From the NCBI GenBank assembly GCA_016748015.1, contig JAAOMT010000571.1:995095-1059094 (forward strand): 64,000 bases of DNA, given 5' to 3'. The position numbers were made by a program, and so were the translations under genes. Of the stretch, positions 1 through 64,000 are shown one piece after another. Source of the DNA: Geosiphon pyriformis uo1. Its lineage: Eukaryota; Fungi; Glomeromycota. The notes under the pieces are model-generated. The model was not told the origin of the DNA, did not search any database, and saw only the letters and a program-made list of their open reading frames with translations. Within the stretch, counting starts at the first letter, position 1. Every line of letters begins with the position of its first letter.

Positions 1-425
1 TGCAAATTGCCTTGGCTTATTTTTTATTTTCTCTTTTATCTTTTCTTTATTTTCTTTGTTGTCTACTAACTTGATTAAAAGATTTACTCTTGGAGAACTT
101 ATGGAGGAATAAACTTGCTTAAACAATACTTACTCTTGGAAAACTTATAAAGAAATTGATGTTAGGAAACAGCACTAGTATACACTTACAGAAGATATTG
201 TACCAAGAGAATCATCAACCATCAAGCTGAGCAGCAATTAACAAAACTATGGTTTCAGGAAACTACTAATAAACTGTTACCAGTAAATTTCTGTCCATTA
301 TACAAAGAACTTAATTGGAAAACCTTCAGATAAAATACCTTCAGATTATCATTGTCACCAATCACTTTGAGCACCAAATTATGGGTTTGTTATTTACTCA
401 ACACCCCAAAGAATCATCTGTAACA
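1..425 (+). repeat. 5' LTR of element A (3' part only)
   Basis: Ends ...CTGTAACA, followed by TT and TGG PBS; direct repeat of 29501-29910. Confidence 0.92.
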
Positions 426-427
426 TT

Positions 428-442
428 TGGTGCTTCCTGTGA
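428..442 (+). promoter_or_regulatory. Primer-binding site of element A (TGGTGCTTCCTGTGA)
   Basis: TGG 2 nt after LTR end; same site in B (28231-28247, -) and D (39732-39748, -). Resembles the complement of elongator tRNA-Met or tRNA-Ile(UAU) 3' ends; tRNA identity not confirmed. Confidence 0.8.
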
Positions 443-486
443 AGTATAATCTTACAGAAAACCAGTGCCAACAATACCATCCAAAC

Positions 487-3400
487 GTGGCAGAATCAGA
501 AATTATAGGAGCCAACCACTTAGGATTTGCAAAATCTTTGTTTCAACAATACAGCCAACAATTAGAATTAAACAGTAATCACTATTCAGCCAAATCAGCC
601 TTCAACTATTACATCAACAATAAAATCACAGACTGTTTAGGAGGAATCATTAATATTGAGTCAGCAAGAGAAAATTTCTATACAGAATTATTTTAACACA
701 CTAGCTTACCAAGAAATTACAGTTTTGTCCCAATCATCAGGAATATCAATCAAACTATTGAAAGATACATGCAACAACAATTTCTTATTACCTATGCAGA
801 CAAAGGTAAAGGAAAAATACAAATACCAGCAGCAACACCAAAAAGAATACAGTTACTTAATTAGAAGAAACACAGAGTAGAATCACCAACTGCTCCATTA
901 TATCATTACACACCTGGAAGCACCATTAACATTTCATCAATAGATGCGTTCACATCAAACACAACATCAACATTTGAAAGATTTTAGTTCTAAAGCAAAC
1001 AATAGAAAGAAGACTTACTAGGACCATATGGCGCATATTTTGAAGGATTTAAATCACAATCTCCAATACCATCAGGAATTTGATCACTAATACCCCAACC
1101 AGATTTCGAAGCCACTACTCCATGGGAATTATCAGAGGAAGAAAAGAAAGGAAGTGAAAATCAAGAATTTACTTACCAAAACCCAATCTCAGAAAACTCG
1201 GAATTCAGAACCCCGAATGTTCAAACTCTGCAAAATCCAAACATAAAAAATCCAGAAATTGAAACTCCGAATATTAGAACTCAGCAAAATCAAAACAATC
1301 AGAACCCCGATTTAATTAATCAGCCAAATGTACCTCCAAATATTGTCATCAATCACCCACTAATTGATCCGATAGTTGAACCCATTCAACAGCCATCTCA
1401 ACAACTAAATCTGCAAATCCAACAGCCACAAAGACCACCTTAGCAACCACCACTGCAACAACAACTGCTATAGCAGCCACAACAACAACTAAATGTAAAC
1501 CAAATGGCTTACGCACCCATCGCCAAGTTAGAAAACTTTACCAGTGAAGAAAATGGTGCTCAAGCATGAATCAATGATGTCTTCAAGGCCATCATAGCAA
1601 ACAATTGGGATGATGCCAGAGCCCTATAGGCAATCTCATACTTTCTCAAAGAAACCGCTGATTCTTAGTACTAGAGTTTAGCTGCCAAACCACAAACATT
1701 TCAACAATTCAAAACTGCCTTTCTGGGATATTTTAGCAACAATAATAGTATTAATTGTCTAGCCAATACTTTTACCACAATCAAACAGAATAATACTGAA
1801 GCAGTTACAACATACTTAGGACACTTTCATAGAGTCCTATGCCAAATTCAAGCCATCGACACCATGTATTTCACAGAACCCCAGATCTTTAACCAGTTTA
1901 TTTGTGGCCTGCACAGTAGCATTTTGCAACACATATGCCCATTACACCCAGCCAACCTTCAAGCCGCAGTTATATATACTAAAGATTTTGAATCAGTTAA
2001 GCTAGAAGCCAACTATGCTCAAGCTGTAAATTTAGTAATGAATAGATCATCTGATTTGAATTTCAAATTGAAGCAAATCAGTGATACCATCAATCAGAAA
2101 ATTGAGGAATACTTAGTTAACAACCATCAGTCCATTTATCAACCTTCCCAAAGACACAGTAATTAGGGAAACTACAATCATTCCCAAAATCAAGTGTATC
2201 TCTCAACATCAGCCAATCAGCAGTGGCAGCCAGAAATATGTGTCTGCCACAACTGTGATAAACAAAACCACATAAGAGCCAACTGCAATGCTTATAACTG
2301 ATGATTGAGAAATTAACATCAAAACCCCAATCACCAATTCCAAACCCTGAATCAATATTAAAATCAAGAGCAAAATCAAAACACTTATCTGCCAATAACA
2401 CAGCAGCCAATTTATCAAGCACCAGTATATTAGACCCCAGTTTATCAACTGCAGCCACCAGCAATATATTAACTGCAGCCATCTGTAATATATCAACCAC
2501 AGCCACAATTAATCTATCAATCTCAAACTATTCAAACACCACCCCAAAACTTACCTCAACATGGAACCCAAAGACTGAGAATAATATAACAAAACTGGAG
2601 ATTAGTGATGGTTGTCCACCAACTGATTCCCAGTTTCTCCAACTCAACATTAGGATCACATTCTAGGAATTTGGGTACTAGTGCCACCCAAAACCTAAAT
2701 TCCCAGAACTATTTAAGTCTTCTGGTTACCCCAGAAGACACTACACCCAGCAACCCAGAAACCAATCCAATCCAAAAACTTACCAGCAACATACCACTAG
2801 CAATGGTTACCGAAAACAAAACATTAGCAGCCATCTTCCTGTTTGAGTTCGAGGAAACCACCCCAGTTCCATTATTCAGTAGAGCTGCCTTTGAAGAAAA
2901 ACCCATTACAGCAATATATACTGATGCCAAAGTAGATAGCCACTCCATCAAATTAATTCTAGATAGTGATTCAGCAGGCAGCATTATCACATGACAACTC
3001 ATGGACCAATTAGGTCACCAAGTTGATCATGCTGGTAGTGCTTATATAATTACTGCTGATGGAGTAACCAAAACTCCAATCGGTGAAATCAATGATTTCC
3101 CATTTGAAATCAATGGCATTATAATATCTATTAAAGTCTTGGTAATGGAAGCCACACAATACTAGGCTCTTGTGGGCAACGATTAGTTGTCAAAAACCCA
3201 TGCTACTCTTGATTGGACCACCCAAGAACTACAATTAATCTTTGGTAGTTAGCATACTCAAACACCAGCCATTTGTGGCCACTTTAAGCCAAGCAATGCC
3301 CAACTACTTATCGAGTTCGAGGAAGAAACAAAGAAACCTACCTGGGAAGCCTACCAAGTCTCATGAGCCGACCAAGACCATAATGAGTTGCCATCAGTAC

Positions 3401-6400
3401 CTTCTTGAAATGGCAATGTCAAAGGAAAGCAAAAAGAAACAGAACTTATCTGGACCTCTGACCAAGCTTGGAAAACAAAAAATGACTACAATGAACAGAC
3501 TAATTGGAAATAAGAAGAGGAAAATAATGGAAAGAGAAAAGGGAAAGAAACCACACTGGAAGAGACCACCAGTACCAGCAAAATAACTAGTGGCTGGACC
3601 AGTTCATACTCAGTCCATGAGCCACTACCACAACCACCATATATTCCACTCAAATGCAAAGACTGTGGAAAAAAACTTTTTTTCATGGGAGCATGAATCG
3701 CACCAGATGAAGACCACTGAACACGAACCCATTACTATTGTAAGCTATGTCATAGAAAATGCTATGACTACTCAAAGAAACAGGGCAAGTAGGACAATGA
3801 ATCATGTCTCGCTTGCAGTGAACAACTGCTCAATGAAAGAATGTGGAATGACATTTCTGGTCAAGAAAGAACATATGATGCTTTGTGCCAATACATGATT
3901 CTCATTAGTGACTGGGTGAGTCATGGTACTCTGATTACAGCAGCATGGCACCGAGCACTTGATTGTTTAGACAGTTACTTCCACAACAAAAAGGAGATCT
4001 AGCAAATGGCCAATGCTAAAGTAGAAGGTGCTACACCCAGTGAAATACTGGAAATTAAGAACAATTCTCCAGAACTGGTCGATATCATTCGTATTCCTAA
4101 CTCAGATGCTTTTATGAACAAAGAAACAGGTCCAGAAGACTTCTACAAATACTACCAAAATTTGGCACCTACAAGATAAGAGCAGGAGCAGCATTTAGAA
4201 CAACTAAACATCTGATTATGTAACCACTGTTTGATTCCCTGTGACTTCCAATATTGTAATGAGTGTGACTTTATTTACAATTCACTACCACACATAATCT
4301 ACACAATTCTAGAAGAAATTGAACCAATCAGCAGCTGCGCATCTGAATTGGAATCACTGTTTGATCTTGATTCAAACTCCAACAACGACAACAAAAACAC
4401 TGGTTCTAGCTTCATTCAAATTGGTAATAACAACGATGACAATTCCAACTCAGATTCAAACTCTGACCCAAAATATGAACAATACATTGCACTGCCAGAC
4501 CTTTCTAAAGAACAGGAGTTAAAATCGTATAGTGACAATAATGAAGGTATTATGCCAGAACATGCGCATAATACTGATGCTGGATTTGATCTGAGGTATT
4601 CAGGGAAAGATACCATCAAATTGGAACCACATTTGCACATTTGCATTGATCTGAAAGTAGCATTAGAAATCCCAACAACAACAATGGTTCAACTAGCATC
4701 TAGGAATAGTTTAGTGAAAAGAGGGATTAATATAAGAGGAGGAATAATTGATGTAGGATATATAGGAAATATCATTGCTATGCTACAAAATGACTTTGAA
4801 AAAGCCTATATCATAGAGCCAAATGAAAAAATAACACAGGCAATATTTTTGCCTCTGGTGAAAATAGCACAATTAGTATTAATAGAAAATAAAGAGGAAT
4901 TAGGAATAACAGCAAGAGGAATACAGGAATTTGGATTAACAGGTAGAATAAATATATCAGTCAATATAGCAGAAAAAGAAATTGTTGACCAAGGAGAAAT
5001 TATTTCAACAGGTCAAGCAATTTTCATTTCACTATATGGCCAGTACATGGTAGGGATAAAGTAGAAAGTAAAAGAACAGAATCAGATTTTTGAAGCAGAA
5101 CCAACTCTTTGTGAATCAGGAGAGATTGGACTCATCAATCTCCATATACCAGCCAAAGATTACAGTCACATCAAAATTCCCATCTATAATAACACAGGAA
5201 ATGTCATAGTAATACCAGCCAAAACTACTATTGGATACTTAAGCATTGAAATAGAGGATCAACCACCAAGCACCATTCCAGACTTTCCACAGCTTTGTGG
5301 ATATGTTGATATCATATTACAAACAATATACAGATAAAGTGAATGTTATTTGCTCCAACCAGAGCAATTGGAACAAATGAACATGGGAAACTTAGACCCA
5401 CTTTAACATATGCAGCTTAAGATGTTGCTTAATAATTTTAATGACATCTTTGTCAGCAAAAACGAATTTGGCAGAACTGACATCATCCAACATCAGATCA
5501 AAACTGAAGATGTGATGTCGATCAAACAAAGAGCATACAGAGTGCCACCAACCAGCCATGAGATCATTCATCAAGAAATCAATCGAATGCTTGACAATAG
5601 GCTAATTCAGTCATCAATAAGTCTATGGTTATTACCAGTAGTACTCATCTATAAGAAAAATAGAAAAATCCGATTTTGTGTAGACTACAGGAAACTCAAT
5701 AGTATAACTTGTGGAAACAGCTATCCAACTTCACAAATACAAAAACTATTCGATGTTTTCGGTGGAAACAAATGGTTCTCAACGTTAGACTTGGATAGTG
5801 GTTACTGGCAAGTAGCCATGAATCTAGCCAACAAAGAGAAAACGGCATTCACTATAAGAGAAAGGAATTTTGAATTTGAAGTAATGCCATTCGGCTTAAC
5901 CAATGTCCCAGCAACTTTCCAATGGCTAATGGAAATTGTGTACACTGGTTTATTGTGGAAATCAGTAGTTGTATACTTAGACAACACCAATGTATTCTCA
6001 AAAACATTTAATGATCATCTTCATTATTTTCAATAAGTATTCAAAAGACTGTGACAAGCAGGATTAAAGCTAAATGCTACCAAGTGCTTCTTTGGCAAAA
6101 CAGAACTGAAGTTTCTGGAACATATAGTTAGCAAAGACGGTATTAAGACAGACCCAGACAAGATAGAAATAGTAAAGAACTTTCCAGTGCCAACCAATGT
6201 GACTGAACTAAAATCATTCTTGGGATTTGCAAGCTATTATCATCACTTCATCAAAAACTTTTTTAAAATAGCTCAGCCACTTAACCATCTACAAACCAAG
6301 AATGTGAAATATGAATGAACAGAAACGCAACAAAAAGCTTTTGACATTTTAAGAGGAAAGTTCATTCAAGTGCCAGTATTAATCTATCCAGATTACAACA

Positions 6401-6777
6401 AACCATTCATCATTACTACTGATGCATCAGGTCAAGCATTGAGAGCAGTACTATCTCAGAAAAAACCAGATGGAAGAAAACATCCAGTAACATTTGCCAG
6501 CTGAGGCTTAACACCAGCCAAAAAGAACTATGGAACACTGGAACAAAAACACTTAGCAATATACAGGGCAGTCATAAAATGAAAAGAATACTTGAGCCAG
6601 AAGTTTGAAGTGTACACAGATCACAAAGGATTAATATCACTCCAAAAACAAGAATTTGGAGATAGAAGACAGTCAAGATGGAAAATGGCACTTGCACTAT
6701 ATACTTATACCATATATTATAAAAAAGGAAAAGACAATAGAAATGCTGATGGTTTGTCGTGAATGAGACAAATCTAA
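487..6777 (+). pseudogene. Element A gag-pol, single frame: N-domain, capsid, CCHC, aspartic protease, Cys-rich domain, dUTPase, RT, RNase H; many transition-derived stops
   Basis: ORF fragments 427, 1864, 2605, 4231 and 5410 share one frame. Motifs: CHNCDKQNHIRANC, ILDSDSAGSII, DAGFDL/SRNSL/GGIIDVGYIGNI, RFCVDYRKLN, MPFGL, VYLDN, NADGLS. Confidence 0.9.
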
Positions 6778-6838
6778 GAACATTTCAACCCAAAAATATA
6801 ACAAAACCAAAACAATACTCACGAAAATATAACAAAAG

Positions 6839-8221
6839 ATAAACACACAAAAATATCAACAACTTCAACTTTATATAGATATTTAACAGTTCAAGGAAAA
6901 ATTATCTCAACCAGAACAAAAGAGGATCAAACAACAATCCAAATATTTTATCACTCACCAAAATATATTTTATCAGAAAAATAGAAAAGATTCAGATCAA
7001 CCAACCAGAGTAATTACAGAACCAGAAAAAAAGACAATACTGTTCAACATGCACTCAGATCCAGCTGCAAGACATTTTCATAAAGAAGCAACCATAGAAA
7101 GAACCAGAAAGAGATACTATTGGCCATTGATATATCCAGACATCATCCAATATGTTCAAAATTGTGACACTTGTCAGTGAAGAGGAGAAACAAGACCCAG
7201 TGAACTATTAAGATCAATCAAAGTGGGACAATCATTTGACTGTATTGGAATTGATTTAGTCAGACCATTAACAATCACCAGCAGAGGAAACAGATACATA
7301 GCAGTAGCCATAGACTATCTCACTAAATGGCCAGAGACAAAAGCAATTCAAAGAGTGGATGCAGAATCTATTGCCGAATTCATTCATTAGGATTTGATTT
7401 GTTGACATGGATGTCCAAAAGAATTATTATCAGATCAAGGAACGCATTTTGTGAACAGAACATTAACAGAATTGAGCCAAAGATTCGGAATTTAAAGACC
7501 ATTATTATCACCATACCATCCACAAACCAATGGATTAATCAAAAGATTCAACAGAACATTGTGTGAAGCAATAGCTAAGCTCAGCCAAGAAAACCAGAAC
7601 GATTGGGATTTGTTGATATCATCAGTACTATTTGTTTATCGGACAATAAAGCAAGATACTACACAAGCAACACCATTTGAATTAGTATATAGTAGAATAG
7701 CAATACTACCAATAGAAATAGAAGTCAGCACATACCCAACCAAACCAATAACAAAAGAGAATTTCAAAAACATATTGTTGAGAAGAACATATGACTTAAT
7801 GGAAACATTAGAAAACAAATGACGGAGAGCAGCTGATAACATACAAAAATCACAAGAGAAACAAAAAAAAAGACATGATAACCAACTACCAGATAAACCA
7901 GTTAAACTTAAGATTGGAAACAAAGTACTACTACATCGTACCAAAGTGAAAAAACAATGGAATGGAAAATTTGACCCCAAATAAGACAGACCATTCCACA
8001 TAGAAAAAATTCTAGGAAATGGAGCTTACAAATTAAGATTGAATAACAAAATCTTGACCAAAGCAGCACATAAAGATTAACTGAAACCATACTACCATAT
8101 AGCATCATCATCTACCAGTAATATTCCACAACTGGGAGTACAAAGAATACTAGTCCAATCAGATAAGATTCTATGAGATCTGAAACCAATTATCATCATT
8201 GATAACAACATGTCCAATTGA
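6839..8221 (+). pseudogene. Element A integrase (HHCC, DDE, GPY/F) in its own frame; start ATG mutated to ATA
   Basis: Frame differs from RT/RH. GIDLV, YLTKWPE, SDQGTHF, PYHPQTNG; 1383 nt, the same length as in B and D. Confidence 0.85.
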
Positions 8222-8245
8222 TTGACAGAAAGAATATATAAAAAC

Positions 8246-8905
8246 ATGGTCAACACAATAGAAAAATGCAGAAAAATGGAAATTACCACCAACATCTATT
8301 CATTAGCACAATAAATTTTTCAATTAATCCAACACCAGGAGATGGAAATTACAATCAATCAACAAACCATTTGATACAAAAGTATTGCAAGGATACCACA
8401 ACACAAAGTACAGAGAAAACTCAAAAATGTTGTTGACAAGATTATGACCAAAGTAAAATTGGCCATAAAAGAACAACGAATAGTCAAATTACACCAAGAA
8501 CTTACTGGAGAAACTTGGACTTGGTGGATGCAATAATTTCCAAAAAATTATTGTTATTTTTACTTGGAACAACACGTGAATATCCAGAACTTATATACGA
8601 ATAAAACAAAATGGTTATTTGACACAACAATACTATAACAACTAGAATATTTTGTAAGAAAAAACAACTTATCCACACAAGCTTGAGCTATTTACCAGCT
8701 ATATATGGGATTTCAAGACTGACCAGAAATTTTATTCAACACAGTAATGGATACAGTTACGAGTAATCAATTGGAAAAAATGATCAACACCCAATTTGAA
8801 GAACTATAAACTCAAATAATACAAGTAATACTCAAAAAAAAAGTTCAAAAAATAATTCAAGAGGGAGAATTAAAAGAGTTAGATTTCAATAGAGCTCAAT
8901 ATTAA
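8246..8905 (+). pseudogene. Element A ORF3, unknown ~219-aa accessory protein (not Env-like)
   Basis: AAC ATG G start conserved in A, B and D; continuous frame once CAA/CGA>stop changes are reverted; ends at the PPT. Confidence 0.7.
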
Positions 8906-8918
8906 AAGGAGAAAATAA
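8904..8918 (+). promoter_or_regulatory. Polypurine tract of element A
   Basis: AAAAGGAGAAAATAA directly before TGTTAC; equivalents at 9986-10000 (-), 20936-20949 (+) and 31348-31362 (-). Confidence 0.8.
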
Positions 8919-9056
8919 TGTTACTCATAAAATATAGGAAGTATATTATTATTAGCAAATAGATATTAGCCAATCAGAAGTAGATGTAGTAAATATGAAA
9001 TTCCAGAATTCCTCTTAGAGAAATTGCAGGATTCCAAAAATTTTAGGATTTTCCAG
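8919..9056 (+). repeat. 3' LTR of element A, left piece
   Basis: Starts TGTTACTC; colinear with B/D LTR starts; interrupted after CCAG (9053-9056). Confidence 0.88.
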
Positions 9057-9985
9057 TATTACAGGTGTTTCTTTGGGGAGTTGAGTGAATAGCAAACCTG
9101 TAACTTGGTGCTCAAGACAATTGGTGACAATGATAATCTGAAGGTATTTTATCTGAAGGTTTTCTAATTAAGTTCTTTGTATAATGGACAGAGATTCAAT
9201 GATAACAGTTTATTAGTAGTTTTCTGAAACCGTAGTTTTGTCAATGGCTTTGCTCAGCTTGATGGTTAATAATTCTCCTGGTATAATATCCTCCATAAGT
9301 GTATACCAGTGCTGTTTCCTGACATCAGTTCCTCCATAAGTCCTCCAAGAGTAAGTATTATTTAAGCAAGTTTATTCCTCTGTAAGTCCTCTAAGAGTAA
9401 GTATTGTTTTAAGTAAGTTTTATTCCTCCACAAGTCCTTCAAGAGTAAATCCTTTAATCAAGTTAGTAGACAATAAAGAAAATAAAGAAAAGATAAAGAG
9501 AAAATAAGAAATAAGCCAAGACAATTTACAAGTTAGTATCCCATCAATAGTCATAATCAAGAGCTATTGTTCTAGTATAGTTAAGTATTAGTTACTATTA
9601 ACATAAAGTGTTGATAGTGAAAAATAAATTGGATATAATGAATAATTATTTATTTGAGAATTGTGGTAACTAAGTTAAAGATTCTTGGTGTTGATTCTGT
9701 CTTTTCTGCTTCTAATATTACTGCTATATATACATATTTGAGATTCCTCAATTCCTCAATTTCTTGTGACAAGAATCCTGGAATTCCTGGAATTCTGTGA
9801 TTCCTGATGAGAAGAATTCTGGAATTCTGGAATTCTGTGATTTTTTGTCGGAGAATCCTGAAATTCTTGGAATCCTGCAATTCCTCTGAAAGGAATCTTG
9901 GAATTCCACATTTACTATATCTACATATGATTGGCTAATATCTACTGACTAATAATATTATATTTCTTATATTCTATGAGTAACA
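9057..9985 (-). repeat. 3' LTR of element B (929 bp)
   Basis: TATTACA...GAGTAACA on + strand; direct repeat of 28250-29178. Confidence 0.92.
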
Positions 9986-9998
9986 TTATTCTCTCCTT

Positions 9999-10649
9999 TT
10001 AATATTAAGCTCCATTGAAATCTAATTTTTTTAATTCTTCCTCTTGAAATATTTCCTGAATTTTGTTTTTGAGAATTACTTGTGTTATTTGAGTCTGTAA
10101 TTCTTCAAATTGAGCATTGGTAATTTTTCCCAATTGATTACTGGTAATTGTATCCATTGCTTTGTTGAGTAGGATTTTTGGTTGATTCTGAAATGCTTGG
10201 TATATAGCTCAAGCTTGTGTGGATAAGTTGTTTTTTTCCACAAAATGTTCTAGTTGTTGTAGTATTGTTGTGTCAAATAACCACTTTGTTTTATCCATAT
10301 ATAAGTTCTGGATATTCATGTGTTGTTCCAAGTAAAAATAACAATAATTTTTTGGAAATTGTTGTGTCCATCAAGTCCAAGTTTCTCTGGTAAGTTCTTG
10401 GTGTAATCCGACTATTTGTTGTTCTTTTATGGCCAATTTTATCTTGGTCATGATCTTGTCAACAACATTTTCAAATCTTTTCTGTGTCTTGTTTTGTGGT
10501 ATCTTTGCCATATTTTTATAACAAATGGTTTGTTGATTGATGGTAATTTCCATCTTCTGGTGTTAGATTAATTGAAAAATTTGTTGGGCTAGTGAATGGA
10601 TATTGTCTGTAATTTCCATTTTCCTGATCTCTTCTGTTGTGTCGACCAT
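9999..10649 (-). pseudogene. Element B ORF3 (accessory ORF)
   Basis: Homologous to A 8246-8905 (MEITINQQTI...QELTRETWT); differs by an in-frame 9-nt indel. Confidence 0.7.
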
Positions 10650-10672
10650 GTTCTTATATATTTTTTTGTCAA

Positions 10673-12055
10673 TCAATTGGACGTGTTGTTGTTAATAATA
10701 ATAATTGGTTCCAGATCTCATGGAATCTCATCTGGTTGGACCAGTATTCTCTGTACTCCTAATTGTGGAATATTACTGGTGGATGATAATGCTATATGGT
10801 GGTATAGTTTCAGTCAATCTCCATGTGCTGCTTTGGTCAAGATTTTGTTATTCAATCTTAATTTATAAGCTCTATATCTTAGAATTTCTTCTATGTGAAA
10901 TGATCTGTCTCATTTGAGGTCAAATTTTTCACTCCATTGTTTTTCCACTTTGGTACAATGTAGTAGTATTTTGTCTCCAATTCTGAATTCAACTGGTTTA
11001 TTTGGTAGTTGGTTATCATGTCTTTCTTTTTGTTTTTCTTGTGACCTTTGTATGTTATCAGCTGCTTTTCGTCATTTGTTTTCTAATGTTTCTATTAAGT
11101 CATATGTTCTTCTTAACAATGTGTTTTTGAAATTTTCTTCTGTTATTGGTTTGGTTGGATATGTGCTGACTTCTATTTCTACTGGTAGTGTTGCTGTTTT
11201 ACCATATACTAATTCAAATGGCATTGCTTGTGTAGTATCTTGCTTCATTGTCTGATAAGCAAATAGTACTGATGGTATCAACAAATTCCAATCATTCTGG
11301 TTTTCTTGGCTGAGTTTAACTATTGCTTTACACAATGTTCTGTTGAATCTTTCGACTAATCCGTTGATTTGTGGATGGTATGGTAATGATAGTGGTCCTT
11401 TAATTCCAAATCTTTGGCTCAATTCTGTTAATGTTCTGTTCACAAAATGAGTTCTTTGGTCTGATAATAATTTTTTTGGACATCTATGTCGACAAATCAA
11501 ATCTTAATGAACAAATTTGGCAATGGATTCTGCATCCACTCTTTGAATTGCTTTTGCCTCTGGCCATTTAGTGAGATAGTCCATGGCTACTGCTATGTAT
11601 CTGTTTCCTCTGCTGGTGATTGTTAATGGTCTGACTAAATCAATTCCAACACAGTCAAATAGTTGTCCCACTTTGATTGGTCTTAATGGTTCACTGGGTT
11701 TCATACCTCCTCTTCGCTGACAAGCATCACAATTTTGAACATATTGGATGATGTCTGGATACATTGATGGCCAGTAGTATCTTTTTCTGGTTCTTTCTAT
11801 GGTTGCTTCTTTGTGAAAATGTCCTGCTGTTGGATTTGAATGCATGTTGAATAGTATTGTCTCTTTTTCTGGCTCTGTAATTACTCTGGTTGGTTGCTTT
11901 AGATCTTTTCTATTTTTCTGATAAAGTATATTTTGGTGAGTGATAAAATATTTTTATTGTTGTTTGATACTCTTTCATTCTATTTGAGATAAATTTTCCT
12001 TGAACTGTTGAGTGTTTATATAATATTACAATTGTTGATATTTTTGTATGTTCAT
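10673..12055 (-). pseudogene. Element B integrase ORF (ATG at 12055)
   Basis: MNIQKYQQ... start; HSNPTAGH, CDAC, GIDLV, DYLTKWPEA, PYHPQINGLVERFN. Confidence 0.87.
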
Positions 12056-12230
12056 CTTTTGTTATATTTTTTATTGGTATTGTTCTGGTTTTGTTATATT
12101 TTTTTTTTGTTGAAATGTACTTTAAATTTGTTTCATTTGCAACAAACTGTCAGCATTTCTGTTGTTTTTTCTCTTTTTATAATGTATAGTATAATTATAT
12201 GATGCAAGTGTCATTTTCCATCTTGACTGT

Positions 12231-13190
12231 TGTTACCAGTAGAATTTTAGCTATTAATTAGCATGAAATTACTTATAATTTCTATAATTAATCAGTATAT
12301 TAATATCATTTCAAATTATTATTTATTATTTAATCAATCATCACATATTACAATTCAATTAAAATAATCTAATTAGTATAACAGAAAGTAGGATGATCAA
12401 ATTACACAATACTCTGAACTTTGTAACATTCAAAAACTCGCCAAAATTTACAGAAATTCGCCGAAATTATGAATAGTTCACCCAAATTAATCAATAGTTT
12501 AGCAAAATAACTTGTAGTTTATCAAAATGTATCTTTAGTTTACCAAAATTTGAGCAAAGAGAAAAAGTGCAAGTTCATAGACTAGTACTACAACAAGTTG
12601 TATAAAAGAAGAGCTTTTCTCTTCTGAAAAATGTATCTTACTTTAGATTTATTACTTAGAACCATTCCTACACACACAAAAAGAAATAAATATCAAATAA
12701 TTCAAAAAACCAAATTCTATAATTATTGCACTTGAAAAATCCTCAAAACCCAACTAACATTTTGAAATTGATTAGCTACCAATTTCAGTAAACTGTTAGT
12801 GACTCCAGGCCTGGATAGAAAACGTTTCCCTTGATAAAATCCTATTTTTTTTACATTTCTTTTCTTTTCTTATTACAATCATTAGGGTAGCCTACAGACG
12901 AGATTCCTATAGAAGAGTTGACTTTCATAGCAAAGTAACTACACATTTTTAGTGAGCTTCCAGATGAGCAATTCCTGGGAAAGAGTTGACATTTACTACA
13001 ATGTAACTACATAAAGTAACTGGCAAAAGAATTGGCCATTCTACTTATAAGCCCAGCAGTTTAAATTATAGAAGATAATTTGAAGAGAAAATTCAGTTAT
13101 TGGAGGTTCAACTACTTCCTGAAAACGTGAATTCACAGCAAATCAACATTACCAACATTTAAGAAAAGAGACCAAAAACCTCCAGTAATA
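12231..13190 (+). repeat. 5' LTR of element C (960 bp)
   Basis: TGTTACCAG...CCAGTAATA; direct repeat of 20950-21938. Confidence 0.93.
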
Positions 13191-13235
13191 TTTGGTGCTC
13201 TCCCACGAAAATAACACAGCAACAACAAATTCAAA

Positions 13236-16200
13236 GTGGTAACCACACTAGACACAGCAACTCTAGAGTATTACCAGTCAATTTACACCCACTGCAAGCA
13301 AAGATTCAATATTCCAGACGGAATTGAAGTTGTCAAGAAATCAGTATACCAATACATTGAAAACCGCATTAACAATTATCTTTTTGGAAACTACAACATC
13401 TCAGAAGTTAGAAGCAATCTCTACAATAATTTAGTGCACTATTCACAATTGGGAACAGAAAACCTGAACAGTAAAACACTTGCTACCTACTTCCAAGAAC
13501 TTAATTTTAACATTATTGAGTATTGTGAAGAAAAATACCCAGTACAGTCTAAATACTCTTTTGACTTTGAATCAGAGACAGAAACAAGCAACAAAGGCAA
13601 ACAAAGATTGAAGCAATACTCAAAAACCACTCCAAACACTCTAACACTACAAAAGACACCTACCAAACACTTGCAAACATTTGAACAAGGAACTAGTGTC
13701 AAATTACCATTTTCTATTACACCTTTTCTAATTTTACTTGTTCAACCACAAACACCAAATTCACCACTCAACTGCTTCTCCAGACCAGAAAATTTTCAGT
13801 CACCTAGAAACCCTACTCAACAGCAGAAACCAATATCAACAAGTGCCAATATCATTGACTACTTACAGGAAAACGAAAGTAATCCTTCAGAAAGCTTGGA
13901 AAGTAAAGGAACTGAATCAGAACCAGAAGAAATTACAGAAAACAAAAAAGAAATGGCAACTGCTTACATTGTAAAAATCCCAGAATTCACTAGTAAAGAC
14001 AATGATACCAGTTCTCAAGAATGGCTTGACAAGGTTCAAAAAGCAGGAGATGCAAATGGTTGGATTGCAGCAAGAATGCTCAAAGCAATTCCCTACTTTC
14101 TCCAAGGAACAACAGGAGAATGATTTGAAAACTTAGAAAAACTATTTGAAAACTGGCAAGCATTCAAAGATGCTTTTCTACAACAATTCACTGATAACAA
14201 TATCTCTATCACTTTCAGAAACTGCTTTCACAATATTAAACAAAGAAACATCTGAAACTGTTATGACCTATCTTAGAAGATTTAACAAACTTCTCAGATG
14301 AATTCGACAATTAGAAACCAATGACTACTATTCTGATGCTCAAATTTTGGATCAGTTTATAGCAGGATTAAAAGACAAACTGATTAAGAAAGTCTGTCCA
14401 CATGCTCCAGCAGACTTAGCAACTGCTATTAGACATGCAAAAAACTATAAAATGGCAATGGAAAAAGCAAATCATACCAAGCTTGTAAACCTTGCAATTG
14501 GAGAAACCAGCTCAGCAATTGAAAAGAAGATAGACCAACTCACAAAAAAAGTTGAAAGCTACTTCACAAATCAACAACAACTACAAAGATATCAACCTCC
14601 ACAACGACGCAACCAAAACAATTTTGGATTACCATCCAACAACCAATCTCAAAATTGTCATTATTGTGGAATTCCAGAACACTGGAAACGAGATTGTAGG
14701 AAATTACAAAGAGACCAACAAAACAGGAGTAATCAATGTTACTTTTCACCACAACAATCCTATTACCAATCTCCACCACCAATCTATTATTCACCAAGAC
14801 CACAAAATCAAAACTACTATCCACCAGCTCCACAATTAATGCAGCAACAATATCAACAACCTTTACCAATTCAGCCATATCAGACACCACCCACTTAACA
14901 ATATCAAGTACCAGCAAGAAGATTAGTTCAACATAACCAATTCACACTCCAAAATCAATTGCAGAATAACCACAACAGAATCAATCTAAATAACTAGTTG
15001 GTTCCCCAAAATTCGGGTCAGCAAAGACCCAATCACTATTACACTCAACTCAGTTATCTTACAATACCAGAGGAATCAGATTTTCAACAAACTGTACTTT
15101 CTGAAGGTAAAGTTGCAGCACCAAGATCAAACCCTTCCAACTACACCATTCCATCAGCTTAAATTGCCCAAAATGCCAATCTGTTAGACATATTTCCATT
15201 TGAATTTGAAGCAAATGAATTACCATTTCTGCTTAGTAATGCAGCAGTCAATAAACAGAAAGCAATTACTGCTATGTACACAGAAGCTACAGTGGAAAGA
15301 AAACCCATTCACTTAATCTTAGATAGTGGATCAACTGGAAGTATCATCACTTACCAACTGATGCAACAACTCAAACGAAACATAGACAGACCAGCTCAAA
15401 CAGTTATTGTTACAGCTGATGGTATAAAGAAGACTCCAGTAAGAAAAATTGATGATTTTCCTTTTTCAATTGATGGAATCACCATTCCAGTTAAAGTTCT
15501 TGTTATGGATGCACCCCAATACCAAGCTCTAATCGGAAATGATTGGCTTCTCAAGGCCAATGCAAACCTGAACTGGAAAACTCAAGAACTTAAAATCTCA
15601 TACCAAGGACAATATACCATAGTACCTGCAACCTGTGGTACCTTTAACAAACGATCAGAAAAAGCTCCAATATTTGAATTTGAAGAGGAGAAAGAAATGC
15701 CACTTACTAAAACCTACATGGCTCTTGGATCAACATCCAATTGGACTGAAGAAACAGAACAAAAGATTTTTGAAGAATCAAGGGGATAGAAAAAAGTTAG
15801 ATATTCTACACCAGAACCATGGAAACAACCACCCTATATTCCATTCAAATGCAAAGATTGCAACAAAAAACTTTCATCAATGGAAGCATGTATTTCTCCA
15901 GAAGAGGAATATGAAACTCGTACCTGTTACTTTTGCAAAGCATGCCATAGAGAACGATTTGGATCTCCAAAAAAAAGTGGAAAATAGGACAACACACCTT
16001 GCCTTACATGTAGAGAAATGCTACCAGAAGAATGCAATTGGATTGATGTAGCAATGAAAAGAGGAGTATGTGATCAAACCTGTCAATATGCTCTATTAAT
16101 TTCGGAAAAAGTCAGAAGAGGAACACCATTTAATGCAGCATACAACAGTGCTCTCAATAAACTTTACCACTACCCTCATGATGCTGAAATGATTTTTGAC

Positions 16201-18840
16201 CTACCAATGGCATTGATCAATAGAGCCATCCAAGAAGATGTCCACCAAATGAAAGAAGCTGAATATATTGAGTATACCATGGAATTAGCTGGATTTGATT
16301 ATAAAGATGAAGTAAAAACCTACCACCAAATTGCAAACCACACATATCTGACCAAAAAAGCTCAAATTCAATGATTAGAGCAAATAAACATTCAATTGTG
16401 TGAAGAATGTGTCATGTCTTGTGATGACCAATGGTGTTTAGAATGTTATGCTCTTAGCATTCCTCTGCCAGATGGGAATAATGAAAATGAAATCGAATTT
16501 GGAGTATCTGAATTAGTAGAAGAACTACCAACCACTCCCATCTATCTTCTTGAAAAGCAACCACCTCTACAACTTAAATATTTTGACAACCATGGCCAAG
16601 GAATCAGACCAGAAAAAGCACACGAAATTGATGCTGGATATGACTTAAGATACCCAGGAAAAGATACTTTAATTCTCCAACCAAAGTCTTTGACAAAAAT
16701 CAATCTAAAAATTGCTCTTGAAATTCTACCAGGAGCAATAGTTCAAATTGCCTCCAGATCATCATTGGCAAGCAAAGGAATTAATATTAGAGGAGGAGTT
16801 ATAGATGCAGGATATACTGGAGACATTACCATCATGTTACAGAATGAGACAGACAAACCATTCAAAATTGAACATGCTGAAAAAATTGCTCAAGCAATTT
16901 ACTTACTCTTAATCAACATTTCGGGTTTACAATCAGTAAACAACAGAGAACAATTGGGAAAAAGTGAAAGAGGAACTCAAGGTTTTGGTTCAACTGGACA
17001 ATTTACAGTTCCAGTAAACATAGCTCTTAATACACAAAATGAATCTCACCAGGTTCTTCAACTTTCTCAACCAATTACCATTTCACTTTTTGGAGAACAT
17101 CACGAAATTTACACTTGTTCAAAACCCACTACTACTCAACAAATCTTTGAATTCAATGAACAAATTTGTTTGAAGCATGAAATATCAATTCCAAACGTTT
17201 ATATTCCCAAAAGAATGAAAAAATTTTGAGTTACATTCTACAACCCCAATAATTACCCTATTGTCTTATTAAACAAATTAGAAATTGGAATCATACATAA
17301 CAATATCTTTCAAGATGAAAACCCTCAAATTGTCTCTAATTTCATCGAAATTGTAAAGCACACTCTACTTCCAAATCCAAATATCATTTCTACTACTGAA
17401 AACTACCACTTGTTGGAAGAAAAACTCTCTCGAATCAATATGGATCCCTTAAAACCTCAACAACAAAGACAATTGAAACAATTGATAGCTGAATTTGCAG
17501 ATATATTTGCAAAAGACAACAATGACTTGGGAAAAACAAACATTGTTCAACATCAGATTCATACAGGAAATGCTCCACTAAAACATCAACAAGCCTATCG
17601 AGTGCCACCTGCCAGCCACTAATTCATCAGAGAAGAGGTCCAAAGAATGCTCAATAATGAATTGATTCAACCATCAAGAAGTCCTTAGGCCTCACCAGTA
17701 GTTTTAGTTAAAAAGAAAAACGGAAAAATCAGATTCTGTGTCAATTATAGACAACTGAATAGTATTACAATTGGAGATGCCTACCCTTTTCCAAGAATTG
17801 ATGACATGCTAGATGCTCTAGGAAAAGCCAAGTTCTTCTCAACTTTAGACTTGGAAAGTGGATACTGGCAAGTCGAAATGGACCCAAAAGACTGACCCAA
17901 AACAGCATTCACCACCCAAGGAGGAAACTATGAGTTCAATGTTATGCCTTTTGGACTCTGCAATACACCAGCAACATTCCAACGACTCATGGATGTTGTA
18001 TATGAAGAACTCTTATGGCAATCAGTAGTTGTTTACCTTGATGACACTGATGTGTACTCACCAAGCTTTGAAGCCCATCTTATTCATCTGCGAGAAGTTT
18101 TTCAACGACTACGGAAAACAGGATTAAAATTGAATATTAAGAAATGTCATTTTGGAAAAACAAGCTTAATCTTTCTTGAACACATGGTTAGCAAAGATGG
18201 AGTCAAACCAAACCCTAGAACAATTAGTGCTGTCAAAAACTTCCAAACCCCAAAAAATACCACAGAGCTACAAGAATTTGTAGGATTAGCCTCCTATTAT
18301 TGAAAATTCATCAAAGGATTCTCAGAAATTGCCAAACCACTCAATTATCTCACCAATAAAAATGTGCCATACAAATGGACTGAAAAACAACAAAAAGCAT
18401 TTGAAACTCTCAAAACAAAGCTAACAACAGCCCCAGTTCTTGCTTACTCAGACTTCAACAAACAATTTCAACTAGCCACTGATGCTTTACACATAGCATT
18501 TGGTGTTATTTTATCACAAATAGATGAAAAGGGGCAAGAACAAATTATTGTTTATGCTAGTAGAACACTCAAACCAACAGAACTAAAATATAGCTCAACT
18601 GAATTAGAAGCTGCCATAGTTATTTGGGCTCTTAAACATTTTCAACAATATCTGAAGAATGGAAAAGAATTTGACATAATAACAGACAACATTGGCCTCA
18701 AATGGCTCAATAAAAAAAAAACTGAACAAAGTGCCAAACAGTCTCAATGGAATGACTTCCTAGCAGACTACAGATATATTGTATACCACAAACCAGGAAA
18801 ACTACATATTAATGTTGATAGCCTCTCAAGAATGAGATAA
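13236..18840 (+). pseudogene. Element C gag-pol (one frameshift near 14240)
   Basis: CHYCGIPEHWKRDC, ILDSGSTGSII, DAGYDL/ASRSSL/GGVIDAGYTGDI/RGTQGFGSTG, VYLDD, FQLATDA, HKPGKLHINVDSLSRMR*. Confidence 0.9.
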
Positions 18841-18903
18841 GATTAATACCAACAACAATTCCACCACAACTTACCAACTTACCAACAAAATAACCAAAAA
18901 AAA

Positions 18904-20289
18904 ATAGATCTCAGAAATTACAGCAATCTTAAAAATTATTTGAAGACTCTTACCATGTTAGAAAACTGGTCTCCAAGTGAAAAACACCACTTACAACACC
19001 AATCAAAACAATATTTCATACACCAGAACAAAATCTATTATAAAAATCACAGAAAACCAAACCAGCCACTCAGATTAATACAAGAGAATGAAAAAGAAAC
19101 AATTTTATACAACATGTACACAGATCCGTCTTCAGCACACTTGGGAAAAGAGGGAACAATTCAAAAAACCCTTGAACATTATTTTTGGCCTCACATACAA
19201 AAAGACATTTGACAATATGTAGAATCTTGTAATAGCTGTCAAAGAAGAGGAGGAACTCACTCCACAGAACCTTTAAATCCAATCAAAGTTGGACAACTTT
19301 TTGACAGAGTTGGAATTGATTTAGTTGGACCATTACCTATCACAACCCAAGGAAATCGTTATATTGCAGTTGCAGTGGATTATCTTACCAAATGGCCTAA
19401 AGCTAGAGCCATCCAAAGAGCAGATGCAAAATCAGTAGCAAATTTCATCTATGAAGACATTATCTGTAGACATGGATGCCCAATTGAACTCTTATCTGAT
19501 CAAGGAACACATTTTGTGAACAACTTGATACAAGAAATTTGTGAATGGTTCAATGTCAAAAGACCTCTATCATTACCTTATCACCCTCAAACAAATGGAC
19601 TTGTAGAACATTTCAACAGAACATTGTGTAAATCTTTAACCAAAGTCTTAACAGACTTTGAGCAGGAATGGGATATCTTTATTTCATTAGTGTTACTAGC
19701 ATACAGAACACTAAAACAAGATACTATAAAACACATACCATTTTATCTTACTTATGGAAGGACAGCAACATTACCAATTAATTTTACAGTGGAAACATAC
19801 CCAGTACAACCAATCAATGAAAAAAACTTTCAAGAGACACTCCAAAGAAGAGCCTACACTCTTCTTAGTACACTGGAAAGAAAAAGAAGAATAGCAGCAA
19901 CTCATATTGAACATTCCCAAGCTCAACAAAAAGAAAGACATGACAACAAATTACCACCTATTACCAACAAATTTAAAGTTGAAAATAAAGTTCTCTTACA
20001 CAGAACTAAGGCTGAAAAACAATAGAGTGAGAAATTTAAAAACAAATGGGATGGACCATTTTATATTCACGAAATTCTAGACAATGGATCATACAAGTTA
20101 AGACTTAATGACAAAATATTAGCAAAAGTTGCACATAGAGACAGATTAAAACACTATCATTCCAGAAACAATCTTGAACCATTAATTCCACAAATTGGTA
20201 CACATTCCCCTTTAATTAATCCTGAAGATATTCCCCAAAATTTAGAACCAATAATTATAATAGAACAACAACCAAACTTGAACACTTAA
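18904..20289 (+). pseudogene. Element C integrase ORF (start reads ATA, probably from ATG)
   Basis: Preceded by TAA GAT TAA and a 63-nt spacer; SAHLG, CNSC, GIDLVGPL, YLTKWPKA, WDGPF; 1386 nt. Confidence 0.85.
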
Positions 20290-20412
20290 ATTTTACAATA
20301 ATTTTCTAATAAAAACACAAAGACAAAAATAGTAAATAATTACAAAACACCCAAACCCAAAAACAAATAAAAACCCCATATCCAAAAATAATTTTTTTTA
20401 TTCTCTCTTTTC

Positions 20413-20432
20413 NNNNNNNNNNNNNNNNNNNN
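20413..20432. other. Assembly gap (20 N)
   Basis: Run of n characters. Confidence 1.
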
Positions 20433-20969
20433 ACAAGAAGTTACTCTGAGAATAGATTACCAAGACTTTTGAAACAAGCACTAGAAAAAAATCTTTTAAT
20501 TGCCCCTATTGACATTCCACTAAATGCTACAATACAACAAAAACTTTTACTATTTCTCAATGAACAGAACAATGAACACACTCCTATCTATAAATACTTT
20601 CACATTGGAAAAACACTTTATAAATGAAAACTGGAACTTGAAGCAACAAATCTCACTCCTGAAGCTATACAAAAACAAATCCACAATGAATTCAAAACAG
20701 CAGCTGGACCAACAAACACTCACTACAAACTTAAAGCAGCTCTTAGACTCTATAACTTGTTTAATACTTGTGAAAATGTTCTACAAAATCTAATACTGCA
20801 ACCAATGAAAGTCCAATACATTGGCAAACTTACAGAACTGAAATTTCAACAATTTTCAGACCAGATTACTTCAATTATTTTAGATTACTATCTCAATATT
20901 ACAGATAGTACTTGGACTTCGACAGAGCTCAGTCTTGAGAAGGAGATTATGTTACCAATAGAATTTTAG
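20433..20969 (+). pseudogene. Element C ORF3, 3' part (start hidden in the gap); runs through the PPT into the 3' LTR
   Basis: One frame with a single TGA: ...YKYFHIGKTLYK*KLEL...KAALRLYNLF...IGKLTELKFQQF...LPIEF*. Confidence 0.65.
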
Positions 20970-21938
20970 CTATTAATTAGCATGAAATTATCCTTATAAT
21001 TCCTATAATTAATCAGTATATTAATATCATTTCAAATTATCATTTATTATTTAATCAATCATCACATATCATGATTTAATTAAAATAATCTAATTAGTAT
21101 AACAGAAAGTAGGATGATCAAATTACACAATACTCTGAACTTTGTAACATTCAAAAATTCGCCAAAATTTGTAAAAAATTTGCCGAAATTTACAGAAATT
21201 TGTTAAAATTATGAATAGTTCACCCAAATTAATCAATAGTTCAGTGAAATAACTTGTAGTTTATCAAAATGTATCTTTAGTTCGCCGAAATTTGAGCAAA
21301 GAGAAAAAGTGCAAGTTCATAGACTACTACAACAAGTTGTATAAAAAAAAGCTTTTCTCTTCTGGAAAATGTATTTTACTTTAGATTTATCACTTAGAAC
21401 CATTCCTACACACACAAAAAGAAATAAATATCAAATAATTCGAAAACCAAATTCTTTAATTATTGCACTTAAAAAATCCTCAAAACTCAACTAATGTTTT
21501 GAAATTAATTAGCTACCAATTTCAGTAAACTATTAGTAACTTCAGGCCTGGATAGAAAACGTTTCTCTTGATAAAATCCTATTTTTTTACATTTCTTTTA
21601 TTTTTTTCTTTTATTTTCTTATTACAATCATTAGGGTAGCCTACAGATGAGATTCCTGTAGAAGAGTTGACTTTCACAGCAAAGTAACTACACATTTTTA
21701 GTGAGCTTCTAAACGAGCAATTCTTGGGAAAGAGTTGACATTTACTACAATATAACTACATAAAGTAACTGGCAAGGAATTGGCCATTCCACTTATAAGC
21801 CCAGCAGTTCAAATTATAGGAGATAATTTGAAGAGAAAATTCAGTTATTGGAGTTTCAACTACTTCCTGAAAATGTAAATTCACAGCAAATTAACATTAC
21901 CAACATTTAAGAAAAGAGACCAAAAACCTCCAGTAATA
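20950..21938 (+). repeat. 3' LTR of element C (989 bp)
   Basis: Direct repeat of 12231-13190 with an extra GCCGAAATT-type unit and a T-rich insertion. Confidence 0.93.
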
Positions 21939-24900
21939 CTGTCTTCCATCTCCGAATTCTTGTTTTTGAAGTGATGTTAATTCTTTGTAGTCTGTGTATA
22001 CTTTAAACTTCTGGCTCAAGTATTCTTTCCATTTCATGACTGCCCAGTATATTGCTAAGTGTTTTTGTTTTGGTGTTCCATAGTTCTTTTTGGCTGGTGT
22101 TAAACCTCTGCTGGCATATGCTATTGGATGTTCTCTGCTGTCTGGTCTTCTCTGAGATAGTACTGCTCCCAATGCTTGGCCAGATGCATTGGTGGTAATG
22201 ATGAATGGTTTGCTGTGATCTGAATAGATTAGTACTGGAGCTTGAATGAGCTTTTTTTTCAGAATATCAAAAGCTTCTTGTTGACTTTCTGTTTATTCAT
22301 ATTTTGTATTCTTGGTTTGCAGTTGGTAGAGTGGCTGCACTATCTTGGAAAAGTTCTTGATAAAATGTCAATAGTAGCTGGCAAATCCCAAAAATGATTT
22401 CAGTTCTGTCATATTAGTCAGCACTGGAAAATTCTTTACTATCTCTATTTTCTCTGAATCTGTTTTGATGCCATCTTTGCTGACTATGTGTCCCAAGAAT
22501 TTTAGTTCTGTCTTGCCAAAGAAGCACTTTGTTGTATTTAATTTTAGTTCTGCTCTTCTTAGTCTTTCGAACACTTGTTGAAAATGATGAAAATGATCAT
22601 CAAATGTTTTTGAGAATACATTGGTGTCATCCAAGTATACAACTACTGATTTCCACAATAAGCCAGTATAAATGATTTCCATTAGTCATTGGAAAGTTGC
22701 TGGGGCATTGGTTAAGCTAAATGGCATTACTTCAAATTCGAAATTCTCTTTCTTTGTGATGAATGCCATTTTCTCTTTGTCAGCTGGATCCATGGCTACT
22801 TGCCAATAACCACTGTTCAGGTCTAATGTTGAAAACCATTTGTTTCCACCGAAAGCATCGAATAATTCTTGGATCCATAGAGTGGGGTAGTTATCTCCAT
22901 AAGTTACTCCATTGAGTTTTCTATAATCTACACAAAAGCGAATTTTCTCATTCTTTTTTTGGATAAGTACCACTGGTGATGACCATGGGCTCATTGATGG
23001 CTGAATTAGCCTGTTGTCAAGCATTCAGTTTATCTGTTGATGGATAATCTCATGGCTAGCTGGTGGTACTCTGTATGTTTTTTGTTTAATTGGCATTGCA
23101 TCCCCAGTCTTAATCTGATGCTGGATGATGTTAGTTTGGCCAAACTTGTTTTCACTGGCAAAGATGTCATTGAAATTGTTAAGCAACATTTTAAGTTGCA
23201 TATGTTGAAGTAGATCTAAGTTTCCCATGTTTATTTGTTCCAACTGTTCTGGTTGGAGCAAATAACATTTGCTTTGTCCATATATTGTTTGTAATGTGAT
23301 ATCAACATATCTACAAAGCTGTGGAAAGTCTAAAATGGTGCTTAGTGGTTGATTCTCTATTTCAGTGGTCAAATATCTAATGATAGTTCCTTCCAGTATA
23401 TTGACAACATTTCCAGTGTTGTTGTAGATAGGAATTTTGATGTGGTTATAGTTCTTGGCTGGTATGTGGAGATTGATGAGTCCAACTTCTCCTGATTCAC
23501 AAAGACTTGCTTCTGCTTCAAAAATTTGTGCTTGGTCTTTTACCTCCCTCTCTATTGTTATCATGTACTGGTCATATGGTGAAATGGAAATTGCTTGACC
23601 GGTTAAGATAATTTCTCCTTGGCCAACAATTTTTTCTTCTGCCATATTAACTGGTACATCTATTTTACTCATTGATCCAAATCCCTATATTCCTCTTACT
23701 GTTATTCCTAATTTCTTCCTCTTTCCCATTGATACTAACTGAGCTACTCTAACCAGAAACAGAAATATTGTCTGTGTTATCTTTTTGTTGGGCTCTATTA
23801 TATAGGCCTTTTCTGAGTCATTTTGTAGCATAGTGATGATATTTCCTACATATTCTGCATCAATTATTCCTTCTCTTATATTAATCCCTCTTTTTGCTAA
23901 ACTACTTCTAGATGCTAGTTGAACCATTGTTGTTGCTAGAATTTTCAGCGCTATTTTCAAAGCTATTTTCAAATCAATGCAGGTGTGCAAATATGGTTCC
24001 AATTTGATGGCATCTTTTCCTAGATACCTCAAGTCAAATCTGGCATCAGTATCATGCACGCATTCTGGCATAATACTTTCATTATTATCGCTGAACCATT
24101 TCAGCTTTTGTTCTTTGGCGAGGTCAGGAAGTGTGATATATTGTTCATATTTTGAGTCAGAGTTTGAATCTGAGTTGATATTGTTGTCATTGCCATTGCC
24201 ATTTTGAACGGAGCTGGAACTATTATCCTCGTTGTTGTTGTTGTCGGAGTTTGAATTGGGATTGAATGGTGATTCCAACTCTGATGTGCAGCTGCTGATT
24301 GGTTTTTCCTCTTTGGAGATTGTGTAGATCATGCATAGTAGTGGATTGTAAATGAGGTTACAATTGTTACAATATTCAAAGTCACTGAAAATTAAACAAT
24401 GGCGACACAGTCTTGTATTCAACTGTGCTAGCCATTGTTCTTGCTCCTCCCTAGTGAGTGCCAAGTTTTAATAGTGTTCATGAAACTCTTCTGGTTCCAG
24501 GAAATTTATGACTGGCTCTGCATCTCAGTCAAGCTCAATGGGTTCTGGTGGGTTGTTTTTAATTGTCCTAATTTCTTCTGGCAATGCACCTTCAATTTTG
24601 GCAATTGCCATCTGCCATAATTTATTGTCATCGTGTGGACAACTGTCCAATTGCTGCACAGCTTTTCTTTAGGTGGCTTCTATTGGTGTTTCTTTCTCGA
24701 CCCAATTGCTGATGAGGATTATGTATTGGCAGGAAATGTCGCATGTTCCTCCTCTTCCAGGAATGTTGTTCCACATTCTTTCATTGAGGAGAGTTTCTCC
24801 ACAGGCTAAACATGGTGTATTATCCCATCTTCTTACTCGTTTTAGTCTTTCAAAGTGTTCGACGAGGCATGCACAGCAATAGAACTTGGTTGCTGTCTGA

Positions 24901-27900
24901 TATTCTTTGTTATTGCCACAGCATGCGCCCATTGACAACAATTTCTTACTGCAATTGATGCACACTAGTTTGGGTCAGTGATAGGTGAATTGTTGTGGTG
25001 TTGTGTATTGATCAGAGGTATACGGGTTTGTTGGCAGTGGCTCTTCTTCTTTCACTTTTTCTTTTTCTTTGTTGCTTTTTTCCCATTTCCAGCTTGGTGT
25101 CAGTTCCCTTTTATTGTTGTCAGTCCAGGTCAGGTCATCCATTTTTCAGGTAAGTTCCTCTTTTTGCTTTCCCTTGGGGTTGTTGTTCTACAATAGTATT
25201 GGTGTTAGCTTATAATGGTCTTTGTCATTGGTCCAAGTATTGATAGTGGTTCTACAGGTAGGTTCTTTTCCTTGTTTCTCCTTTCCATTGTTATTGTCAT
25301 TCCAGGCAAGTATTGGCAGCAGTTTGTTGTAATTGACATCAGCCCATGATACTTGGTATGCCTCCCAAGTAGGCTTTGGTTTTTTCTCTTCAAGATCGAT
25401 AAGTGGCACTGATGTCATGATGTTTTTAGGTTTAAAATGGCCACATGTTGCTGGTACTTATGTGTGCTGGCCATTTTGGCTGAGCTGGAGCTCCTGTGTG
25501 GTCCAGTCGAGAATGGCATTGTTTTTAGACAACCAATTATTGCTCACTAGTGCTTGGTATTGGGTTGCTTCCATCACCAAGACTTTGATAGAGGTAATAA
25601 TGCCATTAACTTCAATTGGGAAGTCGTCGATTTCACCAATAGGCATTTTCGTGGCACCATCAGCAGTGATGATTCTAGCACTGGCAGTTCGATCAACTTG
25701 GTGATCTAATTAATTCATGAGTTGTCATGTGATGATGCTGCCTGCTGAACCACTGTCAAGAATTAACTTGATGGAGTGGCTATCAACTTTTACATCAGTG
25801 TACATCACTGTGATGAGTTTTTCTTCAAAGATGGCTCCACTAAATAACAGTACCAGTGTGTTCTCTTTGAGTTTGAAAGGAAAGATAGCTGCTAGAGATT
25901 TGTCATTGGAGATAGTTGCTGGTGGAATCGTATTGGTAAGTAATTGCTGATTGAATTCCGTGTTGTTGAATATGGCGTCTTCTGGGGTAACCAGAAGACT
26001 TAAATAGTGTTGGGAATTTGGGTTTTGGGCATGACTGGTATCCAAATTCCATGGATGTGATCCTGATTGTGGGTTTAATAAACTGGAAACCAGTTGGTGA
26101 ACAACTATCACCAATCTCCAGTTTTGAGTGACTCTGGATTGAGGGTTGCCTGATGTTATTTGAGCTGGGTTCTGGGGTAGTATTTGAATTGGTTGGGGTT
26201 GATAGATGATTTGTGACTGCAGTTGATATATTACTTGCAGCTGCAGTTGATGAATTGGGATTTAATATACTGGTATAGACATTTGATACATTGGCTGCAT
26301 CACTGGCAGATAAATGGGTTGATATTGTTCCTGATTTTGTTGATATCTCGGAGTTTGAAATTGGCAATCAGGGTTTCTATATTGATTTTCCGATTGTGGA
26401 TGGTTATAAGTGTTGTAGTTTGCTCTGATGTGCTCTTGTTTACCACAGTTGTAACAGACATGCATTTCTGGCTGCCACTGCTGATTGGCCGATGTTGAGG
26501 GACGTGCTTGATTTTGGGAATAATTGTAGTTTCCTGGATTGTTGTGTTGTTGAGATGGTTGATAAATTGCACAATTGTCAGCTAAATATCCTTCCAATTT
26601 CTGATTAATTAAATCACTGAATTGTTTCAATTTGAAGTCCAATTCAGATGATCCATTCATCACTAGGTTGATGGCTTGGGTGTGGTTAGCCTCAAGTTCT
26701 ACAGCTTCAAAATCTTTAGCATGTGTGACTGCAGTTGGTAGGTCGGCTGAGTGCATTGGGCGTACCCATTGGAGGATGCTGCTGCACAATCTTCTGATAA
26801 ACTGATTTAAAATTTGTGGTGCTGTGAAGTAGTTAGCTTCAATGGCCTGAATTTGATGCAGATTTTTATGGAAGCGTCTTAGGTAAGTGGTGACTGCTTC
26901 AGTGTCTTCTTGTTTAATGGTGTTGAAGATGTTGGCTAATTTGTTGATGCTATTATTATTGTTGAAATATCTTAGAAACTTGGTTTTGAACTGCTGAAAT
27001 GTCTGTGGTGGGGTGACTAAACTCTGATACCATGCATCTGTAGTATCCTAAAGAAAATAAGGAATTACTTAAAGGACTCTGGCATTGTTCCAATTATTGG
27101 CGACAATTGCTTTGGTGACATCATTTATCCATGTTTGTGCATTGTCTTTATTGCCAGTAAATTTTTCAAGTTTGGCTATAGATGCATATGCCATTTGTTG
27201 CTGTACAGATTGTTGAAGTTGTTGTGGTGGCGGTTGAAATGGCTGTTGGACAGATTGTTGAAGAGGCGGTTAATTTGGTTAATGCGGCTGTTAGATGAGT
27301 TGGTGTATAGGTTTGGCTATTGGATCAATTGGCAGTTGATTGATGATAATATTTAGAGATAAGTTATTCTGATTAATTTGTTTGGGGTTTTGCGGTGTTT
27401 GAATATTCAGAGTTGCGTCTTCCGAATTTTCTAAATTTGGGTTTATTGGGGTTTAAAAATTTGGGGTTTCAAATTCTGAGTTTTCTAAAATCGGGTTTTG
27501 GTAGGTGAATCCTTGATCCTCACTTCCTTTCTCTTCTTTCTCTGATAATTCTCATGGAGTAGTGGCTCCGAAATCTGGTTGGGGTATTGGTAATCAAATT
27601 CCTAATGGCATTGGAGATTGTAATTTAAATCCTTCAAAATATGCACTGTATGGTCCTAGTAAGTCTTCTTTCCATTGTTTGCTTTAGAACTGAAATTTTC
27701 CAAATGTTGATGTCATGTTTGATGTGGATGCATCTATTGATGAAATGTTGATGGTGCTTCTAGGTGTGTAGTGATATGATGGAGCAGTTGGTGATTTTAC
27801 TCTGTGTTTCTTCTAACTAAGTAACTGTATTCTTTTTGGTGTTGCTGCTGGTGTTTGTATTTTTCCTTTATCTTTGTCTGCATAGGTAATGAGAAATTGT

Positions 27901-28249
27901 TGTTGCGTGTATCTTTCAATGATTTGATTGATTTTCCTGATGCTTGGGGCGAAACTGTGATTTCTTGGTAAACTGGTGTGTTAAAATAATTCTGTATAGA
28001 AATTTTCTCTTGTTGACTCAATATTAATGGTTCCTCCTAAACAGTCTGTGATTTTATTGTTGATGTAATAGTTGAAGACTGATTCGGCTGGGTAGTGATT
28101 ACTGTTTAATCCTAATTGTTGGCTGTATTGTTGAAACAAGAATTTTGCGAATCCTAAGTGATTGGCTCCTATAATTTCTGATTCTGCCACATTTAGATTT
28201 GTGTTGGTGCTGGTTCTCTGTAGGATTATACCTCACAGGAAGCACCAAA

Positions 28250-29178
28250 TGTTACAGGTGTTTCTTTGGGGGCTCAAGTGAATAGCAAACCTGTAACTTG
28301 ATGTTTAAGACAATTGGTGATGATGATAATCTAAAGGTATTTTATCTGAAGGTTTTCCAATTGAGTTCTTTATATAATGGACAGAGATTCAATGGTAACA
28401 GTTTATCAGTAGTTTTTTGAAACTGTAGTTTTGTTGATGGCTTTGCTCAGCTTGATGGTTGATGATTCTCCTGGTACGATATCCTCTGTAAGTGTATACC
28501 AGTACTGTTTTCTGATGTCAGTTCCTCCGTAAGTCCTCCAAGAATAAGTATTGTTTAAGCAAGTTTATTCCTTCATAAGTCCTCCAAGAGTAAATATTGT
28601 TTTAAGTAAGTTTTATTCCTTCGCAAGTTCTTTAAGAGTAAATTTTTTAATCAAGTTAGTAGACAATAAAGAAAATAAAGAAAAGATAAAGAGAAAATAA
28701 GAAATAAGCCAAGACAATTTACAAGTTAGTATTCCATCAATAGCCATGATCAAGAACTATTGTTCTAGTATGGTTAAGTATCAGTTACTATCAATATTTT
28801 ATGTTGATAGTGAAAAATAAATTGGATATAATGAATAATTATTTATTTGAGGATTGTGATAACTAAGCTAAGGATTCTTGGTGTTAATTCTGTCTTTTCT
28901 GCTTTTAATATTACTGCTATATATACATATTTGAGATTCTTCAATTTCTCAATTCCTTGTAACAGGAATCCTGGAATTTCTGAAATCCTGCAATTCTTGA
29001 TGAGAGAAATCCTGGAATTCTGGAATTCTGCGATTCCTTGTCAGAGAATTCTGAAATTCCTGGAATCTTGCAATTTCTCTAAGAAGAATCTTGGAATTCC
29101 ATATTTACTATGTCTATATTTGATTGGCTAATATCTACTGACTAATAATACTATATTTCCTATATTCTATGTGTAACA
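28250..29178 (-). repeat. 5' LTR of element B
   Basis: TGTTACA...TGTAACA; PBS adjacent at 28231-28247. Confidence 0.92.
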
Positions 29179-29910
29179 CTGGCAAGAAATCACAGAATTT
29201 CAGAATTTCAGAATTCCTTTCATCAGGAATTGCAGAATTCTAGAAATTCCAAGATTCCTGTCACAAGGAATTAAAGAATTGAAGAATCTCAAATATGTAT
29301 ATATAGCAGTAGTGTTAGAAGCAGAAAAAAAGAGAATTGACACCAAGAATCCTTAGCTTAGTTACCACAATTTTCAAATAAATAATTATTCACTATATCA
29401 AATTCATTCTTTACTATTAACACTTTATGTTGATAGTAACTGATACTTAATCATACTGGAACAATAGCTCTTGATTATGGCTATTGACAGGATACTAACA
29501 TTCAAATTGTCTTGGCTTATTTCTTATTTTCTCTTTTATCTTTTCTTTATTTTCTTTGTTGTCTACTAACTTAATTAAAAGATTTACTCTTGGAGAACTT
29601 ACAGAGGAATAAACTTGCTTAAACAATACTTACTCTTGGAGAACTTACAGAGAAATTGACATTAGGAAACAGCACTAGTATATACTTACAGAGAATATCA
29701 TACCAGGAGAATCATCAACCATCAAGCTGAGCAGCAATCGACAAAACTATGGTTTCAGAAAACTACTGATAAACTGTTACCAGTGAATCTCTGTCTATTA
29801 TACAAAGAACTCAATTGGAAAACCTTCAGATTATCATCATCACCAATCGCTTTGAGCACCAAGTTATGGGTTTGTTATTTATTCAACACCCCAAAGAATT
29901 ACCTGTAACA
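29179..29910 (+). repeat. 3' LTR of element A, right piece
   Basis: Resumes where 9056 stopped (CTGG-CAAGAAATCACAG); ends CCTGTAACA. Confidence 0.9.
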
Positions 29911-29921
29911 ACGAGATCACT

Positions 29922-30062
29922 CACATTCTCGAGTAATGTGCTATGATTTCTTGAGTAATGCTCACATTACTAAGCAATGTGCCCTAATTTTCTAATATCA
30001 CTCCACATTGCTGAGCAATGTGTCATAATTTTTGATATTGCTCTATATTGCTGAGCAATGTG
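29922..30062. repeat. Four-copy ~41-bp tandem repeat carrying the palindrome CACATTGC-TGA-GCAATGTG
   Basis: Palindrome copies start at 29922, 29963, 30004 and 30044. Confidence 0.8.
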
Positions 30063-30099
30063 CTTATGTGCTAATTACTATTCCCTTATTGGTCTACTA

Positions 30100-30455
30100 T
30101 TTTCTATATCTGTTTTCTTTATGAATTACACTGAATAATGATTAATTACACATGTTTTTTTACCTATTAATTTAATAAAATTTCAAATATTATGAACATT
30201 GGTTTCTATTGGCAGCATATAGAACAATGCCTTATGATAATCTCTTATATTTTATGTTTTCTTGTTTAAATTGGTTCTAGCAACTTGTACAGCATTTTTT
30301 TCAATCAGGATAAACTATTTTACTGTAACCAATTTAACATAATCAGATTGCTTAAATTCTATTACAGCTTTTTGCCACATTCTTATTAATTATATTTTGA
30401 TTAACTTAATTAATTCAAACTCAAACAGTATAATATACACAGCCTTAGTTAATGT
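30100..30455 (-). pseudogene. Decayed ORF relic, probably LINE ORF1 (downstream piece, split by element D)
   Basis: Minus-strand reading AVIVKKILIRT|LTKAVYIILFEFELIKLIKI*LIRMWQKAVIEF...KALFYMLPIET...GKKTCVI is continuous across D's TSD. The LINE ORF1 identity is recalled similarity only. Confidence 0.5.
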
Positions 30456-31347
30456 TGTTACAGATGATTATTTCTGCTGTTGAATTAAATAACAAACCTG
30501 TAACTTGGTGCTCAAAAGCTACTTCCGTGAATGAGGTTCTGCAAGTGTTGTATCTGAAGATTTTGATGGAGTCCTTTGTATAATGGACAGAGATTCAATA
30601 GAGTCGATAGTAGATGTATCTTTCCAAGAGTTTTCCCAATTTTTTTCTCAGCATGGTGGCCAGATTTAGTCTGGCAGTCATGTCCTTCTGGTAAGCTATC
30701 CGATAATATATAAAATTCTATCTTTATTTCTGGATCTTTTATCAGACTATTCTTGACGTTAATAACTCAGTGCTTAATCTTTTTAATCAATTAGTATACA
30801 ACAACAAAATCAAAGAAAGAAAGATAATAAAATAAAGAAAATAAAAATAAAGAAAATAGAGAAAATAAGCCAAGACAATTTGGTACATTAGTATCTCGTC
30901 AATAGCCATGATTAAGAGCTATTGTTCTAGCATGGTTAAGTATCAATTACTATCAACATGAAGTGTTGATAGTAGAGAATGGGTTGAGATATGGAATAAT
31001 TATTTATTTGATGATTGAGAACTGGAATGTTGCTTAGATTAAATTTAAACTGAGAGGTTTGTCTTTTCAGCTTTTAATCCTATTACTATATATACATAAT
31101 TGAGATTCCTCAATTCCTCAATTCTTTGCAACAGAAATCCTGGGATTCTTGGAATCCTGCAATTTCTGATGAGAGGAATTCTGGAATTCTGGAATCCTGC
31201 AATTCCTCGTTAGAGAATTCTGAAATTTCTGGAATCCTGCAATTTCTCTAAGAGGAATTCTGGAATTCCACATTTACTATGTCTACCTCTGATTGGCTAA
31301 TATCTACTGACTAATAATACTATATTTCTTATATTCTATGAGTAATA
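30456..31347 (-). repeat. 3' LTR of element D (892 bp)
   Basis: Direct repeat of 39751-40585. Confidence 0.92.
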
Positions 31348-31360
31348 TTATCCTCTTCTT

Positions 31361-32019
31361 TTAATATTGAGCTCCATCGAAATCTAATTTTTTTAATTCT
31401 CCTTCTTGAATTATTTCTTGAACTTTTTTTTCAAGTATTACTTGTGTTATTTTATTTTGTAGTTCTTCAAATTGGGTGTTGATCATTTTTCCAATTGATT
31501 ACTCGTAACTGTATCTATTGCTGTGTTGAGTAAAATTTCTGGTTAGTCTTGAAATCCCATATATAGCCAGTAAATGGCTCAAGTTTGTGTGATTAGATTG
31601 TTCTTTCCCACAAATTGTTCTAGTTGTCCCAATATTGTGGTGTCAAATAACCATTTTGTTTTGTCGGTGTACAAGTTCTGGATATTTACATGTTGTCCCA
31701 AGTAAAAATAACAATAGTTTTTTGGAAATTGTTGTATCTACCAAGTCCAAGTTTCTCTGGTAAGTTCTTGGCGTAATCTGACTATTTGTTGTTCTTTCAA
31801 GGTCAATTTTATCTTGGTCATGATCTTGTCAACCACATTTTCAAGTCTTTTCTGTGCTTTGTTTTGTGGTATCTTTGCCATATTTTTGTAACGAATAGTT
31901 TGTTGATTGATGGTAATTTCCATCTTCTGGTGTTGGATTAATTAAAAAATTTGTTGGGTTAGTGAATGGATATTGTCCATAATCTCTATTTTTCTGATTT
32001 CTTCTGTTGCATCAACCAT
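31361..32019 (-). pseudogene. Element D ORF3 (one 1-nt deletion)
   Basis: Homologous to A/B ORF3. Confidence 0.68.
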
Positions 32020-32042
32020 GTTCTTATATATTTTTTTGTTAA

Positions 32043-33425
32043 TCAATTGGATGTGTTGTTGTTAATGATAATGATTGGTTCCAGATCTCGTGGAATCTCA
32101 TCTGGTTGGACCAGTATTCTCTGTACTCCTAATTGTGAAATATTACTGGTGGATGATGATGCTATATAGTGGTATAGTTTCAGTCGATCTCCATGTGCTG
32201 CTTTGGTCAAGATTTTGTCATTTAATCTTAATTTGTAAGCTCCATTTCTTAGAATTTCTTCTATGTGAAATGGTCCATCTTATTTGGGGTCAAATTTTCT
32301 ACTTCATTGTTTTTCCACTTTGGTACAATGTAGTAGTACTTTGTCTCTAATCCTGAATTCAACTGGTTTATTTGGTAGTTGGTTATCATGTCTTTTTTTT
32401 TGTTTCTCTTGTGACTTTTGTATATTATTAGCTGCTCTTCATTGTTTGTTTTCTAATGTTTCTATTAAGTCATATGTTCTTTTCAACAATGTGTTTTTGA
32501 AATTCTCTTCTGTTATTGGTTTGGTTGAGTATGTGCTGACTTCTATTTTTACTGGTAGTGTTGCTGTTCTACCATATATTAATTCAAATGGTGTTGCTTG
32601 TGTAGTATCTTGTTTCATTGTCTAATAAGCAAATAGTACTGATGATATTAACAAATCCCAATCGTTCTGGTTTTCTTGGCTGAATTTAGCTATTGTTTTA
32701 CACAATGTTCTGTTGAATCTTTTGACTAATCTATTGGTTTGTGGATGGTATGGTGATGATAGTGGTTTCTTAATTCCGAATCTTTGGCTCAATTCTGTTA
32801 ATGTTTTGTTCACAAAATAAGTTCCTTGGTCTAATAATAATTCTTTTGGACATTCATGTCGACAGATCAAATCCTGATAAACAAATTTGGCAATGGATTT
32901 TGCATCCGCTCTTTGAATTGCTTTTGCCTTTGGTTATTTAGTGAGATAGTCCATGGCTACTGCTATATATCTGTTTCCTCTATTGGTGATTGTTAATGGT
33001 CTGACTAGATCAATTCCAACACAGTCAAATGGTTGTCCTACTTTGATTGGTTTTAACAGTTCACTGGGTTTTGTACCTCCTCTTCGCTAACAAGCATCAC
33101 AATTTTGAACATATTGGATGATATCTGGATACATTGATGGCCAATAGTATTTTTTTCTGGTTCTTTCTATAGTTGCTTCTTTGTGAAAATGTCCTGCTGT
33201 TGGATTTGAGTGCATGTTGAATAATATAGTCTCTTTTTCTGGTTCTGTAACTACTCTGGTTGGTTGATTTGGATCTTTTCTATTTTTTTGATAAAGTATA
33301 TTTTGGTGAGTGATAAAATATTTTGATTGTTGTTTAATACTCTTTTGTTCTGTTTGAGATAAATTCTCCTTGAACTGTTGAGTGTTTATATAATGTTAAA
33401 ATTGTTGATATTTTTGTATGTTCAT
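32043..33425 (-). pseudogene. Element D integrase ORF (ATG at 33425)
   Basis: 1383 nt; frame differs from RT/RH; HHCC, DDE and GPF motifs. Confidence 0.86.
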
Positions 33426-33487
33426 CTTTTGTTATATTTTTTGTTGATATTGTTCTGGTTTTATTATATTTTTGGGTTGAAATGTTC

Positions 33488-36400
33488 TTAGATTTGTCTT
33501 ATTCGCAATAAACTGTCAGCATTTCCATTGTCTTTTCCTTTTTTGTAATGTATAGTATAATTGTATAGTGCGAGTGCCATTTTCCATCTTGACTGTCTTC
33601 CATCTCCAAATTCTTGTTTTTAGAGTGATGTTAATCCCTTGTGATCTGTGTATACTTCAAACTTCTGGCTCAAGTATTCTTTCCATTTCATGACTGACCA
33701 GTATATTGCTAAGTGTTCTTGTTTCAGTGTTCCATAGTTCTTTTTGGCTGGTATTAAACCTCTGCTGGCATATGCTACTGAATGTTCTCTGTCGTTTGGT
33801 TTTCTCTGAGATAATATTGCTTCCAATGCTTGGCCAGATGCATCGGTGGTAATGATAAATGGTTTGCTGTGATCTGGATAGATCAGTACTGGAGCTTGAA
33901 TGAGTTTTTTTTTCAGAATATCAAAAGTTTTTTGTTGACTTTCTGTCCATTTATATTTTGTATTCTTGGTTTGCAGTTGGTTGAATGGCTGCACTATTTT
34001 GGAAAAGTTCTTGATGAAACATCAATAATAGCTGGTGAATCCCAAGAATGATTTTAGTTCTGTCATATTGGTTGGCACTGGAAAGTTTTTTACTATCTCT
34101 ATTTTTTCTGGATTCGTTTTGATGTCATCTTTGCTGACTATGTGTTCTAAGAATTTTAGTTCTGTCTTGCCAAAGAAGCACTTTGTTGCATTTAACTTTA
34201 GTTCTGCTCTTCTTAATCTTTCAAACACTTGTTGAAGATAATGAAGATGATTATCAAATGTTTTTGAGAATACATTGGTGTTGTCCAAGTATACAACTAC
34301 TGATTTCCACAATAAACCAGTATTGACAATTTCTATTAGCCGTTGGAAAGTGGCTAGTGTGTTGGTTAAACTAAATAGCATTACTTCAAATTCGAAATTC
34401 TTTTCTCTCGTGGTGAATGCCATCTTCTCTTTGTCAGCTGGATCCATAACCACTTGCCAGTAACTACTGTCCAAGTCTAATGTTGAGAACTATTTGTTCT
34501 TACCAAAAACATCAAATAATTCCTGTATTCGTGGAGTTGAATAGTTGTCTCCATAAGTTATACTATTGAGTTTCTTGTAGTTTACACAAAATTGGATCTT
34601 TCCATTTTTCTTACAAACGAGTACCACTGGTAATGACCATGGGCTCATTGATGGCTGAATTAGCCCATTGTCAAGCATTTGGTTTATCTCTTGACGAATA
34701 ATCTTGTGGCTGGCTGGTAGCATTCTGTATGCTCTTTGTTTAATTGGCATTGCATCTCCAGTTTTGATCTAATGCTGGATGATGTCAGTTTGGCCAAACT
34801 CATTTTCATTGGCAAAGATGTCTTTGAAATTGTTAAGCAATATTTTGAGCTGCATACATTGGAGTGGATCTAAGTTTCCCATGTTCATTTGTTCCAATTG
34901 TTCTGGTTAGAGTAAATAACATTTGTCTTGTCCATAGATTGTTTGTGATGTGATGTCAACATATCCACAAAGTTGTAAAAAGTCTGGAATGGGGTTTGGT
35001 AGTTGGTCTTCTATTTTTGTGGTTAAATATCCGATGGTGGTTCCTTCTGGTATGTTGATGACATTATCAGTGTTGTTGTAGATAGGAATTTTTATGCGGC
35101 TATAATCTTTGGCTGGTATGTGAAGATTGATGAATCCAACTTTTCCTGATTCACAAAAACTGACTTCTGCTTCAAAAATTTGTGCTTGGTCTTTTTTCTT
35201 CTTTTCTATTGCTAGCATGTACTGGTTATATGGTGAAATGGAAATAGCTTGACTGGTTGAAATAATTTCTCCTTGACCAACAATTTCTTCCTCTGCCATA
35301 TTAACTGGTATATCTATTCTACTCATTGATCTGAATCCCTGTATTCCTCTTACTGTTATTCCTAATTTCTTCCTCTTTTTCACTAATACTAACTGAGCTA
35401 CTCTAACCAGAGGCAGGAATATTGCCTGTGCTATTTTTTTGTTGGGCTCTATTATATAGGCCTTTTCTGAGTTATTTTGTAGCATAGCAATGATATTTCC
35501 TATATATCCCATGTCAATTATTTCTTCTTTTATATTAATCTCTCTTTTTGCTAGACTACTCCTAGATGTTAATTGAATCATTGTTGTTGCTAGAATTTCC
35601 AGTGCTATTTTCAAATCGATGCAGGTACATGTATGTGGTTTCAATTTGATGGCTTCTGTTTCTGGATATCTTAGATCAAATCCTGCATCAGTATTGTGTG
35701 CATGTTCTGGCATAATACCTTTCTCATTGTCACTATACCATTTCAACTCTTGTTTTTTGGAGAGATCTGGTAGTGCAATGTATTGTTTATAGTTTAAATT
35801 GGAGTTTGAATCTGAGTTTGAATCGTCTTTGTTGTCATTGCCATTTTGAACAGAGCTGGAACTGGTGTTTTCATCGAAGTCATTGAAGTCTGGATCACGA
35901 TTGATTAGCGATTCTGATTCCAATGCACAGCTGCTGATTGGTTCTTCTTCTTCAAGGATTGTGTAGATTATGTGTGGTAGTAGATTGTAAATGAGGTCAC
36001 AATTGTCACAATATTCAAAGTTACTGGGAATTAAACAATGGTGACACAGTCTTGTATTTAACTGTGCTAGCCATTATTCTTGCTTTTCTCTAGTGGGTGC
36101 CAAGTTTTGGTAGTGTTCATAAAACTCTTCTGGTTCCAGAAAATTTATGACTGGCTCTATGTTCTAGTCAAGCTCAATGGGTTCTGGTGGGTTGTTTTTA
36201 ATTGTCCTGATTTCTTCTGACAACGCACCTTCAATTTTGGTGATTGCCATTTGCCATAATTTATCATTGTCATGTGGACAACTGTCCAATTGCTGTACAG
36301 TTCTTCTCCAGGTGGCTTTTATGGGTGTTCCTTTCTCGACCCAGTCGCTGATGAGAATTGTGTATTGGCAGGACACATCGCACGTTTCTCCTCTCCCCAG

Positions 36401-39400
36401 AATGTCATTTTATATTCCTTTGTTGAAGAAAGTTTCTCCACAGACTATATATGGTGTATTATCCCATTTTCCCACTTGTTTTGGTCTTCCAAAACATTCA
36501 ACATGGCATGTGTGGTAATAGAACTTGGTTGCCATCTGATATTCTTTATCATCGCCACAGCATGCGCCCATTGATGACAATTTCTTGCCACAATCAACAC
36601 ATATCAGTTTGGGTTGGTAATAAGTCGATGATTGTTGTTAACCGTAGGTGTATGGGATATAAGTGTTGTTGGCTTGAGTGTTTTCTTCTTCCTTCTCTTT
36701 CCCTTTTTTCTTTTCTTTTTTCCACTCCCAACTTGATGGTTCTTCCTGTTCATTGTTGGTCCAGGTCAAATCGTCTGTTTCCTAGATCAGTTCCTCTTTT
36801 TGCTTTCCCTTAGGGTTGTCATTCTATGAGAGTATTGGTGGTAGTTCATTGTGGTCAGCATTGGCCCAGGAGACTTGGTAAGCTTCCCAGGTAGGTTTTT
36901 CTTTCTCCTCCTCCAGTTTGATCAATAGTTTTTCTCTTGGAGGAGTTTTAAAATGGCCACACATGGCCGGTACACATATGTGTCAGTTCTGATATGTTAG
37001 CTGAAGTTCCTGGGTGTTCCAGTCTAATGTCGCATTAACTTTGAATAGCCAGTCATTACCAACAAGAGCTTGGTATTGAGTGGCTTCTATCACTAGAACT
37101 TTAATGGGAGTCATGATACCATTGACTTTGAAAGAAAAGTTGCCGATTTTGCTGATTGGAGTTTTGGTTGCTTCATCGGCTGTAATGATTCTGGCGCTGG
37201 CAGCTTGATCAACTCGGCAACCTAATTGATTCATGAGTTGTCATGTGATGATGCTGCCTGTTGAACTGCTGTTAAGGATTAATTTAATGGATTGTCCCTC
37301 AACTTTGGCATCAGTGTACATCGTGGTAATTGGTTTGGCTTCAAGAGCAGCTCCACTAAATAATAGCATTGTGATTGTTTCCTCGAATTTGAATGGGAAT
37401 ATAGCAGCCAAAAACTCATCTTCAGTGATGGTAATGGGTGAGATATTACTGGTGAGTGGTTGTTTTTGGACAAATGCCAGATTATTGGTTAGAGCGTCTT
37501 TTGGGGTGACCAGAAGACTTAAATAGTTCTGGGAATTTGGGTTCTAGAGTTGACCAGCACCCAAATTCCTCTGGTGTAATCTAGATGGTTGCTGTGAAGA
37601 ACTGGAGATTGGTTGATGGATTACCATTGCCGATCTCCAGCTCTGTTAAGTCATTCTCAGTCTTTGGGTTCTGTTGAGTGGTAAGCTTTGGGGTGGTATT
37701 TGAATTTGTTGGGGTTGATAGATTATTTGTGGCTGCAGTTGTTGATAAATTACTTGTGGCTGTGGTTAATAGATTGAAGCTTGATACACCAGAGATTGAT
37801 AGACTGATGACTGCGTCACTGGTAGGTAAACGGGTTGGTTTTAATTTGGGTACTAATTCGGAGTTTGAAACCAGCGATCGGGGTTTTGATATTGGTTTTC
37901 CAATCATTGGTTATTTAAATGCTAGTGACAGTCAATTTGGATATGTTCTTGTTTACCACAATAGTGGCAGATACGTGTTTCCTGTTGCCACTGTTGATTG
38001 GTCGATGAAGATGGACGTGGCTGATTTTGGGCACGATTAGAGTTTCCTTGATTATTGCGTCGTTGTAGAGGCTGATAAATGGTGTGATTGTCAGTTAAGT
38101 ATTCTTTTAATCTCTTATTAATTGATTCACTGAACTTCTCCAATTTGGAATCCAATTCAGATGATCCATTTATTACTAGATTAATGGCTTGAGCATGATT
38201 AGCCTCTGACTTAGTGGATTCAAAATCTCTGGTGCATGTGACTGCATCTTGAAGGGTGTCTAGATGCAATAGACGTATATATTACAAGATGCTACTGCAC
38301 AGGCCATGGATAAATTGGTTGAGTATCTGTGGGGCTGTGAAATAGTTGGCATCAATTGCTTGAATTTGGCGCAGGTTTTAATGGAAGCGTCCCAAGTAAG
38401 TGGTGACCATTTCAGTTTTTTCTTGTTTCATAGTGGTGAATGTATTGACTAGGCAATTGATGCTGTTATTGTTGCTGAAGTATCTTAGGAATTCCACTTT
38501 GAAGACATTGAAATCTTGTGGTTTATTAACCAAGCTCTAATACCATGAATTGGCAGTATCCTTGAGAAAGTAGGAAATGGCTTGCATTGCTTGGGCGTCA
38601 TTCCATCCATTGGCTGTGATGGCCTTTTCTACATCATTTAGCCATTCTTGAGCATCATCCTCTTTGCCAGTAAAATTGTCAAGTTTTGCAATTGGTGCAT
38701 AGGCCATTGGATCTAAGTTAGGTGGTTGTGGTGGCTGTTGAAGCAGTTGTTGTTGTACTGATTGTTGAGGTGGTAGTTGAAGTGGCTGTTGTATAAGTTT
38801 GGCTATAAGATTAATCAGCAGTTAATCAATGACGATTACCAGAGGTAAGTTTTGCTGATTAATTAATTCAGGATTTGAATTATTCTGCCTTTAATGATTT
38901 GAAGTTTCGATTTTTGAATTTTCTAGATTTTGATTTTGCTGAGTTTGAAAATTCAGGGTTTCAACTTCCAGGTTTTTAGTGATCGGGTGCTGGTAAGTGA
39001 ATTCTTGATTCTTTGATTCTTCTTCCTCTTTTTCTGATTCTGCTGTTTCCTATGGATCAGAGATTCCAAAATCTGGTAGAGGCGGTGGTGATTGAAGTCC
39101 TGATGGGGTTGATGATTGTGAATTAAATCCCTCAAAGTATTTGCTGTATGGTCCTAATAATTCTGTTTTTCTTTGTCTACTTTGGAATAGGAATTGTCTA
39201 AATGCTGATGTTGCAGTTGATGAGAACATGTCTGTTGATAAAATGTTGATAGCACTTTCAGGTATATAGTGGTAGGATGAGTTGCTTGGAGATTCAATTC
39301 TGTTTTTCTTTCAAGTAGGTGGCTGTATTTTTCTGAGTGTTACTGCTGGTGTTTGTAATTTTTCCTTGCCTTTACTAGCGTATGTAATTGGATATCTTTG

Positions 39401-39688
39401 TTGAGTGTGGTGTTCAATTTCTTTGTTAATCTCAGTAATGATAGATATGAAATTATGATTTGTTGACAGGTTGGTGTTTTGAATTAACTCCCTATAGAAA
39501 TTTTCTCTTGCTGATTCAGTATTCACTGGTGTTTCTAATAAAGAGGAAATCTTTTCATTGACATAGAAATTGAAGGCTGATTTGGTAGATATATGATTGT
39601 GGTTTAATCCCAAGTATTGACAATAGTATTGAAATAAGGATTTTGCGAATTCTAAATGGTTTGCTCCTATATTTTCTGATTCTGCCAC
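33488..39688 (-). pseudogene. Element D gag-pol
   Basis: GTG start, CHYCGKQEHIQIDC, protease, Cys-rich domain, dUTPase (DAGFDL), RT, RNase H ending LRIRQI*. Confidence 0.88.
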
Positions 39689-39750
39689 TTTTGGTTTGGT
39701 GTTGTCGGTATTGGTTCTTTGTAGGATTATACCTCACAGAAAGCACCAAA

Positions 39751-40585
39751 TGTTACAAGTGATTATTTCTGCTGTTGAATTAAATAACAAACCCCTAACT
39801 TGGTGCTCAAAAGCTACTTCCATGGATGAAATTTTACAAGTGTTGTATCTAAAGGTTTTGATGGAGTCTTTTGTATAATGGACAGAGATTCAATAGGGTC
39901 GATAGTAGATGTATCTTTTCAAGAGTTTTTCCAATTTTTTTCTCAGCATGGTGGCCGGATTTAGTCTGGCAGTCGTGTCTTTCTGGTAAGCTATCCAATA
40001 ATATATAAAATCCTACCCTTATTTCTGGGTCTTTTACCAGGCTATCCTTGATGTCAATAACTTAGCACTTAATTTTTTTAATCAATTAATATACAACAAC
40101 AAAATCAAAGAAAGAAAGAAAATAAAATAAAGAAAATAAAAATAAAGAAAATAAAGAAAATAAGCCAAGGCAATTTGGTACATTAGTATCTCGTCAATAG
40201 CCATGATCAAAAGCTATTGTTCCAGCATAGTTAAGTATCAATTACTATCAACATGAAGTGTTGATAATAGAGAGTGGATTAAGATATGGAATAATTATTT
40301 ATTTGATGATTGGGAACTGAAATGTTGCTTAGATTAAATCTAAACTGAGAGGTCTGTCTTTTCAGCTTCTAATCCTATTACTATATATACATAATTGAGA
40401 TTCCTCAATTTTTCAATTCTTTGTGACAGGAATTCTGCAATTCCTCGTCGGGGAATTCTGAAATTCCTGGAATCCTGCAATTCCTCTGAAAAAAATTCTG
40501 GAATTCCACATTTACTATGTCTACCTCTAATTGGCTAATATCTACTGACTAATAATACTATATTTCCTATATTCTATGAGTAACA
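39751..40585 (-). repeat. 5' LTR of element D (835 bp; deletion in the GGAATTC array)
   Basis: TGTTACA...GAGTAACA; PBS adjacent. Confidence 0.92.
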
Positions 40586-41000
40586 ATGTTCTAATTAAGA
40601 TTTTCTTAACTATCACAGCCCAATTTGAATATCCAACAAATTTTTTGAAATTAATATTTACTAAGATCTATATATCTTTAGCCTTTTCAGAAACCTGTAA
40701 TAAACTTGATTCAGAAGTGAATATTTTTTAATAATCTTAACAAATTTAGAAAGAGTAAATGTCTTCTTAAAAACATTAATTTATAAAAATAATTTTTTAA
40801 CTACAGTGCACTTTTTTTGAAATATTTTTTCAATATCTTTATTCAATTCAATATTTAAAACAAAAGACTTTTTAACAGACACATTGATTAAATTTTTTAG
40901 AAAAGAGAAAAAACACCAAGAGAATATTCAAAAAATATTATTGTTATTATTCAAGAAGTTGATTTTTTTTAATGGTTTTTTCAGAACTTTTTTGGTCTTA
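40586..41000 (-). pseudogene. Decayed ORF relic, probably LINE ORF1 (upstream piece)
   Basis: Reads ...KKLFL*INVFKKTFTLSKF...FTSESSLLQVSEKA...NWAVIVKKILIRT and joins 30455 in frame; upstream limit approximate. Confidence 0.45.
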
Positions 41001-42082
41001 ACCTGCAGACTTTTTAGCATTTAGTTAAATTTTTTTTTATTAAAAGCAATACTTTTATCATAATTAACACTAGTCTTCTTTACCAAATACTTTTTTTTTT
41101 ATATTAATACTATTGAATTTAATAGTATTATTAGTTTTAGAGTTCTAAGATTAACTACTCAAAGTCTTAACAGAAAGTACTTTGTTTTTAATATTATCTT
41201 TTAATATATCATCTTTTTTTTTTAAAGAGAACTTGTTTGCTATTATTATTAATGTTAGAATTTTTAATAAACTTTTTTATAACAGCAATACTTAGATCAT
41301 TAATAGTCTTATAATTAAACAAAAAAAGTTTAAATTTATCATTCTAAATAATTAAAAAATTTCTTCTTAAAAAAATGTATTCTTTAATAAGTTTTCAGGT
41401 ATAAGAAAGAAAAAATTTTTTTTATAACATATTTAAAATTTAAAAAAAAAGTTTTATTAAAAACTAAAAAATATAAAAAACAAATATATATAATTTTAAA
41501 AATATATATAATTAAAATTAATAATAATAATAATAACAATATTAAAATGAAATAGAATTAATAAGTACTTAATATATAGCTAAATAAGTATTTAAAGAAT
41601 TTTTTTTAGGTTTTATTAAATAAAACTGTTTTTTAAAATATTATTATTCATAAAATAATCTGAAAATAAGTAATAATTAAATATAATATAAATTAACTAA
41701 TAATAAAATAAAAATTTATCAAATTATATAATATTAAAAATTATAAAAATACCAAAAATTTTAGCAATAAATTAAGAAAAGTTTAAAAATTATTAGAAAT
41801 CTTAAAAGTTTTGTATTATAAAAATTAATGTATATATAATAATATTATTATTAGAAACAAAAAAAAACAATAAAAATTTAATTTAATTCTTATTAAAAAA
41901 TTTTAATGATCAAAAATCTAATATTTAAAGTAAATAATTTTTTAATAAAACTATTTTAATTAAATATTACTTAATTTTTATAAATTATTTTATTAAAATT
42001 TACTTATATTAAATTAATATTAATATTATTAATATTACATTACTTATAATATTAAAATAATAATTCTTAATTATAATTATTT

Positions 42083-43984
42083 GCAGATCTTTAGTTAATG
42101 CCCTCACTATCCTTTGCTTTTCTCTTTTCATATTAATATCAATCTTTCAGATAATTTTTTGGCTGGCATTGTCCAGATTTTTTTGGAATATGATCTTTCT
42201 CTGGGTGGTCTTGTAACCAATGCTTTTTATTTTCAAAACAGAATCTCTATGTCTGTTGTTTTTGGTGAGCCCATCTTTTATAAATGTGTTTTTTCACTTC
42301 AGTGTTATGGAATTGCTTTTGTTGAACAGCTTTGCAATTGTACTGGTTTTGTTTTCGAATAGAAAACTTTCAAATAGTGAAAAAGATTGGACTTTCAAGA
42401 CCCAGTTTCTCATTGGTTTGATGTTTTTGTTTGTTTTCTGAATGATTCTGGGTTATTTTCTGTTTGCAATCTTCTGTTGCCAGATGTTGGTTTGTTTAAT
42501 ATTCTTGAGTTTTATGAGTTTGAAGTTGTGTGTGATCATCTGTTGGAAGTTAATTCCAGTCATCTTTCTTTGTTTATGGATGGTTCTTTAAGTAGGCTAG
42601 ATACTCTTGGTATGAAAGCTAGTGCTGCTGTTTTTTTTAAGGACATTGATTTGAGTTTGGGTCTAGAAGTGTCTGAGTTGGTTTTTTCTACTATGGTAAA
42701 GTTGCAGGCTATTGTTCTGGCTTTTAAGTATATTCCTTCTTCTTGTTCAGTCAACTTGTTTTTGGACAGCCAGGCTGCTTTGGATGTATGCAAATCAGAA
42801 TTCATGTTGACTTATCCAAATTTTAGGAATCGGTGTTGGATCAAGTGTTACCATATTGCTAATGTCATTCATTATAAGAATTTGGATGTTAATTGGGTTA
42901 AAATTAGAAATCACTCTGGTGTCTTGAATAATGAGCATGCTGATGCTTTTGCTGGAACTGCTGCATTCTTTAATATGTATCTTTCTTATGTAATCAATGA
43001 ATATTTTCTTAGGGCTGATAGTACTACAGTATTTGGTAATTCTAAGCATTTTGTTCGTGGTGTTTTCCGATCCATTCACTGTGTGTGCTAGGAGATTGGT
43101 TCTGGTTTCTGGGTCTTAGTAGATAGCCTGCGTGCTGATGTTGATTGGTTCAGATCTTCTTTGGTGTGGCATCTAGACTTTTATTTGGCTGCTGGTTTCA
43201 CTAGTACTCAGACTGCTGGCTTTTGAACATATTTTATGAAGGCATTGTATCATTATCTTCCGATTGCTGTATGTAAGTGTCTTTATAATAGAAGTTATCC
43301 CAGTGTAATATGTCTATTTTGCAGCAATGTTGAGATCTCAAACCATGTATTTTCTTGCTCATTTGATGCTACTGGTTGTGCTTGGTTGGTGGAAATTTAT
43401 GTATCTACTTGGAAGGTATGCTTGAGTTTGTTTTGCTCTTTTTTGTGCATTTCATGGTTGCTTTCTACTTGCATCTCTAATGTTGTTGTTAGTGCAGCTC
43501 TGTGTAAGGGCTTTGTTTTTAAGGAGTAATATCATGAATCTGTTACTGTTTTTAAAAACTCTAAGATTGTGGCTTAGAATATTGTGACCTTTGTACATAA
43601 GTTTTGTTTTGCATTTCATAATGATGTTTGGCTAGTACGTGCTAAGTACTGGGCTGTTATGGAGAAAGGTGGCATAATTTTGCATAATGGTTTTGTTTCT
43701 GTTTCAATCTCTGGTTTTTCTTTGGTGCTTTTAGCTGGTGTGATTAGGTTGTTGGGTATTATAGATGTATTTAGTGTTAGTTTTGGGTTTTGTAAATCTT
43801 GTTTATTCTTTTCAGGTATAGATAATATGGTTTTAGTACATATAAGTGCCTAGTATTGTTTTGACTAGCCTGAGTGGCTGGTCACATGTAGAAAATGCAT
43901 GATTCACACCTAGTTTAAATTATTTGTATGATGTATTGTATTAGGTAGTGTTTGGACTTCATTTGTTAAAATTGAAAAAAAAAA
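42083..43984 (+). mobile_element. 5'-truncated non-LTR retrotransposon (LINE) 3' end with RNase H, CCHC motif, 3' UTR and A-tail; decayed
   Basis: RNase H motifs LFMDGS, KLQAI, FLDSQAAL, WVKIRNHSGVLNNEHAD; CLFCSNVEISNHVFSC; A-run at 43975-43984. Confidence 0.8.
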
Positions 43985-46200
43985 TAATAATAATTATTAA
44001 TAAAATATTGGTTTCTATTTTTTAAAATTTTTTGTTGTGTTTACTTGTTTACTAATTAATTAAAAAAAGTATTAAAATTATTATATTAAGAATTATTTGA
44101 TAAAAAACATAAAAAATAGCATAAAAAATAGTTAAAAAATTAAGATTGCTTATTAAAAAAATAAAAAATATTAGAATAAAGATATTATATTAAAAAAATT
44201 AAATATTAAATGTTATTAATTATTAATAATATTTTTGTTTATTATATAAAAAATTTAACTAGCTAAAATTTTCAAATAATTAAAATTTTTAAATTGTTAT
44301 TATTATTATAATTAAATTATAATATTAAATTATAATATTAATATAATTTAAACTTAATTATAATAATATTAATTAAATAAAAAATTTTATTAACTAATAA
44401 TAACTAATTTTATATATTATTATATAATTTAATTTATTTGGTTAAGTAAAATTATTTTATTATTTTTTAAAAATATATTTTACAAATACTTTAAAAATAT
44501 TAAATATTGTATTATTATTGAATTTTTCAATATATATATTATATAATATATAAAAAATATTATATGTTTATATTATTTATTAAAAAACAATTTTAAATTA
44601 TTTTATTTTTAAACTTTTATTTTTATATAAAAACATGTTTAAAAGATTACTTATTTAATAATTTTGTTTTTTTTATAATATACTCTAGTACTTTAAAATG
44701 TAATTTTTTTAAAAAAAAAACAAAAATAAAATAATTATTGGTTTAAAGCATTTTTTTATAAAAAAATCTGTTATTTTTATTAAAAATGCATTTTTTATTA
44801 AAAATTCTTTTAAATTACACATTTTTTATTATGTCAAAATAAAAAAAACAAAGTAAATACTGCTTTAATTATTATTATTTAAACAAATATAGCCCAGTTG
44901 CTATCTAATATTGCTTTAAATATTAAAAATTTACTTTATTTACAAAAAAATTTAATTACATAATAAATTTTTATAAAAAATATATTAATTTATAAATCTT
45001 ATTAAAAACTATTTAATAATATATTATATTTATTTGTTTTTTATTTGACAATTAAGTTTTTTTGTTATTTTTTATTTTTTTATAAATTTATTTAAAGTAT
45101 ACATAATATTTTTTAAAAGTAAATTAATTAATATAATAAAAAATTTAATTTCTTGTTTTTTAAAACATTTTTTAATATGTTTATTATTATTAAATTATTA
45201 ATAATATATTTTTTTAAATATTTAAGTGTTTTTATATTTAATTTTTAAATAATTTATAGTTATTTTAAACTAAATTTTGTTTTTTATAATTGGTTGGTTA
45301 CATGTAACAAATACATAAATCATATTTAATTTAGAATTCTAAATAGTTGTATTGTATTAAATAGTAATTAAGCCTTACTTGTAATTAAATTTTATAATAT
45401 TTTAAACAATAATTAAGTCAATATATAATATTATAAATAATTTATTTAAATAAAATACTATAATTTTTATTTATGTAATATTAGTTTTTAAAAATTTTAT
45501 TAATTTTAAAGATCTTTATTGTATTTAAAAATTTTATTAATTTATTTTTTAATATGTATTTATTTTACAGCTTTTTAAAAATTAATGTTAATAATAATAT
45601 ATAATATTAATAATTGTTTTTAACTATATTTAAATTAATTTATACTAATTAATTATAATTAATAATATTTAATATTGTTTTTTTGTTTTTTTGGTAGGTT
45701 AACAATTTTTAATAAAATTAATTTTAATGTGTTTTTTTTTATTAAATTATTATAATATTAAATTACTTTGTTATAACAGTTAAATTACCAAATTGTTTCT
45801 GTACTTTTTTTGGTTTTTTTAAATTAATTACAAATTTCTAAAAAAAATAAATTTAGTAAAATAAAAAACAAAAAAATTAGTATTTTATCAATTATTATAA
45901 TTAAGAACAATTGGTTTAGATTATTAAAATCTTAAAAATATTATGTAATTTAAATTTGGCTTTAAATAATAAAAAGTAAGTAAATTTTCAATAACCAGAA
46001 AAAAAGATTTAATTTATTAGTTTTTTCATTTTAAAATTTTTTTTTATTTAATTTAAAAAAACAAAAATAGATTCTTCTGTTTTAATATTAATAAAAACAA
46101 AAACATTTTAATAATAAGATTAAGAAATATTTTTTCTTTAAGTTAAAACTATATATATATATATATATATTGTTTTACAAAATAGCTTTTAAAAGATTTG
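43985..46200. other. Extremely AT-rich decayed-repeat tract (also ~41400-42080)
   Basis: G/C nearly absent; no ORFs; contains a mutated LINE 3' UTR copy near 45290-45390. Confidence 0.75.
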
Positions 46201-47121
46201 ATATTTCTGCTATTTCTTATATTATTCTGCTATCATTGGTTATAGTTTGTTATTTCAGAATATTTGATGTTATTTGATGTTATTAGTAGCTATTTTGCAT
46301 TATTGCTAATTATCTTGTATTATTACATGTTATACTCCATTATTACATATTATCCTCTATTATTACATGTTAATCATGTTTTTTTCTGTGATTAATCAGT
46401 TTTTTTACTTGGGTAACAACGGTTCAGATTTTATGAAGTGTTAGTATTGGAGATTATTTATTGGTTTCTAGTGGTTGATTGCCAATTTTGTGTATGATCA
46501 ATGGCTTTTGGTCCACGGATATAAAAGAAAAGATTAGTTTCTTTGTTTGAGCCTGTTAAAGTCACATGGTTTTCATAGTGGACTAGGTACTATCTTAAGG
46601 TATTTATTGTCACCTGATATTGAGGCAAAAATTTTTCAGATTCCCTTTTGATGTACCAAACAGATAATATTTGTTAAATGGTAATCTTTTTTTCCGTTTT
46701 TAGACCTCTGGCAATAATAAGCTTCGATTTGATTGCACACATACCTCACATACACGTGTGCGTAGACTTGCATACTTTTCAGGCAACCTTGCTGAGAAAT
46801 TTCGTTAAATACAACATTTTAGGAATATTTTAAATCATCATTACGATCCACTGATTAAGTATTTTTAAAGGGTTTGACGTCTAAAGAATTTTTTCGTTCG
46901 TGCAAACATCACAAATTTCTTATTTTTATTACCTAGCTTTCATGGTAATATTATACCTAAATTATTAGCCTCACACATTAAGATAAAATTATTTCTTTAA
47001 TTAAACAATTATTCAAAACCAAATTTTTATTTCTTTGGGGCAATTTATAAATTTGTCTAAACGCTTGAACAAGGCAGCGATCCAGTGTGATTTTTATTGG
47101 TAAACTATCTAAGGTCTTAAA

Positions 47122-47130
47122 TTATTGTTA

Positions 47131-47175
<45 letters not shown>
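47122..47175. repeat. (TAT)n microsatellite upstream of the KIAA0930-like start codon
   Basis: Direct reading. Confidence 0.95.
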
Positions 47176-47179
<4 letters not shown>

Positions 47180-47215
47180 TTAAAAGTTCCTAATCATATA
47201 ATCATACTAGCAATT

Positions 47216-48989
47216 ATGGCCCAATTACAAGTGATTCTAGACCGTCTAGTGGCAGAAAATTTGCATGGTCCTATTTCAACTACAACAACAACTACTAATC
47301 CATCTACCATGAATCATCCACCCCACCTGTCTCGGAACTTATTAAGAAAGCCCACATCTCATGGTGATTTGTTCTCCATATCTCATCAACGTGAAGATGA
47401 TGATTTAGATGCAAGTGATCCCAGGTATTTTTTTAATGGGAAAGAATGTCTTCATTAACCTTATCCAAAATTCATTCGCACTGATAATATTCTTTATTTG
47501 CTTTAGATGGCCAAGTCTATTCATAGAATATTTTTTAGAGAAAAGTGATGCCAAAAATGACGATTTGTTATTTTTCGTTCGTCAGTCTCACTCCGAGGAG
47601 GAAGACCTAGACCCTGTATTTGTTAAAAGAAAATCTCCACATCCGCATATTATGCCACCTTTAGATGAAGCGGTATTGTGGAAGGAAACATTTTTCTTGA
47701 ATTTAATAGTTCAGGTAACAAGAAATAGAAAAACAATTTTTTTCTTGGAAAATTCTGACCGACGAAAAGTTTAATACCAAATATGCAATCAATTTGGCAA
47801 TCTTTCGAAGTTACCTTGCAAATTAACGGTAGCCGTATGTACTCGGACAACAACGAGTGATGGAGGTACAAGCTCAGATGGAGGTTCAACTCAAAAAACG
47901 AGTATGACATGTTCACGTAAACATGTATCGAAACGAGTTTATGCGCTGCCAACAAGATCCCAAATGGATGTTAAAGAGACATCAATGGAATGTTCTTACC
48001 CTCTTATTTATTATGTTATTGATGATTACGAAGAGATGTTTGAACATTTAATTGTTTCTGAAGGAGAATATTTGTGTGTAGAATTGGCGGTAACCATTCC
48101 TCAAAAGTCAGAGGTGGATGATGACACGGATGAGGATGGAGATAATGAAAGTGAAGAGGATTATTATTCCCATTCCTCTCGACGTAATAATAAAAATCGA
48201 CGATCAATGACCAATGGACCATTCCCCCAAGACTGTAATGATAATAAGATTACACTCTTTCAAGGGGCTGCTTCTTATTCTTCATTGGTTGAAATATATA
48301 AACAAAAAGCCGGAAGTAAATTAAACCGAAGGTTTAAAATGGGACCTGTAACACCCCCTACAGAGTACGTAATGATGCGTGGACCTGGTGCCAAAGGACA
48401 TGCTCAGGTTCGTTATTTTATAACTTTAAATTCTATTAAATTAAACTTATGTATAAAATTCATATTTAAAATTTCCCGAATAAAAAGGTGGCAATAACTG
48501 CATCCTCAATCGAAAAAGATGATATTGATGAATCGACTGATTTATCAGTATCTTTATCACAAGGTTTTTCAGCGGCCAACTCTCTTGGAAGTAATCATTT
48601 TAATACTTGGAATGGTAAAACCCTTCCTAATCATAATCCAATTAACGGTAATAGTGATACTAGTAGTGCTGGTAATAATGCTCATGGGAGAACAATACGA
48701 AGCAATTCCCAAAAGTCAAATCAACCTCAACGTAGCAACACTTCTCCCTCTTTTTTCCAATCTTTAAAGAGGTTATCTCAATTGACAGATAGATCTCCAA
48801 TGAATCCCGAAAGTTTAAAATGTTGTATGACATTTGTAAACGTTCCATGGACGAGTATTGTCAGGTAAAGAATTTACCTTATTGGACTTGAAATTGAAAT
48901 TTCTAATAAGGAATGGTTTCTAATAGTTTATTTAATCTTATCCTCGTAGTGATTTGACAGCATATGCTCGAAAAAAGAATTTATCTTAA
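47216..48989 (+). CDS. KIAA0930-like (DUF2045) protein, 5 exons
   Basis: Exons ~47216-47424, 47507-47714, 47811-48407, 48488-48864, 48950-48989 with GT-AG introns. Motifs DDLLFFVR, WKETFFLNLI, LTVAVC, VYALP..MD.K, YPLIYY.IDDYEEMF, GE.LCVEL, LFQGA, KGHAQVA. Confidence 0.8.
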
Positions 48990-49394
48990 GGTCATGGGTA
49001 TATTCATTCTAATGAGTCATTGTTAGCGGAGCATCGACATATGCATTAATTAAAATAAGATAGTCATAAATTCATAATTTTTGTATTTCTAGTTTAGTTC
49101 TTTATTATAAACAATTTTGGAGGAGAGCCCAGAAAAGTTATCTTGAATTGACCGTGTTCTGAACTTATCATTGTCCCCGAAAAATATGATTGTTCCCATT
49201 CGAATGATATCATACCATGATATATAGATTTTTAAATCGGTGTCCAATAGCGTTCTAAGGAAAGGCTTCAGGAATTTGTGCAAACGCGACACCCGAATCC
49301 TCTTCCCTCCTGAAAAAGCGTACCACTAAGCATAAGAATTACACCTATATCCAAGAACAAACCTTAGTCTCCCCATTTCTCTGGAAACATAAAT

Positions 49395-52300
49395 ATGGAG
49401 CACCTTATAGTGGGAACCGTAGCGGAACTTGTTTCAGATCACGAAGGAGAGCCTTTGACGCGTAACCCTAACTTACAGGTGGTCAAAATTCAAAACGCTG
49501 GCATGCATCCTACAGGTCAAATTGGAAAGGCTGGGCCTCCTCAGAAAAGGTACTGGACAATACTTTAACTCTTTAGTCAATTTATCGCTTTCCCCCCCCC
49601 CCCCCCCAAAGGGATTTAACAGTTTAGACAGTCAACCAAGAGAGTAATTCTACGAGAGATCTTTCGTTTTCTAATTAACTATTTTTCTCTGTTAATAAAG
49701 ATACAAAATTTTGCTATCAGATACTGAAACTACCATGTCCGGTATCTATTTTAACAAATCTTCCTCTCATCCTTTTGTATTTTGATTTTCTAATCGAATT
49801 TTATTTGATGATAGCGATGGTCGGAAATCAAGTGATCGAAAGCGTTTTGCAGGGTGGGGAATTAGAGCTATACATGATAATAAAAATTTTGAATTATAAG
49901 ATAAATAGGGCAAATGTTGCTAATCCTGGAATACGTAGCGCCACCAAGTATAAAACTTAGAATGTTTAGTTGAATACTCTGATTGACTTTTTACCCCATA
50001 ATTTATAATCTTTCCTTGCATAATATTCAGGGTGATGATGATATATACATTTGAAGTTGTTAAAAATCCAGGATATTTGCTAGGGAACCCAAGTGGATTA
50101 AACGAACCACCGATTGTTACCCCTGGGATACCTGTTCAGGCCCATCAAAATCGTCAACCACCATTCCGACAACAGCCTACACAACAAATACAACAACATG
50201 GTTACCATCCAACCTCGGCTCAACAAATTCAGCAACAGAACTCACAGAATGATGTCGCCTATATTCAACATAGACCACAGGCTGCTCCTACCCGAGCTTT
50301 TAACAGTGATAACGAATTCAATGACACAAGAAGGTATTCTCACGATCTCTGAAAATCCTCTTCAAGAAAAAGAATAAAAAACTTATTACTATTTTCACTG
50401 GATGATAATTATAATAGTCATGGAAGCCCAAATTTGAATTCACAAAGCAGAACAAATGAAGGCACTACTATATTCCCTATTGACAACCTGAATCCTTATC
50501 AAAATAAGTAAATATAATTTCTTAATTTATAAAATCTTATCAATGAAATCATATTAATATTAATGAGTATTTACCTTTTTTTTGAAATCTAAGATGGATA
50601 ATCAGAGCGAGGGTCACTCAAAAATCTGAGATGAAACATTGGCACAATGCCCGTGGCCAAGGGAAACTCTTTTCATTTAATCTCTTGGATGAAAGTGTAG
50701 GTTAAGTCATAAATAAATAACTCATTCCATAAACTCTTCAAATAAATCACGTAATTTATTCTCATCTAAGGGGGAAATCAAGGCTACCGCTTTCAAAGAA
50801 GCTGCTGATAAATTCTACGACTTAATTGAAGAGAATAAAGTTAGTGGAAAAATTTAGCTTTACAAGTATTTTATTTATTTTATATCGATCGTTTTCGAAA
50901 AACCATAACACTATTGTCAGGTGTATGAAATAAGCAAGGGCAAAGTTGTACTTGCAAAGAAGAATTTTTCAAATATAGACAACGAATACGAAATCCATTT
51001 GGAAATTGATTCAGTTGTTACTTTGGTATGTGACTTCGATTAATAAGCAATATTTACTCACTTAAAAACTAACAGTTAAATTACACATTTACATTGTCAG
51101 CGCAGCGAAGCCGAAATATCGGTACCAAACGTCCAGTACAATTTCGTACCATTAAATAAATTGATGGACTACAACAAAGATTCTACAATTGGTTGGTCGT
51201 TTGAGATTTCTTTTTATATTACTTTATGCCTCTTTGATACGAAACTAAGCCTTTTGTCTTTGCATTCCCATTAGATGTAATCGGTATAGTCAAAGAAGAT
51301 CAGGGATCAAATGAAATTATCTCAAAAACCACTCAGAAAGCAGTGATTATCTTCATAAGATTATTTTTCTTGATTATTTCCAAAATCTACCGACTACCTA
51401 CAATTAAAAAACCTTTCCTTACTTGACAGATCACCAAGCGAGAATTGTTGCTTGTTGATCAAACTCATTTCCAAGTTAAGGTCACGATGTGGGGAAAGCT
51501 GGCAGAAACTTTTGACAGCAGTGATCTTCCTGTAATAGCTGTTAAAAAAATACGAGTGGGAGATTATCAAGGTTCATTCAGGATCTTTTTTATGTTCATT
51601 TCCTATAATTTCGCGTCTCGTTATAAAGTATAAATAAATTTTAGGGCGAAATCTATCTCTCTATGGATCAAGCACGTTAAATGTCAACCCTGATATCCCC
51701 GAAGCTCGCCAATTACGAGACTGGTTCGTCATGCAAACAAAGATCATCCTTGAAGATGACCCCGTTAACAAAGTTTGACCCAACTTATTATATATAGGTA
51801 CAGAACGCTTCCATCAGATGAAACGTTCCAAACTTATCTTGGAATCACTGGGCCAAACAGTTCTCCAAGTCTTCCTCCAGCGGAAAGAAAAACGGTCGGA
51901 CAAATCCTGGATGGAAACATTGGTAAAGGTGACAAAGTGAGTTTGTGCTGATTTTACTTACAAATCTTTGATTTTTTATTGCAATTCAAGCTTATATGTT
52001 TTTTTCAACTAGTCTGAGGTTTTTAGTGTAAAAGCTACCATTAATTTTGTTAAGCCTGAAAGCAGCTTTTGCTATCCTGCATGTCCTTCTTGCAATAAAA
52101 AACTTATTGGCGCGAGTAGTGAACAATGGCAATGTGAAAAATGCAATAATACATACCCCTCTCCACATTATAGGTATTTCGATTCCATTTTAATTGCAGC
52201 AACATTTTAGACTAGTAAAACGTATAGGATTAAAACAATCTTCTATATATTAGATATATATTCAGTTTCGGAGTTGCTGATCATACAGGCCAAATGTGGA

Positions 52301-52695
52301 TTTCCACCTTTAATGACGCAGCAGAGCAGATCCTTGGAATTGACGCGGGCCGATTAAACCAATTGCGTGTAAGTGTCAACTAAAAATTGGATTCCTCTTT
52401 GTCAATTCTAATTTTCTTTCTTTAATTAGATTGATGATAATGCGCTTTTTACAAAAACTTTCAAAGCAATGAATTTTAAAACATATATATTCACTTGTCG
52501 CGCAAAGAGCGAAACATATCAGGTACAGAAATTGTTGGTTTTCGTTTTCTGAATCCATATGAATATTAAAACATCCTTTATATATATATAAAGGAGACTG
52601 AAAGAATAAAGTATACGTTGCTTCAAGCAAGATCTGTCGATCATATTGCGGAGGGACGAGAACTTCTCAAGATGATTAAAACCTATTCGTTCTAA
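49395..52695 (+). CDS. RPA1: Replication protein A 70-kDa subunit, multi-exon
   Basis: [64 protein letters not shown]...[12 protein letters not shown]. Confidence 0.95.
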
Positions 52696-52894
52696 GTTTG
52701 ATGAGTTCGAGCGTCATCAAAGATAATTTACAGTATAAAAACTTAATACCAGATATTATATATTAGATAGCAAATTCTCAGAAGACGTTTAATCAATATT
52801 ATAATAAAAACAATTTGAGATAATCGTGATTAGTAATACTTTTATTGATAATTGATAGCATGTAATATTTTTTACAAGTTGATATTAAGGAAAG

Positions 52895-55286
52895 TCACCT
52901 CCAAATCTGAAATTGAATAATATTTAGATAATTAATGCTAAGGAATATTTATTTTGAAGCATATAGAATTTACCTTGATGGTACGATCGGCACAACCAGT
53001 TATTAGATTACGATTTCCTAAAGTCATCGCGTGTACATAACCTAAAGGAGAGGAAAATGTTTTTGTCTAGAGCAAACTCAATAAGTATATAAAGCTTGAA
53101 GGTATGACTGTACCTTGATGTCCTTTCAAGGTCAAGTCACATGCCATTTGATTCCGTACATCCCATCGTTTAATGGTGTGATCAAAACTAGCACTAAACA
53201 TTTTCCCATTTGTATACTCTAACTGCCAAACCTCCCAATTATGCCCAGACAGGATAGTCATCGGTGTGTAATCATTAAGGTTATACACATGAATTACAGC
53301 CTCATTTGTCGACGCAAACAAAAGATTGTCCCCGGTTGCAACATCCAATACTTCAGATAAATGAGAGGATATAGAGTGAATGCATGTACCTGTAGTCACA
53401 TCCCATATCTTAAAAAACAATCAAATTTACCCATGATGAATTGAATAGATTATTAAAAGAGCAATATATATCTGATTGCTCTTTACCTTAACAGTATTAT
53501 CACTTCCAGCGGTCACCAATTTGTCATTCTCAATGGCTAACAAGTTGTTTACACCATCAGTATGCCCAGTAAATGTGGCCAAATTCTCTAATGTCACGGT
53601 GTCCCAAACTTTAATAGTTTTATCGGAGGAAGCAGAATAAAGGCGATTCTCATTCACGACAAGTCCATACACCTTGCCACTGTGTTGAGTGAGAGTTCCA
53701 ATACATTCATTAGAGGCTCCCTCCCTCAAATCCCATACCTGGAAACAAATGTTCGAGATTTGTTATAAAATGAATTATTTGGGGAAGTTCTGGATCAAAT
53801 ATCCATACTTTGATTTTCCCGTCTGAGCCAGCACTAAAGAAACGTTCACCTTCTGAATGGACGGCCAAAGCCCAAACTGACATTTGATGACCGTGAAGAT
53901 TCTTTATGATTATGCCGGAATCCGCTTGAAATATCTTTTTAATATAATTTAAGATATTTAAGCTAATCAAAAAGCTCTTTGTTGAAATATAAAGGGAAAA
54001 AAATAAAAGAATGATTTGCCTTCGTCGATCCATCATGGGCTCCAGCAAATATCAACCCATTGTTAAAGTCTAATGATGTTACGCCGCAGGTATGCTCTGA
54101 TATTGTTCGACGACAAACAATATCTCCAGTCGGAAAAGTCTTTTATGCCATATAAAGGCTTCGAATTGGAAGGTTTTCATGGAATGCTGATTGGTATTCA
54201 AAAGAATACAAAATCAAACGCTTACATCAATTTCGAAATCAAGATCATCTACTAATGAATGATAATCCCGCCCATTGACATTGACCACTGTGGACATGGT
54301 AGATGACTGCAATGGAAAAGGCGTCATATTAGCGATAATCGAAATTTGACGAGACCTTCATCCCAAATATCAATGAAAATTCATACCCCATGATCTTTCC
54401 TTGGTGTTTTTATCAATTGCCTCAGTTTTTGCAACTCACATTGTTGTTCCTATGTATGTATTTTTAATAGGAAAACCGATATAAAATTAAAACCAAATAA
54501 AATCATGTGTCAACTCTAAGTGGAATTATCGATAAGGAGGTATTTCAAACCTCTATTTTTTTCTCCAAAGTTAGAATTCTAGTATTGTTGCTTTCAATAT
54601 AGGTCTTTAACTTTTCGTACACACAATGTTCAAGATGATCTTTGGCTCCTTTCGTTGTTCCTGGTTGAGATATAAAATGAATCTAATTTCACCAGTTTTC
54701 AACAATATCCCCATAAATATTTTTAATTGATACCTTTGAAATCGCAGCCATGTTTAACATTTTGGCAAATGGCCGGCGAGTAAGTACAATAAATTAAATG
54801 ATTTTCGTGAGAATCAAGGCGTACTACAACCGGACATCCATATTTTTTGTTGCTACAATGAACCTGGAGCTCTTGAATTAAGCCAGCTAATGCCAAATTT
54901 GAATGAAGATCTAAGGCCAGAATGAAGTAAAGTGGTGAAAGCTATGGAGGTCTACTTATCATTCTCGAGTTGAATAGAATAACTGTGTACAGACCTTCAA
55001 CCTTGAGTCGACATCGACATAAAGGGCAATATGGTTCAACCTCCAAGCTTTGAAATATACAAGCCGCGCAAAAAGAGTGATTGCATACTTGAGTTATAAG
55101 AGGCTCGCGACAGACGTCATGGCAACTATAACAATAAATGTCCAAAAATTTGACCTCTTCAGAATGTGTCCCCAGAAAACAATCATTTATTCCAAAAGCA
55201 CATGAAATACCATACACAGGACACAAAAGGGAAGGCGAAGGTGTCTGAACAAAATCCACATTTTCGTCTTGTGGGTTGGCATTCAT
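52895..55286 (-). CDS. TRAF7-like protein: RING, TRAF-type zinc finger, coiled coil and WD40 repeats; multi-exon
   Basis: CPVC...CNHSFCAAC...CPLCR RING; HCSNKKYGC...CTY/HGCDFKG zinc finger; WD40 repeats (SASSDKTIKVWD, GHNWEVW); ends IWR*. Confidence 0.82.
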
Positions 55287-55487
55287 ATTCCTCGTCCTCC
55301 AAGTTAACCGTTGTCTGGTAACTTTCTCCAAAAAGCGCCCCCTAGAGCAAACTAATCAAGTTTTAATATGGTAACTTACCATGAATTATCAATATTTGTC
55401 AAGAACCAATTTTAAAATAAATTGTTGACTAATACTTAAATAAGATGTAGTGTAACCCGAACAAATTCATCACTTTCTTCAGCAACC
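55287..55487. promoter_or_regulatory. Probable bidirectional promoter (TRAF7-like / SNAPC1-like)
   Basis: Divergent start codons with 201 bp between them. Confidence 0.55.
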
Positions 55488-57080
55488 ATGGCAAGGCGTT
55501 CTCTCAAGCTGCCTGAGAAGATAAAGTTACCAGTGGGAAGAGAGTTGGTTTATAAAGTAGCTCTTGAGGACGATCTGGACATGTTAATTGGCACTTTTCA
55601 ACGAGTTTGTAAACTTTCCAAGTACATTTTGCCAAAGCCGAATGACCCTTTTATGATGTTTATTGAATAATTTTGAATTTCGATGTGAAATTAACCAGAA
55701 GCAAAGCTACAACTTTCCGACCTTCTCAAATGTGTGGAAAGAGTTCGATTTCTCTTTAATACATTTTGTATGCTTTGAAAGAACTGGACGCGAGGTATTT
55801 ATGCAAGCATTATATCAAATACTTTTAGGTGATTATTCTCTCTTCCTTCAAGATGTTTAACATTGATAAATTCTAACTGAAATAAATTCTTAGAGAAATA
55901 TCAGAGGACTCTTTTCTTGGAGGTGAAATTAGGCTCACTTTATGCTTTATATTTGCTGTTTTTTACGCAGCCTGAAATATTTAAAGATAAGGTTAGAATT
56001 CGGGTGACATCATGTAAGTTATTTCATATTTATTTTAACAAATACCATTGCAACGACTTTCATTGAGTATGGTTTTATTATAGCATCTTGGGCTTCCCTT
56101 CTTGAGATTTATCAATATTGTCAAAAGCACAAACTCCATGATGCTGCCTACATATTTCGAACGATGAAAAAGAAAAGCGCCTTTCTTTTTGTGGCCTTTG
56201 TTGATCCTTGCCAACAATATGGTGTCGTCATAGGCCCAAAAGATGAAAAACAGGTTATAAGGTTTGCGATATCAATAAACAGAATTTTTTGCACAAATTC
56301 TCTTTTAAAATTTTTCATAATATTTACTTGTAGTTACAATAGACGGAAGATATTCAAGAAAATGTCTGATCTCAGAGAAGAAATGAGCCAATTCTCATTA
56401 GGTGGATTGGAGAATTCGAATACTCTCGATGAAATTAAAGATATTTCCAATGCCTATTATTCTAAAATAAATATCGTTGCTCGATCAACGGAGGCTATAG
56501 ATGTCTCAGATAAGTATTTGCAAGAATGGGTGAGGGAGAATGAGCTCAAAAAAAGAGACTATATGGCGATTGTGTCCCCATTGACTTCATCGAACTCCAA
56601 CATGGTGGATGATGCAACTTGTTCAGTTCAAAACTTAAAAAAAAGAAGATATCAAATATTGTCAAATAGTCAAGAAGTCTATGATGGATCTCACTGTATA
56701 AGCCAAAAAGGAGAAAGTAAGATCATGAATAAGTCATTTATGTCGTTAGGCTTCAAAATTTCGTCTAATTCAGATTATGAAGCAGATTCCGAAGGAGATG
56801 ACCCTAAAATGGTAGTTCACGACTTTATCTATTTTATTAGTATGCAAAACTAATTTAATAACCGTAATCATTTATTCATAAAAAACGGCATTCTAAGCTT
56901 ACCTCCCACGAAGTACGCAACAATCTACGTCAACAATCATATAAAAATCGTTATTCCACTCCATTCCCTATGGCCGCTATATCAAGGGCAACAGAAAAAA
57001 CGCTAGAACCAAGAGTATTTTTTTTGGACGCACCACCACCACCATTCAATTCAGCTTCCTCTAATATTGTGATGCCTTGA
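55488..57080 (+). CDS. SNAPC1: snRNA-activating protein complex subunit SNAP43/SNAPC1-like, multi-exon; 3' end approximate
   Basis: FPTFSNVWKEFDFSLIH, GSLYALYLLFFTQP, KVRIRV, HDAAYIFERM..AFLF pattern of the SNAP43 domain. Confidence 0.75.
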
Positions 57081-57559
57081 AGCATGCAAGGACAGTTTTC
57101 ATTCTTAAATTCACAATAATTTTTCGAATATGAAGCAACACTCACATTTTGTATTCAATGACGAGCTTTTGAATGATAAGGTTTTTATTTATAATTTTAT
57201 TTGATTGGGACTCTTACGTAGGCTCGCTCATAATGTCTTACATAATTTAACAGACAGGGGGATCCTTCTCCTTTAGAATTCTTACTTCCAGTCACGTTAC
57301 AATTTATATTCAATGTACAGGGCGGCGAAGGGGTATGAATAGGACCTGAGGTGTATTTCTCTTTGCAGCTAATTTCGTTTCGCTGATTTTCATCAGAGAA
57401 TTATCTTATCTAACCACTCACTTTATTGATAGTTCAGTCATTTCAATTATATTTGAAATAAGGAATGCTCACAGTGATAATCTGAATCAAGCTATCAGGT
57501 TTTGATTTCAAACTTTATTGTTCAAAAATTGCCAAATCACATGATTTAATATTATTAAA

Positions 57560-58020
57560 TGGCTTATTGTGGTTATTTTACTTTGTTAAAATAAAATAAA
57601 ATTTTAATATTAATAAAAATAACAATAAATTGTTATAAAGTTTACATATTTATTATTACATATTTTTATTTTTTTTGGTTATTAAAAATAATTTATTGAA
57701 ATTGTATTATATTTGTAATATTATCAATTAAATTTGAACCAAAAATTAGCATAAAAATTATTTTCATAATTTTTAATATAGTTTAGTTTTAATTAGATTT
57801 ATGATCATATATAAAAAATATATAAATTATACTTAATTTAAGGCTCTTAATAAATTGTATTATATTAAATAATAATTAAACTTAATATATTAATAAAAAT
57901 CTGATTTTTTTAAAAAAACATAAATTAAAAATATTGTTAAACTGATTATTAAATATTAAAAATAATTTTTTTGTAAATAAAAAATAAATATAAAATTAAG
58001 GCAAGAATAAATATGTTTAA
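57560..58020 (+). repeat. AT-rich intergenic relic containing a heavily mutated LINE 3' end
   Basis: 57803-57885 aligns to 43880-43960 almost entirely by C>T/G>A changes. Confidence 0.65.
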
Positions 58021-58487
58021 TTTTACATAGTAACTTAATTGCGCATTTATGTTGTTATCCAAAATGTGACATATACATTCAGGATTTGCAGCTGATGTAG
58101 TAACATATACACTTCGAACCCAACGATAATTTTTAACTCCGAATTGTGCAGTTGTAATGAACAGAGATCAAAATGGCGCTCGGGGGATCCTCCTTCGGGC
58201 ATTGCTTGATGGGGCTTTAATGCTTTCCTGTAGTCATGCAATAAATAGTATTTTATTTAGCAATGTCTACTATTGATTCAAAAGTTCTCATTTAACAGAG
58301 AACTTTAAAAATATTTATTGAAGATATTTGAAAAATCAAATGACTTATATGACAAGTAAAAAAAGACAAAAAATTTACCCAACGAGTATTTCTCGGGTCT
58401 TTAAAATGTGATCACAAAATCGAAGTACAAAAAACCGAAAATCTATACCGAGTTATGAATAATCAAAGATGTTGATTGAAGATTTAA

Positions 58488-60265
58488 TTACTCATCTTCG
58501 CTATCACTCTCGACCGTTTTAAGCCAGTGTATAAAGGGTTCCATCTGTTTGGCAAACACAGTTTTGCCTTGATTCTTAGCACCTTTATCCGCCCAATACA
58601 AAATGGCACTTTCAGAAACCACATCCTCGTTATAAAGTAATTGAACAATTTGACGAAAATGTTTGGTCAACTTGGCATCTTCATAACAATAAACTTGTAT
58701 CTTTTGAATTAGCGCGAGTTCTGTTTTTGGGGTCGTACAAAATGCAGCTAGAACTTTGGCCCATGCCTAAAAGATTTTAAATATGAGTTGATAAGAGATT
58801 TTTTGGTGGGACAAAATTAATTATAATTTATACTTTAATTTGGCGCAAAGCCTGAGTTTCAATCTGTTCAGGACGACTCCCCCAGTCAATAGCTTGGATT
58901 AATGCTTCCCAGACAATCTGGGAAAAATCAGATTCTTGCCAGCCACCTTCCTTCTGTTGTTGTTTAAGATAGCTGATAACCTGCAAAATCAAATGATTTA
59001 AATATAATTAATCCCGAGAGAATCGGTGATTGTTTAATTAAAATCGATGATAAATACTTCAGATGAATTATTTTTGGCATCCAACATTTCTTTGACACGG
59101 TCAATTGTTTGATCTTTTTTCGTGTTCTTTTGCTTTTGGTTGTGATACGCTACAAGTTGCTTCATATCTTCAGCCTCAAAATAGCGAGCAAAATATTCTT
59201 CATCACGTTTGTTTGGTGGAAAGAAGTCTAGGAGTTTATTATCCATCCCAGCCTTTTTTAGCGAATTCCCCAAATGATCAATATTTTGTTCATTTAAATA
59301 GGCTTTGAAAACGGTAGTGACAAACTGGAGAGAAAGGCCTAGATAATATTTATTTGATAGAATAAGAAGGATTTTGATTAATGAAATATTACCGAAGGAA
59401 GAATCCATGAAATGACAAATATTGTAATGATTAGCCACACCTTCTTTGACAAGATGTTCCTTAAACAAAATTATCAAAACGTTGATATTAATCAACTGAG
59501 CCGAAGCAAACAAGCCGATTACAGTGGCAAGTTTGCTGTTTTGTTCGGTACTCCATTTATTCACGTACTGAAGCAAGTTCTTGACGGTATCTTCGAAACT
59601 ACGTTGAAGATACTTATAGCGCCTGATCAGCTTATTGAAAACTTCAGCATGCTTTTTAATACTTTCAATATTATCTTCGGCCGCAAATATAGAAAAGGAG
59701 CTGCGTTCGACACCATCATCTAGAATTGTTCCTCCGGGAGCTTTTGAAGTAGGGATATATAATTTGAGAGGAAAGTAAAAAATAGTCAACCGACATAATT
59801 TAGTAAAAATATCATTTGAATTAATACTCACCTAATATACCGCCAGTAAAAAGGATTTCAAATAAAGTTTCACCGTATTTTCTATATTCAAGACTGTTTC
59901 CCGCAATATCTAGTTGTTGGGAGATTTCGTCAAAGTCGCCAGGTTGTGAAGTTTGAAGAACTTTTAGAAGACTATCTCGAAAAACTATAGTGCATAGGAA
60001 ATACAGTGTGGTTAGGTTAGAGGCATTTAAACACGGATGATGCCTATACACCAAAAAAACTCACTTGCTGGCTCAAATTTTGCTTGTGCTTTTACGAGGC
60101 CCTTAATAAATGTAAATTAATAAAAATTTGCCGCTTTCTTTATCAAACTTGAGTTCCAAGTCTTATCATTATCAATAGGTGAAGTAATACCTTTCTAGTT
60201 TTGATTTTCACACCGTGCAAAGCAGGCAAACTCTTGGAGTTAGAACCGTTTTGTGTCGCACTCAT
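58488..60265 (-). CDS. BZW: eIF5-mimic protein (5MP/BZW, W2 domain), multi-exon
   Basis: LHGVKIKTRK, KFEP, LEYRKYGETLFEILFTGGILAPGG, LIRRYKYL, FFPPNKR, QMEPFIHWLKTVESDSEDE. Confidence 0.92.
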
Positions 60266-60529
60266 TAAATTTCGAGGGTTAAAGTTAAGATTGGTTTGAA
60301 AAAAAACAAAAGTTTTTCGAAGACGAGAAGTCAAAAAGGTTATGATGACAAGTAAAGAGCTTCCTAGAGACTTTATATATTATAGCACCAAATCGCCGCA
60401 GTTGTTACTTAAGATCTCTGATTAGTTTATAATCTCTTTTGATTCGTTTAGAAAATTAAAAGCCAAGGAAGTGTGGTATTTTTGGACTTCATAAAGATTA
60501 TTGCCAGTTCTCGAAAAATTTTTACAAAA
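60266..60529. promoter_or_regulatory. Probable bidirectional promoter (BZW / NRDE2)
   Basis: Divergent start codons with 264 bp between them. Confidence 0.55.
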
Positions 60530-63500
60530 ATGAGCAAAAAATCTTCCACTCTGTGTTCCGCTTCAGAAGAGCAGGTATTAATTTTCTCAGAAGGCTGTTT
60601 TGTCAAGAGAGATTATTATTAGCCTTTGCCTAAGCGAAAACAATTTTTTTTTTAAATGAATCGATTAGTTTCTGGAATATCATCCTAGAATTTATTGATC
60701 TTTGATCAAATTTATAAAATCCTTCTTGTTCACTTGCTTAGCATGAAGGCCCACCTGGATCATCTACTTTTGCAAATGTTCAACCATTATCGACTTTCAA
60801 TACATCAACAAGTCAAAATGATTCGATAGAGTTAAGCATCCCCTCTTTTTCATCGTTTCCGGATATTGAAGGCGCTGTCCCACTCTTTTCCTCATTTCCT
60901 GATCTAACTGAAACCAATCTAAATCGCGGTAATGGATTTCGCTTTGAACTTTCGACCTATCGACTGTAAGTATGCAGTAAAAGATTGCTAAAAATGTTTT
61001 CTGCTTGTTTTAGGTGAGCCTTTGGAACGCAATAAAGCTCATAAAACCACCAACCGAGAAAATCAGCAGTTTCGCTCTTCCTCATCAAGTGAATATACTT
61101 CAGATAGAAATGAGGATCCTTCGCGATCTAAGAAAAATCGGAGTAAACTTCGTCAAATCTCGGAGGTTCTATCTTCATCTGAAGACTCTGCCTCTAGTGA
61201 TAGTTATTCCAGATCTGGAAAATTTAAAAGAAAACAACGACATGATGTCCATCGGCACAAGTCCAGCACGAAAAGAAATCGTTTGCGAGACCGTTCAAAA
61301 GAAAGTGAAATAAGGCGAGACAAACATTCAGTAAGAAGATTTATTAAAATTATCTTGGTATTTTGATTAAAATTTTTGATCAATTTTCAAAAACAAGTGT
61401 CTTATTATCATGAAAGAGATATCAACGGGATATAGGATTGAGGTATTTAAAAATAACATTTCTCTATGATTTTCAATCAAATATAAAATATTTTAATGGT
61501 ATAAGCCTTTTACTACGAATAGAATAGCTTCAGATTCTCGGCTTTTTACGATAGATCGTCAGGGAGATGACAATATTTTACAATTTGGCTTGTATAAATA
61601 CGGTGTCCCATCATATCGTCGGGTTGGAGGTGACATACTTTTGACCTCTGTCTTTTACTTGTCCTAGTACATGCTTTTTAACCGATAAATTTTGATTAAT
61701 TCCTTTTAGACGGTCGAGTTCTTGGCTTGTCGGAAGATATGAGAATTGATCTTGAAGCAAGCAAGGGCACAGACGGATTAGTAATTAGACCAATCTGGCG
61801 AAAAAAAGTATGCTGATGATTTATGTGTTTACATTAGATTTTTGCTTTGAAGAGAATCATGCGAGTCTCTCTTATGAATGCCAGACTATTCGATACACAG
61901 ATCGGCGATTCGGTTTAAAAGATGAAAGAGATATTAAAAGGTTTCCTAATTTATAAATTATTAGAATCTTTCTTGTTATGTCCTTATAAATGGCTACAAC
62001 TCTTTGAAAATTTTCACAGAATACGCTTTAACTTCGACAAGAATCAGTCATCCACGCTCGATTGGCATCAAACTTATATTCCTTTTGAGAACGACGATAA
62101 TCCACAAGATAAAGAAAGAGATATTGATATTCCTGATTATCGCGATATCGAGAGAAAAGAATTTGGCGAAAAACAAATTAAACCCACTCAAGAGGAGGGC
62201 TTAACATATGAGGAATATTTACGTCAAAAGAATAAAGATTTTAGTGTGCAATTAGATAAGGTATTTTTATTTGCGCTTTTTTTCTTGATGATAGATAATC
62301 AAAGTTAAAGGCAGATATATATATACATATATATACTTTGGAAATTTTCAGGAGCCTCATAACATAAAACTCTGGCTTCAATTCATCGATTTTCAAGATG
62401 AAAGTGGATTGTTTGGTAAGAAAGTCAGTAGCTCCTCGACACGAACCAGCATCAATGAAATCAAAATCAGTATATTTGAAAAAGCTTTGAGTAAGAATTC
62501 TAATAATGAAAAGCTTCTATTGGGCTATCTGAAATGCTGTGAGCAAATATGGGAGTAAGTTGCCTGTCACTAGAACAGTTGAAGGATTCCAGTGAATATA
62601 GATGCATCAATTTTTGCACTTAATCAATATTTTCAATTTTTCAGTGTTCCTAAACTACTCACCAAGTGGGACCAGGTCTTAAAAGAAAACTCACGTACCG
62701 TGAGCCTCTGGATAGAATATCTTAATTTCAGGCAGACGAATCTTGCCTCATTTTCTTTTACTCAATGTATCGAAGTGTTTGAAGAATGTTTAGGTGTACT
62801 TAGAAGAGAGGCAGAAATATCCAAAGATCTTGAAGGTGGATAAAAGTCATATTTGCAATTCTAATTCTCATTTCCTTTACGATCCAGTTAAATGTTTCCT
62901 TTACAACTTCATAGAGCGGACGAGTACCGAAAATATACTTGTTCATATTTTCTTACGATTTTGTATTTTTCTCGCTCAGTCTGGTACGTATTACTATAGA
63001 AGAATTCAAAAGTCGTTTTTGTTACTAATAAATCAATTTTGATCGTAATTTGAAGGGTACATAGAGAGAGCGTATGCATGCTTGCAAAGCATAATGGAAG
63101 TGACTTTTTTTACTTCTGAAAGCTTACAATCTTTGAGTTTTGATGAACGCCTCCTTATATTTGAGAAATTCTGGGAGTCTGAGGACCCACGGTTTGGAGA
63201 AAAAGTGTGTAGAAATCTCTAGATTGCTCTCGATATTTTTAAAATCAAGTTTAGATAAAATTTTGAACTCCAGGGGGCAAAGGGGTGGTCTTATTATGAA
63301 ACTCGATGTGAAGAAGATGATGAATGTGAAAAAACTGAGTGGGCTTCTAATGAGCAGCTACCTCAAGCTGACGAAAATGGTGAGGACATGACAATAAAAG
63401 ATTACAAAAAACGCAACTTATTAATTTCACAGTTTGAATCTACAATAGCGGACAGCTATCAAAATTGGTTAGCCGCTGAAACAAGCTTAGAAAAAGCCTA

Positions 63501-64000
63501 CCAGCTCCCCTTACGTTCAGGTAAGAAATTGGCCAGTCGGGTTAATAAATACATTCAGACGAATCTTCCATGCTTACATATTCAATAATTATAAGATGCA
63601 CAAGCAGACCTTAAAATCGATGATCCTTACCGAATCGTTTTATTTGATGACATTAAAAAATACCTTTTTGACCTCACTTCCTCCGAAGCAAGAATCAATA
63701 TGATATACGCTTGCTTTAATTTTCTCCGCTTGCCTTTTAATCCTTGCCGATCTTCGAATCACTCTTTTGTTGCCGATTCATTTTTGCATTCTGAAATGGC
63801 TAATGAAAGCCTTGCGAATGCCAATTTTTGGCCGTCAACTCACAAATCAGACATTCCTTCTGGGCTTGTCAATGATATTTACGGCGTAATAATGGATCGC
63901 GAAATACGCTCAGAAGAAAAAAAAATATGGAAATTTCCATTGAAAGCATTTCCACAAGACCATGATAACTTATTCCCATCTAAACATTGGTTCTGTATCT
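60530..64000 (+). CDS. NRDE2: NRDE-2 (nuclear RNAi / MTR4-associated) homolog, multi-exon, continues past the window end
   Basis: PSFSSFPD, IDRQGD...VPSYRR, PHNIKLWLQFIDFQD, KISIFEKAL, LWIEYLNFRQ, QSGYIERA, FWESEDPRFGE, DDPYRIVLFDDI. Confidence 0.9.

Follow-up and report, generated by a model that had tools for sequence, protein, structure and literature searches.

The question raised by this locus is whether a Ty3/Gypsy integrase can be encoded as a gene of its own, or whether the stop codons that separate it from Pol are only marks of decay. In textbooks, and in the reviews PMC3248453 and PMC6317226, the integrase of LTR retroelements is treated as part of the Pol polyprotein. This position matters, as it sets both the stoichiometry of the integrase and its route into the particle. 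We analysed a stretch of 64,000 nt from Geosiphon pyriformis uo1 (GCA_016748015.1, contig JAAOMT010000571.1, positions 995,095 to 1,059,094 of the forward strand), hereafter the window, which holds four copies of such elements. Copies A, B and D belong to one family (family A), and the divergent copy C to a second one (family C). The initial annotation had proposed that in all four copies integrase (INT) is an ORF separate from Pol, placed after a stop just downstream of RNase H (RH), and that the element is polycistronic; as a whole, this reading is partly supported by the results given below.

Copy A lies on the forward strand. Upstream of its reverse transcriptase segment (5410 to 6036; Pfam PF00078, E 1.6e-19), Pol includes a segment with a dUTPase domain (4231 to 5064; PF00692, E 1.2e-14). 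Translation and an alignment of 33 copies place the C-terminal end of RH, in the Pol frame, at 6601 to 6774; it reads ...NADGLS*MRQI, the arginine of the LSR motif being mutated to TGA in this copy. Pol ends with a TAA at 6775 to 6777, and a 61-nt non-coding spacer follows (6778 to 6838; 36 A, 13 C, 3 G and 9 T), in which the Pol frame meets another TAA and the INT frame a TAA two codons 5' of the INT start. The INT ORF then extends from 6839 to 8221 (461 codons including the stop, with nine internal stops) and starts with ATA, the start being ATG in most family-A copies. The Pfam domains Integrase_H2C2 and rve were matched on a stop-free family-A copy (L019).

The other two family-A copies are on the reverse strand. 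Copy B (10673 to 12124), which forms an inverted repeat with copy A (repeat I3), has its TAA at 12124-12122, a 66-nt spacer at 12121-12056 and INT at 12055-10673, with an ATG start, 461 codons including the stop and eight internal stops. Copy D (32043 to 33490), a representative of the abundant 62-nt subfamily, has its TAA at 33490-33488, a 62-nt spacer at 33487-33426 and INT at 33425-32043, again with an ATG start and 461 codons including the stop, and with seven internal stops. The coordinates first given for these three stops and for the spacers of 61, 66 and 62 nt were correct on re-checking, and so were the INT lengths of 461, 461, 461 and 462 codons for A, B, D and C, provided that the stop is counted.

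Copy C, on the forward strand, is flanked by a 5' LTR at 12272 to 13190 and a 3' LTR at 20993 to 21938, which pair as direct repeats D11-D15 with 89-95% identity. Its junction had to be corrected. The TAA at 18838 to 18840 is indeed present 63 nt before the ATA, as annotated, but it is specific to this copy, the codon being CAA in the other family-C copies; in the alignment of 30 genomic copies the family-wide Pol stop is found at 18844 to 18846 (TAA in 27/30, TAG in 3/30). What had been taken for a 63-nt spacer with further stops is instead a CA-rich linker of 57 nt (18847 to 18903; 19 codons) that shares its frame with RH as well as INT and, in most copies, is devoid of stops; L047, for example, is open over 480 codons from just 3' of the stop. 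The INT ORF of copy C (18904 to 20289) has 462 codons including the stop, an ATA start and two internal stops. The start is ATG in about half of the family-C copies, and INT is stop-free in 5 of the 89 genomic copies scored.

All four window copies are dead, with 7 to 56 stops in the upstream 1000 codons of the RH frame, and the copies of these elements in the Geosiphon genome are all decayed. The stops and frame changes could then be ascribed to post-insertion decay of elements with a fused Pol, whether by C>T/G>A hypermutation, by indels in homopolymers or by errors of assembly. Such decay would agree with the stops and transitions that fill the window copies and with the fact that CAA>TAA is a change of the expected type, one of the 33 aligned copies (L027) having CAA. 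The ancestral state of the stop was based on per-site tallies across genomic copies. With a junction-spanning pattern search, TAA was found in 536 family-A copies (reversed-pattern control, 0) and a sense codon at the stop site in only four in-register copies (2 CAA, 2 AAA), meaning that TAA accounts for more than 99% of 540 junctions; in the aligned set the count was 32/33. Family C has a stop at the same position, TAA or TAG in 30/30 copies. Genuine decay sites, in contrast, are polymorphic, since C>T and G>A post-insertion changes stand at intermediate frequencies in the same alignments, and a CAA located two codons 5' of the family-A stop was kept as CAA in nearly all copies. The near-fixed TAA of family A, together with the stop present in all 30 family-C copies, thus indicates that the stop is ancestral and not a product of decay. 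These tallies contradict the scenario that the initial annotation had set against its own claim, namely an ancestral CAA followed by an open linker of 3n nucleotides. In addition, the spacer-length classes are common to whole subfamilies and not sporadic.

The same layout exists in intact elements of other species. Elements from Rhizophagus irregularis and from soil metagenomes have gag, PR-RT-RH, INT (about 420 aa) and ORF4 as four clean reading frames. One R. irregularis element (L062/L063) is present in seven independent run assemblies and, in the NCBI genome, has LTRs of 716 bp that are 99.4% identical; other intact examples are L066, L152, L153, L154 and one further contig. As for proteins, the closest Pol homologues (56-100% identity, 940-1039 aa) lack rve, whereas more distant ones contain it, and the best 120 INT homologues are all INT-only proteins of 359-453 aa. 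A tblastn comparison of the R. irregularis ORF4 with the ORF located 3' of INT in the window gave no detectable similarity. The decay reading, which the junction tallies reject, is also contradicted by these intact elements and by the split being a clade-wide trait on the INT tree (see below); we regard its probability as negligible.

The elements have the usual hallmarks of Ty3/Gypsy: the long terminal direct repeats described above for copy C and for the R. irregularis relative, the domain order RVP_2, RVT_1, RT_RNaseH, then Integrase_H2C2 and rve (Pfam, window ORFs and relatives), and an integrase with HHCC and DD35E motifs, whose residues H72, H79, C109, C112, D139, D199 and E235 are invariant in 30 INT sequences. 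Of 30 diverse INT sequences, at least 90% keep Met1. INT inside the Pol polyprotein, a usual though not formally defining trait of the class, is absent here, the whole clade having a stop 3' of RH, a spacer and a separate ORF that starts with ATG. No chromodomain (PF00385) was detected on the family-A INT or in the 120 closest INT homologues, and this domain occurs only in distant fused relatives; a dUTPase is carried by both families A and C. On the INT tree the split elements form a single clade (SH-aLRT 95; 15 rows, 14 split and 1 undetermined), with the classical fused-Pol elements outside. As placed by their sequences, both window families belong to a monophyletic non-chromodomain Ty3/Gypsy lineage that is also found in Rhizophagus and in many soil-metagenome contigs. 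The dN/dS of INT between families A and C was 0.22; for other INT pairs pS was saturated (0.77-0.84), with pN of 0.19-0.40. INT is under purifying selection, and the split layout has been kept under it through deep divergence. Altogether, the genome-wide tallies, the intact elements, the phylogeny and the selection test support and extend the structural claim: INT forms a cistron of its own that has its own start codon, goes back to before the two families diverged and is in no fixed frame relative to Pol; the initial claim of a separate ORF that does not result from decay is thus upheld.

Throughout the lineage, the Pol frame (PR-[dUTPase]-RT-RH) is closed by a stop located 2-4 codons 3' of the xDxLSR motif. 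Where fused relatives have the RH-INT linker peptide, the split elements have a short non-coding spacer, and INT begins at a conserved ATG with a strong initiation context and the N-terminus MDxxxYxxLxxYL. The RH-to-INT distance in the fused relatives, about 70-100 nt, agrees with the spacer length of the split elements. From the RH stop to the INT ATG, intact elements usually have 57-93 nt; two intact-looking ones have long gaps of 365 and 596 nt (L071 and L065, respectively). Among the matches listed, the spacers of 100 family-A copies measured 60 (2 copies), 61 (34), 62 (33), 63 (24), 64 (6) and 66 nt (1). Subfamilies with 61, 62 and 63 nt comprise dozens of copies each, so that a tabulation modulo 3, as had been suggested, shows all three classes at the level of whole subfamilies. 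The INT-minus-RH frame difference also takes all three values in the intact elements, in line with the variable frames first reported. The A/C-rich, G-poor character noted for the spacer holds for both window families and for L079; as a clade-wide signal it was rejected (mean G of 0.17 5' of the ATG vs 0.13 on the 3' side).

We then considered whether recoding could carry ribosomes from Pol into INT, through readthrough of the stop, frameshifting or bypass. Three lineages (family C, L069 and L153), in which an open linker follows one in-frame stop, speak for such a Pol-INT fusion, as does the apparent use of a -1 overlap between gag and pol (90 nt in L062, where a search for an X_XXY_YYZ slippery heptamer found none). 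However, most lineages have INT in another frame and Pol-frame stops within the spacer. The INT frame is closed 2-35 codons 5' of the ATG, and the closing stop is located at or 3' of the Pol stop in every element except L154; an INT frame that opens at or after the Pol stop leaves no frameshift window. L154 alone has a short overlap, its INT frame being open from 19 nt 5' of the Pol stop, and might have room for a frameshift. Furthermore, the frame relation switches between close subfamilies, each of which has been amplified, and the family-C context TAA TAC CAA does not resemble the commonly known readthrough contexts. Obligate frameshift or readthrough is not supported by the sequences, and we consider recoding a highly improbable general route; some readthrough fusion may take place in family C, L069 and L153.

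Removal of the spacer from some of the transcripts, as an intron like that of plant Ogre elements, would also lead to a fused RH-INT protein. A length of 57-93 nt is typical of fungal introns, and Ogre provides a precedent for a split pol mended by splicing (PMC6317226). However, no GT-AG pair able to remove the stop and restore the INT frame was found in L066, L068 or family C. The candidates of other elements differ in position from one element to the next, their donors are poor, and their use would remove conserved RH or INT residues. In most elements the stretch from the LSR motif to the stop contains no GT. Splicing would also leave the conserved Met1 and its Kozak context unexplained. 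An Ogre-type intron is not supported by these sequences and appears to us about as improbable as recoding.

Looking at the INT start, we observed a purine at -3 in 18/21 elements and a G at +4 in 18/21, that is, a strong Kozak context. Conserved blocks, GGAYTA..TTTG..TAACCCAAC, are found directly 5' of the INT ATG in the R. irregularis-type group, and one sub-lineage has a bulged hairpin 2-20 nt 5' of the INT AUG. This hairpin is 98% paired, shows compensatory changes in 5/6 pairs and includes sense-strand G.U pairs, and its score was matched by 0/500 shuffles. Conserved spacer motifs vary by sub-lineage and are absent from the window families, which have plain CA-rich spacers. A covariance model of the hairpin matched only its nine source loci, with none in the window, and Rfam gave no match to spacers from 12 related loci and no relevant hit in positions 1-40000 of the window.

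What best explains the whole is a split-pol lineage in which ribosomes probably initiate independently at the INT AUG and yield a free integrase, with no need of protease cleavage of Gag-Pol. The route that we prefer would be translation from the full-length polycistronic RNA, by termination-reinitiation or by spacer-mediated internal ribosome entry. INT initiation would be assisted by RNA elements that differ between lineages and are placed just 5' of the AUG, and the downstream ORF4 would be expressed in the same way. The short gaps and, in one sub-lineage, the covarying hairpin lend such translation from the full-length RNA indirect support. Since INT would have no covalent link to Gag, a non-covalent route to the cDNA would be needed, possibly through binding to Gag, RT or nucleic acid. 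A more specific and still tentative proposal is that of a polycistronic Metaviridae branch in which INT and ORF4 would be translated from genomic RNA through dedicated reinitiation or IRES elements, for which the TAACCCAAC-type box and the bulged hairpin with its covarying pairs are candidates, and in which INT would join the replication complex non-covalently. Against reinitiation speaks its usual low efficiency in eukaryotes once an ORF as long as about 1000 codons has been translated, and the gaps of 365 and 596 nt are a poor fit to its coupled form.

Such long gaps would be tolerated if INT, probably with ORF4, were produced from a subgenomic mRNA, either started at an internal promoter close to the spacer or derived by splicing of the 5' leader to an acceptor 5' of the AUG. 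The conserved ATG and strong Kozak context would suit cap-dependent scanning, the blocks directly 5' of the ATG in the R. irregularis-type group are compatible with it, and retroelements offer precedents in errantivirus env and foamy-virus pol, whose mRNAs are spliced from a donor in the 5' leader to an internal acceptor. However, there is no conserved AG acceptor 5' of the ATG and none at all in the last ~30 nt of L066 and L068. All seven short Logan contigs containing the R. irregularis INT, from runs of unspecified type, were colinear with the genomic element, and no leader-INT splice junction was seen in them. The covarying hairpin, for its part, shows that the sequence 5' of the AUG is functional at the RNA level, something not required of a DNA promoter. 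Subgenomic RNA is a close second to translation of the full-length RNA, possible but on the unlikely side.

With such a layout, INT production and delivery must differ from the ways described for Ty3/Gypsy elements. A full-text literature search, of incomplete coverage and therefore no proof of novelty, found no account of a gypsy integrase encoded apart from Pol. If the polycistronic reading is true, the elements use an expression and assembly strategy undescribed for LTR retrotransposons and conceptually intermediate between gypsy and caulimovirids. The existence of a large, old and recently active lineage with a detached INT raises the questions of how a third and a fourth cistron are translated on a eukaryotic RNA and how free INT is recruited to cDNA, for both of which the intact R. 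irregularis element is a concrete test system. A free-standing INT cistron is also a plausible stepping stone to Ginger-type integrase-derived DNA transposons, or to INT loss as in caulimovirids. Finally, annotation pipelines turn such an element into an 'integrase-less Gypsy' and an orphan 'DDE integrase' gene (compare the NCBI names of the INT homologues), and this misnaming distorts gene and TE counts in the genomes of arbuscular mycorrhizal fungi, where these families have thousands of copies.

How does this lineage compare with known systems? With classical Ty3/Gypsy elements (Ty3, Tf1, fungal gypsy) it shares the LTRs, a CCHC gag, the order PR-RT-RH-INT, the HHCC and DD35E integrase and a gag-pol overlap suggesting -1 frameshifting. 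In these elements INT is the C-terminal part of Pol, is packaged as Gag-Pol and is released by the protease, whereas here it is a cistron with its own AUG, followed by a fourth ORF, and families A and C have a dUTPase. Foamy viruses translate the whole of Pol (PR-RT-IN) from a spliced mRNA and package it without Gag fusion. The likeness would lie in a pol-derived enzyme that is initiated apart from Gag and has to be packaged with no Gag fusion; the difference is that here only integrase is detached. Caulimoviridae, also members of the Ortervirales, have several close, non-overlapping ORFs that are reinitiated on one long RNA with the help of the TAV transactivator, and they have no integrase. 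The closely spaced, non-overlapping ORFs are common to both, and their reinitiation on one RNA would be a further likeness; here, however, an integrase is present and no TAV-like factor was identified; to assign this role to ORF4 would be pure speculation. In Ogre-type elements, as here, a stretch with stops, tens to hundreds of nucleotides long, interrupts the polyprotein coding region as a stable lineage trait (PMC6317226). In our elements, however, the interruption separates RH from INT, a GT-AG intron cannot be drawn in any consistent way, and the start codon of the downstream ORF is conserved. The dictyostelid non-LTR element NLTR-B has its APE, RT and RH in separate ORFs, the one for RT being devoid of a start codon (PMC5911963). 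It thus resembles the lineage described here in that enzymatic domains that are normally fused are located in separate ORFs, but it belongs to another class of retrotransposons, and the detached ORF of our elements has a conserved AUG.

Nested Ty3/Gypsy copies fill the first 40 kb of the window, and dUTPase, RVT_1, Integrase_H2C2 and rve were matched by Pfam on the longer open pieces. The initial annotation had proposed that in four of them (A, B and D of family A, and C of the divergent family C) Pol (PR-RT-RH) ends at a stop and is followed by a spacer and a separate integrase (INT) ORF, as in copy A (stop 6775-6777, spacer 6778-6838, INT 6839-8221, + strand). Recomputation returned the same coordinates, spacer lengths and INT codon counts for copies A-D. 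All four copies are dead: INT contains 7-9 internal stops in copies A, B and D and 2 in copy C, and the Pol frame is also interrupted many times. We thus share the caveat, raised at the time, that for the window alone common stops are weak evidence.

A dUTPase domain lies between protease and RT in both families (4231-5064 and 16396-17229); it is missing from the R. irregularis relatives that share the split integrase, and Geosiphon-labelled gag-PR proteins with dUTPase occur among distant matches (P0181). A short N run is found at about 20410-20430, within copy C, 3' of its integrase. Extreme AT stretches flank the repeat nest (40001-46000; GC 0.19 at 40-42 kb, 0.09 at 44-46 kb), which is consistent with old repeats having been erased almost completely by C>T/G>A change. 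Beyond the nest, host gene fragments encoding DUF2045 (47904-48497), a C3HC4 RING finger (54942-55331, - strand) and a 5MP/BZW-type HEAT domain (59034-59831, - strand) look like intron-containing eukaryotic genes.

Stops and frame changes of this kind could reflect decay or assembly error of elements in which RH and INT were fused in one ORF. Thirty further family-A and 30 family-C junctions were fetched from the genome assembly (128 Mb, ~33% GC, 792 contigs) and aligned, and copies were tallied per site. The TAA after AGA-CAA-ATC was present in 32/33 family-A copies, among which sites with evident transition damage, the TCGCGA block for instance, were polymorphic. Post-insertion change (window 6700-6900, genomic copies L002-L060) consisted mostly of transitions: CpG sites yielded TpG and CpA products (e.g. 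TCGCGA to TCGTGA, TTGCAA or TCACAA), and G>A also occurred outside CpG, where it turned the integrase start from ATG to ATA in roughly one-third to one-half of copies. A degenerate pattern of stop, spacer and start retrieved 536 genomic family-A junctions with TAA (compare with 0 in the reversed control), and four in-register copies with another first base (two CAA and two AAA). The family-C stop was TAA in 27 of the 30 aligned copies and TAG in 3. The TAA annotated at 18838 in copy C does exist but is a CAA>TAA change confined to that copy, and the stop of the family is at 18844-18846; the supposed 63-nt spacer with further stops gives way to a 57-nt linker that shares the frame of RH and INT and contains no stop in most of the 30 copies, one of which (L047) stays open over 480 codons, counted from directly after the stop. 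The copy tallies and the intact elements described below exclude decay or assembly error; a CAA-type open linker later closed by indels or damage, named initially as the refuting case, is contradicted by the 536 TAA junctions against 4 sense ones and by the layout that intact relatives share.

As had been claimed from the window copies, INT occurs in three frames relative to RH. In the first 100 of the 536 family-A junctions, spacers of 60, 61, 62, 63, 64 and 66 nt were counted in 2, 34, 33, 24, 6 and 1 copies, respectively. These length classes match distinct sequence variants and are thus subfamilies, each amplified, meaning that all three Pol-INT frame relations are compatible with proliferation. 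The 61-nt type has a second TAA in the Pol frame inside the spacer, and its INT frame is shut by a TAA two codons 5' of the ATG.

A search with a stop-free family-C integrase gave 996 matches. The best 120 were all 359-453 aa long with integrase domains only, and included R. irregularis and R. clarus entries named 'DDE-type integrase' at NCBI; named protein relatives came from Rhizophagus, Ambispora, Acaulospora and Geosiphon, which points to a glomeromycotan fungus as the probable host. Complete elements were present in the genomic context of such INT-only relatives. In R. irregularis (L062/L063), gag (70-1827) has 90 nt in common with the PR-RT-RH ORF, which lies in the -1 frame and ends in '...NVDSLSRIR' and TAG (4860-4862); INT (4949-6208) follows in the third frame after an 86-nt gap, its frame closed 4 codons 5' of the ATG, and a fourth ORF (ORF4, 205 aa) occupies 6271-6888. 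This RH-INT junction was found again in seven independent run assemblies. The NCBI genome copy has 716-bp LTRs that are 99.4% identical, so the family was active recently. The reference-genome copy (L147:4366-12689, BDIQ02000008.1) carries two stops within pol and L062, from other runs, is 99.7% identical to it and fully open; intact and broken alleles thus coexist among isolates or nuclei. Further intact four- or three-ORF elements, with Pol identity of 57-72%, were L066, L152, L153, L154 and one contig without DNA. Among Pol homologues, the closest (56-100% identity, 940-1039 aa) contain PR, RT and RH and no rve, which is present in those at 48% identity or less.

Eighty metagenome loci found with an integrase profile were sorted by layout. 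At 42% or more identity to the R. irregularis integrase, the INT frame was shut 2-21 codons 5' of the conserved ATG in every locus reaching the N-terminus, with RH-stop-to-ATG gaps of 30-596 nt (mostly 62-89 nt) in every frame relation. Loci at 37% or less with enough upstream sequence mostly had RH and INT in one frame with hundreds of open codons, the exceptions being L096, L101 and L105. On the integrase tree, the split elements, families A and C included, form a clade (SH-aLRT 95) of 15 rows, 14 split and one undetermined at a contig end, with L082, L090 and L096 as further split branches close by. The sporadic rows that look 'split' within fused clades differ hardly at all from fused copies, which indicates decay. 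The distance from RH end to integrase N-terminus in fused relatives (~70-100 nt) equals the split spacer length. The best reading of the spacer is therefore that it once coded for the RH-INT linker and has since become non-coding.

Across 30 diverse integrases, Met1 was kept in at least 90% and the HHCC and DD35E residues were invariant; of 21 elements compared for AUG context, 18 had a purine at -3 and 18 had G at +4. Stop-free family-A and family-C integrase copies gave a dN/dS of 0.22, an upper bound since neutral changes after insertion are present in both; the other pairs had saturated synonymous sites (pS 0.77-0.84) and a pN of 0.19-0.40. Integrase has stayed functional in the split configuration, and the sequences show that it forms a cistron apart from Pol, with a conserved start codon of its own.

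Among published cases of an interrupted pol, the Ogre-type intron (PMC6317226) comes closest, but an intron across the junction fails as an explanation: L066, L068 and family C have no GT-AG pair that would take out the stop and bring INT back into frame, and candidates in other elements lie at inconsistent positions and would remove conserved residues. Frameshifting could carry ribosomes from Pol to INT; however, the overlap window is absent in all but one element (L154, 19-nt overlap), and Pol and INT keep no constant frame relation. Stop readthrough is conceivable in family C, L069 and L153, whose linker is open behind a single in-frame stop, but being limited to these three lineages it cannot be the general mechanism.

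Rfam gave no match in the spacers of 12 related loci and no relevant one in window 1-40000. Nine metagenome elements of one sub-lineage share a ~40-nt motif 2-20 nt 5' of the integrase AUG, a bulged stem-loop (L072:4443-4510, L073:163-232, L075:564-632, L080:470-537, L083:153-221, L085:1-54, L092:470-538, L094:3-66 and L076:2-69) in which an outer helix is combined with an 11-nt purine bulge (GAAAGCGWAAG) and a 6-bp hairpin whose loop reads CANNGUGA. The motif covaries strongly: pairing in the hairpin is 98%, compensatory changes occur in 5/6 pairs, and 0/500 shuffles reached this level; the outer helix shows a G-C to A-U switch and a U.G pair that works on the sense strand only. The motif had no Rfam match, is absent from the window and is confined to its sub-lineage. 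Directly 5' of the ATG, the R. irregularis-type group has GGAYTA..TTTG..TAACCCAAC in common while the remaining spacer diverges, and AATAACCAAAC in family C and ATATAACAAAAG in family A occupy this position. The covarying motif and conserved boxes point to putative RNA-level cis elements adjoining the AUG on its 5' side.

ORF4 (~205-223 aa; L062:6271-6888, L066:7014-7637, L152:4972-5631, L153:5353-6024, window 8246-8905) lies 3' of integrase, at a distance of 18-82 nt in intact relatives. Pfam gave no domain for it, and it evolves fast, as tblastn matched it neither from one sub-lineage to another nor with the ORF in the window; it would be another downstream cistron in need of its own initiation. 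The short Pol-INT and INT-ORF4 gaps, with the motif and boxes 5' of the AUG, lead us to favour, tentatively, reinitiation or internal entry on the full-length RNA as the way in which INT is translated. What speaks most against tight coupling is the size of the gaps in L071 (365 nt) and L065 (596 nt). Close behind comes INT made from a subgenomic RNA, to which we give only slightly less weight. That integrase would reach the replication complex by a non-covalent route follows logically, as pure inference.

The literature consulted, an incomplete sample and hence not proof, describes integrase as part of Pol and reports no lineage of gypsy elements in which integrase is initiated on its own. By every structural criterion tested on their sequences, the split elements are unquestionably Ty3/Gypsy, and yet they would depart from the usual expression strategy of this family, in which integrase is Pol-borne.
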